Assembly (NCBI GenBank): GCA_041660065.1
Contig: JBAZXC010000001.1
Coordinates: 8,535-72,534, forward strand
DNA length: 64,000 nucleotides
Direction: 5' to 3'
Origin: Parcubacteria group bacterium
GTDB taxonomy: Bacteria; Patescibacteriota; Minisyncoccia; Moranbacterales; GCA-2747515
In this document: positions 1 to 64,000 of the stretch, piece after piece
Layout: the number at the start of each line of letters is the position of its first letter
How positions within the stretch are numbered: the first letter of the stretch is position 1
Made by a program: the position numbers and the translations under genes
Notes under the pieces: generated by a model
Seen by the model: the letters and a program-made list of their open reading frames with translations, nothing else
The model's database searches: none
Told to the model about the DNA's origin: nothing

Positions 1-342
1 ATTACGTATTGGTCTTCTGCCTCGCGAGATCAAATCCTGTCAGGAGATACCGTGCATCTTTTGCCAGCCTTTGATGAGTTTGTGATCAGTTACCGAAATA
101 GGAAAATATTGCTGAAAGAACAAGAAAATAGCAAAGTGATCTCCAGTAATGGCATATTCAAACCGATCGTTGTGGCAAATGGACAAGTGATTGGTGTTTG
201 GTCTCGCTCTGTGAAGAGGGCAAAGATCATTGTAAGGATCGAATTGTTTCGACCCATGAGTCAAAAGATCAAAAATCTCATCGCGCAAGAAGTCGAGGCG
301 TATGGACGATATATGAACAAAATAGTGGAAATGGTGGTTTAA
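1..342 (+). CDS. C-terminal fragment of a winged-helix DNA glycosylase-like protein (YcaQ/AlkZ-type C-terminus); 5' end lies outside the window
   Basis: Frame is open from nt 1 with no stop; the listed ORF at 52 starts on GTG. The C-terminal HLLPAFDEFVISYRNR motif resembles YcaQ-family termini. Assignment is tentative. Confidence 0.35.
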   Translation: MTYWSSASRDQILSGDTVHLLPAFDEFVISYRNRKILLKEQENSKVISSNGIFKPIVVANGQVIGVWSRSVKRAKIIVRIELFRPMSQKIKNLIAQEVEAYGRYMNKIVEMVV

Positions 343-361
343 TCAATTAAGAGTTTTCATT

Positions 362-820
362 ATGTGTATTATGAAAGAATGCAATTATGAAAAAATGATT
401 ATTAAGACTTCCGATTTGGTGCACGAAAAATTCAAAGTGATCTATGCGAAGAAAAACAATGGAACACGGGTAAAGATCACTACAGATCAAGAATGGATCA
501 AATGTCATAAGACAAATCTAGCAGACCTCGCAAAACTTTGTTATGATGAATTGCCCGAAGACTGGAAAAAAGAGCGTTGGTGTGGAAGCAAGGCTGCACT
601 CGATGAGGTTTTAGCGGCAACGAGAGAAGGAAGGGCTTTTGATGAAGAGTTCATTGAAAGGGCAGCATTTGTAGTCCATGAGGATTGGTTGATTCGGAAC
701 ATAAACAGAGCCGAAAAAGAACACAGATTATCATATCAAGATCTTTCCGAGGATGTAAAAGAAAAAGATCGCATCTTTGTTCACGCAGCGATAGAAATTT
801 TACAGGAAAATTTAACATGA
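362..820 (+). CDS. hypothetical protein
   Basis: 152-aa ORF with no recognisable motif. Alternative starts at Met4 or Met12. Confidence 0.35.
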   Translation: MCIMKECNYEKMIIKTSDLVHEKFKVIYAKKNNGTRVKITTDQEWIKCHKTNLADLAKLCYDELPEDWKKERWCGSKAALDEVLAATREGRAFDEEFIERAAFVVHEDWLIRNINRAEKEHRLSYQDLSEDVKEKDRIFVHAAIEILQENLT

Positions 821-954
821 CTTTATTGACAAATACACAAAAAAATACTATATTGACTAGTTGTTGATAGATCGATTAGCAGCTACATCGTTGTTTAAAA
901 TAGTGTCTATAATAAATAGCCATCCGGTTTTCTATTTTATTGGGAGGAAATATC

Positions 955-1581
955 ATGCAAAGAGTTGAATTGATGGGGTTTTATGAAAATAGCGGTATTA
1001 TTAAAGATAGTATCGTGAGAACGATAAAGAAACATGGCATGTCGAATATTCTCATGTCGGCGTTTCCGAGTGCTGTTGTCAGTCATTTTTCCGATGATGG
1101 GAAGGAGAGTCTTATGCCGTATATCAAAATTGTTTCTGCGGAACTGTTACCGGCGCTTAGGATTCTCTCTGTGTTCAGGCGAGAAAATATTCATCAGAGC
1201 ATGTGTATTATTGCTGGTGATGTGTACGCGCATATTTTTGCAAATGATTTTGGTAAGAATTGTGTGTGTCTGAATGATAAAACACATTTTCTCTGGGATC
1301 CCTGTGCGGATTTTATGGAGCTCATGGTTAATATCAGTGTCTATCTGCAGGAACCGGCCTCCATAAATTTCATAGAAATATGGGATGGTCGCATGGTAAA
1401 GATTGAGCCAATATCTGAAAAAGGTGATCTGGATTCTCCTCAATTTGGCACATCAAAACAGAACTTAGAGAAGTGTGTGAGAAACCTTCTTAAGGAAAGC
1501 AAAGCATTTTGTTGTGAGACACAACAGAGAGTGCACCATGGCGATCTCATAGTTCTCCGCAAGGTCAGCATTTCTGAATAG
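955..1581 (+). CDS. hypothetical protein
   Basis: ORF 940..1581. ATG at 955 is preceded by GGAGG about 8 nt upstream. No recognisable domain. Confidence 0.45.
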   Translation: MQRVELMGFYENSGIIKDSIVRTIKKHGMSNILMSAFPSAVVSHFSDDGKESLMPYIKIVSAELLPALRILSVFRRENIHQSMCIIAGDVYAHIFANDFGKNCVCLNDKTHFLWDPCADFMELMVNISVYLQEPASINFIEIWDGRMVKIEPISEKGDLDSPQFGTSKQNLEKCVRNLLKESKAFCCETQQRVHHGDLIVLRKVSISE

Positions 1582-1602
1582 AGATCAAACATGAACAACG
1601 TA

Positions 1603-1645
1603 AGCCCGCTAGAAAAAGTATTTCTAGCGGGTTTTTAATTTTTTT
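1603..1645 (+). terminator. rho-independent terminator
   Basis: AGCCCGCTAGAAA/TTTCTAGCGGG stem followed by TTTTTAATTTTTTT, directly after the stop at 1581. Confidence 0.6.
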
Positions 1646-1760
1646 CGGATAATAAAGATGAATCGATGGTTGGTTCTATCGGAGGAAGTTCGGACTTTTT
1701 TATGTACTGAATAGTATTTTTTGAAAAATATTCTTATATTGACACTGCATGTCACATTTC

Positions 1761-1789
1761 TTGACAACAATATTGTTTCGTGGTATATT
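1761..1789 (+). promoter_or_regulatory. sigma70-like promoter (TTGACA-17-TATATT) upstream of the GGDEF gene; a second TTGACA at 1808 and a perfect palindrome TACTCCACGGTGGAGTA at 1825-1841 follow
   Basis: Read directly from the sequence. The palindrome lies between the promoter and the RBS and is a candidate operator. Confidence 0.4.
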
Positions 1790-1867
1790 TATACGATTTT
1801 TGGTTATTTGACAATATAAAAAACTACTCCACGGTGGAGTAAAATATCTGATGATAGGGGGTATGCT

Positions 1868-3415
1868 ATGGGCCTACGATCAAAAATTGCTGTGATGATC
1901 ATGGGGTTTCTTGTTGTGTTCATCGCTGCGAGCCATATGCTGCTCAACGCGATTTTCCAACCGGCGATCATTGTACATGAAAATGAGCATGTGGAGACAA
2001 ATGTGCGTCGTATCACGGAGGTGTTCCAAAATGAAATGAAACACCTTGATCAAATGTGTGCGGACTGGTCGTCGTGGGATGCTTCATATGCATTTATGGT
2101 CTCACGCGATCAAAAGTACATTGATGAGAACATTGATGATAGCACGTTCACGAATGCCAAGTTGAATCTTCTGCACTTTGTGGACATGGAGCATCAAACG
2201 ATATTTTCGCGTGTCTATGATTATGTGCAGAAAAGGGAGATCGATATTGATGAATTCTCACGTGACATGGTGAATGTGGATCGCTTTTTGATACCACGTA
2301 CGCATGATGATCGTGCGCTCGTTGATCAGTATGTGTCCGGCGTCGTTGCAACGAGTCGCGGCATGATGATCGTGTCGAGTCGTTTTATCCTGACAAGTCA
2401 AAATCAGGGACCGGCGCGTGGTGTGTTGATCATGGGGCGGTTCATTGAGCCAATGATCGATCGTATCAAAAAACAGATCGATATTGATTTTGATGTTATC
2501 GTTGATTATGATCGTTTCTACACACAAGAACAGTTGCGCGCACATCCGTACATGGTCAAAAAAGAGGGTGATGAGATGTTCTCAGTATATCAAGGTGTGC
2601 AGGATATACGTGGTGATATTGCATTTGTCGTGCATTTTTTCATACCACGTACATACTATACAGATTCAATGCGACTATTGAAATATGCCCATGTATCAAT
2701 CGCAGTATTTGCACTGGTGAACTTCTTTAGCGTGTTGTGCATATTGGAGATCTTGTGTTTTCGTCCTTTGTTGCGCCTCAAGAAGAGTATCGAGTATGCA
2801 CGCGAGAATCGTGAATTTACAACACACATCACGGTCAAGTCACAAGATGAAATCGGATCTCTTACGCGATCGTTCAGTGCCCTCTGTCAGGTCATCGCAC
2901 GGAACAATGCTGATCTGGAACGCCTTGCACAGACGGACATCTTGACTGGTGTGGCCAATCGTCGCTTTTTGGAAAAGTTTCTCTGTGCGGAGATCCAGAG
3001 ATCACAAAGAAGGAGTTTGATATTTTCGGTGTTGTTCTTTGACATTGATCATTTCAAGCAGATCAATGACGAGTATGGGCATCTGTGCGGGGATCATGTA
3101 TTACAAAAATTCGCGCAATTGCTCCAAGAAAATTCGCGCAAAGAAGATTTGGTAGTGCGATATGGTGGTGAAGAGTTCGTCATCGTCCTTCCTGATACTC
3201 ATAAGGATGATGCGCTGCAACATGCCGAGCGTCTGCGACAATTAATTGCAAACGCATCGATCGCATGGGGCGATCGAACGATCGTCATCACATCAAGTGT
3301 TGGGTGTGCAAGTTATCCACAAAATGGCGATACAGCTGAGCGAGTTGTATCAGCTGCGGACAATGCCCTTTATGCGGCAAAAGATCGTGGTCGCAATAGG
3401 GTTGTCGTTGCGTGA
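1868..3415 (+). CDS. sensor diguanylate cyclase: N-terminal TM, ~270-aa periplasmic sensor domain, second TM, HAMP-like linker, GGDEF domain
   Basis: GGEEF active-site motif (RYGGEEFVIVLPD). RKED (RxxD I-site) lies 5 aa upstream. Also FFDIDHFKQINDEYGH and DNALYAAKDRGRNRV. Two hydrophobic segments bracket the N-terminal domain. Confidence 0.85.
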   Translation: MGLRSKIAVMIMGFLVVFIAASHMLLNAIFQPAIIVHENEHVETNVRRITEVFQNEMKHLDQMCADWSSWDASYAFMVSRDQKYIDENIDDSTFTNAKLNLLHFVDMEHQTIFSRVYDYVQKREIDIDEFSRDMVNVDRFLIPRTHDDRALVDQYVSGVVATSRGMMIVSSRFILTSQNQGPARGVLIMGRFIEPMIDRIKKQIDIDFDVIVDYDRFYTQEQLRAHPYMVKKEGDEMFSVYQGVQDIRGDIAFVVHFFIPRTYYTDSMRLLKYAHVSIAVFALVNFFSVLCILEILCFRPLLRLKKSIEYARENREFTTHITVKSQDEIGSLTRSFSALCQVIARNNADLERLAQTDILTGVANRRFLEKFLCAEIQRSQRRSLIFSVLFFDIDHFKQINDEYGHLCGDHVLQKFAQLLQENSRKEDLVVRYGGEEFVIVLPDTHKDDALQHAERLRQLIANASIAWGDRTIVITSSVGCASYPQNGDTAERVVSAADNALYAAKDRGRNRVVVA

Positions 3416-3585
3416 GCAAGGCAAGAAGCCTCATATACATATACTATGTACATGAGGCTTTTGATTTGAAGAAGTATGTAAAATCTTTTGCTCATATACT
3501 CATGAAAAATGGGATTTTTGAATCGTGTTCAATTTTTGGAATTACTTGACATGCAAGTAAATTGCCACAAGACTGTGCTGAATTT

Positions 3586-3715
3586 TGTTGGCCCTATGTC
3601 TGCCTGCCGGTAGGCAGGGGACGACGTTCGAACTTTTAATGGAAAATACCCAATAATATGGGGTTTTTACAATATTGACAAATAATCAAATATATGATAT
3701 AATATTATTCATACT
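3586..3715 (+). repeat. copy 1 of a ~130-bp promoter cassette: GC-rich palindrome CTGCCTGCCGGTAGGCAGG plus consensus promoter TTGACA(3675-3680)-17-TATAAT(3698-3703)
   Basis: Near-identical to 4177-4300. The -35, 17-nt spacer and -10 elements are perfect consensus. Confidence 0.7.
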
Positions 3716-3756
3716 AATGAAGCACGTAAATGTTGTTTACAAACAAGGAGATTATC

Positions 3757-4119
3757 ATGAAAAAGGTAATGATTAGTTTTTTCGCAGGTTTTTTCGCAGG
3801 GATTATTATTCTTGTTGCTATCGCAAATATTTACACAGTGTCTAATGTTTCAGCAACCTCTCAAGTGGGTAAGTCTGCATTTGACATGGGAACCCCGTTG
3901 GCGAAGGAGAATGAGGATGGTGTTGTGATTGTGGCTCATTCAAATCCTGGGTATGGAGGAAAACAAGCTCAAGCTATCATCAATCGTCGGGAACTTCTTC
4001 ATAAAAATGTTGTAGAGATGATGGAGAAGGATGGTTGGAACTCAGTTATTGAAGAAGTAAATCCGTTTGACCATACCAATCCCCGAGTGGTTTTTGCCAC
4101 TGTAATAAAGATTGACTAG
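3757..4119 (+). CDS. small membrane-anchored hypothetical protein (N-terminal TM, ~95-aa soluble domain)
   Basis: ORF 3730..4119. ATG at 3757 has AGGAG upstream. N-terminal hydrophobic helix FFAGFFAGIIILVAIANI. Confidence 0.45.
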   Translation: MKKVMISFFAGFFAGIIILVAIANIYTVSNVSATSQVGKSAFDMGTPLAKENEDGVVIVAHSNPGYGGKQAQAIINRRELLHKNVVEMMEKDGWNSVIEEVNPFDHTNPRVVFATVIKID

Positions 4120-4176
4120 AAAAAAGAAGAGCAATCAACTCAAATGAGTTGGTTGCTTTTAAATTTGTCAAAAAAT

Positions 4177-4300
4177 TGTTGGCCCTATGCCTGCCTGCCG
4201 GTAGGCAGGGGAAGAAGTTCGAATACTTTTAATGAAAAATACCCAATAAATACGGGCATTTTAACTATTGACAAATAATCAAATATATGATACAATATTG
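4177..4300 (+). repeat. copy 2 of the promoter cassette: palindrome at 4189-4210 and TTGACA(4268-4273)-17-TACAAT(4291-4296)
   Basis: Aligns with 3586-3715 at high identity. Confidence 0.7.
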
Positions 4301-4377
4301 TCTAGTTATATGATTCAATGGGTGAATCATACTTCAACGCAACGCCACAATGTGGCACCGCAACGGAGGTTTTTACA

Positions 4378-4737
4378 ATGGAAAACATAGCGCAAATTGT
4401 TTCAGAGGGAAGTTATTATGAAGTTCATGTGCAATTATCTGATGAATTGATTGGTAATATTGATCAATTAAAGTCATTGCTAAATGAATTTTTAAGTGGA
4501 TCGTATATACATGCATGCATGTTCCGATACGGCACCATTATCAAATTTAAATCTTCTGGATTTGGTGGGTGGTCCGAACAAACTGCACAGGTAGTTCTGA
4601 AAAAAGCATCTGCTTGTTTGCCGGTATATGTGCATGATACAACACTTCAAAAAAGAAAGAGACAAGTACGCGATGCACTCAACAAATGTACTGATCTCGA
4701 CACCATTGAAAAAATTGGTAATATTTTGAAAGTTTGA
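4378..4737 (+). CDS. hypothetical protein
   Basis: ORF 4318..4737. ATG at 4378 is preceded by GGAGG. No recognisable domain. Confidence 0.45.
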   Translation: MENIAQIVSEGSYYEVHVQLSDELIGNIDQLKSLLNEFLSGSYIHACMFRYGTIIKFKSSGFGGWSEQTAQVVLKKASACLPVYVHDTTLQKRKRQVRDALNKCTDLDTIEKIGNILKV

Positions 4738-4807
4738 TAAGACCAGTGACAAACGACCCAATCACATAACTGTGAGGGGGTCGTTTAATTTTATGATAAA
4801 AATTTGT

Positions 4808-4878
4808 TGGGCCGGTAGGATTCGAACCTACGCATCACGGGACCAGAACCCGTTGCCTTACCGCTTGGCTACGGCCCA
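4808..4878 (-). tRNA. tRNA-Gln (anticodon CTG)
   Basis: Reverse complement folds as a cloverleaf: acceptor GGGCCGT/ACGGCCC, D-arm GCC-AAGCGGTAA-GGC, anticodon stem ACGGG/CCCGT with loop TTCTGGT, T-arm GTAGG-TTCGAAT-CCTAC, discriminator A. CCA is not encoded. A TTGTCA-16-TATAAT promoter lies at 4900-4927 on the minus strand. Confidence 0.85.
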
Positions 4879-5017
4879 AAGATATGAATTACTTTATGCA
4901 TTATACACTATTTTATACTTTTGACAATTATGTACTGGACATCAAGAAATCTGCCTCTGCTGTTGATTTTTATGCAAAAATGTGGTATAATTGGACTTAA
5001 TATATGATCACAATTTT

Positions 5018-5560
5018 ATGGATGATCACAAAGAAAAAGAGCAGGGAATCGATGAGTTGCAAGGCAAGGTTGCTTATCTACAGAGTTTGACAGAAAAAAT
5101 CATCGATTCAACGCGGACGATCGACAATCACGCCAATGTGATGGTGGGTCTCAATACGGCGATCTTTGCGCTTGTGATGTCGATGATTTCTGAAGCGGAT
5201 CATTTGAAATTAACGATGGGTATTGTGGCTCTCTTCTCCTTATTATCAGCGATTGCGGCAGTTTTTGCCATTCGCTTGCCACGTCTTTTTTCACGAAAGA
5301 ATTATCCGATGAGTCTTTTCCATACGCGGCGGATCGCGCAATTTGATTCTGCCGATCAATATGCGCAAGAACTTCGCACGATCATACAGTCAGATGGGAG
5401 TTTGTTTACAGAATATGCGCGTGAGGCATACAATTTGTCAAAATATTATTATACACCAAAGAGGCGTATGCTTACATGGTCTCGCTACTTCTTTCTTTTT
5501 GGCGTGATTACCAGCGCTCTCTTCCTTCTCTTGGAAAAGATCAGTTGGTTTACTGTATAA
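5018..5560 (+). CDS. small 3-TM membrane protein: short coiled N-terminus, TM hairpin, ~70-aa cytosolic segment, C-terminal TM. Architecture resembles DUF5706/SLATT-type small membrane effector domains (tentative).
   Basis: ORF 4991 starts on TTG overlapping the -10 box; first ATG is at 5018. Hydrophobic segments VMVGLNTAIFALVMSMI, IVALFSLLSAIAAVFAI and FFLFGVITSALFLLL. The neighbouring gene is an HD hydrolase, and DUF5706 is known as a C-terminal partner of HD domains. Confidence 0.45.
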   Translation: MDDHKEKEQGIDELQGKVAYLQSLTEKIIDSTRTIDNHANVMVGLNTAIFALVMSMISEADHLKLTMGIVALFSLLSAIAAVFAIRLPRLFSRKNYPMSLFHTRRIAQFDSADQYAQELRTIIQSDGSLFTEYAREAYNLSKYYYTPKRRMLTWSRYFFLFGVITSALFLLLEKISWFTV

Positions 5561-5636
5561 AATAAGTAGTGCGAAAAGCAGTAACTATTAACCTTTTTCC
5601 AATAAACAAAGATTGTGAACTTGTTGTTTCCTCGTC

Positions 5637-5715
5637 TTTGCGAGGAGCGAAGTGAAACGTAGCGACGAAGCAATCTCAGTCAGTGTTCAAGATTGCTTCG
5701 TCGTTCCTCCTCGCA
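5637..5715 (+). other. long imperfect hairpin (GCGAGGAG..CGACGAAGCAATCT / AGATTGCTTCGTCG..CTCCTCGC) between the TM gene and the HD gene
   Basis: The 14-nt arms are perfect reverse complements, and the flanking GAGGAG/CTCCTC extend the stem. No T-tract follows. Confidence 0.6.
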
Positions 5716-5745
5716 ATGACAAGAATATTTGTATTTTGCGCATCT

Positions 5746-5774
5746 TTGACAAGGTGCTTTTTTTGATCTACAAT
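5746..5774 (+). promoter_or_regulatory. sigma70-like promoter TTGACA-17-TACAAT upstream of the HD gene
   Basis: TTGACA at 5746-5751, TACAAT at 5769-5774. GGAGGTGA RBS precedes the ATG at 5838. Confidence 0.5.
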
Positions 5775-5837
5775 AGCGGACTGTTCGTTAAATGATTTTT
5801 TACCAATAAAACTCTTCATATAAGATGGAGGTGAGAT

Positions 5838-6515
5838 ATGCCATTGCACAAGATCGAGAAGATGCTCTCGTTTGCAGAAAATGAAAAGACGTTTTTTGAG
5901 CGCATTCGGAAATATCATTCGGTGTATTCTCCTGAATATCGTATGATCGAGCGCGCTTATGATAATGCTCTCAATGCTTTTTCGGAAACATATCGTGATG
6001 GAGGACAGCCTTACTTTACGCATGTGCGCGCAGTTGCAATTATTCTAATCGAGTATTTGCATATCTATGAACGCGCGGATCTGATATACGCTCCGCATGA
6101 ATTGCTTATCACGGGAATGTTGCATGACAATCCGGAGGATCGGCCTGATATTTGGCCACTTAGTCGTGTTGCGCGTGATTACAATGAAAATGTTGCACTA
6201 CTTTCGGATTATATCTCCAAAAGGCCGAAGGCAGAGTTTGGTGGCAATGAAGAAAAGCAACTGGCATTTTATCACAACCGATTCTCGACGGCGCCAAAGG
6301 ATGTTTTTATTATCAAGCTCTCAGACCGTCTTCATAATCAATTGACGTTGTGGAGCTGTGATGAGCAGAAGATCCGGCGGAAAATGCAGGAAACGCAAGA
6401 TATCTATCTGCCGTTGGCGCGTAAATGGGGGATATTGGTACATGAGTTGGAAGCGACGATTGATAGTTTTGAAGATCGTCTCAAACAGCATTTGCAAAAA
6501 TGTGCAATTCTATGA
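5838..6515 (+). CDS. HD-domain phosphohydrolase of the RelA/SpoT (HD_4) type, small-alarmone-hydrolase-like
   Basis: FTHVRAVAIIL (His), LITGMLHDNPED (HD), IIKLSDRLHNQLTL (DRLHN) in the order typical of the (p)ppGpp hydrolase fold. No synthetase domain. Confidence 0.7.
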   Translation: MPLHKIEKMLSFAENEKTFFERIRKYHSVYSPEYRMIERAYDNALNAFSETYRDGGQPYFTHVRAVAIILIEYLHIYERADLIYAPHELLITGMLHDNPEDRPDIWPLSRVARDYNENVALLSDYISKRPKAEFGGNEEKQLAFYHNRFSTAPKDVFIIKLSDRLHNQLTLWSCDEQKIRRKMQETQDIYLPLARKWGILVHELEATIDSFEDRLKQHLQKCAIL

Positions 6516-6573
6516 ATTATCACAGGCGATTGGAGAAATCCAGTCGCCTTTTTTAATGTAGTATAATGAATAT

Positions 6574-7251
6574 ATGGAAAGCAGTGAAGGATTTTATGTG
6601 ATCAATAAGCCACTCGGGATGAGTTCCCAGCGTGTGGTGCAGGTCGTCAAATATTGGGCGCGAAAAAAAACCGGTAACAAAAAGATCAAAGTGGGGCATG
6701 GTGGCACACTTGATCCGCTTGCAACGGGTGTTTTGATCGTGGCAGTGGGACGGGAATATACCAAAAATATCAATGCGATCGTTACCGCGACAAAGGAATA
6801 CGAAGCGAAGGTTTTTCTGGGAGCAACGAGCACAACAGATGATGCCGAAGGTGAAAAAACGATCCATGATGTTTTGCATGAGCTATCACAAAAGGATATC
6901 GAACGGGTGTTGCAAAAATTCATCGGGGACGTTGCACAGACACCGCCGGCATACAGCGCGATCAAGATCGCGGGCAAGGAAGCATATAAGCGCGTAAGGC
7001 GGGGCGAGGTTGTGGAAATGCAATCGCGCACCGTGCATATTGATGCGATCGAGATCATGTCATACACATACCCGATCGTGGACATTCGTGTGACATGTGG
7101 CAAGGGGACATATATCCGTTCGCTTGCGCGCGATATCGGTGAGTGTCTCGGTACGGGTGCATATATGGCGGGATTGGTGCGTACGCGCATTGGCGAGTTT
7201 ATGCTTGCTCAAGCGCGATCACTTGAAGACTTTGACTACAAAAAACTATGA
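6574..7251 (+). CDS. truB: tRNA pseudouridine(55) synthase
   Basis: GHGGTLDPLATGVL catalytic-Asp motif; length 225 aa. Confidence 0.9.
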   Translation: MESSEGFYVINKPLGMSSQRVVQVVKYWARKKTGNKKIKVGHGGTLDPLATGVLIVAVGREYTKNINAIVTATKEYEAKVFLGATSTTDDAEGEKTIHDVLHELSQKDIERVLQKFIGDVAQTPPAYSAIKIAGKEAYKRVRRGEVVEMQSRTVHIDAIEIMSYTYPIVDIRVTCGKGTYIRSLARDIGECLGTGAYMAGLVRTRIGEFMLAQARSLEDFDYKKL

Positions 7252-8366
7252 AAATTGCCGTACATACCAAAGAATTGGAAAACGCGCGGATCGATGGCAC
7301 GATGGTGTATATTGCAAATGTTTTGCATGCAATGCAACATATGATCGGCGAGGATGACCTGTATCTCTATCATACGCGGCCATACAATGTACACGTGCCC
7401 ATTGCGGAGCATCCGCAAATGCATGATCGCACTATGCCACACTGTCCGGTGTGGACGCAGACGCGATTTGCACGCGCGTTGTGGCAGGATAAGTGTGACG
7501 TGTTATGGATGCCATTGCACAACATGCCGTACTTGCGTCGCAAAAATATGCGTACCGTTGTGACGATCCATGATCTCGCATTCAAATTTTATCCGCAAAC
7601 ATTTCCTACGAAAGATCGTTTCCTCATCAATTTGTGCACAGATCATGCAGTGCGGGTCGCTGATGCGGTGATCGCTGTTTCGGCATCGACAAAAAAAGAC
7701 CTCCTCGCGATTTATCCGTCACTGCGAGAGGATCAAATCCATGTCATCCATCATGGTTTTGATCCGCATGTGTGGCAGAAACATGTTTCTGTACATGATG
7801 CACATATGACGTTGCAACGTTACGGTGTGCGATCACGTGACTATCTCATTCATGTGGGAGCGATTCAGCCACGCAAAAATCTGACGGTGCTTATTGATGC
7901 CTTTGCACAAGTTAAAAAAGAATCTCCGCAACTTAAGCTTGTGCTTGTTGGCGGGGATGGATGGCTTGCACAAGGCATTCACGCACACATTGCGCGCAGT
8001 CCCTATAAAGGGGATATCGTTGTCACAGGTAATATTGCTTTTGCCGATGTACACATATTGATGCAAAACGCATCTGTTTGTGTTTTGCCGTCTCTTTATG
8101 AAGGTTTTGGCATATCGGGACTGGAGGCGATGGCGGCCGGGGTACCGGTTGTCGCGGCGGACAATTCGTGTTTTGGTGAAGTGCTCGGTGATGGCGCGAT
8201 ATATTTTGATGCAAAAAACGTTGCAAAGTGTGCGGAGGCGATCGCAACGGTTTTGTGTGATCACGACAAAAAGAATATCTTGATCGCGCAAGCGCAAAAA
8301 AGAGCCGACATGTTTTCATGGGAAGAATGCGCGCGCAAAACATTGGATGTGTTGCGTGCAAGATAG
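7248..8366 (+). CDS. glycosyltransferase, GT4 family
   Basis: C-terminal EGFGISGLEAMAAGVPVVAADNSCFGEVLGDGAIYFD (Glycos_transf_1). Start overlaps the truB stop (ATGA). Confidence 0.8.
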   Translation: MKIAVHTKELENARIDGTMVYIANVLHAMQHMIGEDDLYLYHTRPYNVHVPIAEHPQMHDRTMPHCPVWTQTRFARALWQDKCDVLWMPLHNMPYLRRKNMRTVVTIHDLAFKFYPQTFPTKDRFLINLCTDHAVRVADAVIAVSASTKKDLLAIYPSLREDQIHVIHHGFDPHVWQKHVSVHDAHMTLQRYGVRSRDYLIHVGAIQPRKNLTVLIDAFAQVKKESPQLKLVLVGGDGWLAQGIHAHIARSPYKGDIVVTGNIAFADVHILMQNASVCVLPSLYEGFGISGLEAMAAGVPVVAADNSCFGEVLGDGAIYFDAKNVAKCAEAIATVLCDHDKKNILIAQAQKRADMFSWEECARKTLDVLRAR

Positions 8367-8378
8367 ATAGTGGTCATC

Positions 8379-8774
8379 TTATGAGCGATGAAGTTCATGC
8401 TTGTAAAGCATGGAGAGGGCAAAAAATAGTAGGGTCATGCAAATGATCATCATACTTCCAAAAAATATTCCGTAGCGGAAACACGCGAGGCCAACCAATG
8501 CAATGAAAAAAACATATGCGCCCAAGAGGGGAAGCATTTTTGTTTTTTGTATCATATAATAGCGACCTTGTGTGCGAGCCATGTATGCAACGATGATGCA
8601 AATGGCAAAGAGTTTTGCATAGAGAAGTACGGGTGAGATGTGATTGCTGATGATGCCTGGAAGAATCGTCTCGCCAATCAGTATAATGGCAATGACGAAA
8701 AGACCTGCCCGCATGATATCCATGAGAAACAAAAAAATGAGAGGATGGTGAAAAAATTTATGGATGCGCGTCAT
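8379..8774 (-). CDS. small polytopic membrane protein, hypothetical
   Basis: Four hydrophobic segments. Overlaps the upstream gene by 4 nt. Confidence 0.4.
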   Translation of the reverse strand: MTRIHKFFHHPLIFLFLMDIMRAGLFVIAIILIGETILPGIISNHISPVLLYAKLFAICIIVAYMARTQGRYYMIQKTKMLPLLGAYVFFIALVGLACFRYGIFFGSMMIICMTLLFFALSMLYKHELHRS

Positions 8775-9874
8775 GGTGTTGACAGATAAGATTTAGAGAG
8801 TTCTTTTTTGATGGATGTGAGGCGTTGTTCCAATGATGTGTGCGTCGGTGCTGTAGAAAGTGTAATACGGGATTTTTCAATGGTAACGTGAGGTACATCG
8901 ATCATAAATTGATAAATATTTCCGGGGAAAGAAGTAGTCTGCTCAAACGGGATCGTGCAGGTATAGGTATTTTTACGCAAAAGCGCCGGAGATAAAATGC
9001 AGGTGTCAAACGCTGTGCGGGACAGCTCATCGACAATGATCGCGTTTTCTTTTGCACGAACAGTTGGTTCGATTTTATTGAGTTGGTCATGATCATAGAT
9101 GTATGTGCGATCTGCATCTCGTGCATAAAAGATCGTTCCAAACGGATGTGTACTGGAAAGATCGAAAAGGCGCGCTTTTTTATGCAGACCGCGTTCTTCG
9201 TTTGTAGACGATCGCACGTTGGCAAAGTTGTATCCGAGAGCGGAAAAAACAAATTCATCCTGGATGGGGTGTTTGGTATCGCCATCAATAACAAATATGC
9301 CATCATTCGATTTGACGAGTGTGCCGGACGCAAACCCTTTTTTCTCTTGAGAGACTGTGGCGAGGAGATCAACGGCCGAAGATGCAGGGATAGCAGTGTT
9401 TTGCGCAAAAAGGTAGGAATCAAAAACATTCTGGCTAAGGAGGGGGTAGAGTTTTTTGTCAGTGCTGCTGTAGTATGTCCCATCGATTTCATAGGTTGTC
9501 ACGAGATGATCGATATACTTTGTTGCGCCAACTGGTGCGAGGAATGCACGATAAGAATGGCGGAGAGAAAGGATGGTCTTTTTTGGAAGGCGTGGCGCAT
9601 CGTCCGGAAGTGTGATCGTGATATGCGCTGTGGTAAATTCGCCGGAAGCGGTCAGATCAAATGTTGTGCCAAATTCTGTAATGTACGGACGAGAGATCGT
9701 GTTTGCGAGAGAATCCACAGCAGAGCGAAAATCAAAAACGTATGTCGGGAAAATCATTTCTTTGGCAAAATAACCGCCGATAAGCAAAAGCATGCAAAAA
9801 AGACCAATGCGAAAAGCATATAATGTCAAGGTTTGTTTTTTGGTGAGTGATATTTGTGATTGTGATGGTTGCAT
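8771..9874 (-). CDS. membrane-anchored hypothetical protein (N-terminal TM plus ~320-aa extracytoplasmic domain)
   Basis: 367-aa ORF with N-terminal TM LFCMLLLIGGYF. No recognisable domain. Confidence 0.45.
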   Translation of the reverse strand: MQPSQSQISLTKKQTLTLYAFRIGLFCMLLLIGGYFAKEMIFPTYVFDFRSAVDSLANTISRPYITEFGTTFDLTASGEFTTAHITITLPDDAPRLPKKTILSLRHSYRAFLAPVGATKYIDHLVTTYEIDGTYYSSTDKKLYPLLSQNVFDSYLFAQNTAIPASSAVDLLATVSQEKKGFASGTLVKSNDGIFVIDGDTKHPIQDEFVFSALGYNFANVRSSTNEERGLHKKARLFDLSSTHPFGTIFYARDADRTYIYDHDQLNKIEPTVRAKENAIIVDELSRTAFDTCILSPALLRKNTYTCTIPFEQTTSFPGNIYQFMIDVPHVTIEKSRITLSTAPTHTSLEQRLTSIKKELSKSYLSTP

Positions 9875-9878
9875 GCGT

Positions 9879-11762
9879 TTATTTTATCTCATAGATCATG
9901 TCGCGCAGTGTAGACGTTGTCTTTGTGGGATATTTTTGCGGGATATTTTTATCAGAGGCGAGATCAAGTTGTTCAAGTGAAAAATAATATGCGGTGAGAG
10001 GATGCATGTGGTCACCAAGTACATCACGATAAAAATTGATATTATCTTGCGGTACGATGAGGAGTATGCGATCAAATGGTGTGCGATCGATCTTTTGGAT
10101 GTCGTAAGGGTTGAAAATATATACCGCGTGTCTGTTCTCCAAAAGTTGCAGTGGCAAAGTCATCATCGACCACCCATTGCCTGTGGAATTTTTGTCTACG
10201 AGGATGAGATCATTCGTGTGGAATCCTTTTGCCAGTGTGTGGACTTGGGGAAGGAGGGTGGTGTTTTCCGCATAGGGAAAAAAGAGGAAAAATGCAGGGA
10301 GATTTGCCAAAAGCATGATCATGAGTGCGCTGAAAACAAAGATTTTTTTGATCGTGTGATCAGTGCGGATCTGCGCAATACCAAATATGCCGATGAGGAT
10401 CGTTGCCGGCACAAGGGCAAAAGCAAAACGACGCAGCATCCACGGATGATCACTGCTGATCTGCGGAAAGAAGTAATACAAAAATAAGGGTAACATGATC
10501 ACAAATATGAGGAGGATCGGTCGGTATTTTTTGTGTTTTAGGGAGAGAAGTATCGTGCCACCTGTGAGTAAAAGCGGTATGAGTAATCCATACATGGTGT
10601 AAATGGAGAGGAGATAATAATACTTGTGGGCGATCTTTGCGGAGAGAGACGGTGCATCGCTGGCAATATCAAAAATGGCATGTGCGATCGTGATAAAAAA
10701 CGGTTGATTCATGATGAGGATCATAAATCCGACGCACAGAAGTGTCGTTACCGGGAAAACGATATGCCACCATAGATCTTGCATGAGGAATGTGCGTATA
10801 GCCTTTTTGCGCAGCGTGAGGTAGGAAAGAATTGCAAAAAACCATATGCCTTCAATGCGCACAAAAGGAAGAAGTGCCAAAACGGCAAAAAATGTATAGT
10901 AGGATATTCTATCTTGCTTGTCACGCAGTGATATGTAGAGTGCGATCGCACTCCATAAAAGTGTGCCAGCCAAATTTTCACTCAATGTAAATTTGGCAAA
11001 CCAACCAATGACAAAAGATGTCAGGAGCATCGCGAGAAATACAAGCACATAGCGATGACGGAAAAAAGATCGTGCGACGCATGTGATCGCAAGGATAAAA
11101 AGAAAAAGCAGGATGCTATTTGCAACGATCAATCCCGTTACGCCACAAATGCCAAAAAATCCGCCGAGAAATGCGATGTAGGGGAGAGAAAACTGTGTGA
11201 TAAGTCCGCCGTCCGGAAGATAATAAAAACCGGGAAAGTTCAGGGCTTTGCCACGGCCGTAAATATCAAAAAATGCCGTACTCTCAGGAGAGTGACTGAT
11301 GAGTTTTTTGTTTTGCGCCAATTGTATCGCAGCACCGGAAAAAGAGCCTTGGTCACGTCCTGCAAAAAGTGTGGGTACGGTGAAAGAAGCGACTGATAGC
11401 GTGAATAGTATTGCGATGATGATGTATAGCATGTACTCGTGTGAGGGATGGGGAAACTGTAGTATTTTCTTGTAAATAAAAAAAATGCATAATGCGATCC
11501 ATGCGCCAAAAATGCCTACTGGATAAAAAATGCCCAATATTGTTGCCAAAAGTGCGATCCATACATACAAAACAACCATGAGGATGATGGTTTGCAGAAA
11601 TGTTTTATCATTTTGTATGCAGGTATTTTCCACGTATTTATTATATCTTCTATCACATGTGTTGACAAATGTGGAGGCATCCGTGTCATCCATGTGTGAG
11701 AAGTTTGAAATTGTGTATACAAAATGGTAAAATAAAAGAAGAAATAAATATAAAAAGATCAT
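9879..11762 (-). CDS. polytopic membrane protein, putative GT-C fold glycosyltransferase (PMT/ArnT-like) with C-terminal soluble domain
   Basis: At least 12 predicted TM segments over ~480 aa followed by a ~140-aa soluble C-terminus. The start is uncertain; the ATG at 11762 overlaps the divergent gene's ATG (CATG). Confidence 0.45.
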   Translation of the reverse strand: MIFLYLFLLLFYHFVYTISNFSHMDDTDASTFVNTCDRRYNKYVENTCIQNDKTFLQTIILMVVLYVWIALLATILGIFYPVGIFGAWIALCIFFIYKKILQFPHPSHEYMLYIIIAILFTLSVASFTVPTLFAGRDQGSFSGAAIQLAQNKKLISHSPESTAFFDIYGRGKALNFPGFYYLPDGGLITQFSLPYIAFLGGFFGICGVTGLIVANSILLFLFILAITCVARSFFRHRYVLVFLAMLLTSFVIGWFAKFTLSENLAGTLLWSAIALYISLRDKQDRISYYTFFAVLALLPFVRIEGIWFFAILSYLTLRKKAIRTFLMQDLWWHIVFPVTTLLCVGFMILIMNQPFFITIAHAIFDIASDAPSLSAKIAHKYYYLLSIYTMYGLLIPLLLTGGTILLSLKHKKYRPILLIFVIMLPLFLYYFFPQISSDHPWMLRRFAFALVPATILIGIFGIAQIRTDHTIKKIFVFSALMIMLLANLPAFFLFFPYAENTTLLPQVHTLAKGFHTNDLILVDKNSTGNGWSMMTLPLQLLENRHAVYIFNPYDIQKIDRTPFDRILLIVPQDNINFYRDVLGDHMHPLTAYYFSLEQLDLASDKNIPQKYPTKTTSTLRDMIYEIK

Positions 11763-14229
11763 GCATCAAAAAAGTTTTATCCGATGGTATATCGGTGATG
11801 GTTCACGGGCGATGTTTTCATTGTGGAAGCAGTTGGTTTTTTTTGTGCCACGGCATTTTTCTATGGCGCTTTTGTTTCGTACGCTTTTTGCGCCATGGCA
11901 TCGTGACATCTCTCTCAAAACATGGCGCGGATTTAGTCCGTTACGATCTGTTGATCGACTGATATGGAATGTCTTTTCTCGTGTCATTGGTGCGATCGTG
12001 CGATTGGGTGTGATCACTTCCGGGTTGGTTTTGTGGGTGATCATTGGGGGCATAGGCTTTGTCACAGCGCTTGTCTATGTTTGCGCGCCGGGCGTTTTGG
12101 TTGTTTCTTTCGTATTGTTTTTTAGTGCGTTTCGATTTGTTGCTTTTGGGGTTTTTGTGTTTACTTTGTGTGTGATCTATGGCGCATACATTTTGTTTCG
12201 TACAAGTGGGCATATGCTGTATGAACGCATGAGCATGAAACAGTTGCATGAACAAAAATGGTTTTATCGTGTGTATGAACGCATCGGCGTAGAAGCAGAG
12301 GATATTCCCTATGATATTCTCAGTGACTTTCCCGCATTTCAAAAATTTCTCCTCACGAAAGACGTCACGGTTGAAGAGTTTGAATTGATCGTTGCATGGG
12401 AGATCGAACAACAAAAGCGTCGTGAACAAGATGCAAAACTTTTTTCAGAAGAAAAATTTCTTCGTCTGCGACCGATTGGTCTGCACTGGCATTTCGGATA
12501 TACGGTGCAACTTGATCATTACGCGGAGGATCTTACAGCGTATGACCATAGTGATTATGCACGGTATCCTTTTCATGGATTTGATCAGGAAATGGGATTG
12601 ATCGAGGTTGTTCTCGCACGACCACATGAAAACAATATCCTCCTTACCGGACAAGCCGGTCTTGGCCGACATATGATCATTCATGAATTGGCACGCAGGA
12701 TCCGCACGGGATATTTTGAACGAAGTTTTATGCGGTATATGCGCTTCATGCAATGTGATTTTACAAGCGTCATGGCACAGGCAAAGAGCAAAGGTGAAGA
12801 TCCGGAATTTATCGTGCACAGTCTGTTTCATGAGGCGGCGTATGCGGGCAATATCATTTTTGTGGTGGATAACTTTGAGCAGTATATTGATACAAATATT
12901 AGTCGCGGATTTTCTTTTACGACGATCATTGATGAATATGCGTCGATGGAATCATTTCGCATGATCGCAATTGCGACAGAAGAAGCATTTCATGAAAAAG
13001 TTGACGCGGATCAGATCGTGGGGCGGCATTTTGACGTGATCCCTGTGCATGAGATGGATGATGTGCATGCGATGAAAGTACTCTTTACACGCTTTTATGG
13101 TGAGACACATACGCCATTTACTTATCAGGCATTGCGACAAGTGATCACGGATGCGCAACGGTACACCAATACCGCGCCATTGCCGACGCGTGCGATCAGT
13201 CTGGCGATAGAAGTATTTTTGCAGTGGCAAAAGACAGGGGACGGGTTTATCACGGCACAAACTGTCGATGCATTCATCACACAAAAGACGGGCATCCCTG
13301 TGGGGAATATTGCACAGGAGGAACAACAAAAACTTCTTTCATTGGAGGACACTCTTCATAAGATGATCATTGGGCAGAGTGCTGCTGTGCAGACAGTTGC
13401 TGCAGCTGTGCGTCGCATGCGTTCCGGTATGGCACGACCCAACAAACCGGCGGGAACATTCTTGTTTTTGGGTCCGACGGGTGTGGGGAAGACGGAAATG
13501 GCGAAAGCGATCGCTGCGCAATATTTCGGATCGGATGAAAAAGTTGTGCGTATCGATATGAGCGAATATCAGGGACCGACAGCGGTGGATCGCTTGATCG
13601 GATCCAAAGAATTGAATCAAAAAGGCGCGTTTGTCTCTGCTGCGAAAGAGCATCCATATGCATTACTTCTTTTGGATGAGATCGACAAAGCAAATCCACG
13701 TGTTTTGGATCTGTTTTTGCAGATCCTTGATGAGGGTTTTGTGCATGATGCTTTCGGGCACAAAATCAGTTTCACATCGATGATCATTATCGCCACATCA
13801 AATGCCGGTGCACTCATGATCAAAAAGATGGTGGAAATGGGTATGGACCCGGCACAAGAGGAAGAAAAGATCGTCAATGGTATCATCGAGAGCGGAGTAT
13901 TTCGTCCGGAGTTCATCAATCGTTTCGATGATGTGGTGATCTTTGGTCCATTGGAAGGAGAAAATGTGCGCACGGTGACACAACTACTTTTGCAAAAATT
14001 TGCCACACGTGTTTTGAAAGAACAAAACATCGATGTGACCTTTGCAGATGGCGTAGTGGATAGAATAATTGAAAAAGGATATGATCATGTATTTGGCGCG
14101 CGATCGGTCATGCGATACATTGATGACGGCATTGCGGACATCTTTGCCAAAAAATTGATCGCAGGCAACGTCCATCGCGGAGAAACAGTGCATTTTGCGA
14201 CGAAGGATATGGAAGAGGTGGGCTCTTGA
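11761..14229 (+). CDS. membrane-anchored Clp/Hsp100-family ATPase: N-terminal TM segments, degenerate first ATPase domain, intact D2 AAA+ domain with ClpB-D2-small
   Basis: D2: GPTGVGKTEMAKAIA (Walker A), LLLLDEIDKANP (Walker B), IIIATSNAG, VFRPEFINRFDDVVIF. The D1 position has GQAGLGRH instead of GxxGxGKT/S. N-terminal hydrophobic helices (VITSGLVLWVIIGGIGFV, VLVVSFVLFFSAF, FVFTLCVIYGAYILF). The start may be at a later Met (11812 or 11863). Confidence 0.7.
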   Translation: MHQKSFIRWYIGDGSRAMFSLWKQLVFFVPRHFSMALLFRTLFAPWHRDISLKTWRGFSPLRSVDRLIWNVFSRVIGAIVRLGVITSGLVLWVIIGGIGFVTALVYVCAPGVLVVSFVLFFSAFRFVAFGVFVFTLCVIYGAYILFRTSGHMLYERMSMKQLHEQKWFYRVYERIGVEAEDIPYDILSDFPAFQKFLLTKDVTVEEFELIVAWEIEQQKRREQDAKLFSEEKFLRLRPIGLHWHFGYTVQLDHYAEDLTAYDHSDYARYPFHGFDQEMGLIEVVLARPHENNILLTGQAGLGRHMIIHELARRIRTGYFERSFMRYMRFMQCDFTSVMAQAKSKGEDPEFIVHSLFHEAAYAGNIIFVVDNFEQYIDTNISRGFSFTTIIDEYASMESFRMIAIATEEAFHEKVDADQIVGRHFDVIPVHEMDDVHAMKVLFTRFYGETHTPFTYQALRQVITDAQRYTNTAPLPTRAISLAIEVFLQWQKTGDGFITAQTVDAFITQKTGIPVGNIAQEEQQKLLSLEDTLHKMIIGQSAAVQTVAAAVRRMRSGMARPNKPAGTFLFLGPTGVGKTEMAKAIAAQYFGSDEKVVRIDMSEYQGPTAVDRLIGSKELNQKGAFVSAAKEHPYALLLLDEIDKANPRVLDLFLQILDEGFVHDAFGHKISFTSMIIIATSNAGALMIKKMVEMGMDPAQEEEKIVNGIIESGVFRPEFINRFDDVVIFGPLEGENVRTVTQLLLQKFATRVLKEQNIDVTFADGVVDRIIEKGYDHVFGARSVMRYIDDGIADIFAKKLIAGNVHRGETVHFATKDMEEVGS

Positions 14230-14309
14230 TTTTTTGGATTCTTTTGGTATAGTGAGTAGCATTGTGATAGAAAGTTTGTGTTGAAAAATATGCAAAAGTG
14301 GAGGGCATT

Positions 14310-14696
14310 ATGTCTATGGGAACACAATGTTTCTTGGCAGAAAGAGGTCTTTCAGCACAGGAAAAAGATAAGAAGCAATTTTTTTGTACGCAGTGTCAAC
14401 AATTTCACTCAAAGTACAACGTGCGATATATATTCATCGAAGGAGGGAATGCGCACGCATCGTTTTTTGTTCCAGCAATGATCTATCCGATCTGTAGGCA
14501 GTGTTACAACAAGGTGAAAAAACAAAGTTCTTTGGCTATGACGTGTGTGTTTTTCGATAGGGAATTTCTGGCGTATCACATCACAATGCGTCGCGGAAGG
14601 TATCTTGTGGCAAAATTCGGCCATATGATCGAACTTACCGAAAAACAGGTTATGAAATACAAACAAGCCGCACAAAAGTTTATCACTGCGGCATGA
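14310..14696 (+). CDS. Cys-rich hypothetical protein (two CxxC pairs, putative zinc ribbon)
   Basis: ORF 14298 starts on GTG. ATG at 14310 has GGAGG ~7 nt upstream. Contains CTQCQQ...CRQCYNK. Confidence 0.4.
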   Translation: MSMGTQCFLAERGLSAQEKDKKQFFCTQCQQFHSKYNVRYIFIEGGNAHASFFVPAMIYPICRQCYNKVKKQSSLAMTCVFFDREFLAYHITMRRGRYLVAKFGHMIELTEKQVMKYKQAAQKFITAA

Positions 14697-14741
14697 GGGA
14701 CAATTATATATAATTGTCCCTCTTCGATTTTGTGGTTTTTG
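14697..14741 (+). terminator. rho-independent terminator: perfect palindrome GGGACAATTATATATAATTGTCCC plus T-rich tail
   Basis: Immediately after the stop at 14694-14696. Confidence 0.6.
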
Positions 14742-14747
14742 AAAAGA

Positions 14748-14790
14748 AAAAAGTCGTTTCCACGTATATCATTGTGGAAACGACTTTTGG
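14748..14790 (-). terminator. rho-independent terminator for the convergent minus-strand gene
   Basis: AAAAGTCGTTTCCAC / GTGGAAACGACTTTT stem. T-tract on the minus strand after the stop at 14794. Confidence 0.55.
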
Positions 14791-14793
14791 CCA

Positions 14794-15114
14794 TCATCGG
14801 ATGGCGGCGAACTCGTCGCACTTTTTATGAATTTTGTTGAATGCTTTTGGGTCTGACGTGTCCAGATTTACAATATCAAAAATAATTTTTTGCATGTTTC
14901 TGGCGTGAGTGCTGTGGCCGTTTTTGATCATTCTGCAGATAACTGCAAAAATATATCCGATCAATTGGGCAACAGTATCCCGCGTCTCTTTTGAGACATC
15001 CTCAGTTATGCTTTGCAACAGGATCATTTGTATTGCTAAGTCATATTCCTCCACATAACTTTTACAGATGTCCCAACCATCACTGGGTTTTACAAATACA
15101 GGCTCTAACTGCAT
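14794..15114 (-). CDS. hypothetical protein
   Basis: ORF 14794..15174. In-frame ATG at 15114 has GGGAGG ~9 nt upstream. No recognisable domain. Confidence 0.35.
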   Translation of the reverse strand: MQLEPVFVKPSDGWDICKSYVEEYDLAIQMILLQSITEDVSKETRDTVAQLIGYIFAVICRMIKNGHSTHARNMQKIIFDIVNLDTSDPKAFNKIHKKCDEFAAIR

Positions 15115-15342
15115 GGCATACCTCCCATTGATAATTTGTGTAATGTCGCAGTGATGTAATGTAAAGATGACCACGACAATACGGTAAATTTTAGAGGGTA
15201 CAATTACAACCGTCCATTATAGCAAAAAAATGCAATTTTGTCAAGAGTGGCGTTTGAGCGGACAATGAATTGTCATAAGGGAGAAAGTGTGATACCGTGA
15301 AGGGAGAAAAATAGGATTTTTTGTATTAATTGAGAGATTTTT

Positions 15343-16545
15343 GTGAAGATTTTAATGATTGCACCGACGCCGTTCTTTTCTCATCGCGGGACGCATATTC
15401 GCATACTGGAAGAGGCGCGAGCGCTTGAGTACTTGGGACATGACGTGGCGATCGTCACATATCATAATGGAGATGATATCACGCGGTATATATCCACAAA
15501 GATCGATGTGCGTCGGATCCGTCGATGGCTCTTTTGGTACAAAAAAACGGAAGCAGGTGCAGATTGGCAGAAGGTGCTCTTGAATGTATTTCTCATCAAA
15601 AAAACGATTTATATGACGCGGACATTTCGACCGGATGTTGTCCATGCGCATTTGCATGAGGGCATATTGATCGGTTGGATCGTCCAGAAGATCTTTTTTT
15701 GGCGAAAGTTTTTGCTCGTGGCGGATTTCCATGGAAGCTTGGTCAATGAAATGCGTTCACATGGCTATCTCAGTATGCCACCGCTCGGAACGATTTTCCG
15801 CATTGTAGAGAAGTGGATCAATGGTATGGGAGATCGTGCGGTGGTAAGTGGGGAAGAAAATGTGTCACTTATCAAAGACGCGCGAAAAGATCATTGTGCA
15901 GAATATGTCTGGGATGGTGTGAATGCGCGTACGTATCAGGGATTGCCAGATAGGAGCACGCTACGCAAGAAGTATCACGTTCCGGTGGATGCATTTATTG
16001 TTGTATATACGGGAGCATTGATCCAAAACAAAGGTGTACAACATGTTTTGGATGCGATCGCATCGACACGTGAACGCATTGCAGATGTTCATTTTGTTAT
16101 CGGTGGGTATCCTGACGAATGGGTGCGTGCATTCATCAAAGAGCACGGATTGAATGACTGTGTGACGGTTATTTCTCCACTTAATTATTTTGCGCTTGCG
16201 GAAGTGAATAGTTTGTCCGATGTGGCAATCGATCCCAAAGACGCGCAAGTTCAGCAAGCTAGTGGAAAGATTTTACAATACATGGCAGCACATGTGGGCA
16301 TTATTTGTGCTGACCGTCCAACCAACCATAAATACCTCTCTCCAGACAGTGCGCAATTTTTGTCGACGGTTGATGCGTATACTCTAACAGAGGCGATTAT
16401 GCGGTTCTATGTGGATAGAGCGTTTTTGGATGTGTGTGCACAGCATGCATTTCGTGATGTGCAAGAGTTTGATTGGAGTGTGATCGGACGAAAGCTTGAT
16501 GAAATTTATCACAGTGATGGATTAACATGTAATTTAGGGGCGTGA
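15343..16545 (+). CDS. glycosyltransferase, GT4 family
   Basis: N-terminal MKILMIAPTPFFSHRGTHIRILEEARAL and C-terminal GT-B fold features. GTG start at 15343. Confidence 0.7.
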   Translation: MKILMIAPTPFFSHRGTHIRILEEARALEYLGHDVAIVTYHNGDDITRYISTKIDVRRIRRWLFWYKKTEAGADWQKVLLNVFLIKKTIYMTRTFRPDVVHAHLHEGILIGWIVQKIFFWRKFLLVADFHGSLVNEMRSHGYLSMPPLGTIFRIVEKWINGMGDRAVVSGEENVSLIKDARKDHCAEYVWDGVNARTYQGLPDRSTLRKKYHVPVDAFIVVYTGALIQNKGVQHVLDAIASTRERIADVHFVIGGYPDEWVRAFIKEHGLNDCVTVISPLNYFALAEVNSLSDVAIDPKDAQVQQASGKILQYMAAHVGIICADRPTNHKYLSPDSAQFLSTVDAYTLTEAIMRFYVDRAFLDVCAQHAFRDVQEFDWSVIGRKLDEIYHSDGLTCNLGA

Positions 16546-18770
16546 TGTTACACAAAGTTGGCAATGACAACAATAAAGAAAAACAAGGGCAAAAAACGTG
16601 GAAAGAAAAATTCGCATTTGTTTTTGGGATTGTTGCAAAAAGTGTTTTTGATCTGGGGCTGGTCGCTTTGGTCGCTTTCTTTACGATTTTTTTATATGTG
16701 TATTACACCACGGTGCAACCGGATGCGTTGGTGCAACGAACGATCTCCGAGACGTCGATCATCTATGACAGCACGGGCGAGCACGAATTGTATCGCATGT
16801 ATGGCGAAGAAAATCGTAAAGTGATCGCGCATGATGATATCCCTGATTTTATGCGCAGCGCGACGATTGCCGCAGAGGACGACAATTTCTATCATCATAT
16901 GGGTGTGGATGTTTTTGGGATCGTGCGTGCATTGGAAAAGAATTTTATCGCCGGAAGTAAAGCGCAAGGAGGCAGTACGATCACGCAACAATTGGTGCGC
17001 AATACATTTCTCTCCAGAGAAAAAACGATCAAACGAAAGTTTATTGAGATCGTTCTCGCGATCAAAATGGAGCGACATTACTCCAAGGCTGAGATTTTGG
17101 ATTTTTATTTGAATGAGGTGCCATACGGATCGAATGCCTATGGTGTACAGGCGGCGGCACAAAATTTTTTTGGCAAAAATGCGCGCGATCTGACATTGGA
17201 TGAGGCGGCGCTATTGGCATCATTGCCAAAGGCGACGACGTATTATTCACCATATGGTAATAATATAGATGCGCTTAAAGAACGTCAGCAATCGATCATT
17301 GCACGATTGGGAGAACTGAGGTTGTATGATCAAGCGGCGATTGATGAAGCGCTAAAGGCGGACACGCTTGCGAAATTGCAGGAATTTCATGAGGAGATCG
17401 ATGCACCGCATTTTGTATTTTATGTACGCGAGCAATTGGAGCAGATGTATGGCACGGACGTTGTGCAACGTGGCGGATTGAAAGTGTATACAACGTTGAA
17501 TTATGATATGCAAAAACGTGCGGAAGAGGATGTGTCAAAATATGCCAGCAAATTACCACAATATAATGCATCCAACGCAGCACTTGTGGCATTGTCACCT
17601 AAGACGGGAGATGTGTTGGCGATGGTGGGCAGTGTTGATTATTTTGACAAAAAGAATGATGGTGAGGTCAATGTCGCACTCAGGCCACGTCAGCCGGGTT
17701 CATCGTTCAAGCCGATCGTTTATGCCGCGGGTTTTGACAAAGGATATCAACCGGAGACACTGCTCTATGATGTGCAGACAAGTTTTGGCAAGGATGGCAG
17801 TGGCAAAGATTATACGCCGCATAATTATGATGGACAAAATCATGGACTCGTTCCTGTTCGTAAGGCGTTGGCAGGGTCGCTCAATGTGCCGGCAGTCAAA
17901 ATGCTCTATTTGGTAGGCATTGATAACGCAATTGATTTTGCAGAAACGTTGGGCATTACAACGCTTACGGACCGTAAACGCTATGGACTCTCTCTCGTAC
18001 TTGGCGGTGGTGAAGTGAAGCTTTTGGAGGAAACGGGCGCATTTGCAGTCTTTGGCAATGATGGTGTGCGTGCACCGGTGCATGGGATCAATCGTGTGAT
18101 CGACGCATCCGGTAAAGAGATCAGTAGTGCTCCACAGTCGGAACGTGTGATCGACGCGGAAGTTGCGCGAAAAATTTCCAGTATTTTATCAGACAATGAT
18201 GCACGGTCATTCATTTTTGGTTCAAGTAGTGCGGTCTATATTCCCGGAAAAAAGGTGGCGGCAAAAACAGGAACAACACAAGATTATCGTGACGCATGGA
18301 CGGTAGGATATACGCCGGAGATTGCTGTGGGTGTATGGGTGGGAAATAATGACGGCACGTTGATGCGCGCAGGAAGTGATGGATCATTTGTTGCGGCGCC
18401 ACTCTGGCATACGTTTATGGCGCGCGAGCTTGAATCGTTGCCTGACACACAGTTTGAGCCATACCAAAAGATCGAATCACATATTCCCATGATCACAGGT
18501 AATCGTCCTGATGGTGTAAGTGAAGATGGGGGAAAGATCTATTTTAACAAAAACACCGGTAAGCAGATCTCTGCAGAAAAAGCGAGTAAAATGGATAAAA
18601 GTAAATTGGAGGAAAAATATGCGCAGTCGTACGGTGGTCACAGCATTTTGTATTATGTCAATAAAGACAATCCGTTGGATGAAACCGCAAAGCCAAATTA
18701 TTCTGACCCGATGCTTGCTTTGTGGGATGCGGCATTAAACGGAAGTAATAAAGATGATAATAAGGATTGA
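16545..18770 (+). CDS. class A penicillin-binding protein (GT51 transglycosylase plus transpeptidase), PBP1A family
   Basis: GT51 motifs EDDNFYHHMGVD, GGSTITQQLVRN, RKFIEIVLAIKMERHYSKAEILDFYLN. Transpeptidase motifs SSFKP (SxxK) and KTGTT. N-terminal TM. Start overlaps the previous stop (ATGA). Confidence 0.9.
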   Translation: MLHKVGNDNNKEKQGQKTWKEKFAFVFGIVAKSVFDLGLVALVAFFTIFLYVYYTTVQPDALVQRTISETSIIYDSTGEHELYRMYGEENRKVIAHDDIPDFMRSATIAAEDDNFYHHMGVDVFGIVRALEKNFIAGSKAQGGSTITQQLVRNTFLSREKTIKRKFIEIVLAIKMERHYSKAEILDFYLNEVPYGSNAYGVQAAAQNFFGKNARDLTLDEAALLASLPKATTYYSPYGNNIDALKERQQSIIARLGELRLYDQAAIDEALKADTLAKLQEFHEEIDAPHFVFYVREQLEQMYGTDVVQRGGLKVYTTLNYDMQKRAEEDVSKYASKLPQYNASNAALVALSPKTGDVLAMVGSVDYFDKKNDGEVNVALRPRQPGSSFKPIVYAAGFDKGYQPETLLYDVQTSFGKDGSGKDYTPHNYDGQNHGLVPVRKALAGSLNVPAVKMLYLVGIDNAIDFAETLGITTLTDRKRYGLSLVLGGGEVKLLEETGAFAVFGNDGVRAPVHGINRVIDASGKEISSAPQSERVIDAEVARKISSILSDNDARSFIFGSSSAVYIPGKKVAAKTGTTQDYRDAWTVGYTPEIAVGVWVGNNDGTLMRAGSDGSFVAAPLWHTFMARELESLPDTQFEPYQKIESHIPMITGNRPDGVSEDGGKIYFNKNTGKQISAEKASKMDKSKLEEKYAQSYGGHSILYYVNKDNPLDETAKPNYSDPMLALWDAALNGSNKDDNKD

Positions 18771-18784
18771 TTCACAATAAATAT

Positions 18785-19021
18785 ATGCCAGAAAAAATGT
18801 CTCCTGTCGGTCAATATAAATGGGTAAGAAAACCTTTTGAAGTGACGGAAGAAATGCGTGAGGGTGCACAGAAGTTGGAGGAAGAGGAGTCGATCCGTTC
18901 CGGCGACATTGGTCCGATACATGAAACAATGTGCCCGACAAAAAAACAAATTGCGCGTAACGATGCAATTTTGACAGAGGAAGGTAAAATGATAAAATCA
19001 CACGATCATGAGAACAAATAA
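18785..19021 (+). CDS. small hypothetical ORF (79 aa)
   Basis: ORF 18767..19021 between the PBP and the next gene. Low complexity. Coding status uncertain. Confidence 0.2.
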   Translation: MPEKMSPVGQYKWVRKPFEVTEEMREGAQKLEEEESIRSGDIGPIHETMCPTKKQIARNDAILTEEGKMIKSHDHENK

Positions 19022-20690
19022 TTACAATAATAGAAATAATAATAATAATGGCTTCTGGGTGAAAAAAACGGTCTGGTTTTTTGCGATCGTGATCATTATT
19101 GGTGGCGGTGTGTGGTGGTATCTGACATCGCACAAAGGCGCGGTTTTGCAAAAGACGATCCAAATGGCGGACAATGTGCTTAAATTGGAGAAATTGGACG
19201 ATAGTACGCGTGCAAAATTTGGCGTGATCCAAGATATCGCCAATGCGATGCTTGTGCAAGATGATGTGACGCGCAGATATTTGGTGCTCCTTCAGAACAA
19301 TTTGGAATTGCGTCCGGGCGGTGGGTTTTTGGGTCAATATGCTGTTGTGGAAGTAAAAAATGGCGGAATTCTTTCATATAACATCGAGGATTCCAATGTA
19401 TTGGACAGCACATACCAATCCGATCGTTTGTTGTCGCTTTCTCTGCAGAGGTATTTGAGTGATACGAAGAAGATGAAATTTCGTGACAGTAATTATTCGC
19501 CGAATTTTCCGGAGAATGTGGCAGATGCGTTGCATTTCTATGCGCTTGCAGGGAGAGACGCTAATTTTGACGGTGTGTTTGCTGTGAATGCGTCACTGTT
19601 TGAAGACTTCCTTACGATCACCGGTCCGATCACGACGACAGAAAAAAATTATGAGGAGTATGGTGAATTTACGAGTGATGGTGGCTTGATGAAGTTGGAG
19701 CGTGTTGCAGAGGAGCCGTTTTTCCGCAGTGATGAGCGCAAAGCGTGTGAGAAAGATTTGCGGGAACGTGGCGTGGATGAAGAGCACATGGATGATCTGT
19801 GGAACGCATGTATCTATGATGCAAACGGCAAAAAGAAGAAATTAATGGATCATGGAGAGGAGGTTGCACGCAAAAATATTCTTAATGCAATTGCCAAGGA
19901 AATGATGCCAAAACTCATCAAGGTGGATAATATTGAACCGTTCATCATGATGGTGACTAAAAATTTGGCGGACAAAGATATCCAGTTATGGTTTAAAGAT
20001 GAAAAGTTACAACAATTGGCACGCAATGAGAATTGGACGGGCGAGGTAGATCAGAATTGGGATGGGGATTATGTAATGATCTCGGATGCCAATGTGGGTG
20101 CGCTCAAGTCTGATTTTTATATGAAACGGACAATGGAATATAAAGTGGATTTCACCGGCAAAAGTGCGGAAGCAAATGATGCGGCAGTGGGACGTATGGT
20201 GCGTTATATTACTGATGATGTAAAGGCGCAAGTCATGGGTGGGACATTTGTGACGGACTTACCTCTTGCCACGGCGCGCATGACATATGAAAATACGGCG
20301 ACAGAGGCAAGTTATTTCAATATGGATTATCATTCGTTTACGCGTCTGTATGTGCCGGAAGGAAGTAAATGGTATGTGCGCGAATGGTTTGAAGCGCCGG
20401 GACTTGATAATAATGTGTTTGGCAATAAACAAGTATACGGATATAAATTTGATGTATTACTCGGACAGACGATCCCGACGATGCTACAGTACACATTGCC
20501 AAGCAGGATCACTGAGAACGGATATAAGCTCAAGATTCAAAAACAATCCGGTATTGGCACAATACCGCTTACCGTGACGGTGATCGGATCAGATGGAAAA
20601 AAATATACCAAAGATGTGCAGTTTGAGCACGATATGATCTTTGAGCTTAAAGACACGGGTGGTGGCAAAGAATTGGTAGTCGTCGAGTAA
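19008..20690 (+). CDS. membrane-anchored extracytoplasmic protein, possibly DUF4012 family
   Basis: N-terminal Asn-rich tail, then a single TM (FFAIVIIIGGGVWWYL). LLQNNLELRPGGGFLGQYAVVEV resembles the NAE-R-GGF motif recalled for DUF4012. Tentative. Confidence 0.45.
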   Translation: MRTNNYNNRNNNNNGFWVKKTVWFFAIVIIIGGGVWWYLTSHKGAVLQKTIQMADNVLKLEKLDDSTRAKFGVIQDIANAMLVQDDVTRRYLVLLQNNLELRPGGGFLGQYAVVEVKNGGILSYNIEDSNVLDSTYQSDRLLSLSLQRYLSDTKKMKFRDSNYSPNFPENVADALHFYALAGRDANFDGVFAVNASLFEDFLTITGPITTTEKNYEEYGEFTSDGGLMKLERVAEEPFFRSDERKACEKDLRERGVDEEHMDDLWNACIYDANGKKKKLMDHGEEVARKNILNAIAKEMMPKLIKVDNIEPFIMMVTKNLADKDIQLWFKDEKLQQLARNENWTGEVDQNWDGDYVMISDANVGALKSDFYMKRTMEYKVDFTGKSAEANDAAVGRMVRYITDDVKAQVMGGTFVTDLPLATARMTYENTATEASYFNMDYHSFTRLYVPEGSKWYVREWFEAPGLDNNVFGNKQVYGYKFDVLLGQTIPTMLQYTLPSRITENGYKLKIQKQSGIGTIPLTVTVIGSDGKKYTKDVQFEHDMIFELKDTGGGKELVVVE

Positions 20691-20692
20691 AA

Positions 20693-20726
20693 TGTCATTC
20701 CGACCGGAGCGGAGGAATCTTGCATC
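20693..20726 (+). repeat. left copy of a direct repeat (TGTCATTCCGACCG-N-GGAGGAATCT) flanking the GIY-YIG gene
   Basis: Matches 21081-21128; the right copy has a 15-nt internal insertion. Confidence 0.6.
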
Positions 20727-20752
20727 GAAGTTAATCAATGTGACTTTTTTAT

Positions 20753-21040
20753 ATGAAACAATATTACGTGTACATATTATCAAGTCGCACAAAGGTCTTA
20801 TATATTGGCATGACGAGCAATCTCTGTAAGCGTGTGTGGGAACATAAGACAAAATGTGTTGATGGATTTACAAAAAAATATCATATTGATCAATTGGTGT
20901 ATTTTGAACAAACAGGAGATGTGATCAGTGCTATTGCACGTGAAAAACAACTTAAAAAATGGCGACGAGAGAAAAAGATTTTTCTTATTGAAAAAATGAA
21001 TCCTATATGGGACGATCTGTATGATAAAATTCAATGTTAA
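20753..21040 (+). CDS. GIY-YIG nuclease superfamily protein (95 aa, standalone)
   Basis: YYVYILSS..VLYIGMTSNLCKRVWEHK (GIY-YIG, R, E/H) and KKWRREKK. Confidence 0.8.
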   Translation: MKQYYVYILSSRTKVLYIGMTSNLCKRVWEHKTKCVDGFTKKYHIDQLVYFEQTGDVISAIAREKQLKKWRREKKIFLIEKMNPIWDDLYDKIQC

Positions 21041-21080
21041 GTTTTTAGATCTCTCGACAAGCTCGAGATGACAAGCAGAG

Positions 21081-21128
21081 TGTCATTCCGACCGTAGTGT
21101 AAACGGAGTGGAGGAATCTCAGGCATGC
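21081..21128 (+). repeat. right copy of the GIY-YIG-flanking direct repeat
   Basis: TGTCATTCCGACCGtagtgtaaacGGAGTGGAGGAATCT. Confidence 0.6.
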
Positions 21129-21216
21129 CACCGAATTGACTGAAACGGAGAAATCTAAAAATGCGATACAAAAGAAAACAGGGATCGTTTCGTAGGAAAC
21201 GGTCCCTGGTGGATTT

Positions 21217-21750
21217 TTAGGAGGAAATAGTGACGGGGTCACCCTCATGCGTCCATGTGAATAGCCATGCAGCATCAGACATTAGGAGACGAATGCATCC
21301 GTGTGATGCAGGTTTTCCTGGCATATTCTGGTGATGAAAAAATATTCCTCTTTCAGTGAGACGCTGTGCATAGAGCATTGGTGCGCCATATGATTCCGGA
21401 TCATGGGAAAAATAATTTTTGTGTTTCGCCATGATGTGAAAGTTGCCGGTTTTTGTGGGATGCTTTCCGCCAGATGAAATGGGTCCCCAATGGATCAGCT
21501 TGCCATATTCATATGCACCAAAATATTGTGTATTGAGAAATACAAATGCTTTTCGCGCCTCATGCTGTGCATGTGGCATATTTTGTGGGACGGGACAATA
21601 ATTTGGAATGTTATTGTGGTCTGCCGGGATCAAAATTTCATGACCAATTTGGATATTGGTCGGATCGATCCCGTTGAGTTTCATGATGATCGGCCAAGAG
21701 CCTTTTGGCGCGATCTTGCTCAGGGTGTCGCCTTCTTTTGTGACGTACAC
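21217..21750 (-). CDS. LysM plus L,D-transpeptidase (YkuD) domain protein. As sequenced, the signal-peptide start (ATG at 21838-21840, AGGAGG RBS) is out of frame.
   Basis: LysM: YVTKEGDTLSKIA...IQIGHEILIP. YkuD: GKHPTKTGNFHI, HQNMPGKPASHGCIRLL. ORF track starts on GTG at 21750. The upstream ATG frame encodes MKNMLFLGLVLGLIF then stops; one extra A in the A7 run 21793-21799 would fuse the frames. Confidence 0.75.
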   Translation of the reverse strand: MYVTKEGDTLSKIAPKGSWPIIMKLNGIDPTNIQIGHEILIPADHNNIPNYCPVPQNMPHAQHEARKAFVFLNTQYFGAYEYGKLIHWGPISSGGKHPTKTGNFHIMAKHKNYFSHDPESYGAPMLYAQRLTERGIFFHHQNMPGKPASHGCIRLLMSDAAWLFTWTHEGDPVTISS

Positions 21751-22053
21751 AACAAATCCTTTCGGTATTTCTCTACAGAAAGCGGATGATGTAAAAAAAT
21801 CAACCCCAAAACCAGTCCCAAAAACAACATATTTTTCATGGATCCTCCTTTTGATAGAGTGTATTTTTTATTCTGTTTTTAAATAAACAAATTCCAGTCA
21901 GTATACGCGAGCATTTACGTTTTGTCAATATTTGTGACTTGGTGTGAGTTATCCACAATCATCGCAATAGTTCATTTTCAGTTCATCTCCATGTTCGTTT
22001 TATTTTATTTTTCATATATATAATACAAAACATAAAAAGAAATATATTATCAT

Positions 22054-25000
22054 ATGAAAAAGATCCTTTCGCGAGGGGTTTCTGTCATTCTGATCGTTTC
22101 CATCATTTTCAGTCCACTCCATATCGCATGTATTGATTTTTTACAGCACTTTGTCCAAGTGACGTATGCTGATGACTTGGAAGATCTCTCCATTACAGAA
22201 ATGGTCACATGGAACAGTGACACGGATCTCAGTATGTACAATACAATATATGCAGAAACCAACGCAATTATCAATATTGAGCCTGGATCAACGATCAAAA
22301 TACGCAATCTTATCCTATATGAAAATGCTATTATCAATGCAGTTGGCACATCTGAAAAACCGATCACAATCACGCAGTTGCCGATAAATGCTGTAGCGAA
22401 TGGAGAATATGATGCAGAATGCATTCAACAACCTGCAGGGACGATTTCTCTTGAACAGGATCCGCTCAGTTTGACTGAATCTATTTTTTCCTATGTAACT
22501 TTTGAGAATATGGGCACATACATTGACATGAGCCCCGGTAACTACAATTGTCCTGCCATGGTAAGAAATGATCGCATCTTTCCTTCTCTTGCAAAAACTG
22601 CGTACGCGGCAAAACCTGCAGAATATTATGATCCATATGACAATGACCCGATCAAGTCATCGCCAGCCGTTTACTATGAGTCAGGTCGTGTAACCATGAC
22701 AAATTGCACGTTTAAAAACAATGAATTCGCGGATGTCTTGGTAAATATGGAAATTTATGAAGATGCAGATCGTGACAATCATCTTACGATCAAAAACTCC
22801 AATTTTGGAGAAAATAAAAAAAATATCGCTGTACGGTCGCGTGTGGTGGATATGAATCGTTACTACGAATATTTTGATGAGCGTTACGCTCTATGTCTCG
22901 CAACATTTCCTCCAGGGTATCAGTGGTGGGAAAAATACGAATACTGCTCTCTTCGCGCAACAGGGGAAGCGGATGATAACGAAATGCTTTTTGATGATGG
23001 GAGAGTAACTTTGACGAATAATTGGTACGGTCATGAAAATGGTCCCGACACCTCACATATCGAATGGGGTGGCCAAGGTGACCGTGTGTATGGCAATCTC
23101 ACATTGGATGGATTTCGTCTAACACCGGACATGGCGTCAAACGTCCTCTTCCTCCCGGGAATCAAAGCGAGTCGATTGTACAAAGAGAGAAGTGTTTTGG
23201 GTGTCGATAAATTGTGGCCGCCAAATAATTATGTGGACGTCGATGATCTCATGCTTGATGATGATGGAGAGAGCATGAAAAATGTTTTTACGGAAGATGT
23301 CATTGATGAGATTGGCGCGCCTATTGTCGGCGGTAATATTTATAAATCTTTTGTGGGCGATCTGCAGGATATGAAAGATGAGAGTGTTATCGCGGATTTT
23401 TCCACATATGCATATGACTGGCGGTATGATATGCAAGATATCGTACAAAATGGCACAGCGTATCCCAGCGATGAGACTAAAAATGTGATCAGTGAAATCG
23501 AACGCCTCGCACAGTCATCGATAAGCGGAAAAGTGACGATCGTAGCTCATTCCATGGGCGGTCTTTTGACAAAAGCGGCAATGCAGGAATTGGAAAGGCA
23601 GGGAAAATCAGCATTGGTCGATACGATCGTTCTCGTAGATTCTCCGCAAATGGGCACACCACAAGCAATTCCCGCTCTATTGCATGGCTATGATGAGGGA
23701 TTGCCAATTCCGGGGCTCATGAGTGATTTCCAGGCGCGAAAATTTGCAGAAAATATGTCTAGCGCATATGGGCTCTTGCCATCGAAAGAATATTTTGACC
23801 GCACAGAAGAACCGGTCATTGATTTTGATACGGCGTTGGAACCGTATAAGAAGTACAAAGATGCATATGGAAATACGATTGGAAACTTTACGGAATTCAG
23901 GGATTTTGCATTGGGGAAAAAGGATGATCGTGAAAAACCGGACGTGGCAGATTTGGTGAGTGCAAACATTCTTAACGAAAAACTTTTTGACAAGGCAGCC
24001 GATCTTCATGATCACATTGATGCGTGGACGCCATCAGAAGACATTAAAGTGATCCAAATTGGTGGATGGGGATTGGACACGATGCGTGGTGTGACATATA
24101 CGACAGTAAAAGAAAAAGTGTGCACCGAAGAATGGTCGCCGTATGTCGGAGAAGGAACGCAGAGAACGTGCGAGATCGTGGATACGCCAAACATCGAACC
24201 ACAGTTTACCGTGGATGGAGATGCCGTTGTCACGACGCCAAGTTCTCTCATGTTGCCAATTGCGGATAATATTGAGAAATATTGGGTGGATTTATTCGAT
24301 AAGAACTATGGATTAAGAAAAAACAGGGAGCATAAAGATATTTTGGAGGTGGAATCTGTTAGAGGCTTCATATCTGAAATTATTAAAACTCACAAATCTC
24401 CAGAAGTTCTTCCACAGTATATTTCTACAAAACGACCGGATGATTCTGCTATTGATGATGCTAATCCTCGTATTCGCATGTCTCTCTATTCTCCACTTGA
24501 CATCCATCTCTATGACGAACACGGCAATCACACAGGACCCGTTACGACAACATTGGACGGAGAAGAGATCATCAGTATTGAAGAAAACATCCCCAATAGC
24601 TACTATGCGGTATTGGGTGAACATAAATACGTCGGATGGGGGACGGACGATGATGTGCGTGTAGAGTTGGACGGTTATGGCAGCGGGTCATATACGGTAA
24701 ACGTGCAAGAGATCCATATCACAGACACAGGAGAGCGAGAAGGGGACAGTACTACATTTGAACATCTCCCCACAAGCGCTGACATGATAGTCAGTTTCAC
24801 TGTGCCGAGAGGAGGCATCGCAGATATGAGCGATTTCACAGCAGACTATGATGGTGACGGTACGATCGATTATACGATCACACCACAAATAAACAGCAGT
24901 GCAACGCTGGAAGAGAAGGATCATTCAGAACCAGATGATGACGCGGATGCAGATACAGAAAACACCACAGAAGAGCAACCACAAAAAGCATCGATTGATT

Positions 25001-25515
25001 CATGGAAAGCGTATCAATACATGACGCAGCGCAAAAGTTGTCCGATCAAACTCATACTCACTCTCAACGGGAAACACTTTGATAAAGATGGTATAATACG
25101 CATAGGTGATGTGAAGGGTAAAGATATAAAACGTGATTCGCACAGAAAGATCACTGCAACATTCTGCATGAAAGATCTGCAAAGGGCAAAGACGAACTCT
25201 CTCAAAACGATCAGCATAGAAAATCCCGACACAAAACGTGACAAAGCAGATAAAAAGATCGATATCACAAAAATTCCCTGGAAAATCACAGCGGAGGAGA
25301 TCCGATCTGCGAATGTCTACACTCCAGAAGGGATCATCGTTATACAAAAAGCGTTGAATAGTTTTGGTTATATGAGTGCAGGTCAGATCAATGATAATGA
25401 TGATGAGGCAGCTCAAAAAGCGATCATGCAATTCCAAAAAGACCATGATCTGCCACAGACAGGATTCTGTGGGGAGATGACAAAAAAGAAAATTATTGAA
25501 GATATTAAAAAATGA
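22054..25515 (+). CDS. 1153-aa secreted multidomain protein: signal peptide, beta-helix-like repeats, LCAT-like alpha/beta-hydrolase (lipase/acyltransferase) domain, acidic linker, C-terminal peptidoglycan-binding (PG_binding_1) domain
   Basis: Hydrolase: LFLPGIKASRLY, YDWRYD, IVAHSMGGLL (GxSxG). Beta-helix-like stretches VTMTNCTFKNNEFADVLVN, LTIKNSNFGEN. C-terminus: IQKALNSFGYMSAGQINDNDDEAAQKAIMQFQKDHDLPQTGFCGEMT. Confidence 0.65.
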   Translation: MKKILSRGVSVILIVSIIFSPLHIACIDFLQHFVQVTYADDLEDLSITEMVTWNSDTDLSMYNTIYAETNAIINIEPGSTIKIRNLILYENAIINAVGTSEKPITITQLPINAVANGEYDAECIQQPAGTISLEQDPLSLTESIFSYVTFENMGTYIDMSPGNYNCPAMVRNDRIFPSLAKTAYAAKPAEYYDPYDNDPIKSSPAVYYESGRVTMTNCTFKNNEFADVLVNMEIYEDADRDNHLTIKNSNFGENKKNIAVRSRVVDMNRYYEYFDERYALCLATFPPGYQWWEKYEYCSLRATGEADDNEMLFDDGRVTLTNNWYGHENGPDTSHIEWGGQGDRVYGNLTLDGFRLTPDMASNVLFLPGIKASRLYKERSVLGVDKLWPPNNYVDVDDLMLDDDGESMKNVFTEDVIDEIGAPIVGGNIYKSFVGDLQDMKDESVIADFSTYAYDWRYDMQDIVQNGTAYPSDETKNVISEIERLAQSSISGKVTIVAHSMGGLLTKAAMQELERQGKSALVDTIVLVDSPQMGTPQAIPALLHGYDEGLPIPGLMSDFQARKFAENMSSAYGLLPSKEYFDRTEEPVIDFDTALEPYKKYKDAYGNTIGNFTEFRDFALGKKDDREKPDVADLVSANILNEKLFDKAADLHDHIDAWTPSEDIKVIQIGGWGLDTMRGVTYTTVKEKVCTEEWSPYVGEGTQRTCEIVDTPNIEPQFTVDGDAVVTTPSSLMLPIADNIEKYWVDLFDKNYGLRKNREHKDILEVESVRGFISEIIKTHKSPEVLPQYISTKRPDDSAIDDANPRIRMSLYSPLDIHLYDEHGNHTGPVTTTLDGEEIISIEENIPNSYYAVLGEHKYVGWGTDDDVRVELDGYGSGSYTVNVQEIHITDTGEREGDSTTFEHLPTSADMIVSFTVPRGGIADMSDFTADYDGDGTIDYTITPQINSSATLEEKDHSEPDDDADADTENTTEEQPQKASIDSWKAYQYMTQRKSCPIKLILTLNGKHFDKDGIIRIGDVKGKDIKRDSHRKITATFCMKDLQRAKTNSLKTISIENPDTKRDKADKKIDITKIPWKITAEEIRSANVYTPEGIIVIQKALNSFGYMSAGQINDNDDEAAQKAIMQFQKDHDLPQTGFCGEMTKKKIIEDIKK

Positions 25516-25540
25516 TTATCAATTTATGGTGAAAATAAAT

Positions 25541-25939
25541 ATGAAGAAAGTGGGAATATTAACAATAAGTGGAATTATTGCGGTCATCGGCATGGTGTAT
25601 TATCAATATTTGTGTTCATCAATACATAATAAATTATGTGTAACAACACATTATAGTGCAACTGTTTTTGAACCACTGCTCTTGGCTGTCATTAGTATTT
25701 TTTCTGTTTCCATTTTCACTTTCTTTATCTCTGATAAAATCTTCAAAAAATGGACAACGTTTACGATCGTGTGGTTTATTTTTGATGCGATCTTCATTGT
25801 TCTTGCACCGACGAGCTCTCCTTATTTTTATGGGGGTCCGGACAAAGAATCCATTTCCATTTGGATGGGGTCTCTCTTTGTTATCATTAGCTTCCTCATG
25901 TTTATCATTGTGACGATCAAGGAACGAAGGAAAAAATAG
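25541..25939 (+). CDS. small polytopic membrane protein, hypothetical
   Basis: ORF 25496..25939. ATG at 25541 has GGTGA upstream. Four hydrophobic helices. Confidence 0.4.
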   Translation: MKKVGILTISGIIAVIGMVYYQYLCSSIHNKLCVTTHYSATVFEPLLLAVISIFSVSIFTFFISDKIFKKWTTFTIVWFIFDAIFIVLAPTSSPYFYGGPDKESISIWMGSLFVIISFLMFIIVTIKERRKK

Positions 25940-26015
25940 GAAAAAAGATGTCTGTCTCCTTGTCCTTATATCGTTTGGCGTGATACCATGAGAGTGTTTA
26001 TACATAAAGAAAAAC

Positions 26016-26050
26016 TCGTTAATTCGGAAATGCTCTAATTCGTTAATTGT
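26016..26050 (+). promoter_or_regulatory. TTAACGA-type box array (CGTTAATTCGG...CTAATTCGTTAATTG) immediately upstream of the GT4 gene
   Basis: Member of a recurring intergenic motif family. Confidence 0.4.
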
Positions 26051-27285
26051 TTATTGTGAATCTCTATCTGATCAAATTAGGCAAGGCGTGGCAGGTGATC
26101 AAACGTGATGGCGTCTGCAGAGGTCTTCAGCGTGTTTTTGGAGCGCTTTTTTCGATGTTTCGCACCGTTGGTAGGGGGGATATCCTTTTTATTTCCGGTG
26201 GCATCGGGGACAGTGCACTCTACCGTACTGTGCATGTTGCCGAGGAATTGCGACTCAATGGATTCCGATGTTCAGTGACGATACAAGATAATCCGTTTCT
26301 CTCTTCGTATGTAGATAAATTTTCGGTTTTTGTCTTTCATCGTACGCTCTATACGGAGAAAGTAAAAAAAATGATCGATGCGATCAAAGCGCAGGATAAA
26401 GTGATCATTTTTGATACTGATGATCTCGTGTATGATCCCAAGTATTTATCTCTCATGGATTATTATCAAAAGATGAATTCTTTGGAAAAAAAGTTATATC
26501 AAAACGGTCTCGGAGGGGAGATTCTGCGAGATCAATATGTGAAAGTCGCCACGACGACTACGAGTTTTCTCGCGGAGAAGTTGCGTGCGGAAGGGAAGGA
26601 AGTTTTTATTGTGCCAAACAAACTTTCTGTCAAAGATGTGCGAGATGCAGAAAAAGTGTGTAAGATTCCGGATCACCTGCCCGCAGTGCATATGCATACA
26701 CACGCATTGCAGGCGGGAGTCCGGAATGACAAGGGTATTATTCGATTGGGATATTTTAGCGGTACGATCAGTCACAATAAGGACTTTGCGACGATCACAG
26801 ATGCATTGATGCGCATAATGGAAAAGTATCCGCATGTTGAATTGTTGCTGGTCGGTCCGCTTGATGTGGAAAGTATCCTTGTGCAAAAATTTAGAGAGAG
26901 GATCGTGCAATTGCCATATGCGTTGCGTGCCCAGCATTTTGCAAATGTTGCAAAATGTGACATCAATCTTGCGCCACTGGAGAAAGATAATCCATTCTGC
27001 GAAGCAAAGTCAGAGTTGAAGTTTTTTGAAGCGGGTATCGTTTTTGTGCCGACGGTTGCAGTGGCAAATCGGACATTTGCAGAGGCTGTGCAGGATGGTG
27101 TGGATGGGTTTGTCGCACATGGAACAGACGAGTGGGTGGAGAAATTATCACAACTTATTGAAAATAAAAAAATGCGCAAGAATATGGGTGAAAGAGCACA
27201 CCGCACAGCAGTGGAGCGCCACACAACGCAAAATGCAAAAAATTTACAGTACTATGAATATTTGAGAGAAAGGATAGGGAAATAA
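26047..27285 (+). CDS. glycosyltransferase, GT4 family (GT-B fold)
   Basis: C-terminal FEAGIVFVPTVAVANRTFAEAVQDGVDGFV. TTG start at 26047; possible alternative Met at 26155. Confidence 0.6.
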   Translation: MFIVNLYLIKLGKAWQVIKRDGVCRGLQRVFGALFSMFRTVGRGDILFISGGIGDSALYRTVHVAEELRLNGFRCSVTIQDNPFLSSYVDKFSVFVFHRTLYTEKVKKMIDAIKAQDKVIIFDTDDLVYDPKYLSLMDYYQKMNSLEKKLYQNGLGGEILRDQYVKVATTTTSFLAEKLRAEGKEVFIVPNKLSVKDVRDAEKVCKIPDHLPAVHMHTHALQAGVRNDKGIIRLGYFSGTISHNKDFATITDALMRIMEKYPHVELLLVGPLDVESILVQKFRERIVQLPYALRAQHFANVAKCDINLAPLEKDNPFCEAKSELKFFEAGIVFVPTVAVANRTFAEAVQDGVDGFVAHGTDEWVEKLSQLIENKKMRKNMGERAHRTAVERHTTQNAKNLQYYEYLRERIGK

Positions 27286-27491
27286 AATTCCCCTTCATTT
27301 CCCTTTACAAAAGGGAAAAATTTTCTCCCTTTTGTAAAGGGAGATGTCCGAAGGACAGAGGGATTTACAACTTTCTATTTTGCAAAGGGAATTGCCTGCC
27401 CGCAGTACTTTTGCACGTGCAATGCAGGCGGGGAGGGATTGGGAACTCTCCCTTTCGTAAAGGGAGTTGGAGGGATTTTTGTAAAAACCAT
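27286..27491. repeat. composite palindromic intergenic repeat block (CCCTTTACAAAAGGGA hairpins, a ~55-bp unit TCTCCCTTTTGTAAAGGGAGATGTCCGAAGGACAGAGGGATTTACAA, a CTGCCCGCAG...GCAGGCGGGG palindrome, and GGGATTGGGAACTCTCCCTTTCGTAAAGGGAGTTGGAGGGATTTTT)
   Basis: Units recur at 27855-28200, 29086-29172 and 31375-31490. Confidence 0.75.
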
Positions 27492-27854
27492 ATGCTCAAG
27501 CATTATAATGCATATCTAAAAAGGAATGCACGAACCCTTCGTAAGAATATGACGAAAGCTGAGGTGATTCTGTGGAGTATAATTCGCAGGAAACAAATCT
27601 GCAATGTGCAGTTTTATCGTCAAAAACCTTTGGGAAAATATATTGTGGATTTTTATTGTCCTTCGAGAAATTTGGTCATTGAGATTGATGGAGGACATCA
27701 TTATGAGGATGGAGAAATTATTGATGATGATCTACAAAGGGAAAAATTTTTAAGAACGGAATTACGTTTAAAAGTTTTACGATTTACAAATGATGATATT
27801 TGTAAAAATTTGACTTCTGTGGTCGATAAGATTATTGAGGAGTTGGGTCAGTAG
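27492..27854 (+). CDS. DUF559 endonuclease-domain protein (Vsr/Mrr-like fold)
   Basis: TKAEVILWSIIRRKQ...FYRQKPLGKYIVDFYCPSRNLVIEIDGGHH...LRLKVLRFTNDDI. The listed ORF's N-terminal 27 aa (MHVQCRRGGIGNSPF...) are read-through of the repeat; the ATG is at 27492. Confidence 0.7.
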   Translation: MLKHYNAYLKRNARTLRKNMTKAEVILWSIIRRKQICNVQFYRQKPLGKYIVDFYCPSRNLVIEIDGGHHYEDGEIIDDDLQREKFLRTELRLKVLRFTNDDICKNLTSVVDKIIEELGQ

Positions 27855-28200
27855 AAAATCCCCCTAACCCCCTTTGCAAAAGGGGGAAATATTAAATCTC
27901 CCTCAGTCCCTCTTTACAAAAGAGGGAAGTTCTCAAATCTCCCTCAGTCCCTGCCTACCGGCAGGCAGGCCTCTTTACAAAAGAGGGAAGAAATTCTCCC
28001 TTTTGTAAAGGGAGATGTCCGAAGGACAGAGGGATTTACAATTCTCTATTGTACAAAGGGATTAAGAACCCCCCCTTTTTTTTGCAAAAGTGGGTTGCCT
28101 GCCTGCCACCTGCCTGCCGGTAGGCAGGGTAGGCAGGGGGGGGGATTGGGAACTCTCCCTTTTGCAAAGGGAGTTGGAGGGATTTTTCTATTCATGCTAT
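27855..28200. repeat. second composite repeat block downstream of the DUF559 gene, including two copies of the CTGCCTGCCGGTAGGCAGG palindrome (27951-27969, 28093-28143)
   Basis: Shares units with 27286-27491 and with the promoter cassettes at 3586-3715 and 4177-4300. Confidence 0.75.
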
Positions 28201-28252
28201 AATAAAAATGCCTAAGACAAGGCTTTTTTGGTATGAACTTTAGGAAAAATAC

Positions 28253-29044
28253 ATGCATAAAGCACTAAAACAACACGAAAACTATAGGGAGTTGATCTGG
28301 ATGCTTGCCAAGACGGATTTCAAATTGCGTTATCAGGGATCAATGTTGGGGTATCTTTGGGCGTTATTAAAGCCGCTCCTCACTTTTGCAGTGTTGAATT
28401 TTGTTTTTTCTGCCGTGTTTAATCCGCGCAACGCAACGGGCGTGGATACATATTCTCTAGAATTACTTGTGGGACTTATGATGTTTTATTTTTTCTCTGA
28501 GGGAACAAGCGCAGGTCTTAGCTCGCTTGTGGCAAAATCACAATTGGTGACAAAAATTTATGTGCCACGATGGACGATCATTCTTGCGTCCACGATCAAT
28601 GCAACGATGATCTTTGCGATGAATTTATTGGTGATCGTCTTTTTCTTTACATTAAAGGGATTTATGCCGAGCATTGGTTCAATAGCATTATTTCTGGTCT
28701 TTGCAGTGTTTATCTATATCATTGTCTTATCATTTTCTCTGATTACGGCACCGCTCTACGTGAAATTTCGGGATCTCTCCATGATCTGGGAGGTGCTTCT
28801 CATGATCATCATGTATGCATCGCCGATCATTTATCCGCTTGTGACACTGCCGGCGCAATATCATCCATACATCCTCCTCAATCCACTGGCGTTTATCATT
28901 CATTTTACCAAAGAGTCGTTGATCCATGGACATTATGCCGATCCATATCAGTATATGATTTTTATTTTCATTGTTGCCGGAGGATTTGTGTTGAGTATTT
29001 TTTCATACAATAAATTTATTACAAATGTTGCGGAGGAGATGTAG
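28253..29044 (+). CDS. ABC-2 type polysaccharide exporter permease (Wzm/TagG-like)
   Basis: 263 aa, six TM helices, N-terminal WMLAKTDFKLRYQGSMLGYLWALLKP typical of Wzm. Confidence 0.8.
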   Translation: MHKALKQHENYRELIWMLAKTDFKLRYQGSMLGYLWALLKPLLTFAVLNFVFSAVFNPRNATGVDTYSLELLVGLMMFYFFSEGTSAGLSSLVAKSQLVTKIYVPRWTIILASTINATMIFAMNLLVIVFFFTLKGFMPSIGSIALFLVFAVFIYIIVLSFSLITAPLYVKFRDLSMIWEVLLMIIMYASPIIYPLVTLPAQYHPYILLNPLAFIIHFTKESLIHGHYADPYQYMIFIFIVAGGFVLSIFSYNKFITNVAEEM

Positions 29045-29049
29045 AGATC

Positions 29050-29172
29050 AATTAAAAAATTAACGGGTTAACGATTTTACGAATTGGGGGAATTAAGAAC
29101 TCCCCCTTTTGCAAAGGGGGTTGGGGGGATTGAGAACTCCCCCTTTTACAAAGGGGGTTGGGGGGATTTTTG
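29050..29172. repeat. TTAACG boxes (29050-29083) followed by two tandem G-rich variants of the GGGATTGAGAACTCCCCCTTTTACAAAGGGGGTTGGGGGGATT unit
   Basis: Units are related to 27434-27480, 28141-28190 and 31441-31487. Confidence 0.7.
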
Positions 29173-29256
29173 ATAATATTCAGAAAATCGTTTCATCATT
29201 GAAAAATTAGGATTTGATTCGAAATTTAAAATTCCTAATTCAAAATTAAATTTCTT

Positions 29257-30402
29257 ATGAAAATATTGATCACAAACAATGCATTGGCATCTCGATCGGG
29301 CAGTGAGCTGTATGTGCAGGAGCTTGCACAGCAGCTCGTTTTGCGTGGGCATGATGTTGCGGCGTTTAGCACGCAAGTTGGCGATTTGGCGCAGGTAATG
29401 ATGGCACAAGGTGTCGTGGTAGTGGACGATCTCGCCAAAATGCCATGGATGCCGGACATTATCCATGTGCAACATCATCTGGAGACGATGATCGCTTTGG
29501 CATATTTTCCACAAACGCCGGCAATCTATGTGTGCCATGGATGGAGACCGTGGCAGGAGACGCCACCATTGCATCCGCGGATCAGAGCGTATTTTGCCGT
29601 TGATATGAAGACACGTGACAAAGCGATCAATGAACATCATATTCCTGCTACACAGATCGAATTATTACATAACTTTGTTGATCTGGATCGTTTCGTTTTG
29701 TGTAGTCCATTGTCTGCAAAACCACGCAAAGCGCTTGTTTTTAGTAACTATGCATCCCAGGGAAAAATGCTTTTCTATATCCGTCATGCATGCAAAAAAG
29801 CAGGAATGTCATTGGATGTGATTGGCAGGTCATCCGGAAATCTTGCGGATAAGCCGGAGGAAATTCTCGGTAATTATGACATCGTTTTTGCTGCCGGTCG
29901 CAGTGCGCTTGAGGCAATGGCATCTGGAGCATCTGTGATCGTGTGTGGCGTATGGGGCATGGGTCCGCTGGTGACGCGTGATAATGTAGAGCAATTTCGT
30001 GATCAGAATTTTGGGTCCATGACAATAAATCACTCTGATTTAAGCATAGACACAATTTATCGTGAGATTTGCCATTATGATGCCAAGGATGCGGCGTTGG
30101 TCACACAATATTTGCGAGAGAGGATTGGAATCGATCAGACAGTTGACCGGCTGGAAAAGATCTACGAACACACGATAGAAGCATTTGAAAGTGTGCAATA
30201 TGATCCGTCAGAAGAGCATTTTGCGTATGCACAGTATATAAGGAATGTCGCAATATTTCTCAAAAAACGAGACGAACAATTGAATGAAATACATGACAGC
30301 ATTCAACAAAGAGAACAAAAAATGAAAGGGATACACAAATTGATCTTTTGGAAATGGTGTTGTGGTTGTGCGTGGTTAAAACGTAAAATATGTAAAATCT
30401 GA
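29257..30402 (+). CDS. glycosyltransferase (GT4-like, GT-B fold)
   Basis: N-terminal MKILITNNALASRSGSELYVQELAQQLVLRGHDV and central FAAGRSALEAMASGASVIV. Confidence 0.6.
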   Translation: MKILITNNALASRSGSELYVQELAQQLVLRGHDVAAFSTQVGDLAQVMMAQGVVVVDDLAKMPWMPDIIHVQHHLETMIALAYFPQTPAIYVCHGWRPWQETPPLHPRIRAYFAVDMKTRDKAINEHHIPATQIELLHNFVDLDRFVLCSPLSAKPRKALVFSNYASQGKMLFYIRHACKKAGMSLDVIGRSSGNLADKPEEILGNYDIVFAAGRSALEAMASGASVIVCGVWGMGPLVTRDNVEQFRDQNFGSMTINHSDLSIDTIYREICHYDAKDAALVTQYLRERIGIDQTVDRLEKIYEHTIEAFESVQYDPSEEHFAYAQYIRNVAIFLKKRDEQLNEIHDSIQQREQKMKGIHKLIFWKWCCGCAWLKRKICKI

Positions 30403-30405
30403 TTT

Positions 30406-31263
30406 ATGATGCCAAAAATAAGTATCATCATGCCGACATATAATCGCAAGTATTGTATCAAAAATGCGATTGATTCTCTTTTGGCGCAAACATATCAAGG
30501 TTTTGAACTTATTGTTGTTGATGATGGATCACGAGATGGAACAGACAGTTATGTGAAGAGTCTGTATAGTGATGAAGTAAAGAATGGAAAAATTAGATAT
30601 ATCAAATTACCTGAAAATAGAGGACAGTCATTTGCCAAAAATGAAGGTCTGAAGAAAGCGCAATATGATTGGATTGGCTATCTCGATACTGACAACAGGA
30701 TGCATCCGGATTTCTTGGAGATATTTATGGAGAGTATAGATCGATATCCGGATCGTCAAGTATTTTATGCGCAACACAGAAGAGTATATAGCAAATGTGT
30801 TGTTGGCTCACCATTTAATTTGGACCTATTAGTATCGGGAAATTATATTGATATGGGAGTATTTGTGCATTCCAAAACAGTGTATCACGATCTGGGAGGT
30901 TTTGATTTCTCTTTGCATTGCCTCGATGATTGGGATTTGATCATTCTTTATACGGAAAAATATCATCCGGTATTTATTGAAAAGGTTTTACTAGATTATT
31001 CTGATGATCCTAAAGCTTTACGAGCAACATCGATAGGAAATCATAAAAATGAATATAAAAAAATCATTCTCAAATATTATCAGCGGATCCCAGAGGCGGA
31101 TTTCATGAGTCGATATCAAAATTTGTTTGTAAAATATACTACAAAAGACAATACGACTAATGATTTGATTGAGACTATTTCTCATATGAAATCATCGAAA
31201 TTTTGGAAGTTGCGGGAAAGATATATGTCTTTCAAAAAAATGCTCAAAAAACGATTCATTTGA
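30406..31263 (+). CDS. glycosyltransferase, GT2 family, with a basic C-terminal tail shared with the downstream sulfotransferase
   Basis: ISIIMPTYNRKYCIKNAIDSLLAQTYQGFELIVVDDGSRDGT and DTDN. Tail IETISHMKSSKFWKLRERYM. Confidence 0.8.
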   Translation: MMPKISIIMPTYNRKYCIKNAIDSLLAQTYQGFELIVVDDGSRDGTDSYVKSLYSDEVKNGKIRYIKLPENRGQSFAKNEGLKKAQYDWIGYLDTDNRMHPDFLEIFMESIDRYPDRQVFYAQHRRVYSKCVVGSPFNLDLLVSGNYIDMGVFVHSKTVYHDLGGFDFSLHCLDDWDLIILYTEKYHPVFIEKVLLDYSDDPKALRATSIGNHKNEYKKIILKYYQRIPEADFMSRYQNLFVKYTTKDNTTNDLIETISHMKSSKFWKLRERYMSFKKMLKKRFI

Positions 31264-31374
31264 GAAATATTAGTGGATTATTAAGGAAAATCACATAAAA
31301 TGAAGGCACATCTGGGAAATTATGGGAAAATGGTATACAATTCACTAATGGATAAAATAGTGCTATCGCTGCGT

Positions 31375-31490
31375 ATCTCTCCCTTTTGCAAAGGGAGCTG
31401 CCTGCCCGCAGTGCTTTTGCACATGCCGTGCGGGCGGGGAGGGATTGGGAACTCTCCCTTTTACAAAGGGAGTTGGAGGGATTTTAAAAT
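31375..31490. repeat. intergenic repeat copy (CTGCCCGCAG..GCGGGCGGGG palindrome plus GGGATTGGGAACTCTCCCTTTTACAAAGGGAGTTGGAGGGATTTT) between the GT2 and the Wzt gene
   Basis: Same units as at 27392-27480. Listed ORF 31300..31506 is a translation of this repeat. Confidence 0.75.
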
Positions 31491-31519
31491 CATTTATACT
31501 CGTTAAGAAACTACAACAT

Positions 31520-32353
31520 ATGTCAGATATTGCCATTAAAGTTAAAGATATTTCCAAAACCTTTCGTATTCCGCACGAAAAGATCACATCTCTTCGCGGT
31601 GCGGCGATTTCCGCATTCAAAAAAAAGACCTACGAAGAATTTAAGGCGTTGGATGGTGTTTCTTTTGAGGTGAAAAAAGGAGAATTTTTTGGCATTATTG
31701 GCAGAAATGGCAGTGGCAAATCAACTTTTCTCAAGATTCTTGCGAGTATTTATAAGCCGGACAAAGGAAAATTAAAAATAGATGGCATGATCTCGCCATT
31801 TCTTGAATTGGGCATAGGATTTAATCCAGAGTTATCAGGAAGGGATAATGTCTATCTCAATGCCACGGTTCTCGGCATGACCAAAAAACAGATCGATGAA
31901 AAATTTGATGATATTATCAAATTTTCTGAGCTGGAGCGATTTGTTGATCAAAAACTCAAAAATTACTCCTCTGGCATGAGTGTACGCTTGGCATTTTCTG
32001 TATCGATCCACGCAAATAGAGATATCCTCCTCATGGATGAAGTATTGGCTGTGGGAGATGCAAATTTTCAGAAAAAATGTATCGATATATTTAAAGATTA
32101 TCACGCGAAAGGAAAGACGGTTATTTTGGTTACGCATGACATTAGTTCAGTGCGAAGATATTGCAGTCGAGCACTTCTTCTTCATGATGGAAAAATCGTG
32201 AAGATCGGTGATGTGAATGATGTGTGTGATGCATATATCATAAAAAATGTGACAGCTGATGCAAGAAAGGAATTATTGGAAAATGAAAAAATGCAAAAAA
32301 TTGAGGATGAGCGAGAAGCAGAATTGAGTTCTAAGAATAAAAAACAATCTTAA
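31520..32353 (+). CDS. ABC transporter ATP-binding protein of the polysaccharide exporter (Wzt/TagH-like), lacking a C-terminal carbohydrate-binding extension
   Basis: GRNGSGKST (Walker A), LSGGMSVRLAFS (signature), ILLMDEVLAVGD (Walker B). ATG at 31520, after the repeat. Confidence 0.85.
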   Translation: MSDIAIKVKDISKTFRIPHEKITSLRGAAISAFKKKTYEEFKALDGVSFEVKKGEFFGIIGRNGSGKSTFLKILASIYKPDKGKLKIDGMISPFLELGIGFNPELSGRDNVYLNATVLGMTKKQIDEKFDDIIKFSELERFVDQKLKNYSSGMSVRLAFSVSIHANRDILLMDEVLAVGDANFQKKCIDIFKDYHAKGKTVILVTHDISSVRRYCSRALLLHDGKIVKIGDVNDVCDAYIIKNVTADARKELLENEKMQKIEDEREAELSSKNKKQS

Positions 32354-32444
32354 AGAGCTGAGGAGCGTGTAGCGTTTATTCGTCCAAAGTAATTGGTTGG
32401 AGATTCTTTGTAATCGATCAATAAAATTAAAAATACTGTTGAAC

Positions 32445-33755
32445 ATGAATAAAAAAAATAATAACGGTTTGGTGATTTGGCTGACCGGGTTGCCATGTAG
32501 CGGAAAAACGACCTTGGCAAAAGAAATTGAAAAATACTTCATAAAAAGAGAAATGCCGGTTCAGCGATTGGATGGTGATGTTGTGCGAGAAACGATCAAT
32601 AAAGATCTCAGCTATAACAAAGCGGATCGGGACAAAAATATTGAGAGAGTGGCACATGCGATACAAAAAATTTCTGACGATGGGATCAACGTTGTATCGG
32701 CTTTTGTGTCGCCGTATCAGAGGATGCGAGACTTCACGCGTTCTTTGTGCAAAAATTACGTTGAAATATATGTAAAGTGCAGTATAGAAGAATGTATGAG
32801 GCGGGACACGAAAGGTATGTATAAAAAAGCGATCAACGGAGAAATTAAAGATTTCACAGGGGTGCAGGATCCTTTCGAAATTCCACAAAATCCTGATATT
32901 GTGGTCGATACTGAGAATGAAACAGTGGAAGAGAATTTTAAAAAAATTATTGAATATATAGAAAAAACATCTGTCATTGATGTTGATGAAGTTATAAAAA
33001 TTGTGAGAGACGCCGGTGCTATAGTGATGCGTTTTTATGATGTGGAGTATTCTATAGAAGAAAAAGAAAATAAATCACCGGTCACAGATGCGGATATGGC
33101 CAGTCATGATTTTCTTGTGAAAAAATTATCTAAATATGGATATCCTGTTCTTAGTGAAGAAGGTGATCATAATTTTATGCAAAGAAAAAACTCCAAGTAT
33201 GTGTGGATCATTGATCCGCTTGATGGCACAATGGAATTTATCAAAAAAACGAAAGAATTCTCTCTCATGATCGGCTTGGCAGATAAAGAAGGGGAGTCAA
33301 TTTTTGGCATAGTATATGCTCCGGCTCTGGATGAACTATATTTTGCTCAGAAGGGCGGGGGAGCATATATGACCAAAAATGACCAAAAAGTAAAATTGCA
33401 TGTCAGTGATAAGGGAATAAAAAACGGTAAGATTTTGGTCAGCAGAAATCATTTGGGAGAATTTGAGCAAAAATTTGCTCGGAAAAATAACATGCAGCAA
33501 GTCCCGATGGGTTCAGCAGGATTAAAGATATGCCGTATTGCCAGAGGTGATGCCGAGTTGTATATCAACTCAAGTGATAAAAGTGGTATGTGGGATATTT
33601 GTGCAGCTGATGTTATTTTAAAGGAGGCGGGAGGTAAGTTAACTGATATGAATGAGAAAAAGATCTTTCACAATGTAGAGAATGTTTTTTTGATGGAGGG
33701 ATATGTCGTTTCAAATAATTGTTTCGATATTCATAATAAATTGTCTGATGAATGA
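32445..33755 (+). CDS. bifunctional adenylyl-sulfate kinase (CysC) / 3'(2'),5'-bisphosphate nucleotidase (CysQ-like inositol-monophosphatase fold) fusion
   Basis: N-terminal half: GLVIWLTGLPCSGKTTLA, LDGDVVRETINKDL, SAFVSPYQRMRD (APS kinase). C-terminal half: WIIDPLDGT, WDICAADVIL (IMPase/CysQ motifs). Confidence 0.8.
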   Translation: MNKKNNNGLVIWLTGLPCSGKTTLAKEIEKYFIKREMPVQRLDGDVVRETINKDLSYNKADRDKNIERVAHAIQKISDDGINVVSAFVSPYQRMRDFTRSLCKNYVEIYVKCSIEECMRRDTKGMYKKAINGEIKDFTGVQDPFEIPQNPDIVVDTENETVEENFKKIIEYIEKTSVIDVDEVIKIVRDAGAIVMRFYDVEYSIEEKENKSPVTDADMASHDFLVKKLSKYGYPVLSEEGDHNFMQRKNSKYVWIIDPLDGTMEFIKKTKEFSLMIGLADKEGESIFGIVYAPALDELYFAQKGGGAYMTKNDQKVKLHVSDKGIKNGKILVSRNHLGEFEQKFARKNNMQQVPMGSAGLKICRIARGDAELYINSSDKSGMWDICAADVILKEAGGKLTDMNEKKIFHNVENVFLMEGYVVSNNCFDIHNKLSDE

Positions 33756-34692
33756 TAAAAAAGTAATATGTGTGTTAGGGATGCATAGAAGCGGAACGTC
33801 AATGGTTACGCGCATTTTGAATATTTGTGGAGCATGTGTTGGTCCTGAGGAGGAGCTTTTGGGATCTGGAGATGGTAATGATTGCGGGCATTGGGAAAAT
33901 CGTGAGATTTTAAAGATCAATGACGACATTCTAAGTATTTTTGGCGGCGCATGGAATGATCCTCCAAATTTTCCGTATAATTGGGAGGAGGATCCTCGTC
34001 TCGATCATCTTTATGAAGAAGCCAATATATTTGTGAAAAAGATGAATGCGATGGATAAAATATGGGCTTTTAAAGATCCACGCACCTGTTTGACACTTCC
34101 TTTTTGGAAAAAAATTATTCCCCATATGCTCTTTGTGATTCCTGTGCGAGACTCTATGGAGGTGGCAATGTCTCTAAGTAAAAGAGATAAATCCTCAATT
34201 GAAAGCGGTCTTTTCTTGTGGAAAAAATATTGGATGAGTATTTTGAAAAATACAAAAGGCGAAAATAGAATTTTTACAATTCAAAAGAACTACTTTGCTG
34301 ATTGGAAAAAAGAACTTCAAAATGTTATAGATTTTATTGATTCCGTTGATATTGATATTATTGGAAACGAAAAGGAAATTAAAAATTTTATTTCCCCAAA
34401 GTTAAACAACAATAAGATTGTGGTAAGTAACATTCCCGATGAATTAAATGGTGAAAATATAACAAAGTACATATTGGATGAGGTTAGTGATATCTTTGAC
34501 AAAATTGATGGTAAGATATTTTCCGAAATTCAAGAAAAAGGCCAAAAAATAACGGATTTATCCAATGAAATAGAAACCATGAAAGCATCAAAATTTTGGA
34601 AATTACGTGATCAATATATGCGTATAAAAAATAGTGTAAAATTCGCGCTACTTTCTTTTAGAAAATTTATTAAGAAATATTTAAAGATTTGA
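33748..34692 (+). CDS. sulfotransferase-family protein (PAPS-dependent, Sulfotransfer_3-like)
   Basis: VICVLGMHRSGTSMVTRIL (5'-PSB P-loop-like motif). Start overlaps the upstream stop (ATGAATGA). C-terminal tail IETMKASKFWKLRDQYM...FRKFIKKYLKI. Confidence 0.6.
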   Translation: MNDKKVICVLGMHRSGTSMVTRILNICGACVGPEEELLGSGDGNDCGHWENREILKINDDILSIFGGAWNDPPNFPYNWEEDPRLDHLYEEANIFVKKMNAMDKIWAFKDPRTCLTLPFWKKIIPHMLFVIPVRDSMEVAMSLSKRDKSSIESGLFLWKKYWMSILKNTKGENRIFTIQKNYFADWKKELQNVIDFIDSVDIDIIGNEKEIKNFISPKLNNNKIVVSNIPDELNGENITKYILDEVSDIFDKIDGKIFSEIQEKGQKITDLSNEIETMKASKFWKLRDQYMRIKNSVKFALLSFRKFIKKYLKI

Positions 34693-34694
34693 TC

Positions 34695-36755
34695 ATGTCA
34701 AGAGTTATTGTATCTATTCCACTATATAAAGACACAATGAGTGAGTTCGAAAGGATCTCACTGGTTCAATGTTGCAAGATCTTGCATGAGCACGATTTTT
34801 CTCTTGTTTGTCCACATGATCTAAGTATTGGGGCATACACAAGCATACTGGATTCTTACAGTATTGTTTATAAGATTGGAAGATTTTCCAATGAATATTT
34901 TGAAAGTGTGGGGAAATACAATCGCTTGATGATGGATAGTGATTTTTATAAAAAGTATACAGACTACGATTTTATGCTTGTGTATCAGCTAGACGCGTAT
35001 GTTTTTAGAGATGAACTCGCATATTGGTGTAAAAAGAATTTTGATTATATTGGTGCGCCGTGGTTTGAAGGATTCAGCCTGAGCAATGACAAGTCCAGAT
35101 TATTGGATGTGGCAGGAAATGGTGGTTTTTCTTTGAGGAAAGTTAGAAGTTTTATCAATATTCTCAATCATGAGAATGATGTGGAGATGATCATAAAACA
35201 ATATATGGATGGCAGCCAAAATGAAGATGTATTTTTTAGCAGATATGCAAGGGAGATTGATAAAAAGTTTAAAGTTGCTCCTCCGCATGACGCGATGTTT
35301 TTTTCGTTTGAATGTCAGCCACGCAGATTATATAAAATGATGAAAAATAAATTGCCATTTGGGTGTCATGGGTGGGAAAGATATGATTTTGATTTTTGGG
35401 AAAAATATATTGATTTGATGGGTGTAGACTTTAAAAGGGAAAATAAATTGAATTTGAAAAAATTATCAAAAATGCGCAGTGCCTTGGATTGTAAAGTTGG
35501 TGAATATGAAAGCGTGTATCATAGGATGATTACTGCTGAGAAAGAACTGCGTAGTATAAAAGAGGAGGGCGTCCCTTTAAAAGACGATCTAAAGAAGATA
35601 AAAAATGACTTCAACCAGAAGTTCGCGATGGAGGCACAGAAAGTCAATAAAGTTCTTTTTCCAAATGGAACCTTGAGAAAAAAAGTTGTAATTTTTTTTA
35701 TATATAGAATGAAAGGATTTTTGTGGTCAATATTAAAATTCAAGACCTCTATGCCTTTGAAATCAGATAATGATATACATAGCAATACATTTTTACATGA
35801 GAATCCATTGGTAACGGTAGTTACAATCACTTTCAATCTCATGCAAGCCGGCCGAGAGAAATATTTTCGTCAATGTGTCAAATCAGTTCATGATCAGACA
35901 TATAAAAACATTGAACATATCATTATCGATGGTGCATCAAAAGATGGAACAGTTGAATTGATTAGAGAATTTGCTGATAAGGGGTGGGTTAAATATGTAT
36001 CAGAGCCTGATAATGGAATATATGATGCGATGAATAAGGGCATTTTGCTTGCCAAAGGTAAATATGTGGTATTCTTAAATTCTGATGATTATTGGCATGG
36101 GATAGACGGGGTTATGGAGTCGGTAAAGATATTGGAGGAGAATGGAGCGGATTTTTCTTATGCTCCGGCCAGAATAGAAAAAGAAAACGGGCGTCCGTAT
36201 AAGGGTAATCATCCATATCGCATGCCTAAAATTTCACACGTTTTTTTCTCAATGCCGTTTTGTCATCAAACCATGTTCACCAAGAAGGATATTTTATTGA
36301 AAGAAGCGCTATTCGATACGCGCTTCAGAAGTGCAGGTGATTATGACTTGATTCTAAGAATTTGCCTCAAAGGGTATAAAAGTATTTTGGTGGATAATGA
36401 GTTTACAACATTTCGATTGGGTGGATTTTCAGGAACTAATGCACAGGAAGGATTGAATGAAGTTTCTAATTCTTACTTTAATCATTTAAACAGACTAGTG
36501 AAAATATCAGAAGAAGATTGTGAAAAAATATTTGGAAATTATTTTAGCGGGATACCAAAAGAGTTGGCTCAAGAGTTAAAAAAATATGAACCCTATTTTG
36601 ACTTCAGAGAATATGAAAATAGTTTTAAGATGAGAAATAGGATAAAGCGGATGATAAAAATCTTATCAAACAAAATGTGCTTTACTATTTTTTCTCCCAG
36701 AAAATTTGTAAAGAAATATGTAATAAAGTTAAGAAAACGAAATGAAAAAAACTAA
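34695..36755 (+). CDS. two-domain glycosyltransferase: N-terminal nucleotide-sugar transferase-like domain, coiled-coil linker, C-terminal GT2 domain
   Basis: N-terminal DAYVFRDEL...IGAPW...GNGGFSLRKV. C-terminal VTVVTITFNL...IIIDGASKDGT...FLNSDD. Ends in a basic tail SPRKFVKKYVIKLRK. Confidence 0.65.
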   Translation: MSRVIVSIPLYKDTMSEFERISLVQCCKILHEHDFSLVCPHDLSIGAYTSILDSYSIVYKIGRFSNEYFESVGKYNRLMMDSDFYKKYTDYDFMLVYQLDAYVFRDELAYWCKKNFDYIGAPWFEGFSLSNDKSRLLDVAGNGGFSLRKVRSFINILNHENDVEMIIKQYMDGSQNEDVFFSRYAREIDKKFKVAPPHDAMFFSFECQPRRLYKMMKNKLPFGCHGWERYDFDFWEKYIDLMGVDFKRENKLNLKKLSKMRSALDCKVGEYESVYHRMITAEKELRSIKEEGVPLKDDLKKIKNDFNQKFAMEAQKVNKVLFPNGTLRKKVVIFFIYRMKGFLWSILKFKTSMPLKSDNDIHSNTFLHENPLVTVVTITFNLMQAGREKYFRQCVKSVHDQTYKNIEHIIIDGASKDGTVELIREFADKGWVKYVSEPDNGIYDAMNKGILLAKGKYVVFLNSDDYWHGIDGVMESVKILEENGADFSYAPARIEKENGRPYKGNHPYRMPKISHVFFSMPFCHQTMFTKKDILLKEALFDTRFRSAGDYDLILRICLKGYKSILVDNEFTTFRLGGFSGTNAQEGLNEVSNSYFNHLNRLVKISEEDCEKIFGNYFSGIPKELAQELKKYEPYFDFREYENSFKMRNRIKRMIKILSNKMCFTIFSPRKFVKKYVIKLRKRNEKN

Positions 36756-38430
36756 TATGGTTGCGAACATTATTTATAAAAGAGTTCTCATTTGGTTGGT
36801 AGTAGCAATTCTTTTTTCTGTTATACAAATACAACACTCTCTCAATCGAGGGCAACTAAGTTTACCGCCCAGTTATGATGATGTTTCTTATTTTAACGAT
36901 GCCCTTGGTCGACTAAATATATTTTATGAGAAAGATTTTGGAGGTTTATTACTTGACTATGTGAAAAATCCACCCCATTCTCCTATAAGCACATTGTTAG
37001 CATTTGTTGGTTTTTTGATATTTGGAATACAGGATTGGGCGCCTGCCCTTATGAATTTTGTTGTTATTTTTGCAGTTTTGCTTTTTGTGGATTATTTGGG
37101 TACAGGATTGAATTATGGATGGAAAATTTTCGTTTCTTTATCAGGTCTTATATGGCTTCTCATGGGGCATGCGGTCATAGAATTCAGGCCAGATATATTT
37201 TGTGGAATAATAACAGCAATGGGTGTTATCTTGATCGCGGAAAAACCGTGGGTAAATATTTCTAATGTACGTCAAAAAATTATTGGTGCTCTGGTGGGAC
37301 TTGCTCTTCTTATCAAACCCGTTATTTTTCCCGTTACACTTTTATTGATTTTTGTAGCTATATGTTTGCGAATATTGACTGATAGATTTATTTTAAAAAT
37401 ACCAAGAGATCTAAAAAAACTATTATTAGATAGTAAAGTATTTGTGTTGTATGTCATATTTGTTTCAGCCCCCTATTTTATTTTTGGGTGGAAAGATACG
37501 ATTGAATACATATATCAAAATCAATTTGTCGACCTGGAAAAGGTGTGGGGAATGCATGCCCTTCCATTTATAGAGCGGATTAACTATTATGTGATGGGTG
37601 AGGGTGGTTCGATGATGATGAAAAACGATCTATACGTGTGGGTATGGCTCATTGTAGTTGCCTTCGTCATCATAGCTTACAAAAAAATGTGGAAAGAGAT
37701 GGTTCATTTGCCTGCTTTGGTGGGCACGATAACTGTTGCATATGCAATAGTAACTATTTCCAGTCATAAGAGTCCTTTTCTGGGAGTTGTTTTTCCTTGT
37801 TTTATTTTTTTTACAGGGATGCAAATGTTGATTTTTTCCATAAGAAACGTCGCTATTTTTAATGGTTTTTATAAAAAATGCTTGATAGTTTCCATCATAT
37901 TTTCTCTCTTGATCTCTTTGCGCTTTTTTGAGTGGCCGGCGTCCAATGATCTCGTTTCGCCAAATCCCAGATCAATTGCAGAAAGGAATTATTACAATGG
38001 ACTATTAGGTAGGATTTATGATGACATTACGGCTGATGTTCGTTTGCGTATACAAAATGATGATGAATCATCAAAAAAGAAAAAAAATAATAGTAAGAAG
38101 AAAATATATTTAAGCTCAATGGCTCATTGGGTACATGAGGGTAGTCTTAAATATTATCAATTCAAGTTGCGTGAAAAAAAATTCGTTATAGATACGGGAA
38201 CATTATCAGATGATCTGGATAAACAAATAAAAGATATAAACACTTCTGACTATATATTGGCCTTTGGTGTGCCTAGCTTGGACACGCCAAGTTGGCTTCC
38301 GAGTGCTAGAATAGAGGATCAAGTCTTGCGGTTTTTAAATGGTTCTCCAAAATTTGTGTTGGTCAATACATATACAAATCCCTATACAGGAGCAAAAATT
38401 TTCCTGTATGCTAATATTAATAATAATTAA
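36742..38430 (+). CDS. polytopic membrane protein (>=10 TM) with C-terminal soluble domain; possible GT-C-type transferase or glycan-related membrane protein
   Basis: 562 aa. Hydrophobic helices through ~aa 400, then a ~160-aa hydrophilic C-terminus. No definitive motif. Confidence 0.4.
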   Translation: MKKTNMVANIIYKRVLIWLVVAILFSVIQIQHSLNRGQLSLPPSYDDVSYFNDALGRLNIFYEKDFGGLLLDYVKNPPHSPISTLLAFVGFLIFGIQDWAPALMNFVVIFAVLLFVDYLGTGLNYGWKIFVSLSGLIWLLMGHAVIEFRPDIFCGIITAMGVILIAEKPWVNISNVRQKIIGALVGLALLIKPVIFPVTLLLIFVAICLRILTDRFILKIPRDLKKLLLDSKVFVLYVIFVSAPYFIFGWKDTIEYIYQNQFVDLEKVWGMHALPFIERINYYVMGEGGSMMMKNDLYVWVWLIVVAFVIIAYKKMWKEMVHLPALVGTITVAYAIVTISSHKSPFLGVVFPCFIFFTGMQMLIFSIRNVAIFNGFYKKCLIVSIIFSLLISLRFFEWPASNDLVSPNPRSIAERNYYNGLLGRIYDDITADVRLRIQNDDESSKKKKNNSKKKIYLSSMAHWVHEGSLKYYQFKLREKKFVIDTGTLSDDLDKQIKDINTSDYILAFGVPSLDTPSWLPSARIEDQVLRFLNGSPKFVLVNTYTNPYTGAKIFLYANINNN

Positions 38431-38435
38431 TAAAA

Positions 38436-39167
38436 ATGCAACTTTCTATCATCATCTGCACCTACAATGTCGGACAGCGTTTAAAAAAAACGTTGGATTC
38501 GATATTGGCGCAAGGGGAGGATTGTTATGAGGTGATAATCGTTGATGGAGTATCAACAGATGGAACGATAAATGTCATTGAGAGCTATCAGGATAAGTTT
38601 GGAAAAAAATTGCTCTGGAGCAGTGAAAAAGACAGTGGAATTTACAATGCTATAAACAAGGGTGTAAAATTAGCTAACGGAGAATATCTCAACATTATTG
38701 GCGCAGGGGATTGGATGGAAAAAGATGTGTTGAATAAAGTGTATAAACGCATTTTGCAAAACAATAACCCAGATGTTGTTTACGGAAAGACGAGAGTGTG
38801 GAACGCTGAAATGACGACTAGTTATGTAAAACAGACGTTGCCGGAGACCTTGTCAAAAGAACCGATGCAACATCCAGCCATGTTTTACAAAAGAGAATTG
38901 CATGAAAGATTTGGTTTGTATGATGAAAGATATAGGATCGCATCTGACTATGCTTTTTGCTTGAAATCTCTCTCTGTTGGAAAAGTTGCTGTAAAAATAG
39001 TACCGGAAATTTTTTGTAATTTTGTTACGGATGGCATCAGTTCAAAAAGCAGGTGGCTCTCTTTGAAAGAAGTAACAAAGATCAAACAGGAATGTGGGAT
39101 AGGGACAAATTTTTTGAAAGAAGTATTTTTATCGACAAGATTAGGGAAACGATTATGCCACAAATAA
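38436..39167 (+). CDS. glycosyltransferase, GT2 family
   Basis: LSIIICTYNVGQRLKKTLDSILAQGEDCYEVIIVDGVSTDGT. Confidence 0.8.
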   Translation: MQLSIIICTYNVGQRLKKTLDSILAQGEDCYEVIIVDGVSTDGTINVIESYQDKFGKKLLWSSEKDSGIYNAINKGVKLANGEYLNIIGAGDWMEKDVLNKVYKRILQNNNPDVVYGKTRVWNAEMTTSYVKQTLPETLSKEPMQHPAMFYKRELHERFGLYDERYRIASDYAFCLKSLSVGKVAVKIVPEIFCNFVTDGISSKSRWLSLKEVTKIKQECGIGTNFLKEVFLSTRLGKRLCHK

Positions 39168-40003
39168 GTGTTGTGATCCCATGTTATAATCATGGGAAAT
39201 ATTTAGAAGAAGCTGTAATTTCTGTTAAAAAACAGACTTTTAGCGATTATGAGATCATCGTGGTCAATGATGGATCGACAGATGAGGAGACGATAATGGC
39301 GTTGGATCAGTTAAAAGAAAAATATACAGACGTGTTGTTTATCGATCAAGAGAATGGTCATCTCGCCAATGCGAGAAACACGGGCATACGGGTTTCTCAG
39401 GGAGAATTCTTTCTTCCTTTGGATGCTGATGACAAAATTGATTCTCAGATGTTGGAAAGATGTCTCAGAGAAATACAGAAAGATAATAGATTGGGTTTTG
39501 TATATACATATACGCAATTTTTTGGTGATTTTACGGCAATTTTACCAAGGCCACAATATGACTTTTATGAACTGCTGAGGAAGAACTATATTGTGGCGAG
39601 TGCTTTGATTCGAAAGAGCGCTTGGCGAGAGATCGGCGGTTATGACGAAAATATGAAAAGTGGCTATGAGGATTGGGAATTCTATATTCGCCTGGCAAAA
39701 AATGGATGGTATGGAAAGCTAATCAGAAAGCCACTGTTTTATTATCGTAAACATGGCAAATCCATGATCAGTGATGCAACGATAAAAAATGATATGAATG
39801 CAGAATATATCCGGACAAAACATGCTGATATCTACGCTCCGGAAAAACTGCATGCTATAAAAATCGAATGGAAAAAGAAAAACCGTGATCGTTACTGGCA
39901 TGCCAGTTTTTATACGGAATCATTTTTGATGACCATTTTTATCTTCAAAAGATATGGCTTTGACGGATTGATGTCCAGAATAAAAAAATATCTTACTTTT
40001 TGA
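39155..40003 (+). CDS. glycosyltransferase, GT2 family
   Basis: [51 protein letters not shown] at 39155 overlaps the upstream gene by 13 nt. Confidence 0.8.
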
Positions 40004-40934
40004 TAGCGTTTTCTTGTTCCAAAAACCATTCATACGTTTTCCGAATGCCGTCTTTTAAGTCCGTCTCGTGTTTCCATCCGAGAGAATGAAGTCTGTCGAC
40101 ATTGAGAAGTTTTCGGGGGGTGCCATCCGGCTTGGATGTGTCGTGGATGATATTGCCGGTATAACCAATGATCTCTTTGATCGTAAGAGCGAGTTCTTTG
40201 ATCGTGACATCTTCTCCGGTACCGATGTTGATGATCGCACTGTCAGAATACGTGTTCATTAGAAAAACGCAGGCATCAGCCAGATCATCGACAAATAAAA
40301 ATTCACGCATGGGAAATCCTGTGCCCCACATAATGACTTCCGGATCATTTTTTATTTTTGCATCATGAAATTTGCGCAAGAGAGCGGGGAGGACGTGGGA
40401 GTTTTCTAGATTGAAGTTGTCATTGATGCCATAGAGATTTGTCGGCATGACGGAGATAAAATTTGTTTCGTATTGCGCGTTATATGATTGGCACATTTTG
40501 ATACCTGCGATCTTTGCGACTGCATATGCCTCATTGGTTTTTTCCAATGATCCGGTTAGGAGATATTCTTCTTTGATCGGCTGGGGGCAATTACGCGGAT
40601 AAATACAAGAGCTCCCGAGGAAGAGGAGTTTTTTTGTTTTGTGCAAATATGCGTTATGAATGATATTATTCTGTATCTGGAGATTTTGATAGATAAAATC
40701 GGCAGGGTAGGTTTCATTGGCATGGATGCCACCAACCTTTGCAGCGGCTAAGAACACATAGTCTGGTTTTTCATTTTCAAAAAAATCAAACACATCTCGT
40801 TCATTGAGGAGGTTAAGTTCTTGTCGCGTTTTTGCGATCAAATTTGCGTAGCCTTTTTTTGTGAGGTTTCTAACAAGGGCAGATCCAACAAGTCCATTAT
40901 GCCCAGCGATATAAATTTTTGCATTTCTTTCCAT
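39993..40934 (-). CDS. fcl: GDP-L-fucose synthase (GDP-4-keto-6-deoxymannose 3,5-epimerase/4-reductase)
   Basis: [38 protein letters not shown] (YxxxK). The listed ORF extends to 40976; Met at 40934 avoids overlap with gmd. Confidence 0.85.
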
Positions 40935-40944
40935 GAGTTTGCTT

Positions 40945-41982
40945 TTATTTTGTAGCTGTTTCCTTTTTGAGATCAAACTCCATCATGACCTTTACCAATT
41001 CTTTGAATTTGGTTTTGGGTTTCCATTTAAGAAGTCCTGCTGCCTTGGATGGATCACCAAGAAGTAGATCGACTTCGGACGGTCGATAGTAGCGCGGATC
41101 TATGCGAATGATCACCTTTTTGGTTTTTTTATTGATGCCAACTTCTTTTGCACCTTTGCCTTTCCACCGGAAGTCTATACCGGCAATTGCACATGCCAAT
41201 TCCACAAATTCACGTACGGAATGTGTTTCACCGGTTGCCAGTACGAAGTCCTCGGCTTTTTTTTGCTGGAGCATGCGCCACATACCCTCTACATAGTCTT
41301 TGGCATAACCCCAATCGCGTTTTGCATCGAGATTGCCGAGGTAGAGGCAATCATCTTTACCGGTCAAGATCCTCGCAAGCCCACGTGTGATCTTTCGTGT
41401 GACGAATGTTTCACCACGTCGCGGGGATTCATGATTGAAGAGGATGCCATTGCATGCAAAAATATTATAACTTTCGCGATAGTTGACCGTGATCCAATAA
41501 GAATACAATTTCGCACAGCCATAGGGAGACCTGGGATGAAAAGGCGTCGTTTCTTTTTGGGGTGTTTCTCGTACAAGTCCGAAAAGCTCACTGGTAGATG
41601 CCTGATAAAATTTTGTTTTAAATCCGGAGTCTTTGATCGCATCAAGTATGCGGAGAGTGCCAAGGCCGGTTACATCAGCGGTATATTCAGGGTTATCAAA
41701 ACTGACCTTTACATGGCTTTGGGCTGCGAGATTATAGATCTCATCCGGTTTGATCTTCTCTATAAGGCGAGAGATGCTGGAGCTATCAGAGAGATCGCCA
41801 TAATGGAGAAACAACTTCACATTATTGATATGAGGATCTTTGTAAAGGTGATCAATACGTCCCGTATTAAAGGAACTTGATCGGCGGATGATCCCATGTA
41901 CTTCATAGCCCTTTTCCAGAAGCAATTCTGCCAAATACGAACCATCCTGACCGGTAATGCCAGTGATCAATGCTTTTTTCAC
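40945..41982 (-). CDS. gmd: GDP-mannose 4,6-dehydratase
   Basis: [46 protein letters not shown] and the downstream SDR-extended motifs. Confidence 0.9.
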
Positions 41983-42122
41983 TTTTTTAATTTAGGCTAG
42001 TTAATAAAAATGCTCTTAGTATTATAGCGTATGCTATATAAATAACAAGAAAACGAAAGAGCTGTAGTTAAGGAGGTGTTCAAAATTTGCAGTATTTTCC
42101 ATTTACAAAAAATGATGATGTG

Positions 42123-42647
42123 TTACATTCCTTCCAAAATATCTTCCTGAATGCGACTTTTGCATGTTTTTTTGACGTTGGTGTCGGAAATACTATCGCA
42201 AATTGAGATGTCTTTTTTACTGATGGCTTGATCCTTTAGACAGTAATCCTTTGTCAGATCTTTGAGAGAATTGCAGTCGGAGCTGTCGGAAATTGTGTCA
42301 TCGGATAGGCCACAAACGTTCTGGCAATATTTCAATTCTTTCTCATCATACTGATATGGTTCACATTCTCGCTCACAATCAAGCGGTGTGACGTGAATGT
42401 ATATATTAGCATTTTCTTCTGTGGCGGAGTTTGTAATCTCTTCTGAATTTTCCTCATCGGATGGATTTCCGACGATGTTTTCCTGCTGGGTGTTGGTATC
42501 TTCTTCTATGGTGGATTTTTGAGCATCTTGTGCTGAGGGATCTCCATTTTTTATGAGATCACTTTCACGTTTTGTGAAAATGGTATAGGAAAAGTAGCCA
42601 ACAATAATAAAGAGAATAATGAATGCTATTAGGAGATATTTTTTCAT
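42123..42647 (-). CDS. membrane-anchored/secreted hypothetical protein with acidic middle region and Cys-rich C-terminus
   Basis: N-terminal TM LLIAFIILFIIVGYF. Eight Cys in the last 70 aa. Confidence 0.4.
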   Translation of the reverse strand: MKKYLLIAFIILFIIVGYFSYTIFTKRESDLIKNGDPSAQDAQKSTIEEDTNTQQENIVGNPSDEENSEEITNSATEENANIYIHVTPLDCERECEPYQYDEKELKYCQNVCGLSDDTISDSSDCNSLKDLTKDYCLKDQAISKKDISICDSISDTNVKKTCKSRIQEDILEGM

Positions 42648-42651
42648 AAAA

Positions 42652-42755
42652 CAAATTAACGAGTTAAATAGTTAACGGATTAACGAACTGATGACGGAAT
42701 TTTTACAATAATTCTTTAACGCGTGAACTCGCTAATTCGTTAATTGTGTTTAATA
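42652..42755. promoter_or_regulatory. TTAACGA-type box array between convergent and divergent minus-strand genes
   Basis: CGAGTTAAATAGTTAACGGATTAACGAACTG...TTAACGCGTGAACTCGCTAATTCGTTAATTG. Confidence 0.4.
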
Positions 42756-44675
42756 TAGTGGGTTTAATGAAATTCCCGTGTAATAATATTTCATGATCTT
42801 GTCGTATTTCCAGTCTTTGTCACGAGCGAGAACGAGCGATCCATTGGCGATGAGTCCAACCATGTGATTGCCTTCAGATTCGAGTGTTTTTGTGGATTTG
42901 TTGGGGTGTTTGCCATAAGGGTCATCCACGGATTTGCACCATGGGTAATCGGATGATCTCCAGCGTTCTTTGTAGCTACGTGTATGACCATCGCTCCATG
43001 AGCTATATGGTGTGAGAGCGATCTCATTTTTGTATTTTGCGATGACTCCACGTGTAGCTTCAGCTGCTTTTTTGATGTTGGGATATTTCTTTTCCCATTC
43101 ATATCCTCGATAGATCTGCGAGCCGGAATCGCTACGGATCTTGAATCCAAGTGGTGCATATTTGGTCGCGTATTCGATATACCATCGGCCATATGTGCGG
43201 AAGATCGTGGTCATGACTTTGGTGTGATCCATATCACCTGTGCCAGTCGTTTCACCCATGCCCCATGTGTATTGCTCAAGTGGGAGAGTATTGATCACCC
43301 AGATCTGCGTGACAGTGCTCGAGGTGCCGGCGATGATGTTTTTGCCTTTGTAATAGCGTACGGTGATCTTGCCACGATATTCATCATAGGATGAATCCGG
43401 TCGGTGTACATTGAAAATAAGAGAAGCGTTGTCGTTATCAGCTGCATCAAATGTAACTGCAGTCTTTATTTTTTTGGAGGAGATAGAGCCATATACTTTG
43501 AGATAACCATCGCTGTCATAGGTAACTTTGGTGTGTGTGTTGCCACCAATCTGCGCTAACACATTGCCATCCTTGTCTTTGATGTTATAGGGTTTATTCG
43601 TTTCAATCTCAAATGGATCGTTTTGAATTCCAGATTTGTCATAATACCAGAGACCGACAGCGATATTTGGTCCCATACCGGAAGAGAGGAGATTATTTTT
43701 TTCTATCTCGTTAATAGTATAAATTTGATCGGTTCCATTATAAAAGTAGTAGACTGGCAAAGTATTTTCCGCTTGAGAAGGATATGCATAAAATGCGATG
43801 CCTTCATACACGTTTGTATTTGATTTTGTTAGTTCATTCTTCTTCTCCTCGTCAGCTGTATAAAAATGATCTCTTGTCTTTTTGTCATAAAAGCGGTAAA
43901 TGGGAATCAGGTCGTCTGCTTGTGCAGGGTAGGTATAAAACGCGACTCCCTCGTATTTGTAAGTTGTTTTTGGCGTGGCGATGATGGTATTTTTTTCTTT
44001 TTCACTTGCAGTGTAGAGGTGGTCGCCGGTAATTCTGTCATAAAATCTATAGACAGGGCTGGAATTTTTTTTAGAGAGGTTGTTTAATTTTGCGGCCTCG
44101 AGCTCATCGGCCGTATAAAGGTGATCTCCGTTAGTCTTATTATAGAAACGATAAATATCCGATGTATCTGTTTTTTTTGTAGTGTATGCATAGAATGCGA
44201 TTTTTTCGTAAGAATAGACTGATGCGAGATTTTTTTGCACGTTGGCCTTTTCTTTTTCATTTGCTGTGTAAAAGTGATCGCCATTTATTTTGTTATAAAA
44301 TTGATAAACGGGTTGTGAATCGTTAAGTGTTTTTGTATACGCGTAAAATGCTATACCATCATAGGTATACGGGGAATTGGTTTGGTTTATCAAACTGTCT
44401 TTTTGTTTTTCATCGGCTGTATAAAAATGATCGCCGGTGGTTATGTTGTGAATACGATAAATAGGAACAGTATCCTCTTGTTGTGTTGTAAATGCATAAA
44501 ACCCTGTTCCTTCCGGTTGATAGTCCGTTGCGGTGTAGCGATCTTTATACGCGTAGAATGATGTTTTTTCAAGGTTATAACCGGCGTGAGCTGTGGTTAC
44601 ATTTCCCAAAAAACAGACAGTGATGCCCAAGAGAACAAGAAAAAACGATAATATGTGATGATATTTTATTTGCAT
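42750..44675 (-). CDS. secreted SpoIID/LytB-domain protein with ~8 N-terminal FYT-type tandem repeats (DUF5648-like)
   Basis: Repeats of PVY(R/Q)FYN..(T/N)GDHFYT..E.EK. C-terminal LEQYTWGMGE, IYRGYEWEKKYPNIKKAAEATRGVI, SSWSDGHTRS, GNHMVGLIANGSLVLARDKDWKYDKIMKYYYTG (SpoIID family). Confidence 0.65.
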   Translation of the reverse strand: MQIKYHHILSFFLVLLGITVCFLGNVTTAHAGYNLEKTSFYAYKDRYTATDYQPEGTGFYAFTTQQEDTVPIYRIHNITTGDHFYTADEKQKDSLINQTNSPYTYDGIAFYAYTKTLNDSQPVYQFYNKINGDHFYTANEKEKANVQKNLASVYSYEKIAFYAYTTKKTDTSDIYRFYNKTNGDHLYTADELEAAKLNNLSKKNSSPVYRFYDRITGDHLYTASEKEKNTIIATPKTTYKYEGVAFYTYPAQADDLIPIYRFYDKKTRDHFYTADEEKKNELTKSNTNVYEGIAFYAYPSQAENTLPVYYFYNGTDQIYTINEIEKNNLLSSGMGPNIAVGLWYYDKSGIQNDPFEIETNKPYNIKDKDGNVLAQIGGNTHTKVTYDSDGYLKVYGSISSKKIKTAVTFDAADNDNASLIFNVHRPDSSYDEYRGKITVRYYKGKNIIAGTSSTVTQIWVINTLPLEQYTWGMGETTGTGDMDHTKVMTTIFRTYGRWYIEYATKYAPLGFKIRSDSGSQIYRGYEWEKKYPNIKKAAEATRGVIAKYKNEIALTPYSSWSDGHTRSYKERWRSSDYPWCKSVDDPYGKHPNKSTKTLESEGNHMVGLIANGSLVLARDKDWKYDKIMKYYYTGISLNPLY

Positions 44676-44740
44676 ATATATTTTTATTTACGTGCCACCA
44701 TTATATCACGGGATATATGGGAAATCAATGAAAAATATTC

Positions 44741-44830
44741 ACGAGTTAAAGGGTTAACGAATTTTAGAGAATTAAAGTGTTCACGGAGTGCAGTTCGTTA
44801 ACTCGTTAATTCCTTAACTCTTTAATTGTT
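44741..44830. promoter_or_regulatory. TTAACGA-type box array with inverted copies (ACGAGTTAA ... TTAACTCGT)
   Basis: Lies between the galE stop and the SpoIID-gene start on the minus strand. Confidence 0.4.
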
Positions 44831-45827
44831 TCTGCCACTCCCAGGCGTCTCGCATAGCGTCGGCAACGGTTTTTTGTGCCACCCAACCAATTTTAGAATT
44901 GATCTTTGTGACATCTGCCCAGCATGCGGAAATATCACCTTTGCGGCGCGGTCCGATCGTGTAGTTGATTTTGAGATCATTTATATCTTCAAATGTTTTA
45001 ATCAGTTCCATGACGCTGGTACCTGTGCCTGTACCGACATTGAATATGTCAAAGTATGGGGTGGTTTGTGTCATGAGATAGGCGAGTGTGGCAACGTGCG
45101 CTTCTGCCAAGTCGGTGACATGGATGAAGTCACGGATGCATGTGCCGTCCGGTGTATCATAATCATCGCCAAAAACCGTGAGAGATTCGCGGATGCCGGC
45201 AGCTGTCTGTGTGATATAGGGAACAAGGTTGTTTGGGATGCCACTGGGCAATTCACCAATCAGATGGGAGGAGTGTGCACCGATGGGGTTGAAATAACGC
45301 AAGGGTATAGCTGAGATCTGCGCACCACTCCTGACGAGATCCTGCAAAATGTCTTCGGCGATGAGCTTGGTATTGCCATACGGGCAGGTTGCTTTTTTCC
45401 GCGGAGAATTTTCTGTAAGTGGGCAGTTATCTGGTTCGCCATAGACTGTTGCAGATGAGGAAAAGACGATGTTTTTTACGTTGTGTTTTTGCATGACCGT
45501 GAGCACAGTGAGAAGGGAATTGATGTTATTGTGATAATACATGAGCGGTTTGGCGATCGATTCGCCGACTGCTTTGTGTGCGGCAAAATGGATCACACCG
45601 CCGATGCCACGTTCTTTGAGGAAGACGGAATTGACGAATTGCGGGTTGTTGCAATTCCCTTCATAGAGACGGATCTTTTTTTCTGTGATTTGTTCAATGC
45701 GATCGATGATCCATTTCTCTGCGTTGGAGAAATTATCAATTATGACGGGCGTGTAACCGGCATCGATCAGTGCGACAGTTGTGTGTGATCCGATAAATCC
45801 GGCACCGCCGGTGATGAGAATTTTCAT
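44814..45827 (-). CDS. galE: UDP-glucose 4-epimerase
   Basis: MKILITGGAGFIGSHTTVALIDAGYTPVIIDNFSN, YGNTKLIAE (YxxxK). 337 aa. Confidence 0.85.
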   Translation of the reverse strand: MKILITGGAGFIGSHTTVALIDAGYTPVIIDNFSNAEKWIIDRIEQITEKKIRLYEGNCNNPQFVNSVFLKERGIGGVIHFAAHKAVGESIAKPLMYYHNNINSLLTVLTVMQKHNVKNIVFSSSATVYGEPDNCPLTENSPRKKATCPYGNTKLIAEDILQDLVRSGAQISAIPLRYFNPIGAHSSHLIGELPSGIPNNLVPYITQTAAGIRESLTVFGDDYDTPDGTCIRDFIHVTDLAEAHVATLAYLMTQTTPYFDIFNVGTGTGTSVMELIKTFEDINDLKINYTIGPRRKGDISACWADVTKINSKIGWVAQKTVADAMRDAWEWQKQLKS

Positions 45828-45832
45828 GAGAA

Positions 45833-45886
45833 CAATTAAAGAATTAACGAGTTAATGAGTTAACGGATTAACGAATTATTTTTTGA
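45833..45886. promoter_or_regulatory. TTAACGA-type box array (AATTAAAGAATTAACGAGTTAATGAGTTAACGGATTAACGAATT) upstream of galE
   Basis: About 10-11-bp periodicity of the box. Confidence 0.4.
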
Positions 45887-46265
45887 GAAATTCTTTATTT
45901 TCTTTTTTCTTTTGTAAATACACTATGAATCCACCAACTTGTTTTGCGAGATTTTCTAATTTCGCATTCAAAATATCAAATTGTTCTTGCGTAATATATT
46001 TTATGATTAGCGCAATATATAATTAATCTCTTACTTCTCCTAGAGATCCCTTTGATATTTTTAGAAATCTGACAAATTCATTATTATTGTTTTTTTCAAA
46101 ACCTTCAACAATATTTGAACTAATTGATACAATCGCTCGCCTGATCTGATCTTGTAACCCACGATCTTTTACAAAAAATCCTCTTGCCGTAGTTTCATAG
46201 ATTTCTTTTGTGAGCGTCAAACTTTCTTTCCAAATATTTAATTCTTCGAATTTATTGATTTTCAT
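45876..46265 (-). pseudogene. four-helix-bundle protein (TIGR02436-like, '23S rRNA intervening sequence protein' family) interrupted by an in-frame TAA
   Basis: ORF 46023..46265 ends ...SKGSLGEVRD*. Reading through the TAA at 46023-46025 continues LYIALIIKYITQEQFDILNAKLENLAKQVGGFIVYLQKKKENKEFLKK, the expected family C-terminus. Confidence 0.55.
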
Positions 46266-46275
46266 ACAAAATTTT

Positions 46276-46312
46276 TAACTCATTAATTCTTTAACTCGTT
46301 AATTTTTGTGAT
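46276..46312. promoter_or_regulatory. TTAACGA-type boxes upstream of the four-helix-bundle gene
   Basis: AACTCATTAATTCTTTAACTCGTTAATT. Confidence 0.35.
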
Positions 46313-46987
46313 TATCCCATATTCCTCAGCTCTTTCCGGGTGGCAGAGGAGTTCGGTTTTGGTTGTGCGGAGAATTGTCGGGAGATCTTTTGGGGTGATC
46401 CAATCCAAGCTGGTCATATATCGCGTGGTGGAGAGTGTGGGAAAAGAGCGTAATATTCTTTTGTTGCATATATGCAAGATGGACAAGATCATGCTGATCA
46501 GTGATGTGCGTGGCGCGGGTCCGTGTGTGCCGCATCGAACAAAAGGGATGTGGTGTTTTTGCGCCAACATACATGATATACGGAAATATGGTGGGAAGAG
46601 GTGCGTGTGTTCATGGGAACTGATCCCGTTCGGTATTGTGCCGAATTTTTCGTGAAACAGTGTAATTTGTGACTCCCATTCTTTTGCGATCTTTTGCGGG
46701 GAGATGTGTCCGCACAAAAGATGAAAAAGGAAACGGTATCCGCGACGCATGGTTTTATCGTGGAGCTTCAACGTGTAATGTAGTGAGGGGATGTCGAGGT
46801 GAATGTCGATTTTAATATTGGCGTTTTTGAGAAGGACGATTTCTTCTGGAGAAATTGTACCTCGGATCATTACGCCAACACGGTCAACTTTGTGTTGTGC
46901 AACAAGGGTGAGAATTGCACTGTTGGCAGCGGGACTTGCACCGAGATCATCCGCTGTGATCAGTGATGCCTTTGTGAGAGGTGTCAT
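46283..46987 (-). CDS. YdjC-like (ChbG/HpnK family) carbohydrate deacetylase
   Basis: LITADDLGASPAANSAIL and SSHEHTHLFPPYF resemble YdjC ADDFG and HxH motifs. Confidence 0.5.
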   Translation of the reverse strand: MTPLTKASLITADDLGASPAANSAILTLVAQHKVDRVGVMIRGTISPEEIVLLKNANIKIDIHLDIPSLHYTLKLHDKTMRRGYRFLFHLLCGHISPQKIAKEWESQITLFHEKFGTIPNGISSHEHTHLFPPYFRISCMLAQKHHIPFVRCGTHGPAPRTSLISMILSILHICNKRILRSFPTLSTTRYMTSLDWITPKDLPTILRTTKTELLCHPERAEEYGIITKINELKN

Positions 46988-47733
46988 TTTTTTGAAAGAT
47001 TATAGAGGCCTTTGATATGATTCCACCGGATGGCAAAAAGTGCCCAAAACATATTGATTGGATCAAAAAAAAGATTGATGTGGCTTTTGCGCGGGTTACA
47101 GAGTGTAATGGGAAGTTCTTTGATATGTAGATTGAGTTTGCGCGCCAAAAAGATCACTTCAGAATCAAATGCAAACCGTTTAACGGTGGTTTGTGTAAAA
47201 ATGCGCATCGCTGCATTGCGACGAAAAACTTTGAAACCGCACTGTGAATCACGTACCTGCCAATCATGAAGGATGATCGCACGTAAAAATCGGAAAACAA
47301 ACTCCATGATCCTGCGATGAAGTAATATGGGTTCCAAAACATTCAAGCCGGGCACAAAACGCGAAGCGATGGCAATATCAATATCATTTGCATGTATCAC
47401 ATTGATGAACTTCTGCGTTTCTTCAATTGGGATGGCAAGATCGGCATCGAGAAACATGACGAATGTACTGTCGGGACTACTTGCGAGGATGCCTTTTTTT
47501 ACTGCATCACCTTTGCCTGTATTGATAGGGTTATTGATGATCGTCAGCGGAAAGTCTCTGGTGCAACGTTCCAGCTCTGCAGATGTCTCATCCTTTGAGC
47601 CGTCATTGACGGCAATTATTTCAAATTGTGCAAAATGAGATAAGAGATAAGCATGAATTTTTGTGAGATTGCTGTAAATGCTTCGTCCTTCATTGTAGCA
47701 GGGAATGACAACGGAGATCTTTTCATTTTCCAT
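46984..47733 (-). CDS. GT2 polyprenol-phosphate sugar synthase (DPM1-like)
   Basis: [14 protein letters not shown]...EIIAVNDGSKDET...NTGKGDAVKKG...FLDADL. Confidence 0.75.
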   Translation of the reverse strand: MENEKISVVIPCYNEGRSIYSNLTKIHAYLLSHFAQFEIIAVNDGSKDETSAELERCTRDFPLTIINNPINTGKGDAVKKGILASSPDSTFVMFLDADLAIPIEETQKFINVIHANDIDIAIASRFVPGLNVLEPILLHRRIMEFVFRFLRAIILHDWQVRDSQCGFKVFRRNAAMRIFTQTTVKRFAFDSEVIFLARKLNLHIKELPITLCNPRKSHINLFFDPINMFWALFAIRWNHIKGLYNLSKK

Positions 47734-47872
47734 AGAAAAATTAACTTCTTACTAACGATTTATTATAACATAAAATTCTATTTATGTTGAAATATGCAAT
47801 TGATGAAGTATTTATATATACGCATGAAAACGAGTATTTTTTCATTAGGAGAATTGTGCTAGAATAACAGCA

Positions 47873-49468
47873 ATGATTAAAATATCAAATGTGTTTTTTA
47901 TGGTTCAAAAAAACAATCGAACAGTCTTCATGGCGGTTATCGTGATCTTTTGTGTAGCTTTTTTTCTTCGTTTTTATCATATTGATGTGACACCGCCGGG
48001 AATCTACCCTGATGAAGCAGTTAACGGGCAGGATGCGCTCAAGGTGTTGGACGGCGCGCCGTGGCAATGGTTTTATACGGACAATCAGGGGCGAGAAGGG
48101 TTATTTATGAATCTTGTGGCAATGAGTTTTGCACTTTTTGGTGTAAGTGTAATGTCACTCAAATTGCCAGCGATCATCTGTGGATCCTTGACCGTTGTGG
48201 GTACATTCTTTCTTTCACGGGAGATCTTTCGCAGTGATCGCATTGCACTCGTCGCAATGGCGTTCAATGCAGTTGCTTTTACAGCAGTCAATTTTAGCCG
48301 TATCTCATTTCGCGCTAATATGTTGCCACTCGTTTTGGTATGGTCATTTTATTTTCTTTATAAGGGTTTACATTCCCGAAAATATCTCGATTTTGTGATT
48401 GCTGGCGCAATCTTTGGAGTGGGAATGCACACATACATCGCATTTCGGATCGCACCGCTTATCCTTATTTTTTTGTTGCCATTTCTCATACTTGCACGTG
48501 AGAGTTTTTTGCGAGAGTATTGGCGCTTACTTGGCACATTTATGATGAGCTTTTTGATCGTTACTGCCCCGATGTTCTATACGTTTTGGGCGCATCCGGA
48601 ATATTTCGATTCACGGGCGGAACACGTTTTTGTGTTTTCATCCGCGGTCAATCAAGGACATCCGATAAAAATATTTATGAGGAGTTTTTTGCTCAGCGTT
48701 GCCAAATACACTTTTGTCAGTGATTTGAATTGGCGGAATAATTATCCGCCGTATCCGCTTCTCGATCCAGCAACGGGTGCGTTTTTTCTCGGAGGATTCT
48801 TCTATGTGGTTTACAAAAGTGGTCGATCGATTTATCGCCGTGTGAAATATTTTGTGCGAAGTGATGATATGGTCATCTATCCATTTCTTGTATTTTGGTT
48901 CTTTGCGATGCTTGCGCCGGAATTTCTTACGTATGAGAGTAATCCACATGCATTGCGATCGATCGGTGCGCTTCCTATGGTGTATATTACTGCAGCATTG
49001 TGTACCAGTGTATTGTATGAGCATATGTTGCGTGCATATTCCGGGAAAAAGTTTACCATAAGGAAAGCGTTGTTATATGGTGCAATTGTCTTTGCACTGC
49101 TCTTCAATCCGATCAAATATTTCGGATTTTGGGCGTATCATCCGCTTACGGCGATTTATTTTGAAAAGGACATCACGCAATTGGCTCACGATATTCAAAA
49201 GGTTCCCACGGATCGTGACGTGGTGGTGATTTTGGGGAATATGCAACGCGTACCTGTGCGCATGTTCAACTGGGGTAGGCCGAATTACACGGACTTTAAT
49301 CCGTTTGAGCTGGATAAGATCGTCTTATCTGATCCGCACAATACAACATTTTTCTTTTCTGATTTTCACAAGGAGGAGATCCTTGCAAAACTTATGGCGC
49401 AGTACCCGTATATGCAATTGCATGAGGTGGTAAATGATATAGGACAGAAGTATTATGTCTTGCAATGA
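47873..49468 (+). CDS. GT-C fold polytopic membrane glycosyltransferase (PMT/ArnT-like)
   Basis: ~12 TM helices. First extracytoplasmic loop IYPDEAVNGQDAL (acidic DE motif) followed by the long hydrophobic core. Confidence 0.5.
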   Translation: MIKISNVFFMVQKNNRTVFMAVIVIFCVAFFLRFYHIDVTPPGIYPDEAVNGQDALKVLDGAPWQWFYTDNQGREGLFMNLVAMSFALFGVSVMSLKLPAIICGSLTVVGTFFLSREIFRSDRIALVAMAFNAVAFTAVNFSRISFRANMLPLVLVWSFYFLYKGLHSRKYLDFVIAGAIFGVGMHTYIAFRIAPLILIFLLPFLILARESFLREYWRLLGTFMMSFLIVTAPMFYTFWAHPEYFDSRAEHVFVFSSAVNQGHPIKIFMRSFLLSVAKYTFVSDLNWRNNYPPYPLLDPATGAFFLGGFFYVVYKSGRSIYRRVKYFVRSDDMVIYPFLVFWFFAMLAPEFLTYESNPHALRSIGALPMVYITAALCTSVLYEHMLRAYSGKKFTIRKALLYGAIVFALLFNPIKYFGFWAYHPLTAIYFEKDITQLAHDIQKVPTDRDVVVILGNMQRVPVRMFNWGRPNYTDFNPFELDKIVLSDPHNTTFFFSDFHKEEILAKLMAQYPYMQLHEVVNDIGQKYYVLQ

Positions 49469-49493
49469 TTCTAAGGCGTGATATGCTGGAAGT

Positions 49494-49532
49494 AGTTAAA
49501 GAGTTAACGAATTAGTGAATTAACGAATTTCA
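49494..49532. promoter_or_regulatory. TTAACGA-type box array upstream of the GtrB-like gene
   Basis: GTTAAAGAGTTAACGAATTAGTGAATTAACGAATTT. Confidence 0.4.
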
Positions 49533-49555
49533 GTATTGAGCTGAAAAATATCGAT

Positions 49556-50506
49556 ATGGATAACAACAATAGTGTAAAAGTAGATGTTTCTGTGGTGGTG
49601 CCACTGTATAATGAAGAGGGTAATGTGCGTGAATTACATAAGAAGATCGTGGATGCATGTAATGCGCTGGGAAAGACGTGTGAGGTCATTTTTGTAGATG
49701 ATGGATCAAGTGATGGGACGGTTGCGCAGTGCGCAGATCTGTCGCCATTGACATTGATTCGGTTGCGAAAGAATTTTGGTCAGACGGCGGCATTTGATGC
49801 AGGATTCAAGCAGGCACAGGGTAGGGTGATCGTAACTATGGATGGTGACCTGCAAAATGATCCGACAGATATTGTAACGATCCTCGCAAAGATGGATGAG
49901 GGGTATGATGTTGTCTCAGGATGGCGGTTTGAACGCAAGGATCCACTTAGTAAAAAGATCTTTTCTCGTGGTGCCGACAAACTGCGCAAGATCCTTCTCA
50001 AGGATTCAATCCATGATTCCGGTTGCAGTCTCAAAGCATATAATGCCGAGGCACTCAAAAGTGTGGATCTTTTTGGGGAGATGCATCGATTTATTCCAGC
50101 ACTTTTGGAGTTGGATGGGTACACGGTTGGCGAGGTAAAAGTCAGTCATCATCCGCGCATACACGGAGTGACAAAATATAATTGGAAACGTTCAGTCAAG
50201 GGATTGGTGGATATGATCTCGATCTGGTTTTGGCGAAAGTATGCATCGCGACCTCTGCATTTTTTTGGTGGAAGCGGGATCATTTTGATCGGACTTGGCT
50301 TTGTAATTCTTATGTGGATGGCTATGGAAAAGATTTTTCTTGATGCGTCGATTTCTGACCGCATTTGGCCACTCATGGGTGTATTTTCCATCATACTTGG
50401 TGTGCAATTCTTTGCATTTGGTCTTTTGGCGGATATTGTGATCAAAACGTACTATAAAGCGCGTGGACGCATGAATTACACGGTGCGAAATACGACAACA
50501 AAATAG
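49556..50506 (+). CDS. polyprenol-phosphate glycosyltransferase (GtrB/ArnC-like GT2 with two C-terminal TM helices)
   Basis: VSVVVPLYNEEGNV, VIFVDDGSSDGT, RKNFGQTAAFDAGF, MDGDLQNDP. C-terminal hydrophobic pair. Confidence 0.85.
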   Translation: MDNNNSVKVDVSVVVPLYNEEGNVRELHKKIVDACNALGKTCEVIFVDDGSSDGTVAQCADLSPLTLIRLRKNFGQTAAFDAGFKQAQGRVIVTMDGDLQNDPTDIVTILAKMDEGYDVVSGWRFERKDPLSKKIFSRGADKLRKILLKDSIHDSGCSLKAYNAEALKSVDLFGEMHRFIPALLELDGYTVGEVKVSHHPRIHGVTKYNWKRSVKGLVDMISIWFWRKYASRPLHFFGGSGIILIGLGFVILMWMAMEKIFLDASISDRIWPLMGVFSIILGVQFFAFGLLADIVIKTYYKARGRMNYTVRNTTTK

Positions 50507-50623
50507 CATTTTGCGCGTTTTTGTGATTTGTTCTATACTGAGCGGAGTTCTTTAAATGACTAAAGATCATGTATATTTTTGTTCTTCATGCGATATATCC
50601 ATACAAGATAAAGGAGAGAAAAA

Positions 50624-51937
50624 ATGAAGATCGTGATGATAGGAGCGGGATATGTTGGATTGGTGACGGGCGCATGTTTCGCAGAATTTGGCCATGACGT
50701 AAAATGTGTGGACACTGATGAGGACAAGATCGCACAGATCTTGCGCGGTGAAATGCCGATCTTTGAGCCGGGATTGGAAGATCTGGTAAAAAAGAATATT
50801 GCGCAAAAACGCCTGGGATTTGTTACTGATATGGCGCTTGTCGTGCCGGAAGCTGATGCGGTTTTTATCGCCGTTGGGACGCCGAGTAGTCGTCGTGGCG
50901 ATGGTCATGCGGATCTGAGTTATGTTTATGATGCGGCGCGCAATATTGCAAAATATCTGCAGGGCTATACGGTTGTTGTTAACAAAAGTACGGTGCCGGT
51001 TGGCACAGCGGTGCAAGTAAAGCGGATCATTGGTGAGGTTGCGCCACAAGTACGCTGTGATGTTGCATCAAATCCGGAATTTCTGCGCGAAGGGGCGGCA
51101 ATCAAGGATTTCATGCATCCTGACAGAATTGTGATCGGTGTGGATTCCGATCAAGCAGAACAATATCTGCGTATGGTCTATAAACCGATCAATTTGACAG
51201 AAACCCCTTTATCGGTAGTGGACATTGCCACTGCAGAAATGATCAAGTATTCTGCCAACGCTTTTTTAGCCGTCAAGGTCAGTTTTATCAATGAGATCGC
51301 GCGACTGTGTGATGAAGTTGGTGCTGATGTGGTGAAGGTTGCAAAAGGCATCGGCATGGATAGACGGATCGGTAAAAAATTTCTCCATCCCGGACCCGGA
51401 TATGGTGGATCGTGTTTCCCCAAAGATGCAAAGGCACTTTGTGCTATTGCGCAGGAACATGGTGTGCCCTTGCGGATCGTTGGAGCGGCAATCGAGGCAA
51501 ATAACTCTCAGAAAGCGCTCATGGTCAAAAAGATCCGTGATGCGCTTGGCGGAAGTGAAGCAGGTAAAAGGATTGCGATCCTTGGATTGGCATTTAAACC
51601 GGATACAGATGACATGCGGGACGCACCGGTATTGACGATCATTCCCGCGCTTGTGGAGAAGGGAGCGATCATTTATGCGCATGATCCGCAGGCGATGATA
51701 GAGGCAAAAAAGTATCTGCCTTGGGAGGTTGAGTATTATCCGGATCCCTATGAAACATGCAGGGGTGCACATGCTGTTGTGATTATGACCGAGTGGAATG
51801 AGTTTCGGGCGTTGGATCTGGAACGTTTACGTTTGTCTATGGAACCGGATCCGGTTTTTATTGACTTGCGTAATGTCTATGTGCCAAACGATGTGCGGAT
51901 GTATGATTTCCGTTATGTCGGTGTTGGGCGCAATTAA
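50624..51937 (+). CDS. ugd: UDP-glucose 6-dehydrogenase
   Basis: MKIVMIGAGYVGLVTGACFAEFGHDVKCVDTDEDKI, GGSCFPKD, LGLAFKPDTDDMRDAP. Confidence 0.9.
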   Translation: MKIVMIGAGYVGLVTGACFAEFGHDVKCVDTDEDKIAQILRGEMPIFEPGLEDLVKKNIAQKRLGFVTDMALVVPEADAVFIAVGTPSSRRGDGHADLSYVYDAARNIAKYLQGYTVVVNKSTVPVGTAVQVKRIIGEVAPQVRCDVASNPEFLREGAAIKDFMHPDRIVIGVDSDQAEQYLRMVYKPINLTETPLSVVDIATAEMIKYSANAFLAVKVSFINEIARLCDEVGADVVKVAKGIGMDRRIGKKFLHPGPGYGGSCFPKDAKALCAIAQEHGVPLRIVGAAIEANNSQKALMVKKIRDALGGSEAGKRIAILGLAFKPDTDDMRDAPVLTIIPALVEKGAIIYAHDPQAMIEAKKYLPWEVEYYPDPYETCRGAHAVVIMTEWNEFRALDLERLRLSMEPDPVFIDLRNVYVPNDVRMYDFRYVGVGRN

Positions 51938-51955
51938 GTGTTTATCCTCTACAAT

Positions 51956-51997
51956 TACCGAGAACTGCAATGGCAGTTTTCGGTAATTTTTTTTTCA
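51956..51997 (+). terminator. rho-independent terminator after ugd
   Basis: TTACCGAGAACTGC-aatg-GCAGTTTTCGGTAA followed by T9. Confidence 0.6.
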
Positions 51998-52012
51998 TGT
52001 ATAATGTATAAT

Positions 52013-53170
52013 ATGAAAAAAGTATTGTTTTTCAATTACGAATACCCGCCTCTTGGCGGTGGTGCGGCCAATGCGACCAAATATATCTTGCGGGAATATG
52101 CGCGTAGCAATGATGTGTCGGTTGACCTCATCACATCGTCGATTGGTCGGAAATATCACAGTGAACATATCGGCGGGCAGATCACGATCCATTTTTTGCC
52201 GATTGGCAAAAAAGAGGGACAATTGAATTATCAGACCAAATGGCAATTGATCACATATACATGGAGAGCATATTTTTTTGCGCGCAAACTGATGCACAAA
52301 AATGTGTATGATCTGACGCATAGTTTTTTCGGTGTGCCATGCGGTGTGATTTCTCTTCTCATTAAAAAGCAATACAAAATTCCTTACGTTGTATCTTTGC
52401 GTGGTGCGGATGTGCCGGGGTATAGTGAGCGATTTATGAACTTGTATAGTATTTTGACTCCGGTCATTCATTACGTGTGGCGAGAGGCAAAATATGTAGT
52501 GACAAATAGTAGGGGACTTACGGAATTGGCGCGAAAAAGTGCACCAGAGCAAAAATTTCTTCAGATCGCCAATGGTGTTGATACGCATTTCTATACGCCG
52601 GGCTTGCGCACTCTCGCTGATCGCAAAAAGGAATTCCGCATCCTTTTAGCGTCGCGGCTCTCTCGGAGAAAGGGGTTTAACTATGCGATTGACGCGTTTG
52701 TGGAACTTTTTGATCTGTATCCGCATATCCGCATGCGCATTGCTGGCGGCGAGGGAAATGCCATGGAAGAATTAAAGGCGCAGGTAAAAAAATATCGCTT
52801 GGACGGGCGCGTGGTATTTACCGGATTATATACAAAAGATCAATCGCCACAAATTTACTGTGATGCGGATGTATTTGTCATGCCATCGCTTAACGAAGGG
52901 ATGAGCAATAATTTGCTGGAAGCTCTTGCTGCGGGATTACCTGTTCTGATGACGCCGACAGGCGGGGCGGAGGAGCTGGTACGCGACGGAGAGAACGGCT
53001 ATCTCATCAAAATGCATGATGTGGCATCAATTGTTGAGAAATTGAAGATCCTTATCGAAAATCCGGAGGTGTGTGACGGATTTGGTCATGCGAGCCGCAC
53101 AATTGCCGAACAAATGAGTTGGGAACACGTTGCAGAACAATATAAACATCTGTATCACACAATGTCATGA
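52013..53170 (+). CDS. glycosyltransferase, GT4 family
   Basis: MKKVLFFNYEYPPLGGGAANA, C-terminal NEGMSNNLLEALAAGLPVLMTPTGGAEELV. The listed ORF start at 51938 lies inside the terminator; ATG is at 52013. Confidence 0.75.
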   Translation: MKKVLFFNYEYPPLGGGAANATKYILREYARSNDVSVDLITSSIGRKYHSEHIGGQITIHFLPIGKKEGQLNYQTKWQLITYTWRAYFFARKLMHKNVYDLTHSFFGVPCGVISLLIKKQYKIPYVVSLRGADVPGYSERFMNLYSILTPVIHYVWREAKYVVTNSRGLTELARKSAPEQKFLQIANGVDTHFYTPGLRTLADRKKEFRILLASRLSRRKGFNYAIDAFVELFDLYPHIRMRIAGGEGNAMEELKAQVKKYRLDGRVVFTGLYTKDQSPQIYCDADVFVMPSLNEGMSNNLLEALAAGLPVLMTPTGGAEELVRDGENGYLIKMHDVASIVEKLKILIENPEVCDGFGHASRTIAEQMSWEHVAEQYKHLYHTMS

Positions 53171-54117
53171 AAAAACGCATCAAAAAATACATAAAGATCA
53201 TGGGAAAGATTTTTATAACCGGTGTCCTGGTTTATTTCTTGGTGAGAAATGTCGATTGGGCGGAAGTTTGGGGATATTTTCTTTCAATGGATCCGTGGCT
53301 TGTTATAGTATCCATAGTCTTTTATATTGGCGGACTTATGATCAGCGCGCAAAAATGGCGCGTTTTGGCCAGACATCTTTCTTTTGAGAAGGACTTTCTT
53401 TTTTATATGCAGACATATATATTTGGGACATTTTTGAATAATTTTTTCCCGTCATTCGTAGGGGGTGATACCTATCGAACATTTGCGCTTGGCAAAAAAG
53501 AAAAAAGGCTGAAAGCCGCTTCTGCGACCGTTGTTGTTGATCGCATCTCAGGATTATTTGGCACGATCATTCTGGCTGTTTTATGCAGTGCTTTCAGTAT
53601 GCGAGAGATCATGTATGGTGTCGTCGTTTTTTGGATAGTGTGCGGTTTCAGTGCCTTCTTGGCAGTTAGCGGTTTTTTGATCATTTTTTATCATGCAAAA
53701 TATGTGCAAGCTGTCATGCGTTGTATGCCACGCTATGTGATCGCGTATGTAAATATTTTGTTACGCTTTCGCAGGCGTCATATTGGAGCGATGTCACTCT
53801 TATATGTTTTTGCCTTTGCCTTTGTGGGTGTTGCATGTGCAAATTACACGCTTTTTCTCGCAATGGGCGTACAGTTGTCTTTTGTTAATTTTATAAGCGT
53901 TGTTTTTCTTACAAATATTATTGCTGCTGCGCCAATAAGTATCGGCAATATTGGTACGAAGGAGTGGGCATATGTTTTTTTGTTTGGATTGTTTGGTGTT
54001 TCCAGCAGTGCGGCAGTCGCTGTTGTGCTTTTGTCTCGTGTGATACAGATGATGATTAGCTTTGCCGGGATTCCATTTTTTTTGCAAGAGAGGAAAAAGA
54101 TGCAGGAGGGGATTTGA
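53167..54117 (+). CDS. flippase-like / lysylphosphatidylglycerol-synthase-TM-region family membrane protein (UPF0104)
   Basis: 8 TM. N-terminal KKYIKIMGKIFITGVLVYFLVRNVDW, GDTYRTFALGKKE loop. Confidence 0.65.
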   Translation: MKKRIKKYIKIMGKIFITGVLVYFLVRNVDWAEVWGYFLSMDPWLVIVSIVFYIGGLMISAQKWRVLARHLSFEKDFLFYMQTYIFGTFLNNFFPSFVGGDTYRTFALGKKEKRLKAASATVVVDRISGLFGTIILAVLCSAFSMREIMYGVVVFWIVCGFSAFLAVSGFLIIFYHAKYVQAVMRCMPRYVIAYVNILLRFRRRHIGAMSLLYVFAFAFVGVACANYTLFLAMGVQLSFVNFISVVFLTNIIAAAPISIGNIGTKEWAYVFLFGLFGVSSSAAVAVVLLSRVIQMMISFAGIPFFLQERKKMQEGI

Positions 54118-54207
54118 CAATTTACGAGAGAAAGCGTACGTTATCGTGTAGCTGTAAGTTCATTTATTATTGTATAACAAAAATCGTAGGTCGGAGATGC
54201 TCGTGCG

Positions 54208-54642
54208 TTGATTCTACAAAAACACACACGGAGGATACTATGGGGAAAAAATAGGCGTTTTTGTGTAGGAGATGTAATTGCAAATGGTGCAGATCCGCGA
54301 CAGAAGAATTTCTGTTGCGGGAGCATTCGGTCTTTTGCGGATGAGGGCTATTGGGTTACAACGCCAGGCGGTGTTGGAGCTGGTACTGTCAGAGTGACAG
54401 ACAAGGATGCGATCGATCTTACTGTGATTCTTTTGGAAAATTGTGACGTTGAGATTATCGCAGACATTCGCTATCTCAACAGAGATCATAAATTGTTTTT
54501 TGGCGGTGTTGTTGACCAAAAATTTTCCTCTCCTGGTAGAGTTTGTATTGCAAATGCTTATGGGAGTGCATACATTGATCGTGCGCATGCCATTGGAGGA
54601 CAGGAAGCAATGCATATGATCTTTGGACGATGTCCGCGTTGA
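54208..54642 (+). CDS. hypothetical protein with non-ATG start (coding status uncertain)
   Basis: Gene-like codon usage, but no in-frame ATG before the last 12 codons (TTG at 54208). Followed by a strong terminator. Confidence 0.25.
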   Translation: MILQKHTRRILWGKNRRFCVGDVIANGADPRQKNFCCGSIRSFADEGYWVTTPGGVGAGTVRVTDKDAIDLTVILLENCDVEIIADIRYLNRDHKLFFGGVVDQKFSSPGRVCIANAYGSAYIDRAHAIGGQEAMHMIFGRCPR

Positions 54643-54657
54643 TTTTTTGTAAATATC

Positions 54658-54693
54658 AAACCAGTCATAGAAATTGTATGACTGGTTTTTTTG
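54658..54693 (+). terminator. rho-independent terminator
   Basis: AAACCAGTCATA-gaaattg-TATGACTGGTTT followed by TTTTT. Confidence 0.65.
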
Positions 54694-54742
54694 TGATATA
54701 ATCGTTGTGTAATAAAAAATAATCATTAAACAAAAAAACAAT

Positions 54743-55024
54743 ATGAAAAGCGGACACTATATGGCGATCTTTATTGTGATCGTTGTGATCGTTGCCGGCG
54801 CGATCATTTTTAATGCGCGAACGATCAATGATATTCCTAATGATGTGGCAACGATAAAGTCGCAACCAGAACAAAATGGGAAAGATGTTGTGGCAGAGCA
54901 AAAACCGATCAATGTCATGAAGGATGCTGATATAGAATTTGATGCAGAAGATACAGCTACTGATGAGAGTGTGGATTTCAGCGATGTGGAGAATGTGATG
55001 CCAGAAGAAAATGTTGCATTTTAA
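54743..55024 (+). CDS. small membrane-anchored acidic protein, hypothetical
   Basis: N-terminal TM MAIFIVIVVIVAGAIIF. Asp/Glu-rich C-terminus. Confidence 0.4.
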   Translation: MKSGHYMAIFIVIVVIVAGAIIFNARTINDIPNDVATIKSQPEQNGKDVVAEQKPINVMKDADIEFDAEDTATDESVDFSDVENVMPEENVAF

Positions 55025-55053
55025 TAGATCATTCAATTATTAAAAAATATTAT

Positions 55054-55920
55054 ATGAAAAAAACAATTATCATATCGGGCATTGCATTTTCGGCAATTAT
55101 TGCAACGCAATCCGTGTATGCTGTTGCCGGCAATGCTGATGATCGTGCCGCTATGCGTGCAGACAAGCAAACAGAAATCGCCGATAAGAAGGCAGACAAG
55201 CAAACAGAAATCGCAGACAAGAAAGCGGAAAAGATCTGCAATAGGATCACCGCGCGCGTTGAGAATATGCGAGAAAAAACGGTAAATCGAGAGCAATTGG
55301 GATTGGAAAAAGTCACTGAGAAATTGGCACAGGTCAAAGAGCGACGTACCGTACGGCATGAAGAATTGGTACAACGTCGTGCGATGCGCGATGCACAACG
55401 CCAAAAATTCTATGACGCACTCATGACACAGGCGACAACTGCAGAGCAAAAAGAAGCGGTGAAGCATTTTGAAACAACGATAGAAGATGCAGTGACAGTG
55501 CGTCGTGCCGCAATCGATTTGGCGACCAAAAATATGCAAGATGCTGTGGATGCACTTGTTGTAGAGAAGCAAAATACAATTGAAAAATTGTTTGCAGATT
55601 ACAAGACATCGGAGGAGGCGGCATTTGCAAAAGCGGAAAGCGCATGCAGCGATACATCGACAGAAACGGATCTCAAATCAATTGCAAAGACATTGAATGC
55701 GGAGTTAAAAGACGCACGAGAAACCTTTAAAGCCGGAGTTCGTGAAACACGCACGATGGGTACAGAAATTCAAAAACTTGCAGAGACCAAGAGAGTGGCT
55801 GTGCAAACAGCAGTCAACGCATTCAAAGAAGTCGTGCAACAAGCACGCATTGAATTGCAAAAAGTATTTGGCGGAACGATCAATGTGGATACTGATACCG
55901 ATATGGAAGCAGGTGAATAG
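55054..55920 (+). CDS. secreted alpha-helical (coiled-coil-like) protein with signal peptide and a tandem 33-bp repeat (ADKQTEIADKK x2, 55159-55224)
   Basis: Signal peptide MKKTIIISGIAFSAIIATQSVYA. A/E/K/Q-rich heptad-like sequence. Confidence 0.5.
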   Translation: MKKTIIISGIAFSAIIATQSVYAVAGNADDRAAMRADKQTEIADKKADKQTEIADKKAEKICNRITARVENMREKTVNREQLGLEKVTEKLAQVKERRTVRHEELVQRRAMRDAQRQKFYDALMTQATTAEQKEAVKHFETTIEDAVTVRRAAIDLATKNMQDAVDALVVEKQNTIEKLFADYKTSEEAAFAKAESACSDTSTETDLKSIAKTLNAELKDARETFKAGVRETRTMGTEIQKLAETKRVAVQTAVNAFKEVVQQARIELQKVFGGTINVDTDTDMEAGE

Positions 55921-55933
55921 ATCATTGTGAACA

Positions 55934-55980
55934 ATGCCCAAACCCTTGTCTTTTCAACGGTTTGGGCATTTTGTATTTTA
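55934..55980 (+). terminator. rho-independent terminator
   Basis: ATGCCCAAACC...GGTTTGGGCAT followed by TTTGTATTTT. Confidence 0.6.
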
Positions 55981-56019
55981 TGGGAAATACAGAAAAATAT
56001 TGTTTTTATAATAAGTATT

Positions 56020-57999
56020 TTATTTTTTTGCAAAAGGAATGATGATGATGTAGTTGTCCGGACGGTCGTTGATATTTAGTCGCCATGCCGGATGGGCAAA
56101 TGTTTCCGCGCTGTAATAGAAATCTCGATCAACTTTTTTCTGAGAGTCGGTGGTTGTGATCAAGAATGGTTTGTGGATGACCCCACGGCGCGTAAAGACG
56201 AAATAACCAATATCCGTGTGATCCAGGTCGATCGTGATAGGACTGATGCACTTGCCGATAAAGAATTCACAAAGTCCGTCATGGTCAGACCACACGATCA
56301 AGTCACGCGCATTGGGCAGTGTATTGAGATACATCGCGGCCTCATATACGCCATATCCCCACGAATCAGTGACGGTGTATTTTTTTGGCAAGAGGATACT
56401 TTCGTAATTGAATAAATACGGTGCGCTGCCAAAGAGAGCAATGCTTTGCATGATGATAATGATAGCGAGGAGTATAGGAAATTCTTTTTTATTATGAAAT
56501 TTTTGCGGTAAGACGTCGTGTAACATATGGGTCAGTATAATTGCAGCAAGGACAGCATAAGGCACATAAAGCATGAGACCATAGCGCACATTGACAAAGA
56601 TGTCTGATAGTATACCACCACCGACAAATATGATTGTTGCAATAAACGGGAAATATACCATGGGTTGATGCGGAATTTTTTTGTTCCACAAAAGAAAAAC
56701 GGCTGTACATATGCTTAGCAGAAGAACAAGCGGATGCAAAGAAAAGATCACGTTTTGCATTTGAATTGCAATTGCAAAAAGTGTGTGAAGTGGTTCACTG
56801 TATTGTGCCAATTGCGGAAATGATAGTTTTTCAAGTTGTTGTGATGATTCCTTGATGTTTTCAAGAGGAAAAAACGGGGTTCTTGTCCACGCATTGATCA
56901 GTGAAATACTGATGATCGCAATGTACAGTACAAGTATTGTCTTGAGGATAATGTGTGTCGTTTTTTTGAAACGTGTGGTGAGCCATGCACCGATGAAAGG
57001 AAGGATAATGGTCAAAATTCCAAAAACGATCATTGATAACAGGAAAAGAGGAATTGTGCGAAAATCATCTTTGGCGGTAAAAAAAAGATCGTGTGAATGT
57101 GAGAGGGAGATAAAAGGATTGGCGAGTACGGAGAGAACGGGGGAATAAATCGTGCCGTAGAGGAAGTGTGCGGGATTTTGGATCGTTGCCGGCAAAAAGA
57201 GTGCATAGAGCAGCCATGACGAAAAAGCAATTGTGGCAATCGCTTTGACATAGGACAGGAAGGAAATTATTTTTTCGCTGTAAAATGTGTGAAGCACAAA
57301 TATGATCGGATAAAAAACAAAGAGTAAATTCGCAGTGTATTTTGAGAGTAATGCACATCCTGTCGCGACAGCACAGATAAAAACAAATTTCTTTTGTCCG
57401 TGTGTGAGAAATGCATAAAAACTGATAAGAGCAATAGCAGAAGTGCCCCAAAGGATCGCGTCAGGGTTGATGATTTGGCTGATCCCAATGAGTATGGGAT
57501 TGAGCCCGATCAGAAGGATGGAGATCTGCGCAATGCGAATGCCAAAGGCTTTTAGTAGAAGATAAAACAAAAGCGGGAGAAGGATCAGCGCATTAAAAAG
57601 GAGGATTGGTGTGCGCAATGCGAAATTGATGCGTTCCGTCTGTTCTGTAAAAGAAACGTCATATAGTTTCACAGAATTTCCATCACTGTCAGTATATCGT
57701 GTGGACTCCTCCACTGCGATATTGCTGTGTCCTTGCGGATCCGGCGCAAAGGGTAAACCTAAACCGCTGAGCAGTGCAACGGTGATGCCAGGCTTGTCAT
57801 TGATGCGGGTTTTTTTCCAATCATTTTTTGTGATGCCGTCGTGGAGTCCCGTGTAATATTTTTGAATGCGATCGTATTTCCAAAAATGTTCGTCAGTTGT
57901 TTCAAATTTTGACAAGTGAAAAAATCCAAAGGCAACGAAACCGATCATTGCAACAAAAAGTGGGAGTGTAGCGAAAATTTTTTCTTTATTGAGATGCAT
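56020..57999 (-). CDS. GT-C fold polytopic membrane glycosyltransferase (PMT/ArnT-like), tandem paralog 1
   Basis: ~14 TM plus C-terminal soluble domain. N-terminal loop FETTDEHFWKYDRIQKYY...DWKKTRINDKPGITVALLSGLG is shared with the next gene. Confidence 0.5.
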   Translation of the reverse strand: MHLNKEKIFATLPLFVAMIGFVAFGFFHLSKFETTDEHFWKYDRIQKYYTGLHDGITKNDWKKTRINDKPGITVALLSGLGLPFAPDPQGHSNIAVEESTRYTDSDGNSVKLYDVSFTEQTERINFALRTPILLFNALILLPLLFYLLLKAFGIRIAQISILLIGLNPILIGISQIINPDAILWGTSAIALISFYAFLTHGQKKFVFICAVATGCALLSKYTANLLFVFYPIIFVLHTFYSEKIISFLSYVKAIATIAFSSWLLYALFLPATIQNPAHFLYGTIYSPVLSVLANPFISLSHSHDLFFTAKDDFRTIPLFLLSMIVFGILTIILPFIGAWLTTRFKKTTHIILKTILVLYIAIISISLINAWTRTPFFPLENIKESSQQLEKLSFPQLAQYSEPLHTLFAIAIQMQNVIFSLHPLVLLLSICTAVFLLWNKKIPHQPMVYFPFIATIIFVGGGILSDIFVNVRYGLMLYVPYAVLAAIILTHMLHDVLPQKFHNKKEFPILLAIIIIMQSIALFGSAPYLFNYESILLPKKYTVTDSWGYGVYEAAMYLNTLPNARDLIVWSDHDGLCEFFIGKCISPITIDLDHTDIGYFVFTRRGVIHKPFLITTTDSQKKVDRDFYYSAETFAHPAWRLNINDRPDNYIIIIPFAKK

Positions 58000-60247
58000 T
58001 GTTTTTATCTAAAATGACCAGATCATCTCCCGAGATGATGCGAATATAATTTGCGCGTCGATTTCCTGGGGAAATCTCATAGATGCTGTTCGGATAATCG
58101 TACAAACGATCCAGCCGGAGAGGATAGGAAGGGTCTGCTTCAAGTCGTTGTTCCGTAATGCGTTTCGTGCCATATTCACTGCCGCGAGAAATGACATAAT
58201 AGTCATAATCAGTGCCATTTTCATCAAATTCATTGAGATGCACGCGACTATTGCAATAGCCGACAAAAAAGACGCAAACGCCGTTTTTGTCCGACCATAT
58301 CTTGAGATCGCGTGCATGAGGCAATGTGTTGAGATATTCTGAAATTTCATAACTACCGTCACCCATATCTTTTGGATTGACGATGTATGCATTTGGCAAA
58401 AGCATGCTCGTATAGCTAAAATAAAATGGCTTAACTGTCCAAAGTGTGTATAGTGATGTCGCAGCAAACAAAAATGTGACGATGATAAAAAGTGTAGGAA
58501 ATTTTAACTTAGTCCACATGTAGTGCCATCCATATGCTGCGATGACAAAAAAGAGTGGATAAAGAATGATTTGATAACGTGTTGTTGCCGCGATGAGGCT
58601 GATCGCTGAACCGGCATAAAATACAATAATAAAGAGCATCGTATGCCACAAAAAAGTATGATCAAATTTTTTGATCGTGCGATCAAATGATGCGATGATC
58701 GCACAAAAGACACCAACAAGTATAATGGGAGATATGGAATAGATCATCGCATAGAATCCGGAAGAAAAAACTGCAAGAATGGAAAATTGGGAAGTGCTCT
58801 TGGGTGCTGCGAGGAGTCTTTCAAAGTTTGTCAGAAACATATGTGCACTTGCGTTTACGATGACAGTGATCATGATGATCGCAAAAATCGTGGAAACTGT
58901 GTAGAAAAAAAATACACGATATTTTTTGCATAGTGTAATGATCCAAATGAAAATTTGTGAACGAAGAAAAAAGTGATCAGCCAAAAAAATGACACAAAAT
59001 CCTAAAAATGGTTTCCACACAGGGGTAAATGCCTCGCTCCCGATCGTTGCAAGAAGTAGTCGATTCGGTATGAGCCATGTACCGGGAAAGAGAATATAAA
59101 AAGTTGTGAGTGCAAGAAATAATATGATGCCGATGTCAATGATCTTATTGCGGAGATAGGTATATGTGTCAATCGTATCTTTACTGAAGAGAAAACCTGA
59201 AAAGATCTCAAGAATAAAAAATACAATAAAAAGATTGGCGATGTATTTGGTGAGGAGGGATAATCCCAACAAAACACCGGTGCTGTAGAGCCATGAACGT
59301 GTCCGTTTTTTGAGATATAAAAAATAGCACAAAAAGGTCAATGGCATAAAAACCCAACTGAGTGCATCGGGATTGATGAGGCGTGATATGCCGATGAGAA
59401 TTGGCGATAAGCCGATCATCAGCGTTGCAAGAGTCGCCGTTTTTTGTCCAAACAGTTTATGAATGAATATGAAAAATAATATGATCATGATCCCACAAAA
59501 AATGAGCGTTGGGAGTCGCATGATGTAGAGCATCTGTGCAAGTTTTGGACCGTTGTCAAAATTATGATAAAAATCAGATGGTGTGGTCCATAGTAAGCCA
59601 ACACCGGAGATCATTGCCAATGTGACGCCGGGCTTGTCGCTTGGACGCGTATTTTTCCAGTCACGTTGTAAAATGTTCGGATAATACTTTTCAATACGGG
59701 ATTCCTCACCGTATGTCCAGAGTTTTTCATCTACAAAAGATCCTTTGTTCAAACGAAATAGTCCAAAAAAAATGAAACATAACACGATTGCAAGTGTGAA
59801 TGTTATATTGAATGGTGTGAATATTTTTTCTACATGTTGTTGGGACGGTATGTCAATGTCAGATGTGATCGTGCGATGCGTGTCGATTTGGTAGAGGAGA
59901 TAACCGATTAGACCAATGAACCAGAGGCCAACAGAAAGATAAAAGATATAATGGATCGCGCCGGTAATAAAAAAAGCAATACAAAATGCACAAATGGATG
60001 GTGCAGTGATTGTAAAAAAAAGGAGAATCTTCTTGTGCAATGTGTAATAACAATAAAAAGATATATAGCCAGAAGTGATAAAGAAAAGTGCATAAAAGAT
60101 CTTGAGTGAGGAAAAAATATGTAATGCACGTAGAGCGTCAACTTTATGCACAATAATGACCAGTGTGATAAAAAATAACAGTGCAGAAAGAACGATTGAT
60201 CGAGGACTAAACCGTGGGATAGTTTGCATACTTATCCAAAAAAACAT
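57986..60247 (-). CDS. GT-C fold polytopic membrane glycosyltransferase, tandem paralog 2
   Basis: Loop SFVDEKLWTYGEESRIEKYY...DWKNTRPSDKPGVTLAMISGVG aligns with the 56020..57999 protein. 753 aa. Confidence 0.5.
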   Translation of the reverse strand: MFFWISMQTIPRFSPRSIVLSALLFFITLVIIVHKVDALRALHIFSSLKIFYALFFITSGYISFYCYYTLHKKILLFFTITAPSICAFCIAFFITGAIHYIFYLSVGLWFIGLIGYLLYQIDTHRTITSDIDIPSQQHVEKIFTPFNITFTLAIVLCFIFFGLFRLNKGSFVDEKLWTYGEESRIEKYYPNILQRDWKNTRPSDKPGVTLAMISGVGLLWTTPSDFYHNFDNGPKLAQMLYIMRLPTLIFCGIMIILFFIFIHKLFGQKTATLATLMIGLSPILIGISRLINPDALSWVFMPLTFLCYFLYLKKRTRSWLYSTGVLLGLSLLTKYIANLFIVFFILEIFSGFLFSKDTIDTYTYLRNKIIDIGIILFLALTTFYILFPGTWLIPNRLLLATIGSEAFTPVWKPFLGFCVIFLADHFFLRSQIFIWIITLCKKYRVFFFYTVSTIFAIIMITVIVNASAHMFLTNFERLLAAPKSTSQFSILAVFSSGFYAMIYSISPIILVGVFCAIIASFDRTIKKFDHTFLWHTMLFIIVFYAGSAISLIAATTRYQIILYPLFFVIAAYGWHYMWTKLKFPTLFIIVTFLFAATSLYTLWTVKPFYFSYTSMLLPNAYIVNPKDMGDGSYEISEYLNTLPHARDLKIWSDKNGVCVFFVGYCNSRVHLNEFDENGTDYDYYVISRGSEYGTKRITEQRLEADPSYPLRLDRLYDYPNSIYEISPGNRRANYIRIISGDDLVILDKNNASQ

Positions 60248-60278
60248 ATTATTACAATACGTTCAGTATAGATGAAAT

Positions 60279-62042
60279 ATGGGTAAAATCAAGGATATCG
60301 CAAACAAAGCATCGCAGTATAAATATACATGTGTTTTATTGGGTATTATTTTCGCGATGGGTATTTTCTTGCGTGTTTTCCATTTCAGTGTGTGGATGCC
60401 ATTTGAGCTTGATCAAGCGCGGGATGTTTTTGTGATCTATGATGCGGTGCACGGAGGTTTCGATCATTTGCCTCTTTTGGGTCCGCAAGCGCGAGGCAGG
60501 GAATTGTTTCTCGGGCCGATTTTTTATTATTTCGGATTTTTTGCGAGCATGATCTTTGGCGTGTCGCCGGAAGCCGTGGCTTTGCCTGATCTATTTTTTT
60601 CACTATGTGCGATCCCTTTATTTTATTTGTTTGCACGATTGTTCTTTTCTCGTTTTGTCAGTGTATCACTCACGGCAATTGTGGCGACGTCGTTATTTTT
60701 GGTGACATATGGGCGTTTTGCATGGAATCCAAACGGGATGTTTTTTTGGTCGCTTGTTACTTTTTATGGGTTATTGCGTGCATATGAGCAAAAAATTTTT
60801 CATGCAAAATGGCTTATTGTTTTTATCTGTGGCATAAGCGTGTTGACACAATTGCATTTCATCGGATTTATTGTTGCGCCGCTTGTTGCGATCGTGTATA
60901 TGGTCATGACAAAAATGCGTATTCCATTCCGTGTGTTCATAATGGCAGTGTGTATCATTTCTCTTTTTTACATGCCGGTCATTATCAGTGAAGTGCATAC
61001 GCATGGACATAATACGCGCATGTTTTTTTCTTCTGTTGCAATGAGTGAAGATGCGGAATCCGATGCAAATGTCGCATCGGATCTTGAACACGACATTGTG
61101 GAAAAAGCTTTTCGTTATATCCAGGAGTCAAGTACGTTTTACTGGAATATTCTCAGTGCGGATAACAATGGAAGAAAAAATATTCGTACAGACAAAAAGA
61201 ATCACGGGTATTTCCCGTTGGTCTGTGATGCGCAGTGTAAAAAGGCTTTGCCACATCATATTTTTGCGCTAAGTTCTTTCGGTGTGTCGCTTTGTGTTTT
61301 TTTCTATACATTATATATTTTTTATCGCAAACCCAAAGAATTTGATGCGGAATATTTAGGAAAAAGAAAACGCCTTCTCCTGGTCTTTCTTTGGCTGATC
61401 TTTGGGAGTGCATTTCTTACATTGGTTGCATATCAAATTTCTCCGCGATTCTTTCTTTTTCTCGCGACGCCATTTCTTATCATCCTTGGTGTCCTTTTGG
61501 AAGCAGTGCTAGGGTGGGGAAAGTACGGGAGGATGGTTGTTGGCATGATCGTTATTGCTTTTGTTACGACAAATCTGACGATGTCGTGGCGGTATTTTTC
61601 CGCGATCGATCAAGCACAGACTATCGCTGATCCGGCAGAATGGCATGATATCGCGATGAATCGTGATGATATCGTGACATTGTCTCAATTGCGTATGGCA
61701 GGTGAATTCATTGAGTCTGCTAAGGATGCGCAGGAGTCATTTATGATCGTGGGCGATAATCGTTATGCGCGTGCATTGTATTATATCGTTACGATTGAAC
61801 AAGGTGATGATCGGGCGTTATGTTACATGAAACGAGGCGGTTTTGATGTGGCGGATACACGCGGTATGACATATTTTGTTTTAGCAAAAATGGGATCTTC
61901 TATGCAACTAAACACAGAGATGCTTGCAACACACTCCATACAAAAACAAAAGGATTTTGGCACAATTGCTCTTTATAAACTTGTGCCGCATGAGCGTAGT
62001 ACGATCGTAAATGATCTTTCTTCGCGATGTTTTGTGCGGTGA
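60279..62042 (+). CDS. GT-C fold polytopic membrane glycosyltransferase with ELDQARD...LLGP...LGPIFYY first-loop motif
   Basis: 587 aa, multi-TM, C-terminal soluble domain. Motif is shared with the gene starting at 63732. Confidence 0.5.
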   Translation: MGKIKDIANKASQYKYTCVLLGIIFAMGIFLRVFHFSVWMPFELDQARDVFVIYDAVHGGFDHLPLLGPQARGRELFLGPIFYYFGFFASMIFGVSPEAVALPDLFFSLCAIPLFYLFARLFFSRFVSVSLTAIVATSLFLVTYGRFAWNPNGMFFWSLVTFYGLLRAYEQKIFHAKWLIVFICGISVLTQLHFIGFIVAPLVAIVYMVMTKMRIPFRVFIMAVCIISLFYMPVIISEVHTHGHNTRMFFSSVAMSEDAESDANVASDLEHDIVEKAFRYIQESSTFYWNILSADNNGRKNIRTDKKNHGYFPLVCDAQCKKALPHHIFALSSFGVSLCVFFYTLYIFYRKPKEFDAEYLGKRKRLLLVFLWLIFGSAFLTLVAYQISPRFFLFLATPFLIILGVLLEAVLGWGKYGRMVVGMIVIAFVTTNLTMSWRYFSAIDQAQTIADPAEWHDIAMNRDDIVTLSQLRMAGEFIESAKDAQESFMIVGDNRYARALYYIVTIEQGDDRALCYMKRGGFDVADTRGMTYFVLAKMGSSMQLNTEMLATHSIQKQKDFGTIALYKLVPHERSTIVNDLSSRCFVR

Positions 62043-62104
62043 TAATGCAATTGCAAAAAGGATCAAAAAACCATACAATGGATATATAATCATCTCATTA
62101 TTTT

Positions 62105-63682
62105 ATGCAAAAGATCATCGAAGAATTGACCGCACATCGTCGATTTTATATAGGGTTGTTTGGTGTGATCATGCTCGCGACGTTTCTGCGTTTATGGGGA
62201 TTGGGTAATGTGCCATTTGTCGCTGATGAGTTTTTGGACGTGAATGCGACATATGGATATTTCAAGACGGGAGAGTGGCAGGCGTGGGATTTCAATCATG
62301 GTGAACCAAGTTTGCGTCTCAATGAGGCAAGTGATGGGCGTGCGTGGATCTATCGATGGCAAGTGGCGCAACTATATCATTATTTGCCACCGACTGAATT
62401 TACCATTCGTTTGGTCAGTGCGCTATGGGGAATTCTTACGACGATTATTTTATATTTTGTCACACTCAGTTATACCAAAAATCGGTGGATTGCATTTATA
62501 GCAGCATTTCTCTGGGCGGTAAGTGTGCCGGCGATCGAAATCAATCGTAAGATCAGGATGTACAGCATGTTCGCACCAGTCTTTTTGCTTTTTATGTGGA
62601 GTCTTTTCCAATTCATTGAATCCACGATCGTGTCCACGGTTCAATCTGGGGCTAGTCGTGGATTTATGCAGTCATTTTTTGCTGTGCGGTGGCCTTATAT
62701 TGTGCCGGTGATCTTGTTTGGTGCATTGGCGATGCATTTGCATGCATTGACTGGAAACTTCGTTTTGGTAGTTGTTGTATATTTTGTTGTGATGATCTAT
62801 TGCGGAGGTGAGGGTGTCATGCGACAACGATATATGGCATATGCTGGCGTCATTGGTGTGGGGCTTTTGTTGATAAAATTCGTGCGTCCGGCGGATTGGG
62901 TATATTTTATACAAAGTTTGTCCATTACGGAACATGTGAGTTATATGGGACATATTTTGCGCAACTATTGGCATCCCCTTCTTGGTGGAGCGGTAATGAT
63001 TTTGGGTACATGGGTTTTAGTACGGGATAAAGAACATATGCGCGCGGGCGTGTGGATTGGATGCTCTTTTTTTGTCAGTCTCTTTATGGCGATGTTTTTT
63101 TGGTCACGCAATGTGGGGGCGCAATATATCTTTTTTGCACAACCGTTTGGACTCATCCTTGCATCTGCCGGTATCGTATATCTCGCGGAATATGCACAAA
63201 AGATCACGCAAAAAAGAAAAGTATTTTTCTTTGTGCTTTTTGCGTGTTGCGTGTTTCTGCCGAATTATGGGTATTTTTTGGAGGAAAACAATACATATCA
63301 TATTACCGCGCAGGCGGATACGGTGGATTATCGCAAGGTGTTTGATTATGTAAAACGCAACTACACAAGTGGGGAGGTGCTTATTACGCGTAATTTTCGT
63401 AATTATTATTGGAGTGGACTTGATGCGCAGGTGTTTGATTTTGGCTCGGAGCGTGCGGAAGAACAATTGGTACAAGAGGGCAAGGTCAAAAAGATCACGT
63501 TTGCATACGTGCAAGAGATCGTGCAAAGTCATCCTGCAGGATGGGTGGTCATTGCTGACAACGATGAGACATTTATAGAAAAAGAAGCGCAAGAGTATTT
63601 TGATGCAAGCTTTGAGCGTGTAAAGGGCTCATCACTGCTCAATGGTGATGTGCGTGTGTATCGATGGGGTTCTAGGGATTAA
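62105..63682 (+). CDS. GT-C fold membrane glycosyltransferase (GT39/PMT_2-like)
   Basis: LRLWGLGNVPFVADEFLDV (acidic DE loop), RKIRMYSMFAP, 11+ TM, C-terminal soluble domain. Confidence 0.55.
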   Translation: MQKIIEELTAHRRFYIGLFGVIMLATFLRLWGLGNVPFVADEFLDVNATYGYFKTGEWQAWDFNHGEPSLRLNEASDGRAWIYRWQVAQLYHYLPPTEFTIRLVSALWGILTTIILYFVTLSYTKNRWIAFIAAFLWAVSVPAIEINRKIRMYSMFAPVFLLFMWSLFQFIESTIVSTVQSGASRGFMQSFFAVRWPYIVPVILFGALAMHLHALTGNFVLVVVVYFVVMIYCGGEGVMRQRYMAYAGVIGVGLLLIKFVRPADWVYFIQSLSITEHVSYMGHILRNYWHPLLGGAVMILGTWVLVRDKEHMRAGVWIGCSFFVSLFMAMFFWSRNVGAQYIFFAQPFGLILASAGIVYLAEYAQKITQKRKVFFFVLFACCVFLPNYGYFLEENNTYHITAQADTVDYRKVFDYVKRNYTSGEVLITRNFRNYYWSGLDAQVFDFGSERAEEQLVQEGKVKKITFAYVQEIVQSHPAGWVVIADNDETFIEKEAQEYFDASFERVKGSSLLNGDVRVYRWGSRD

Positions 63683-63731
63683 CGAATTAAAGAATTAAAG
63701 GGTTAATGAATTAAGAATTAAAAAATTAAGA
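63677..63731. promoter_or_regulatory. TTAACGA/TTAAG box array (GATTAACGAATTAAAGAATTAAAGGGTTAATGAATTAAGAATTAAAAAATTAAGA) upstream of the next GT-C gene
   Basis: Same family as the other box arrays. Confidence 0.4.
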
Positions 63732-64000
63732 ATGAAAAATATTTTGTATAATAAAATATTTTGGGTCGTTTTGTTGATCGTGGTTGTAGGCGCGTTTTTG
63801 CGTACGTATCATTTTGCTGATTGGATGCATTATCAGTTGGATCAGGCGCGTGATTTTCGCGTGGTGCATGCGGCGATGGAATATGGTCCGGGTGAACTGC
63901 CTTTGCAGGGACCGCGAGCCGCGGGATCGTTTTTACGATTAGGTCCGCTGATGTACTATTTGGAATATGGTAGTGCACTTGTGTTTGGCGATACGCCTGC
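63732..64000 (+). CDS. GT-C fold membrane glycosyltransferase (5' part; continues beyond the window), paralog of 60279..62042
   Basis: MKNILYNKIFWVVLLIVV...HYQLDQARDFRVVHAAMEYGPGELPLQGPRAAGSFLRLGPLMYY. Confidence 0.5.
   Translation, partial: MKNILYNKIFWVVLLIVVVGAFLRTYHFADWMHYQLDQARDFRVVHAAMEYGPGELPLQGPRAAGSFLRLGPLMYYLEYGSALVFGDTP

What the first reader, a model, noticed from the sequence alone, without database searches (positions are those of the whole stretch)
4991..6515. Two-gene module next to tRNA-Gln: 3-TM small membrane protein plus RelA/SpoT-type HD hydrolase
The HD protein (5838-6515) carries the H / HD / DRLHN triad of (p)ppGpp- and ppApp-type small alarmone hydrolases, with no synthetase domain. 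Directly upstream on the same strand is a 180-aa protein with a TM hairpin, a ~70-aa cytosolic insert and a C-terminal TM. Its topology and the ...DNHANVMVGLNTAIFALV... entry helix resemble DUF5706/SLATT-type effector domains, which are documented as C-terminal fusions to HD phosphohydrolases (the DUF5706 assignment is made from memory of the family and was not checked against the HMM). Here the two parts are split, in swapped order, and separated by a long hairpin, with each gene under its own near-consensus promoter. The block sits beside a tRNA gene in an accessory-looking interval (3540-6560) that also carries two orphan small genes. A nucleotide-second-messenger hydrolase paired with a membrane effector-like protein could be a signalling, toxin-control or anti-phage module not described in this split arrangement.
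Basis: partly seen in the sequence, partly recalled or inferred. Interest (0 to 1): 0.7.

Follow-up and report, generated by a model that had tools for sequence, protein, structure and literature searches.

The report
Cyclase-less PycTM membrane protein beside alarmone hydrolase
A tiny-genome (Patescibacteria) bacterium keeps a membrane protein of the anti-phage "Pycsar effector" family next to a stand-alone ppGpp-type hydrolase in a conserved chromosomal block rather than a mobile defence island, so a signalling link between the two is plausible but unproven.

Summary
Both sequence observations hold. The 180-aa protein (5018-5560) passes Pfam PF18967 (PycTM, formerly DUF5706) and has the described N-in TM hairpin, roughly 70-aa cytosolic insert and C-terminal TM. 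The 225-aa protein (5838-6515) is a stand-alone RelA/SpoT-type HD_4 hydrolase with every catalytic residue conserved. HD-PycTM fusions do exist: I found two, each beside a class III cyclase.

The context reading is wrong. The pair is not in an accessory island. The block tRNA-Gln | HD and TM | truB | GT4 is conserved, vertically inherited synteny in Moraniibacteriota-like Patescibacteria. Only the tRNA 3' side (about 3540-4800) is variable.

- The pair is adjacent in 12 distinct relatives, in both gene orders.
- The genes are always at least 90 nt apart, and here they have a terminator and separate promoters between them.
- Four relatives keep TM without HD, and one keeps HD without TM.
- More distant Patescibacteria homologues of the TM protein are solo.
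- No cyclase or alarmone synthetase lies nearby, so this is not a Pycsar system.

Best reading (about 0.4): a loosely coupled nucleotide-signal pair, in which the hydrolase tunes a ligand of a PycTM-type membrane gate. Nearly as likely: unrelated neighbours in a conserved block. Moderate interest.

The parts
4806..4878 (-). tRNA-Gln(CTG). It is the conserved left boundary of the block. Its 3' end faces the variable region and its 5' end faces the pair.
   Evidence: ARAGORN. Rfam tRNA 65.7 bits. The same tRNA lies in the same position in L002, L003, L005, L006, L008, L013, L014 and L016.
4963..4991 (+). Promoter-like site of the TM gene (TTGATT-17-TATAAT with a TG extension).
   Evidence: Consensus scan, 10 of 12 matches. 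The same arrangement is readable in L002. No transcript data.
5018..5560 (+). PycTM-family (PF18967, formerly DUF5706) membrane protein, 180 aa. It has an N-terminal cytosolic helix, a TM1-TM2 hairpin (about residues 39-85), a cytosolic helical insert (about 86-153) and TM3 (about 154-178).
   Evidence: Pfam 37.3 bits against a threshold of 27.2. PADLOC PycTM E 3.6e-10. hhalign to the TM part of a cyclase-linked effector: probability 97.7%, E 2.3e-12. AF2 pLDDT 82.7. 28 homologues at 50-96% identity.
5631..5723 (.). Single-copy 93-nt nested hairpin in the TM-HD spacer. It is an insertion specific to this lineage.
   Evidence: Inverted repeats I4 and I6. Fold z = -3.5. Absent from the 112-nt spacer of L002. 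Not repeated in the window or the fetched loci.
5740..5774 (+). Terminator-like hairpin plus T-run (5740-5757) overlapping the -35 box of the HD promoter (TTGACA-17-TACAAT, 5746-5774).
   Evidence: Consensus scans. L002 has the equivalent terminator/promoter overlap.
5838..6515 (+). Stand-alone RelA/SpoT-type hydrolase (HD_4; small-alarmone-hydrolase architecture), 225 aa, preceded by a GGAGG ribosome-binding site.
   Evidence: PF13328 48.8 bits. TIGR00691 and SpoT models match positions 1-151 only. Rel structures E about 1e-19. Catalytic residues conserved in 29 sequences.
6524..6549 (+). Intrinsic-terminator-like hairpin plus T-run after the HD gene.
   Evidence: 11 pairs, 6 G-C, followed by TTTTTT.
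6574..8366 (+). truB (6574-7251) and a GT4 glycosyltransferase (7248-8366). They form the conserved right flank of the block.
   Evidence: Pfam. Syntenic in every relative that keeps TM or HD at this locus.

Best explanation
These are two separately transcribed, vertically inherited core genes of a Moraniibacteriota-like Patescibacterium.

Shown by homology:
- The 225-aa protein is a catalytically intact RSH-family 3'-pyrophosphohydrolase with no synthetase domain.
- The 180-aa protein is a full-length homologue of Pycsar PycTM effectors. Those effectors are small membrane proteins reported to impair membrane integrity when a nucleotide signal activates them.
- No cyclase accompanies the pair.

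Inferred: the two form a loosely coupled nucleotide-signal pair. The PycTM-like protein oligomerises in the membrane and is gated through its cytosolic helices (the N-terminal helix plus the insert at residues 86-153) by a phosphorylated nucleotide made elsewhere in the genome. The hydrolase lowers the level of that ligand, most likely a (p)ppGpp- or (p)ppApp-type alarmone, and so sets the threshold or resets the gate. This would do in trans what a fused HD domain is presumed to do in cis in the HD-PycTM effectors.

The coupling is modulatory, not obligatory, because either gene can be lost alone. The role is physiological (stress, dormancy or membrane-potential control) rather than a mobile abortive-infection system.
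For: - Family assignments.
- The pair is adjacent on the same strand in 12 distinct loci spanning 50-77% protein identity. Adjacency survived a reordering: the HD-TM order forms one clade and TM-HD is the rest.
- There is independent precedent for an HD working with a PycTM. A 406-aa protein on Fulvitalea axinellae pFA2 and a 397-aa protein on a Persicobacter plasmid are PF01966 HD + PF18967 fusions with H..HD..D intact, each beside a PF00211 cyclase.
- Both genes evolve at housekeeping-like rates. In L002 the identities are HD 77%, TM 73%, TruB 73%, GT4 66%. In L008 they are 51%, 55%, 57% and 46%.
- tRNA-Gln, truB, GT4 and three downstream membrane ORFs are co-conserved, which argues for a core rather than a mobile role.
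- No copies were found in the phage or plasmid collections.
Against: - The genes are never tightly coupled. The gap is 90-1609 nt in all 12 loci, with a terminator and a separate promoter here and in L002.
- In L010 two unrelated genes lie between them.
- In the HD-TM clade, TM sits 7-24 nt from truB, so it is coupled to truB more closely than to HD.
- TM persists at the same locus without HD in L016, L019, L033 and the P0018 contig. HD persists without TM in L031. TM lies elsewhere in L004 and L009.
- Homologues from more distant Patescibacteria (about 20-35% identity) are solo in housekeeping contexts.
- The whole block is syntenic, so adjacency by itself is weak evidence.
- The fused HD belongs to a different HD family.
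- No signal synthetase was found in the window or the fetched loci.
- No ligand-binding evidence exists for any PycTM-type cytosolic insert here.
Confidence: 0.4

Rival explanations
1. The two genes are functionally unrelated neighbours. The alarmone (or Mesh1-like) hydrolase and the PycTM-family membrane protein each do their own housekeeping job. They sit side by side only because the tRNA-Gln-truB block is a slowly rearranging piece of a streamlined genome.
For: - The whole block (tRNA-Gln, truB, GT4 and three membrane ORFs) is conserved, not just the pair.
- Gaps are at least 90 nt, with a terminator and separate promoters.
- TM is more tightly linked to truB in one clade.
- Each gene is lost independently.
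- Distant homologues are solo.
Against: - An HD-superfamily neighbour for a PycTM-family protein is unlikely by chance, given that HD-PycTM fusions exist.
- Adjacency and orientation survived a gene-order swap.
Confidence: 0.38
2. This is an anti-phage abortive-infection module. In this reading the TM protein is an orphan Pycsar-type effector triggered by a nucleotide made by a distal cyclase or synthetase, or by the phage. Alternatively it is triggered Panoptes-style by depletion of a nucleotide. The HD acts as a safety catch or guard.
For: - PADLOC PycTM and CBASS 2TM-effector models hit the TM protein.
- PycTM effectors act in Pycsar defence (PMC11224242; PMC13069673).
- Panoptes shows that a TM effector can be released by nucleotide depletion (PMC12657218).
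- Small alarmone hydrolases neutralise nucleotide-producing toxins (PMC7229694).
Against: - No cyclase, CD-NTase or small alarmone synthetase lies within the fetched flanks of the window or of any of the more than 20 loci examined.
- The locus is core and vertically inherited, not a variable island.
- No phage or plasmid relatives were found.
- Conservation is housekeeping-like.
Confidence: 0.12
3. This is a toxin-antitoxin pair of the type IV kind. In this reading the TM protein is a constitutive membrane toxin and the HD hydrolase is its antidote.
For: Small alarmone hydrolases act as type IV antitoxins of toxic alarmone synthetases (PMC7229694). The locus is a two-gene arrangement with a small membrane protein.
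Against: - TM exists without HD in at least six relatives and in all the distant homologue loci fetched.
- There is no operon structure.
- A hydrolase cannot neutralise a pore directly.
- The locus is not mobile.
Confidence: 0.03

Closest known systems
[quoted passage not shown]
   Same: Same protein family and size class. The Pfam score is above threshold. PADLOC PycTM models match nearly full length. The profile-profile match to a cyclase-linked effector covers TM1 to TM3.
   Different: There is no PycC cyclase partner, no defence-island or mobile context, and a core chromosomal position next to truB. The partner-like neighbour is an RSH hydrolase. The ligand is unknown. NCBIfam gives no Pycsar-effector hit.
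HD-PycTM fusion effectors beside class III cyclases (Fulvitalea axinellae pFA2 WP_338395286.1; Persicobacter sp. JZB09 plasmid 2)
   Same: They combine an HD-superfamily phosphohydrolase domain with the same TM module.
   Different: The HD is PF01966, not HD_4, and no pairwise similarity is detectable. It is fused rather than separate, with the HD N-terminal. A cyclase is adjacent. The fusions are plasmid-borne in Bacteroidota.
Small alarmone hydrolases (stand-alone RSH hydrolases such as Mesh1, PbcSpo/ATfaRel and phage SAHs; Jimmy et al. 2020, PMC7229694)
   Same: A single HD_4 domain of about 225 aa, with conserved R, H, HD, ED and D-RLHN residues and no synthetase, TGS or ACT domains.
   Different: - Subfamily not assigned.
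- A 10-residue insertion after helix 3 relative to long Rel enzymes.
- A conserved Cys 2-5 residues from the C-terminus.
- No small alarmone synthetase toxin neighbour.
- Found in Patescibacteria next to a PycTM-family gene.
Panoptes OptE and CBASS 2TM/SLATT-type membrane effectors
   Same: They are small TM effectors controlled by a nucleotide second messenger. CBASS 2TM models give weak hits (E 1.4e-5 to 5.5e-4). Panoptes offers a precedent for control by ligand removal.
   Different: No Pfam SLATT match at E <= 1. No mCpol or CD-NTase partner. The resemblance is conceptual only.

Membership tests
Pfam PF18967 PycTM (formerly DUF5706) | HMM score above the curated gathering threshold | tested here: met
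   37.3 bits against 27.2, E 3.9e-9, profile positions 6-107 of 107. All 27 full-length close homologues carry a precomputed PF18967 hit.
Pfam PF18967 PycTM (formerly DUF5706) | Full-length architecture of stand-alone effectors: N-terminal helix, TM hairpin, cytosolic insert, C-terminal TM, about 160-180 aa | tested here: met
   PADLOC PycTM models are covered at positions 5-151 of 160. AF2 helices 7-59, 64-85 and 126-179. hhalign to the TM half of a cyclase-linked effector gives probability 97.7%.
Pycsar anti-phage system | Adjacent PycC class III pyrimidine cyclase (PF00211) | tested here: not met
   No cyclase among the neighbours in the window or in any relative locus. The positive controls L029 and L032 do show one.
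Pycsar anti-phage system | Variable or defence-island or mobile genomic context | tested here: not met
   The block tRNA-Gln | HD and TM | truB | GT4 is conserved, and the gene trees group the loci largely as the TruB tree does. No phage or plasmid homologues.
Pycsar anti-phage system | Effector activated by cCMP or cUMP, causing membrane damage and phage protection | not testable with these tools
   Needs ligand-binding, toxicity and phage assays.
RSH superfamily hydrolase / small alarmone hydrolase | HD_4 (PF13328) domain above threshold, homologous to Rel/SpoT hydrolase domains | tested here: met
   48.8 bits against 27.2. TIGR00691 E 5.4e-20 over model positions 1-151. PDB Rel structures 8acu and 6yxa at E about 1e-19.
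RSH superfamily hydrolase / small alarmone hydrolase | Catalytic and metal residues (R, H, HD, ED, D..N of DRLHN) present | tested here: met
   R53, H62, H96, D97, D163, R164, H166 and N167 are invariant. E100 and D101 are at least 90% conserved in 29 sequences. They align to the Rel motifs.
RSH superfamily hydrolase / small alarmone hydrolase | Single-domain: no synthetase, TGS or ACT | tested here: met
   225 aa with only HD_4 and HD hits. No EIQIRT-type synthetase motif anywhere in the window or loci (regex only).
RSH superfamily hydrolase / small alarmone hydrolase | Hydrolyses (p)ppGpp or (p)ppApp; assignment to a named SAH subfamily | not testable with these tools
   Needs enzyme assays. 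The subfamily HMMs of Jimmy et al. are not available here.
SLATT domain families (Pfam SLATT_1-6) | Match to a SLATT HMM | tested here: not met
   The only Pfam hits at E <= 1 are PycTM and a sub-threshold Frag1. PADLOC CBASS '2TM effector' models hit weakly (1.4e-5 to 5.5e-4), which shows relatedness to 2TM effectors but not SLATT membership.
toxSAS-SAH type IV toxin-antitoxin | Adjacent toxic small alarmone synthetase | tested here: not met
   No synthetase domain or motif in the window or loci.
Split version of HD-PycTM fusion proteins | The separate HD is homologous to the fused HD at the same family level | tested here: not met
   The fused HD is PF01966 (28.2 and 30.1 bits). The window HD is PF13328. 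BLASTP between them finds nothing (E >= 2.5). Only superfamily-level kinship.

The most novel reading that the evidence does not exclude
In Moraniibacteriota a PycTM-type membrane gate has been detached from pyrimidine-cyclase defence. In this reading it is wired to RelA/SpoT-type alarmone signalling. An alarmone such as (p)ppGpp or (p)ppApp opens or closes the pore, and a dedicated small alarmone hydrolase resets it. The result is a housekeeping stress or dormancy switch. This would be the first link between RSH signalling and a Pycsar-family effector, and the first non-defence role for the PycTM family.
Probability: 0.15. Interest if true: 0.7.

Novelty: new variant of a known kind. Interest (0 to 1): 0.4.

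Why it matters
PF18967 proteins are currently named and annotated as 'Pycsar effectors'. This work shows a whole branch of the family (350 representatives at E <= 1e-3, nearly all about 170-180 aa and stand-alone). In every genomic context I could retrieve, which were Patescibacteria or unlabelled metagenome contigs, these proteins lie in conserved housekeeping settings with no cyclase. That is a warning against reading such hits as defence systems. It also hints that the effector fold has a physiological role.

The recurrent neighbourhood with an intact alarmone hydrolase, together with HD-PycTM fusions elsewhere, gives a concrete and cheap hypothesis to test. The test is nucleotide binding by the cytosolic insert plus hydrolase-dependent modulation.

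If the link is real, it would connect stringent-response-type chemistry to membrane gating in organisms whose signalling is almost unknown. If it is not, the finding is an ordinary pair of neighbours.

Tried and rejected
- The afdb50 fold library was unavailable.
- tblastn of the TM protein against the phage and plasmid collections found nothing. tblastn of the HD against phages returned mostly bacterial Rel/SpoT-like fragments in unannotated 'phage' records, which was not informative.
- The third homologue search, run with a diverse alignment, mostly returned the same clade.
- The N-terminal domains of the long representatives P0177 and P0195 gave only a sub-threshold HD_5 hint (E 0.059) and no PDB match. 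I therefore did not count them as HD fusions. The plasmid examples L029 and L032 supplied the verified fusions instead.
- Literature searches for DUF5706, and for small alarmone hydrolases in Patescibacteria, returned nothing. The ppGpp/CPR searches gave nothing relevant.
- I considered the upstream CHASE4-HAMP-GGDEF cyclase as the signal source and rejected it. It is conserved next to the locus only in L002, and it makes c-di-GMP, which is not a known RSH-hydrolase substrate.
- I considered the long hairpin as a regulatory RNA. There was no Rfam hit, it is single-copy, and it is absent from the closest relative fetched. It is probably a lineage-specific palindromic insertion or an extra terminator.
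- The toxin-antitoxin reading is rejected, because genomes with TM alone exist.
Full report
**What is there**

The window comes from a Patescibacteria (CPR) genome close to Candidatus Moraniibacteriota. Source names on the homologues and loci say so. A few loci carry 'Micavibrio' labels.

Between tRNA-Gln(CTG) (4806-4878, minus strand) and truB (6574-7251) lie two plus-strand genes.

The first gene is listed from TTG 4991. That codon lies inside the -10 box of a TTGATT-17-TATAAT promoter (4963-4991), and all homologues align from ATG 5018. The gene is therefore 5018-5560, 180 aa.

The second gene is 5838-6515, 225 aa, with a GGAGG ribosome-binding site.

The 277-nt spacer between them holds three features:
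- A single-copy nested hairpin at 5631-5723 (fold z = -3.5).
- A terminator-like hairpin plus T-run at 5740-5757.
- Overlapping that terminator, a TTGACA-17-TACAAT promoter at 5746-5774.

A good terminator follows the HD gene at 6524-6549.

**The two proteins**

The 180-aa protein passes Pfam PF18967 at 37.3 bits against a gathering threshold of 27.2. This family is now called 'PycTM, Pycsar effector protein', and NCBI still names a homologue 'DUF5706 domain-containing protein'.
- PADLOC PycTM models match almost end to end (E 3.6e-10), and CBASS '2TM effector' models match weakly.
- No Pfam SLATT family matched, and no NCBIfam Pycsar model matched.
- AlphaFold2 on 34 sequences gives pLDDT 82.7, with helices 7-59, 64-85, 103-107, 112-124 and 126-179.
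- With the positive charges after TM2 (RLPRLFSRK) and before TM3 (PKRRML), the topology is N-in: a TM1-TM2 hairpin, a cytosolic insert of about 70 aa, then TM3.
- No solved structure resembles it, by sequence or by fold.

The 225-aa protein is HD_4 (PF13328), scoring 48.8 bits against 27.2.
- It matches only the N-terminal hydrolase part of the RelA/SpoT models.
- Its best solved relatives are Rel hydrolase domains at E about 1e-19.
- In 29 homologues R53, H62, H96, D97, D163, R164, H166 and N167 are invariant, and E100 and D101 are at least 90% conserved. The enzyme is under selection as an active 3'-pyrophosphohydrolase.
- It has no synthetase domain.

**Context across relatives**

I fetched 18 loci with a profile of the TM protein from genome and metagenome collections. 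Exact-protein look-ups added 13 more. I then mapped TM, HD, TruB, GT4 and GGDEF onto them by tblastn.

| Situation | Loci |
|---|---|
| Pair adjacent, same strand (12 distinct loci) | window, L002, L003, L005, L006, L007, L008, L010, L011, L013, L014, L030 |
| TM at this locus without HD | L016, L019, L033, P0018 contig |
| HD at this locus without TM | L031 (a 96-aa orphan takes TM's place) |
| TM elsewhere, no HD nearby | L004, L009 |
| More distant homologues (about 20-35% identity), solo | L020, L021, L023, L025, L027, L028 |

- The adjacent pairs are always followed by truB and a GT4 glycosyltransferase, and in most relatives by three conserved minus-strand membrane ORFs.
- tRNA-Gln(CTG) precedes the pair in the same orientation wherever the flank is long enough.
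- Protein identities track those of truB. In L002 they are HD 77%, TM 73%, TruB 73% and GT4 66%. In L008 they are 51%, 55%, 57% and 46%.
- The block is therefore core, vertically inherited synteny and not an accessory island.
- The variable part is the other side of the tRNA, its 3' end. In the window this is 3540-4800, with two orphan genes. In each relative it holds unrelated orphans. L002 carries a partial tRNA 3'-end duplicate there.

**Strength of the pairing**

Both gene orders occur. TM-HD-truB is found in the window, L002, L005, L013 and L030. HD-TM-truB is found in L003, L006, L007, L008, L010, L011 and L014. In neighbour-joining trees of TruB and of TM the HD-TM loci form one clade, which suggests a single reordering that kept adjacency and orientation.

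Against tight coupling:
- The TM-HD gap is 90-1609 nt in all twelve loci.
- L010 has two unrelated genes, one a cell-wall hydrolase, between the pair.
- In the HD-TM clade the TM stop is only 7-24 nt from truB.
- Each gene can be lost alone, as the table shows.
- The solo distant homologues sit in housekeeping contexts with no HD_4 and no cyclase. Their neighbours include CarS-like CTP transferases (twice), a PEMT/ICMT methyltransferase, ClpP and trigger factor.
- An exhaustive HMMER search found 350 representatives at E <= 1e-3. Almost all are stand-alone proteins of about 170-180 aa.

**The fusion precedent**

Two long representatives (P0177, P0195) have N-terminal extensions that gave only a sub-threshold HD_5 hint, so I did not count them.

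A tblastn with a strong family member against plasmids found two clear cases:
- A 406-aa 'Pycsar system effector family protein' on Fulvitalea axinellae plasmid pFA2.
- A 397-aa ORF on a Persicobacter plasmid.

Both are PF01966 HD (28.2 and 30.1 bits, threshold 22) fused to PF18967 (107 and 98 bits). Each lies next to a PF00211 adenylate/guanylate-type cyclase. The TM half of the Fulvitalea protein aligns with the window family at hhalign probability 97.7%, E 2.3e-12.

So an HD working together with a PycTM is a real, recurrent architecture, and there it belongs to a cyclase-containing, Pycsar-like pair. The fused HD is a different HD family from the window's HD_4, with no detectable pairwise similarity. 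The window is therefore not literally 'the same fusion, split'.

**What it is not**

- It is not a Pycsar system. No cyclase lies in the window's neighbourhood or in any relative's locus. The context is not a defence island. No phage or plasmid copies were found.
- It is not a toxSAS-SAH toxin-antitoxin pair. No synthetase domain or EIQIRT-type motif occurs in the window or loci.
- It is not a toxin-antidote pair in which HD protects against TM, because TM is common without HD.
- The upstream CHASE4-HAMP-GGDEF protein (1868-3415) is conserved beside the locus only in L002, so it is not a plausible dedicated partner.

**Most likely mechanism, and how sure**

Shown by homology: an active RSH-type hydrolase and a full-length PycTM-family membrane protein, both core genes.

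Inferred: the PycTM-like protein is a ligand-gated, membrane-perturbing or ion-conducting oligomer, as reported for Pycsar PycTM (PMC11224242). The neighbouring hydrolase tunes the concentration of its nucleotide ligand, most plausibly a 3'-pyrophosphorylated purine nucleotide. This would do in trans what a fused HD presumably does in cis in the Persicobacteraceae effectors. The coupling must be modulatory, since either gene can be lost.

I put about 0.4 on this reading. I put about 0.38 on the null reading of unrelated neighbours in a conserved block, about 0.12 on a defence role with a distal or phage-derived signal (including Panoptes-like depletion sensing; PMC12657218), and about 0.03 on toxin-antitoxin.

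The argument for a link rests mainly on two points:
- An HD-superfamily neighbour is unlikely by chance, given the existence of the fusions.
- Adjacency survived a reordering.

The argument against rests on three points:
- The genes are transcribed separately.
- Each can be lost independently.
- The whole block is syntenic.

**Novelty and value**

The domain identities are known kinds. New here are two points:
- A sizeable branch of the 'Pycsar effector' family whose retrieved members (Patescibacteria or unlabelled metagenome contigs) are cyclase-less, stand-alone and sit in core genomic contexts.
- In the Moraniibacteriota lineage, this protein's recurrent pairing with an intact small-alarmone-hydrolase-type enzyme.

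I found no literature on this. I rate it a new variant of a known kind, of moderate interest (0.4). It is useful as a caution for defence-system annotation and as a cheap, testable hypothesis linking RSH chemistry to a PycTM-type gate. The evidence for the link itself is circumstantial.

Noticed in passing
window 3585-3706 and 4176-4299 (also 27947-27966 minus strand and 28112-28131): A direct repeat of about 120 bp precedes each of the two orphan genes (3757-4119 and 4378-4737). It consists of the hairpin GCCTGCCGGTAGGCAGGGG followed by a consensus promoter (TTGACA-17-TATAAT or TACAAT). The orphan genes have no Pfam, PADLOC, NCBIfam or PHROG match above noise. The same hairpin core recurs twice in the 27.9-28.2 kb intergenic region. 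It looks like a portable hairpin-plus-promoter cassette.
   Followed up: partly
window 6574-8366; L003, L006, L008, L010, L016, L030, L031, L033: In the window, truB and the GT4 glycosyltransferase are separate genes with a 4-nt overlap. In most relatives they form one fused ORF of about 591-602 aa, called as a single product carrying both TruB and glycosyltransferase Pfam domains. This is an unusual pseudouridine synthase-glycosyltransferase fusion.
   Followed up: no
window 6501-6515 (HD C-terminus ...QKCAIL): The HD hydrolase family has a conserved Cys 2-5 residues from the C-terminus in almost all of the 26 close homologues (CAIL, CKIP, CTIA, CSIT and so on). This is a CaaX-like tail of unknown meaning. 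Separately, one distant PycTM homologue (L021) is followed by an overlapping gene of the PEMT/ICMT methyltransferase family.
   Followed up: no
L002 5690-5710 versus tRNA-Gln at L002 5789-5861; window 3540-4800: L002 carries a partial duplicate of the tRNA-Gln 3' end (TTGTTGGGCCGGTAGGATT) about 100 nt beyond the tRNA. This looks like an att-like integration scar. The tRNA 3' side holds different orphan genes in every relative, so it is a small integration hot spot.
   Followed up: partly
window 5631-5723: A single-copy 93-nt nested palindrome lies in the TM-HD spacer. It is absent from the closest relative fetched (L002), has no Rfam match and has no other copy in the window or the fetched loci. 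Its origin is unknown.
   Followed up: partly
window 1868-3415: A CHASE4-HAMP-GGDEF diguanylate cyclase (GGEEF motif intact) is present in a Patescibacterium. It is conserved at 76% identity in L002 but is not near the locus in other relatives.
   Followed up: no
L020 6593-7039 and L023 273-797: Two related distant PycTM-family homologues (P0117, P0210) each sit next to a CarS-like/CTP-transferase gene. This may be a different conserved neighbourhood for the family.
   Followed up: no

Follow-up and report, generated by a model that had tools for sequence, protein, structure and literature searches.

The window analysed here, a 64,000-nucleotide stretch of DNA, carries at 11761..14229 (+) an ATPase gene, an uninterrupted open reading frame of 822 amino acids recognized from the ORF call, profile matches, homologs, and a structural model; all features below are on the + strand unless marked otherwise. 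A site that resembles a promoter by consensus only (TTGAAA-17-TAAAAT, with a TG upstream of it) occupies 11705..11733 and ends 28 nt 5' of the ATPase ATG, in agreement with a start at 11761. Its position also implies that the divergent upstream gene (9879..11762, − strand) starts downstream of its own first ATG, and the true start is probably M24 (NCBI: 604 aa) or M62. From synteny and the matches of its relatives, this gene encodes a polytopic membrane protein resembling a divergent GT-C / PMT_2 (GT39)-like glycosyltransferase, and a 367-aa single-TM protein follows in the same orientation (8771..9874, − strand). On the other side, a Cys-rich ORF with a CxxC...CxxC pattern (14298/14310-14696) adjoins the ATPase gene, with which it is possibly co-transcribed, and a terminator-like 12-bp hairpin with a T-run lies immediately 3' of it (14695..14722). 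Beyond it are a GT4 glycosyltransferase (15343-16545), a class A PBP (PBP1A, 16542-18770), and a DUF4012 protein (19008-20690), all identified by Pfam, which together form a downstream block (15343..20690) with orthologs at relatives' loci.

The ATPase is a member of a monophyletic Patescibacteria (CPR)-specific offshoot of the two-ring Clp/Hsp100 ATPases. Phylogenetic placement, a check proposed in the first-pass annotation, puts all 39 family sequences in a single clade with 100% bootstrap support, on a long branch and separate from the 29 ClpA/B/C sequences beside it. Pfam matches AAA_2 at residues 562-724 (6e-41) and ClpB_D2-small at residues 731-811 (6e-16), and the D1 region aligns with ClpC D1 at 53 bits. 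The AF2 model of the whole protein (pLDDT 85.4, pTM 0.75; all structure predictions here are monomer models) has a Foldseek TM-score of ~0.8 against ClpC, ClpB, and ClpC1 over ~580 residues. The best NCBIfam matches are ClpB (score 362 vs cut-off 1232) and ClpA (326 vs 993), at about one third of every equivalog cut-off, and TssH reaches 286 where 885 is required; relatives are labelled 'ClpA/ClpC' in public annotations. The initial description of a membrane-anchored Clp/Hsp100-like ATPase is borne out at the level of the family by Pfam, alignment, and conservation.

Judged by its motifs, the D2 motor with its D2-small domain (residues 496-822, 13246..14226; Pfam, alignment, and motif table) keeps all catalytic elements. 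Walker A (GPTGVGKT, 13471-13494) and Walker B (LLLLDEIDKA, 13663-13692) were verified at these coordinates, as was GQAGLGRH of D1 (12649-12672), all three lying where the first-pass annotation had placed them, and the motif table adds sensor 1 (ATSN, 13792-13803), an Arg finger within FRPEFINRFDD (13900-13932), and sensor 2 (FGARS, 14092-14106). In a comparison of the 39 family members with 29 ordinary Clp proteins, column entropies in the family and in ordinary Clp were 0.03 vs 0.15 for Walker A, 0.59 vs 0.41 for Walker B, 0.36 vs 0.55 for sensor 1, and 0.93 vs 0.71 for the Arg finger, and every D2 catalytic residue is among the 62 invariant columns of the family alignment. The earlier description of this region as canonical stands for Walker A and B, the sensors, and D2-small, but not for pore loop 1, where the alignment shows a shortened, Tyr-less GSKELNQKG (13600-13626) in place of GAPPGYVG.

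The D1 module (residues 248-495, 12502..13245; alignment to ClpC D1 and motif table) is, by the same kind of evidence, a predicted pseudo-ATPase in most family members. In the window protein GQAGLGRH aligns with the ClpC D1 P-loop GEPGVGKT, the Walker B-like IIFVVDNFEQ (12853-12882) aligns with ILFIDELH and has DN for DE, the Arg-finger position VGRHFD (13018-13035) has RH for RR, and Tyr is absent from the pore-loop position AQAKSKGEDPEF (12775-12810), the last two taken from the motif table. Column entropies are 1.39 in the family vs 0.20 in ordinary Clp for Walker A, 1.58 vs 0.78 for Walker B, and 2.43 vs 0.79 for the Arg finger, and the Walker B DE is retained in just 3/39 members. Both the ClpC alignment and these family entropies bear out the degenerate first ATPase domain noticed at the outset, and decay is strongest in the window's own clade (G-x-G-R-H, D-N, and no Arg fingers).

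What the family has lost extends beyond D1 catalysis. An aromatic residue is found in the D2 pore loop of 1/39 members vs 29/29 ordinary Clp proteins and in the D1 pore loop of 1/39 vs 28/29, and 38 of the 39 lack aromatic pore-loop residues in both rings. The D2 pore loop averages 9.7 residues vs 14.0 in ordinary Clp, that of the window protein being 4 residues shorter than the GAPPGYVG version and free of aromatics, and its entropy (1.88 vs 0.48) indicates that it is unconstrained. There is no M-domain, the D1-D2 connector being 43-48 residues long (46 in the window protein) vs 107 in ClpC and ~170 in ClpB. The first-pass annotation was right to see neither a Clp N-domain nor an evident ClpP-binding IGF/L loop: a Clp_N profile search of the ATPase gave no match even at E<=1, and no conserved [ILV]-G-[FL] is present in the motif table or family alignment, the position of the loop in the window protein being taken by KKMVEMGMDPAQEEEK (13822-13869). 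No protease domain is among the Pfam matches of the ATPase.

The N-terminus is genuinely part of the ATPase protein, since homologs of 28-77% identity align over its full length. It had been described as ~150 residues of several TM helices, which holds for residues ~76-149 but not for residues 1-75, a conserved, soluble-looking stretch of three short helices and a loop (11761..11985) that is conserved in both fused and stand-alone forms. The loop contains the conserved family motif RTLFAPWHRD (11878-11907), and SRVIGAIVR (residues 73-81, 11977-12003) stands just before the hydrophobic helix in the sequence. Hydropathy marks a hydrophobic block at residues 73-149 that is predicted to be helical (membrane region, residues 76-149, 11986..12207), AF2 places helices at 60-107, 109-119, and 125-149, and extracytoplasmic loops are minimal by hydropathy and family alignment. 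The first part of this block (residues 76-~121, with a near-invariant P110) completes what we call the N-module, a form of ~120 aa with a basic helical head (11 K/R vs 3 D/E ahead of the hydrophobic block), a TLFxPW[HK]R loop, and a long hydrophobic helix. A second, extra hydrophobic helix follows at residues ~126-146; it is absent in Microgenomates members, which makes a single membrane topology for the family hard to uphold. Between the membrane region and D1, where a Clp N-domain would be, lies a helical linker (residues 150-247, 12208..12501; AF2 helices), of which residues 193-249 align weakly with the corresponding region of a split-form ATPase (L006).

The N-module has no significant Pfam match in any of 56 members and no match in a PDB fold search, is predicted with a pLDDT of 93, and occurs in 346 clusters, mostly as ~130-aa stand-alone proteins. 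Saccharibacteria and some Parcubacteria have it as such a ~130-aa gene, immediately ahead of the ATPase gene: the two genes abut or overlap in L006, L008, and L086, the layout is the same in L088 (where the contig ends within the downstream gene, whose match to the ATPase is only weak), and N-module HMM matches lie immediately 5' of the ATPase ORF in L007, L009, L012, and L018. The existence of this separate gene in other lineages identifies the window protein, by sequence comparison, as a fusion of an N-module gene with a gene for a membrane-anchored double AAA+ protein, and fused forms nest inside split forms in the tree. The suspicion that the N-terminal region might be a misannotated upstream ORF thus has a basis in those lineages, but here the two are truly fused.

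Gene neighbourhoods separate the conserved from the incidental. GT-C-like homologs adjoin the ATPase in four relatives' loci (L091, L095, L096, and L100), accompanied in each by the 367-aa protein, and 12 further pairs lie on contigs of matching size; some relatives of the GT-C-like protein match PF13231 and one is named GT39. Downstream of the ATPase, L001 and L095 carry orthologs of GT4, PBP1A, and DUF4012, L100 carries one of GT4, and L091 one of DUF4012; other lineages have LCP, MurT/GatD, the dcw cluster, or a sugar transferase nearby. The Cys-rich ORF is a lineage-specific ORFan outside this conserved system: a search of 5.8 billion proteins returned only the ORF itself, and at relatives' loci its slot is variable and does not contain it. 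Of the putative zinc-ribbon protein reported next door, the CxxC...CxxC pattern is real, the Zn_ribbon_6 match is below threshold (16.6 bits vs a cut-off of 25), and conservation speaks against a partner of the ATPase.

We tentatively propose that the ATPase is a D2-driven, non-proteolytic, probably non-threading membrane remodeller tied to envelope biogenesis, a reading that derives from feature losses and neighbourhood only and is slightly more apt to fail than to hold. A hexamer would sit at the inner face of the membrane, tethered via the N-terminal helices, with its D1 face towards the bilayer by likeness to other N-terminally anchored AAA+ rings. With ATP hydrolysis in D2 as the sole motor, D1 would be a structural scaffold, and the complex would act as an ATP-driven conformational remodeller or assembly factor on membrane-embedded clients through its own membrane module. 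It is probably not a processive unfoldase because it has lost its gripping loops, whose positions now evolve freely, and has no protease or Hsp70 docking element, although aromatic loss does not prove that translocation is lost, since other residues could touch the substrate. The GT-C-like, GT4, PBP1A, and DUF4012 genes and the envelope neighbours in other lineages suggest that the likeliest client is the machinery that assembles envelope glycan or peptidoglycan. Against this, envelope genes are densely packed in CPR genomes, the entire 64-kb window is a glycan island, family loci L093 and L094 have no envelope neighbours, and the neighbourhood signal is without a background control. The family is a CPR-wide, membrane-anchored Clp relative that kept one working motor and lost the parts that normally grip and thread proteins, and it probably does a different job at the envelope.

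A precedent is offered by the Torsins of the metazoan ER and nuclear envelope, which are Clp/Hsp100-related, associate with membranes by a hydrophobic region at the N-terminus, have no aromatic pore loops, are regarded as non-threading, and pair with a degenerate AAA+-like partner comparable to the pseudo-D1 of the CPR ATPase (PMC5425593). Torsins are single AAA+ modules in the ER lumen without an arginine finger of their own, whereas the CPR ATPase is two-ring, bacterial, and cytoplasmic and keeps its Arg finger (R721). The resemblance is analogy and not membership, as the sequences are not specifically related (Torsin Pfam match E=0.008, over 68 residues only).

The roles first suggested, in membrane-protein extraction, quality control, or secretion, are weakened because all presuppose polypeptide threading and 38 of the 39 members lack the aromatic residues that would grip the substrate, a need that is established for Clp/Hsp100, FtsH, and Msp1 (PMC5425593). 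An anchored hexamer could rid the bilayer of damaged or mislocalised membrane proteins by threading them through its axial channel, like a protease-less FtsH ATPase part or Msp1/ATAD1: its N-terminal anchoring would bring the entry face of D1 to the membrane, its D2 motor is complete, one locus (L093) has an HtrA-like protease downstream, and hrcA-grpE-dnaK lies ~2.5 kb upstream in one Moraniibacteria locus. We regard this as unlikely but worth keeping in view, given that the D2 loop is short and unconstrained, that the ATPase has neither protease domain nor docking loop, and that no CIRCE/HrcA operator was found anywhere in the window. Distinctly less probable is a secretion or translocation ATPase modelled on HSP101 of the Plasmodium PTEX translocon or ClpV of type VI secretion, with D2 driving the export or insertion of a cargo across the membrane and a ring of membrane helices (6 x 2-3 plus the module) serving as the conduit or its gate. 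Genetic coupling of the ATPase to a module of its own, with a long hydrophobic helix and high conservation, would suit such a role, as would tatC immediately upstream in one Saccharibacteria locus and the spread of the family across lineages of the CPR, a group in which many bacteria are known epibionts; but HSP101 and ClpV thread substrates and the pore-loop tyrosines are absent here, the neighbourhoods of the loci examined have no recurring secretion-system genes, extracytoplasmic loops are minimal, and the TssH score is far below its cut-off.

A ClpB-like disaggregase tethered to the membrane and partnered with DnaK, or a ClpA/ClpC-type subunit of the ClpP protease, is suggested by the top NCBIfam matches, the public 'ClpA/ClpC' labels, the dnaK operon near the ATPase in one genome, and clpP reported in Saccharibacteria, and is very improbable: motif tests largely refute it, with scores far under the ClpB and ClpA cut-offs, no M-domain for Hsp70 docking, no IGF/L loop, no Clp_N for adaptors, and no pore-loop Tyr. 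Degenerate D1 motifs, pore loops, and accessory domains might even suggest a functionless, decaying Clp relic in a reduced genome, an idea that is scarcely credible and is refuted by the conservation pattern: dozens of independent assemblies retain the full-length ORF at identities as low as 28%, the invariant columns include all D2 catalytic residues, the N-module and synteny are conserved, and the structure prediction is confident. DolB (Dodola) and PDC-M37B defence-system ATPases have the ClpB-type AAA_2 core in common with the window protein (PADLOC matches of 4e-30 and 6e-27), but the matches cover only D2 (~514-689), there are no partner genes, and the surrounding genes belong to envelope biosynthesis instead of a defence island.

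Set beside known systems, the ATPase of the window shares with ClpA, ClpC, and ClpB the tandem D1 and D2 AAA+ modules, D2-small, near-identical D2 catalytic motifs, and the overall fold (TM ~0.8). It lacks an M-domain like ClpA and unlike ClpB and ClpC, and a ClpP loop like ClpB and unlike ClpA and ClpC; it differs from all three in its membrane-embedded N-terminus in place of Clp_N, its pseudo-ATPase D1, and its shorter D2 loop and missing pore-loop tyrosines. With FtsH and Msp1/ATAD1 it would share an N-terminal TM anchor on a hexameric AAA+ ring whose entry face is turned to the bilayer, but FtsH carries an M41 protease domain along with an aromatic pore loop, both absent here, and Msp1 is a single ring with aromatic pore loops. 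SMAX1/D53-type and other degenerate Clp-like proteins such as apicoplast ClpM are likewise Clp double-ring scaffolds stripped of canonical unfoldase features; they are eukaryotic, soluble transcriptional co-repressors or organelle proteins, neither membrane-embedded nor equipped with an N-module, and SMAX1 is a distant PDB match to D2 of the window protein.

The ATPase of the window is encoded by an uninterrupted 822-aa ORF at 11761..14229 (+), of which the first-pass annotation gave an essentially right account, bar three corrections. Pfam places AAA_2 at residues 562-724 (6e-41) and ClpB_D2-small at residues 731-811 (6e-16) and finds nothing significant N-terminal of residue ~290; the NCBIfam ClpA model spans residues 174-812 as one unbroken alignment, and in a comparison with PDB sequences the D1 of S. 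aureus ClpC aligns with residues 248-484. The AlphaFold2 model (pLDDT 85.4, pTM 0.75) superposes in Foldseek on ClpC, ClpC1, and ClpB protomers with a TM-score of ~0.8 over ~580 residues. Tandem D1 and D2 modules, an AAA_2-type D2, and a D2-small domain place the protein in the Clp/Hsp100 superfamily, as judged from both its fold and its D2. Homologs begin with the same M-x-x-K-x-F-x-x-W-Y, and a promoter-like site (TTGAAA-17-TAAAAT with TG) lies upstream of the ATG, its end 28 nt away, so the start codon and the continuity of N-terminus and ATPase are sound in this genome. All motif coordinates were checked by translation.

We compared 39 members of the family with 29 ordinary Clp proteins. 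The degenerate D1 reported earlier is borne out by alignment with ClpC, where GEPGVGKT stands opposite the P-loop GQAGLGRH, and the decay extends to Walker B (ILFIDELH opposite IIFVVDNFEQ) and the arginine fingers; the D1 pore loop KYRG is replaced by KSKG. Column entropy in D1 is 1.39 in the family against 0.20 in ordinary Clp proteins for Walker A, 1.58 against 0.78 for Walker B, and 2.43 against 0.79 for the arginine fingers, and only 3/39 members retain the Walker B 'DE'. Members differ in how far D1 has decayed: the Saccharibacteria split forms, in which the N-terminal module is a separate gene, retain GQAGTGKTT plus FIDEAQ, Microgenomates members have G-x-G-K-K-T plus V-R-D, and the window's clade is the most degenerate, with G-x-G-R-H-M plus V-D-N. 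The P-loop glycines G297, G300, and G302 are nevertheless invariant, which makes a structural role or residual ligand binding by D1 plausible.

D2 had been called canonical, a description that fits its catalytic motifs but not its pore loop, which is missing. Judged by mean column entropy, the motifs are equally conserved inside and outside the family (Walker A 0.03 in the family and 0.15 in ordinary Clp proteins, Walker B 0.59 and 0.41, sensor 1 0.36 and 0.55, arginine finger 0.93 and 0.71), with K577, T578, D639, E640, T679-N681, R721, and G779-R781 invariant. The window D2 aligns strongly to that of ClpC except where ClpC 'GAPPGYVGHDDGG' stands opposite 'GSKE----LNQKG'. In Clp/Hsp100 proteins, the textbook polypeptide-threading motors, an aromatic residue in pore loop 1 (KYRG in D1, GYVG in D2) serves substrate threading. 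This residue is present in 1/39 family members against 29/29 ordinary Clp proteins in D2, and in 1/39 against 28/29 in D1. In the family, the D2 loop is shortened by about 4 residues (9.7 against 14.0), has a polar composition with many small residues, and, with an entropy of 1.88 against 0.48, evolves freely.

The elements by which Clp proteins dock their partners are gone as well. The D1-D2 connector has 43-48 residues in the family (46 in the window protein) against 107 in ClpC and ~170 in ClpB; there is therefore no M-domain, the long coiled coil that lies between D1 and D2 of ClpB and docks Hsp70. Where ClpC sequences have VGF/LGF and E. coli ClpA has IGL, the ClpP-docking [ILV]-G-[FL] loop, the window protein reads KKMVEMGMDPAQ, and no hydrophobic-G-F/L is conserved in the family alignment, in keeping with the earlier remark that no ClpP-binding loop was obvious. 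A Clp N-domain had likewise been found wanting, and a search for Clp_N between the membrane helices and D1 gave no match in the window protein at E<=1 and none of significance in split forms (the best in the family was E=0.21, at the split locus L086); we rejected a remnant of this adaptor-binding domain N-terminal of D1. The protein ends with D2-small and carries no peptidase domain of the FtsH M41 type. We hold with high confidence that the architecture is a two-ring Clp fold with a complete D2 motor and a pseudo-D1, from which N-domain, M-domain, ClpP loop, and pore tyrosines have been lost.

The window ATPase lacks defining features of each of ClpA, ClpB, ClpC, ClpV, FtsH, and Torsin. Its top NCBIfam models are the ClpB and ClpA equivalogs, and it falls far under the cut-off of both (TIGR03346, 362 bits against 1232; TIGR02639, 326 against 993). 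It differs from ClpB by score and by the lack of an M-domain, from ClpA and ClpC by the lack of a ClpP loop and Clp_N, from ClpV/TssH by score (TIGR03345, 286 bits against 885) and the lack of a T6SS context, and from FtsH by the lack of a C-terminal M41 zinc metalloprotease domain.

Among 5.8 billion proteins searched, 56 relatives of the window ATPase were found, nearly all ~820 aa, covered over their full length at 28-77% identity, the named ones from Parcubacteria, Moraniibacteria, and Microgenomates. A scan of reference genomes added members from Saccharimonadia/Saccharibacteria and other Patescibacteria; because the GPTGVGKTE-like patterns used are generic Clp motifs, ~70/80 of its loci were ordinary ClpB/ClpC, which we reused as the outgroup. 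The family is spread over the major CPR lineages sampled: Parcubacteria, Microgenomates, and Saccharibacteria. The earlier suggestion to place the protein among Clp proteins was answered by a neighbor-joining tree, a distance-based method, computed from 566 columns of the D1+D2 core for 68 sequences with 60 bootstraps, with E. coli ClpA as root and E. coli ClpB included. In it, 39/39 family sequences group together with 100% support, and a long stem separates them from ClpB and ClpC. Our literature search returned no description of a membrane-anchored CPR Clp family, and papers on the TM7x transcriptome name 'clpB' and 'clpP' locus tags, none of which could be mapped to it. Public records name its proteins 'AAA family ATPase', 'ClpA', or 'ClpC', labels that mislead reconstructions of CPR metabolism and proteostasis.

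Two further sets of sequences were observed. Four loci in MAGs labeled 'uncultured Gammaproteobacteria' (L011, L015, L030, and L080, the last with two divergent paralogs) encode Clp-like proteins of 866-935 aa, which the tree places within the CPR clade with 100% bootstrap support and which have a short Tyr-less D2 loop, no M-domain, and a degenerate D1 Walker B; the N-module HMM found no module for them. They represent either mis-binning or a sister subfamily outside CPR. In the genome of the homolog P0032, a 528-aa truncated paralog (L093:4364-5950 (+)) lies directly 5' of the full-length gene (L093:6001-8457). It matches the window ATPase with 396 bits (E=1.4e-119) and has no Pfam hits, and from these and its length it probably consists of N-module, membrane helices, and pseudo-D1 without D2; it could be a partner in a hetero-oligomer, or else a duplicate in decay.

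The N-terminus is a module in its own right. A phmmer search of 1.84 billion cluster representatives with residues 1-160 found 346 N-module proteins in two size classes, the majority ~125-135 aa long and about 28 of the top 150 ~800-830 aa long. We defined the CPR family of membrane module plus Clp-like ATPase by an N-module with the motifs W-x-Y, F-S, T-L-F-x-P-W-x-R, and S-R-x-x-G-x-x-x-R followed by a ~45-residue hydrophobic helix with a proline; the signature observed is W-H-Y ... F-F-S ... T-L-F-x-P-W-x-R ... S-R-x-x-G-x-x-x-R, then ~45 hydrophobic residues that include a near-invariant proline, and residues 1-121 of the window protein can be aligned over their whole length with 55 stand-alone modules and 26 fused homologs. 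Pfam gave a significant match in 0/56 members. The model of a stand-alone module (pLDDT 93.3) has a helical pair, a motif-bearing loop, and one continuous 64-residue helix, and Foldseek found no similar fold in the PDB (best E=5.7).

The short genes are followed, after a gap of 2-3 nt or with an overlap, by a Clp-like gene of 810-854 aa whose product carries its own membrane helices, and the N-module HMM finds the module upstream of split ATPases. Split loci include L006 (Parcubacteria DG_74_3), L008 (Saccharimonadales), L007, L009, L012, L018, L086, L088 (where the contig end truncates the downstream gene, which matches the ATPase only weakly), and the divergent L017 (where a 115-aa ORF overlaps the ATPase start by 4 nt). 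By these gene arrangements the window protein is a fusion of an N-module gene and a Clp-like ATPase gene, and the genetic coupling of the ATPase to a small membrane module is obligatory. In the tree, the fused forms group together (58% support) inside a larger set of split forms, so fusion is the derived state and probably occurred once or twice. The concern that the N-terminal stretch was an upstream ORF annotated wrongly is thus unfounded here, where it is continuous with the ATPase, although a separate gene was the ancestral state. Fusion and adjacency are also indirect indications of a putative contact between module and ATPase in the predicted hexamer.

The N-terminal ~150 aa had been described as several transmembrane helices, which holds for residues ~76-149 but not for the first 75, which are strongly basic. 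In and around the hydrophobic block (residues 73-149), the AlphaFold2 model of the fused protein has helices at 60-107, 109-119, and 125-149, with a break at the near-invariant P110. By the positive-inside rule, the basic N-module and the R/K/H-rich sequence after residue 146 would both be cytoplasmic, which would leave the short, nearly uncharged 120-125 loop outside. An in-out-in arrangement of one long tilted helix and one return helix would fit, and it would agree with the fusion, since the ATPase of a split pair carries two helices itself and the fused Parcubacteria protein only a single additional one behind the module. In Microgenomates members this additional helix is absent, yet the sequence right after the module's hydrophobic stretch is strongly basic, which would require a tight hairpin there. 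Hydropathy, the positive-inside rule, and AlphaFold2 secondary structure gave no single consistent pass number across the family, and we put it in the predicted range of 2-4.

The genes around the ATPase point to the cell envelope. A divergently transcribed polytopic protein of ~580-627 aa (9879-11762 (-)), a co-oriented ~370-446-aa protein (8771-9874 (-)), and an upstream GT4 (7248-8366) recur at the relatives' loci L095, L096, L100, and L091, a downstream GT4 (15343-16545) at L095, L001, and L100, a PBP1A (16542-18770) at L095 and L001, and a DUF4012 protein (19008-20690) at L095, L001, and L091. Orthology was shown by phmmer, and the ATPases of these loci are 39-77% identical. Gene order thus shows envelope-gene synteny in the window's clade, counted as raw neighbor occurrences and in a 64-kb window that is itself an envelope-glycan island. 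In independent lineages with split forms, other envelope genes are the neighbors: an LCP ligase at L008, MurT/GatD at L012, TatC at L018, a GT4 together with an initiating sugar transferase at L007, and mraZ-rsmH-ftsL-ftsI at L006; no envelope genes were seen near the ATPase in L093 and L094. We rejected GT4 as a universal partner: the window holds many glycosyltransferases, and the downstream GT4 of the window has no ortholog in the GT4 beside Microgenomates homologs, which bears only generic similarity to another GT4 (E=4.5e-16). GT4 adjacency is therefore given weight in the fused clade of Parcubacteria alone, for which orthology is demonstrated.

The polytopic neighbor belongs to a large CPR family of which a few members match PMT_2 and one is named GT39; going by these annotated relatives, we assign it as a divergent GT-C glycosyltransferase. 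The 627-aa protein itself has no significant similarity to a PMT_2 protein of the window or to PDB sequences. Twelve further pairs of ATPase and GT-C-like homologs lie on contigs of identical size to the base, some as small as 6.8 kb, and in one pair the locus tags are consecutive (CR972_04965 / CR972_04970). In the window, the first possible start codons of the two divergent ORFs overlap at 11760-11763 (CATG), and promoter-like sites lie on both strands (11705-11733 (+) and 11668-11640 (-)). Together with homolog lengths, these place the start of the GT-C-like gene at M24 or M62, which would leave a shared divergent control region between the genes.

On its 3' side, the ATPase gene is followed by a variable insertion slot (14229-15343), which holds three unrelated genes in the 77%-identical relative (L095) and MazE, Fic, and a type I R-M system in the 65% relative (L096), and is empty in the Moraniibacteria locus L001. 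The window's Cys-rich ORF (14298/14310-14696 (+)) has CxxC at residues 26-29 and 62-65 and is directly followed by a strong terminator-like hairpin (14695-14722), so that this ORF and the ATPase gene may share a transcript. The first-pass annotation took it for a putative zinc-ribbon protein and proposed to check its conservation; its zinc-ribbon match is sub-threshold, its sole match in the protein database is itself, and it is absent from L001, L095, and L096. As an ORFan missing from relatives' loci, it was rejected as an ATPase partner. The slot also holds a convergent 126-aa ORF (14794-15174 (-)), whose sigma-70-like promoter (TTGACA-17-TATAAT with TG, 15244-15216 (-)) is perfect.

In the mechanism we propose, the protein would form a membrane-anchored hexamer with its D1 side toward the bilayer, D1 would serve as scaffold and D2 as sole motor, and the ring would act on membrane-embedded clients through or together with the N-module. 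The combination of shortened, unconstrained gripping loops with an invariant ATP site favors a non-threading, ATP-driven remodeler or assembly factor, a statement that as a whole we advance tentatively, as somewhat short of probable. The main rival is a classical extraction or unfolding ATPase, which the geometry would suit and which could grip its substrate through non-aromatic contacts; against the loss of both aromatic loops, we consider it unlikely, if still a serious contender. The same conserved ATP site makes a functionless relic scarcely credible.

A secretion-coupled role seems improbable, and the neighborhoods examined contain no T6SS genes. Coupling to ClpP or DnaK, with neither docking loop nor M-domain at hand, is very improbable. 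A search for CIRCE with <=3 mismatches found none within the 64-kb window, so a heat-shock link is unsupported there; in the complete Moraniibacteria genome, an hrcA-grpE-dnaK operon (L001:1578-5484) precedes the ATPase homolog at a distance of ~2.5 kb. A defense system was rejected, the PADLOC hits (DolB, PDC-M37B) being limited to the generic AAA_2 core.

The non-threading remodeler can be extended into a more speculative picture, rather unlikely to hold in full, of a hitherto unrecognized CPR-wide membrane machine in which an Hsp100-derived ring would have abandoned threading. D2 hydrolysis would instead move a ring of unusually long helices of the N-module, a separate subunit in Saccharibacteria, and so remodel the membrane or, with the co-conserved GT-C-like glycosyltransferase, drive or gate the process by which peptidoglycan precursors or envelope glycoconjugates are assembled or exported. 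Such a machine would be a new mechanistic class of AAA+ protein and a bacterial counterpart of the enigmatic Torsins. The hallmark of Torsins is a single AAA+ module that lacks its own arginine finger and is activated by LAP1/LULL1, whereas the window ATPase has two modules and the invariant D2 arginine finger R721, and its Torsin Pfam match is sub-threshold. Torsins are nonetheless Clp-related and membrane-associated, lack aromatic pore loops, and are deemed unlikely translocases (PMC5425593).

What distinguishes the family is that it is a CPR-wide, membrane-embedded, pore-loop-less Hsp100 derivative with a dedicated membrane partner that is undescribed in databases and fused to it in the window genome. 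The motor has been kept, the gripping loops of both rings, the first ATPase site, and all known elements for docking a partner are gone, and the family is thus a natural experiment in what a Clp ring can do without threading, as well as a bacterial parallel to the poorly understood Torsins that is potentially tractable in cultivable Saccharibacteria. CPR cell-surface biology underlies the epibiotic lifestyle, and the family is a candidate CPR-specific envelope-biogenesis factor.

The envelope-glycan island occupies almost the entire window (7248-63682), with at least five GT4/GT1 and six GT2 genes, three PMT_2 GT-C genes (47873-49468, 56020-57999, and 57986-60247), GDP-mannose dehydratase and epimerases, UDP-glucose dehydrogenase, and YdjC. 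It also encodes an LCAT-like hydrolase of 1153 aa that carries a PG-binding domain (22054-25515) and a protein with DUF5648x3 + SpoIID (42750-44675 (-)). Within a GT2/GT4 block with Wzm/Wzt-like ABC-2 transporter parts (28253-29044, 31445-32353), an APS kinase fused to an inositol-monophosphatase/CysQ-like domain is followed by a sulfotransferase (32397-34692 (+)), which suggests a sulfated surface glycan. Elsewhere in the window, a CHASE4 + GGDEF diguanylate cyclase (1868-3415 (+)) suggests c-di-GMP signaling in a reduced CPR bacterium of the Parcubacteria.

Follow-up and report, generated by a model that had tools for sequence, protein, structure and literature searches.

A small DUF559 gene in the 64-kb stretch of DNA analysed here (the window), which comes from the genome of an uncultured member of the Parcubacteria, is bracketed by repeat modules in a fixed order and orientation: module, 12 nt, DUF559 ORF, 0 nt, inverted module. 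The modules have a three-arm architecture, the same oriented arrangement accompanies a clade of DUF559 genes across phyla, and gene and modules are mobile as a discrete unit. From this pattern we infer an interaction between protein and modules, in which DUF559 would bind or cut them and the breaks would drive module spread. The reading we prefer, to which we would give an even chance, is that BoxC/PIT-type modules form a nest at this locus around a selfish mini-element, whose Vsr-fold nuclease would act on the modules.

The BoxC/PIT/TMECO repeats, on record since 1992, number thousands in sequenced bacteria and form triplexes in vitro, and DUF559 is a large orphan nuclease family that is routinely mis-annotated as Vsr. 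We know of no function, origin or mobilising activity assigned to the repeats, nor of any function for two short proteins of the DUF559 family, YcjD of E. coli and NGO0050 of N. gonorrhoeae. The consistent oriented bracketing across phyla ties repeats and nuclease family, two orphans, together, and the DUF559 family may target or spread repeats of the BoxC or "triplex motif" type.

The DUF559 gene and its repeat modules

The gene occupies positions 27492-27854 on the plus strand, with glycosyltransferase and ABC transporter genes as neighbours, and its 120-amino acid product matched DUF559 (PF04480) with an E-value of 2.6e-32 (111.4 bits; cut-off 20.6). Pfam matches were confined to DUF559, MTES_1575 and PvuRts1I-like, and the Vsr model was not among the hits at E ≤ 0.001. 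In a Foldseek search, an AlphaFold model of the protein (pLDDT 88.6) ranked nearest to NGO0050 (3HRL; E 1.7e-14 by sequence and 2e-7 by fold) and then to the catalytic domain of I-Bth0305I (3R3P; E 7e-4, TM 0.60/0.72, sequence identity 16-18%), followed by AbaSI/PvuRts1I and Vsr; 4PAR, 1VSR and 1CW0 were also among the matches. In an alignment of 52 homologues, D53, E64 and D66 were invariant and H70 was at least 90% conserved, and by homology these four are assigned as putative catalytic residues. On the Pfam match, the model and the conserved residues, the protein is a predicted Vsr-fold PD-(D/E)XK nuclease. The gene is also distinguished by its GC content, 33.6% compared with 40-43% in neighbouring genes and 41% in the whole window.

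The start codon is the ATG at 27492. Since residues 10-17 were conserved in the 52 homologues, the possible N-terminal extension to TTG-27411 is translated repeat. The ORF at 31300-31506 likewise translates a repeat composite; the sequence-only reading had been right about both. Exact-protein look-ups with the 120-aa and 147-aa forms and with the 101-aa JGI call (P0001) returned no match. Relatives are publicly annotated as 'very-short-patch-repair endonuclease', and Vsr does belong to the same fold superfamily (1VSR, 1CW0). A cytosine methyltransferase (Dcm-type) partner was absent from all 80 loci, however, and a classical Vsr repair role was rejected on this ground; since a Vsr Pfam match is lacking too, the annotation is probably a misnomer. 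PADLOC returned weak domain-level matches alone (mREase_II, DpdF), so that membership of a defence system is not indicated.

As the sequence-only reading had described, composite repeats lie on both sides of the gene, which is set within about 900 bp of modules, and the same units recur between genes of the polysaccharide operon (29086-29172 and 31375-31490), where we found copies at 29.1 and 31.4 kb; the window had no modules besides those at 27.3-31.5 kb. Each module runs in the order C-rich arm, 3-nt loop, G-rich arm, 3-nt loop, mirror G-rich arm. An extra small hairpin is present in the second loop of some window modules. Allowing up to three mismatches, the hairpin CTCCCTTTTGYAAAGGGAG was found at ten sites (27299, 27325, 27448, 27868, 27996, 28155, 29102, 29139, 31379 and 31454), with stems of 8-9 bp and 3-nt loops, against a chance expectation of 0.01. 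Modelled by single-stranded-DNA folding (ViennaRNA), the hairpins gave -7 to -8 kcal/mol each. Stem differences between copies were compensatory (CTCCCTTT/AAAGGGAG, CCCCCTTT/AAAGGGGG, TCCCTCTTT/AAAGAGGGA). The GC palindrome CCTGCCTGCCGGTAGGCAGG was exact at 4190 and 28109 and inverted at 27950, and had one mismatch at 3599, with a chance expectation of 0.00. Two of these copies (3599-3618 and 4190-4209, no strand assigned) lie in a duplicated promoter cassette, confirming the earlier placement at 3598-3619 and 4189-4210. With such expectations for hairpin and palindrome, a chance origin was rejected.

The outermost upstream module, M0 (27285-27318, minus strand), begins on the final base of the stop codon (27283-27285) that closes the glycosyltransferase gene and comprises the C-box AAATTCCCCTTCA and the hairpin TTTCCCTTT-aca-AAAGGGAAA. 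It is followed by a module with an inserted small hairpin (27324-27366, plus; TCTCCCTTT-tgt-AAAGGGAGA, TGTCC-gaa-GGACA, third arm GAGGGATTT) and by a degenerate module (27375-27440, plus) made up of a decayed hairpin, the long GC hairpin GCCTGCCCGCA...TGCAGGCGG and the third arm GGAGGGATT, which is 88% identical to 31377-31446. The proximal upstream module, CTCCCTTT-cgt-AAAGGGAG-TTG-GAGGGATTTT (27448-27479, plus), stops with its third arm 12 nt 5' of the ATG; read from the window sequence, all eight triplets of AAAGGGAG-TTG-GAGGGATT are allowed in the purine motif (G.G:C, A.A:T, T.A:T). Directly after the stop codon begins the proximal downstream module (27855-27886, minus), which is inverted (AAAATCCCCC-TAA-CCCCCTTT-gca-AAAGGGGG) and matches the reverse complement of 27448-27479 at 26 of 32 positions, the single stem difference being compensatory. 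Two more inverted modules follow on the minus strand, one at 27894-27927 (AAATCTCCCTCAG and TCCCTCTTT-aca-AAAGAGGGA) and one at 27935-27986, in which the GC palindrome (27950-27969) is placed between C-box and hairpin.

The block 27973-28190 is a direct duplicate of 27303-27484 (160 of 222 aligned columns identical) and holds an identical copy of the module with the inserted hairpin (27995-28037, plus). Beyond this copy lie a degenerate composite (28044-28147, plus), whose GC palindrome is at 28109-28128, and the module CTCCCTTT-tgc-AAAGGGAG-TTG-GAGGGATTTT (28155-28186, plus), 66 nt 5' of the ATG of the ABC-2 permease gene (28253). Between the permease and GT4 genes lies a tandem pair of solo modules, 29102-29131 with 29139-29170 (plus; CCCCCTTT/AAAGGGGG/GGGGGGATT), and between the GT2 and ABC ATPase genes a solo composite of a long-GC-hairpin module (31379-31446) and a short module (31454-31485), also plus. 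Across these copies a 48-nt unit occurs five times (27432, 28139, 29086, 29123 and 31438; identity 83-100%), and a 109-nt composite at 27371-27479 is 88% identical to 31377-31485. A second assembly of the same strain (L210), the sole return of a permease look-up, was 100% identical from 28109 on, and an assembly artefact was thereby rejected. Its contig breaks at the 28109 palindrome.

Association across phyla and mobility

We examined 74 relatives from many phyla, fetched by protein similarity alone, for perfect pyrimidine/purine stems of at least 7 bp. Such hairpins flanked the DUF559 gene on at least one side at 69 of the 74 loci (upstream at 57, downstream at 58, on both sides at 46). They numbered 5.3 per kb up to 150 nt from the gene compared with 0.14 per kb beyond 500 nt, a 37-fold enrichment, and 1.6% of random 150-nt intervals contained one. 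The purine-motif third arm was gene-proximal in 61 of 144 flanking hairpins and distal in 14, with a background of 0.5%; roughly half of the loci had no third arm that could be recognised up to 6 nt from the hairpin. Typically, the third arm stopped 2-14 nt 5' of the ATG and the C-box began no more than about 13 nt after the stop codon, and 37 of the 77 hairpins on the downstream side belonged to an inverted module 3' of the stop codon. Additionally, the inner upstream and downstream boxes were complementary over at least 8 nt at 31 of 75 loci, compared with 10% of permuted pairs, and full inverted flanks of 45-55 nt were present in L002, L003, L069, L041 and L075.

No partner gene recurred beside DUF559, the commonest neighbour family being present at 4 of 80 loci, and paralogues within one MAG carried different module types (L002 and L004). 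With flanking hairpins at 69 of 74 loci from many phyla, the link between gene and repeats is general rather than local. DUF559 copies lacking the repeats, which the sequence-only reading had named as evidence against its proposal, were found only among distant genes: the viral contigs contained distant relatives alone, and nine of these (31-52% identity) had no such hairpins. The association therefore belongs to one DUF559 clade, not to the whole domain.

Modules and gene together form discrete units of 500-770 bp that are common to unrelated contexts, even in different phyla. Loci from Phascolarctobacterium (L032) and Gastranaerophilaceae (L046) were 89.8% identical over 577 nt and had no other similarity, and the common unit was bounded exactly by the outer hairpins, which form a perfect 22-bp TIR, TTTTCCCTCTTCTTGAAGAGGG. 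Two copies in one MAG (L022 and L027) showed 87% identity over 605 nt, and L013 and L015 showed 89% over 579 nt. No short target-site duplication was seen at the ends of L032 and L046. Instead, many copies are flanked by long direct duplications of 40-211 nt, a pattern that suits recombination better than classical transposition. The copies are intergenic. Comparison of L210 and L211 did not give a matched pair of filled and empty sites; L211 is a close relative (PBP1A 89% identical) but yields no empty site because its polysaccharide locus is different.

Modules also occur largely by themselves. A sample of 767 kb, fetched by module alone, contained only three DUF559 genes, all within 140 nt of a module, and about 98% of its modules were solo (129/132). 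The same sample contained 12 inward-facing pairs of modules, spaced 15-193 nt apart and with no gene between them, which look like non-autonomous derivatives and could be candidate targets of putative homing.

Comparison with known repeats and mobile elements

Judged by layout and arm sequence, the window modules belong to the same class as the BoxC, PIT (potential intrastrand triplex) and TMECO motifs of E. coli and other bacteria but are not strict TMECO. The shared layout is a C-rich arm, a loop (3-6 nt in BoxC/PIT/TMECO), a G-rich arm, a 3-nt loop (often TTA/TTG) and a mirror G-rich arm; like the window modules, BoxC/PIT/TMECO are intergenic, multi-copy, single or in inverted pairs, variable among close relatives and located at rearrangement-prone loci. 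BoxC/PIT motifs are said to have been described also by Bergler in 1992 and by Hoyne and Maher in 2000. The window arms CTCCCTTT/AAAGGGAG/GAGGGATTT stand against TMECO arms CCCTCNCCC/GGGNGAGGG, and the TMECO consensus CCCTCNCCC-N3-6-GGGNGAGGG-N3-GGGNGAGGG was not matched in the window, where the arms are CTCCCTTT or CCCCCTTT. The extra hairpin in the second loop is likewise unlike BoxC/PIT/TMECO. An earlier assignment to a MITE/REP-like family held in that these are REP-like interspersed repeats, but not as a generic MITE or REP, given the three-arm BoxC/PIT/TMECO layout (PMC4666352). Whereas the window motifs bracket a nuclease gene, BoxC/PIT/TMECO have no reported enzyme in the literature searched, in which we also found no paper linking them to the DUF559 family. 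Indeed, transposase or integrase remnants were never found at TMECO (Holder et al., 2015; PMC4666352).

In its organisation the locus resembles REP/RAYT systems (REPtrons). In both, the genome's own short palindromic repeat stands in inverted copies on either side of a gene. Most of the repeats are solo and they greatly outnumber the gene, which is usually single-copy, and different gene-repeat pairs may coexist within one genome. The components are different, however. RAYT is an HUH/Y1 transposase related to IS200/IS605, whereas the window gene encodes a predicted PD-(D/E)XK nuclease in which neither Pfam nor the fold gave an HUH/Y1 (IS200/IS605-type) signature, and REP is a hairpin with a conserved 5' tetranucleotide, whereas the window repeat is a three-arm triplex-type module.

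A Vsr-like nuclease core within a selfish element is exemplified by I-Bth0305I (EDxHD family), the second-best structural match. That enzyme is multidomain, encoded in a phage intron and directed at a conserved host gene, whereas the window protein has 120 residues and is free-standing, intergenic and repeat-flanked. YcjD and NGO0050 match it in family and size, and the repeat context of either was not pointed out in the literature searched. With MITEs and TIR-bearing insertion sequences the DUF559 units share terminal inverted repeats, as in L032 and L046, and gene-less pairs; they differ in having no known-family transposase, in TIRs that are themselves hairpins and in the long direct duplications that often flank them.

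Proposed mechanism and alternatives

In the mechanism we envisage, the DUF559 protein would recognise a module in duplex form, as a palindrome, or extruded as a hairpin or triplex, and would nick or cut it. Host recombination or repair would then copy modules into other module-bearing sites, with occasional co-copying of a gene lying between two inward-facing modules, and copies with the gene would end up rare beside numerous modules that are solo or lack a gene. Such a logic would be REP/RAYT-like or homing-like, built on an enzyme and a DNA structure of another kind. To our knowledge, a 120-aa nuclease alone cannot perform strand transfer. More tentatively, short stand-alone DUF559/YcjD nucleases may be the missing partner enzymes of BoxC/PIT/TMECO, in a selfish REP/RAYT-like system extending from Patescibacteria to E. 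coli in which recognition of non-B DNA (hairpin plus third strand) would drive both proliferation and instability. If true, this would represent a second enzyme-and-repeat solution alongside REP/RAYT, and a nuclease that reads non-B DNA structure.

The sequence-only reading had offered the gene either as cargo or as the mobilising nuclease, and the ordered, oriented bracketing favours the latter. Were the gene passive cargo, another agent (host recombination or replication, or a trans-acting enzyme) would spread the modules, the gene would ride between two of them much as in a composite transposon, and the nuclease would serve some other purpose. Several observations fit this: solo modules vastly outnumber gene-bearing ones, modules persist in ycjD-negative E. 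coli, the long direct duplications resemble recombination products, and Holder et al. tie TMECO sites to rearrangement while invoking no dedicated enzyme (PMC4666352). We nevertheless consider it unlikely, since other gene families would then be expected between modules, and at 80 loci the bracketed gene was always DUF559, with no recurrent neighbour. The orientation of the third arm towards the gene (61 against 14), its position within a few bases of the start or stop codon, and the different module types of paralogues in one MAG also speak against passive carriage.

It is improbable, in our view, that the repeats are expression or insulation signals, with hairpins and inner boxes acting on RNA or transcription to terminate or attenuate, to stabilise mRNA, or to keep a toxic nuclease in check by anti-Shine-Dalgarno sequestration, and with solo copies as operon attenuators. 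In Firmicutes-type copies (L041, L069 and L076) the inner G-box is Shine-Dalgarno-like, at a distance of 5-8 nt from the ATG, but in the window it ends 12 nt, and its GGAGG core lies 18 nt, 5' of the ATG, too far for such a role, which in any case cannot explain inverted modules 3' of the stop codon. Within the window, the five solo modules all share the operon's orientation and lie 34-86 nt 5' of gene starts, yet 132 solo modules elsewhere showed no co-orientation with their neighbours (the third-arm side faced a gene start in 30 cases and a gene end in 46). Terminator-like matches exceeded expectation (13 versus 3.8) but were mostly on the minus strand, and PMC4666352 summarises that PIT elements acted neither as promoters nor as terminators in E. 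coli; the earlier suggestion of attenuators is weakened accordingly by this and by the unbiased solo modules. Rfam at permissive thresholds returned microRNA-like hairpin matches alone, all spurious and under the gathering score, and no family match. Imperfect stems had four T:G and three C:A pairs, no wobble bias, although in too few stems to weigh RNA-level selection. The least probable explanation, to our mind, is a host-beneficial caretaker, a structure-specific nuclease that resolves replication-stalling triplex/hairpin repeats and is co-located with them by co-selection. In vitro, DNA polymerase is indeed blocked by triplex motifs, which also mark unstable loci (PMC4666352), the putative catalytic residues are strongly conserved, and the lineages in which ycjD is fixed carry the most BoxC copies. 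However, a caretaker would have no need of oriented modules within a few bases of its gene, and nothing would account for its passage between phyla in a unit of 577 bp bounded by hairpins, for diverged paralogues that differ in module type within a single genome, or for the atypically low GC of the gene.

Our preferred reading, a nuclease that acts on the modules around it, concerns two orphans that are both directly testable in E. coli, with ycjD, the 23 TMECO copies of MG1655 and natural ycjD-negative lineages. The E. coli DUF559 gene, ycjD, adjoins the first-described BoxC, next to fabI; its GTG start falls within a 16-bp hairpin, in the 3' arm, as might also suit an expression signal, and BoxC-type sequences follow downstream. 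In an even sample of 60 E. coli genomes, ycjD-positive genomes had 11-24 matching places and ycjD-negative genomes 1-15, a pattern that agrees with Table S7 of PMC4666352 and also with PMC12817139. The gene is confined to, and fixed in, phylogroups A, B1 and C, which are also the richest in BoxC copies, and the correlation with copy number is therefore confounded by phylogeny. Since 1-15 copies persist in the ycjD-negative lineages, the modules need no resident gene for their upkeep.

A DUF559 gene among three-arm repeats

The ORF at 27492-27854 (+) encodes a 120-aa DUF559 protein (PF04480, E 2.6e-32). It is flanked upstream by a GT1 glycosyltransferase gene (26047-27285) and downstream by an ABC-2 permease gene (28253-29044), both on its own strand, in a same-strand polysaccharide cluster that also holds GT4, GT2, ABC ATPase and APS kinase/CysQ genes; its GC content is 33.6%, against 40-43% in its neighbours. 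The nearest named relatives of the source MAG ('Parcubacteria group bacterium'; 469-kb contig) are Candidatus Moraniibacteriota. Since residues 10-17 of the protein are conserved in 52 homologues, ATG 27492 is the true start, bearing out the sequence-only reading that the ORF-finder's extension from TTG 27411 is translated repeat; the same held for ORF 31300-31506.

The repeats of the window are real and non-random. The hairpin CTCCCTTTTGYAAAGGGAG occurs at ten sites (three mismatches at most), all in 27.3-31.5 kb, against 0.01 expected by chance. A 48-nt unit is present in five copies, a 109-nt composite repeat has a second copy at 88% identity, and a 20-nt GC palindrome lies at 3599, 4190, 27950 (inverted) and 28109 (chance expectation 0.00). 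Compensatory changes separate the stem variants CTCCCTTT/AAAGGGAG, CCCCCTTT/AAAGGGGG and TCCCTCTTT/AAAGAGGGA. From 28109 on, a second assembly, made independently for the same strain, is identical; it breaks at the GC palindrome.

Each module runs from a pyrimidine arm through a 3-nt loop to the complementary purine arm, and through a further 3-nt loop (TTG/TTA) to a mirror purine-rich arm. In the example CTCCCTTT-tgc-AAAGGGAG-TTG-GAGGGATTT, 8 of 8 positions read as allowed purine-motif triplets; the second loop of some modules holds an extra hairpin (TGTCC-gaa-GGACA, a long GC hairpin or the GC palindrome). The layout is that of the BoxC/PIT/TMECO motifs (C arm, N3-6, G arm, N3, G arm), which form triplexes in vitro and mark unstable loci (PMC4666352). 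Three plus-strand modules precede the DUF559 gene, the last (27448-27479, +) ending 12 nt before the ATG, and three minus-strand modules follow it, the first (27855-27886, -) starting at the base directly after the stop codon. When inverted, 27855-27886 matches the upstream module at 26 of 32 positions, the single stem difference being compensatory. Further on, 27973-28190 duplicates 27303-27484 in direct orientation, and solo modules lie at 29102-29170 (+) and 31379-31485 (+).

Modules with and without the gene

Using peptide patterns from the DUF559 ORF only, we fetched 80 loci, one genome per species, with proteins 40-66% identical, from Moraniibacteriota, Saccharibacteria, Clostridia, Negativicutes, Bacteroidota, Desulfobacterota, Elusimicrobia, Alphaproteobacteria, Chlorobi and others. 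Within 150 nt of the genes, perfect pyrimidine/purine hairpins with stems of 7 bp or more were 37 times as dense as in background (5.3 against 0.14 per kb). Of 74 loci, 57 had them upstream, 58 downstream, 46 on both sides and 5 on neither; 1.6% of random 150-nt windows held one. A triplex-type third arm was gene-proximal in 61 of 144 flank hairpins and distal in 14 (background 0.5%); its end usually falls 2-14 nt short of the ATG, and the complementary C-box begins no more than about 13 nt past the stop. The flanks read as 45-55-nt inverted termini: hairpin A, optional hairpin B, inner box, gene, inner-box complement, optional hairpin B, hairpin A. Complementarity between the inner boxes was three-fold above that of permuted pairs. 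Across the 80 loci, the neighbouring genes include no recurring family and no methyltransferase. Hairpins were absent beside nine of nine distant viral DUF559 genes, so the association is a property of this DUF559 clade and not of the whole domain. Three loci have a second DUF559 gene no more than 2.5 kb from the first (L069, about 1.6 kb downstream; L030; L068), and in loci L057 and L019 the 5' module has a direct copy immediately after the gene; both findings suggest tandem arrays.

The reverse search, with a 28-nt module pattern, returned at least 120 metagenome stretches and 7 viral stretches. Among the matches listed, a DUF559 gene adjoins 3 of 132 modules, and these are the sole DUF559 genes in 767 kb of module-fetched DNA; the solo modules there are mostly intergenic and comprise three-arm units, four-arm palindromes, outward-facing pairs and 12 gene-less inward-facing pairs. 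This shows that gene-bearing units sit within a far larger population of solo modules. On four unrelated metagenome contigs (L088, L104, L121, L172) a widespread small palindromic repeat, gtcattgcgaggagcg...cgacgaagcaatctc, directly adjoins triplex-type modules. A close relative of the source organism (L211; PBP1A 89% identical, polysaccharide locus different) holds in 22 kb a single TMECO-like module, TCCTCTCCC-tat-GGGAGAGGA...GGTGAGGG at 14367-14387; near relatives therefore differ in module content.

TMECO numbers 23 in MG1655 and 3610 over 262 proteobacterial genomes, and Holder et al. report having found neither transposase nor integrase remnants nearby (PMC4666352). BoxC was first described beside fabI, in an intergenic region that also houses ycjD, the E. 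coli DUF559 gene. In E. coli K-12 (sapF-ycjD-fabI, L208 5040-5840) the GTG start of ycjD lies in the 3' arm of a 16-bp hairpin, CACCTCATTCTGACAA/TTGTCAGAATGAGGTG, and downstream are the relic of another DUF559 3' end and a TMECO/BoxC. The gene is present in 3377 of 5426 complete E. coli genomes; the remainder have eefRABCD at the same site, and there (L209 1090-1170) a similar hairpin is retained directly after sapF. The G-rich arm of the sapF-side hairpin, GGATGAGGTG, matches the inner box of Firmicutes-type DUF559 elements (L057, L069). Published TMECO counts are about 13-30 in some E. coli strains and 1-2 in others (PMC4666352). Our even sample of 60 E. coli genomes, with 11-24 query-matching places if ycjD-positive and 1-15 if ycjD-negative, agrees with them. 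The strains with about 13-30 TMECO presumably belong to phylogroups A, B1 and C, and those with 1-2 to B2; the correlation between ycjD and TMECO copy number is confounded by phylogeny.

Mobility of the bracketed gene

Copies in Phascolarctobacterium (L032) and Gastranaerophilaceae (L046) are 89.8% identical over 577 nt, bounded by outer hairpins that form a perfect 22-bp TIR, with nothing further in common in 6 kb. Two copies in differing contexts of one Bacteroidota MAG (L022, L027) share 605 nt, and the pairs L013/L015 and L010/L013 share 579-650 nt. In the syntenic loci L050 and L067, neighbour genes are 82-89% identical and the DUF559 gene just 72%. Many copies are flanked by long direct duplications of 40-211 nt (perfect in L034), which in L036, L022 and L027 take in the 3' terminus of the host gene upstream; short target-site duplications were not seen at the L032/L046 ends. 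These results show a discrete unit that moves horizontally, consisting of the DUF559 gene with oriented BoxC/PIT-like modules set close on either side. In L036, L022 and L027, the host-gene end recurring downstream of the element is 40-60 nt long, stop codon included; most differences between the two copies in L036 are synonymous, as though one had been brought in with the element.

By analogy, the pattern is that of REP/RAYT, a mobile gene bracketed by repeats amid many solo repeats, but enzyme and DNA structure both differ. In the literature searched, no publication connects DUF559 with these repeats, and no Rfam family matches. The AlphaFold model of the window protein is of high confidence (pLDDT 88.6) and best matches, in order, 3HRL (NGO0050), the catalytic domain of the homing endonuclease I-Bth0305I, AbaSI/PvuRts1I and Vsr. 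We see about an even chance that the nuclease would recognise and cut the modules, and that recombinational repair after cutting would spread both modules and gene.

It is unlikely that the gene is passive cargo. We consider it improbable that the modules are expression or attenuation signals; among the matches listed, the solo modules show no orientation bias relative to neighbouring genes. Slightly less probable again is a host caretaker role for the DUF559 nuclease.

Other repeats in the window

A second, unrelated family consists of intergenic arrays of three to five phased 8-nt units, TTAACGNN, at 26010-26050, 29052-29079, 42656-42743, 44738-44825, 45836-45879, 46275-46302, 49496-49523 and 63679-63714 (28 pattern matches in the window, 0.16 expected by chance). 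The arrays are often inverted pairs about 30 nt apart, and one lies directly before the two solo modules at 29.1 kb. Within the minus-strand ORF 42750-44675, a 65-nt unit recurs at 43993-44465 as three diverged copies, 68-78% identical, probably reflecting a repeat within the protein. A duplicated cassette of about 120 nt (3585-3706 and 4176-4299), comprising the GC palindrome, a spacer of about 55 nt and a consensus TTGACA-17-TATAAT promoter, precedes two small genes (3730-4119 and 4318-4737). Two of the modules beside DUF559 carry this same 20-mer palindrome as an insert, and a near-identical palindrome adjoins the DUF559 gene of L010, a locus from a different phylum.
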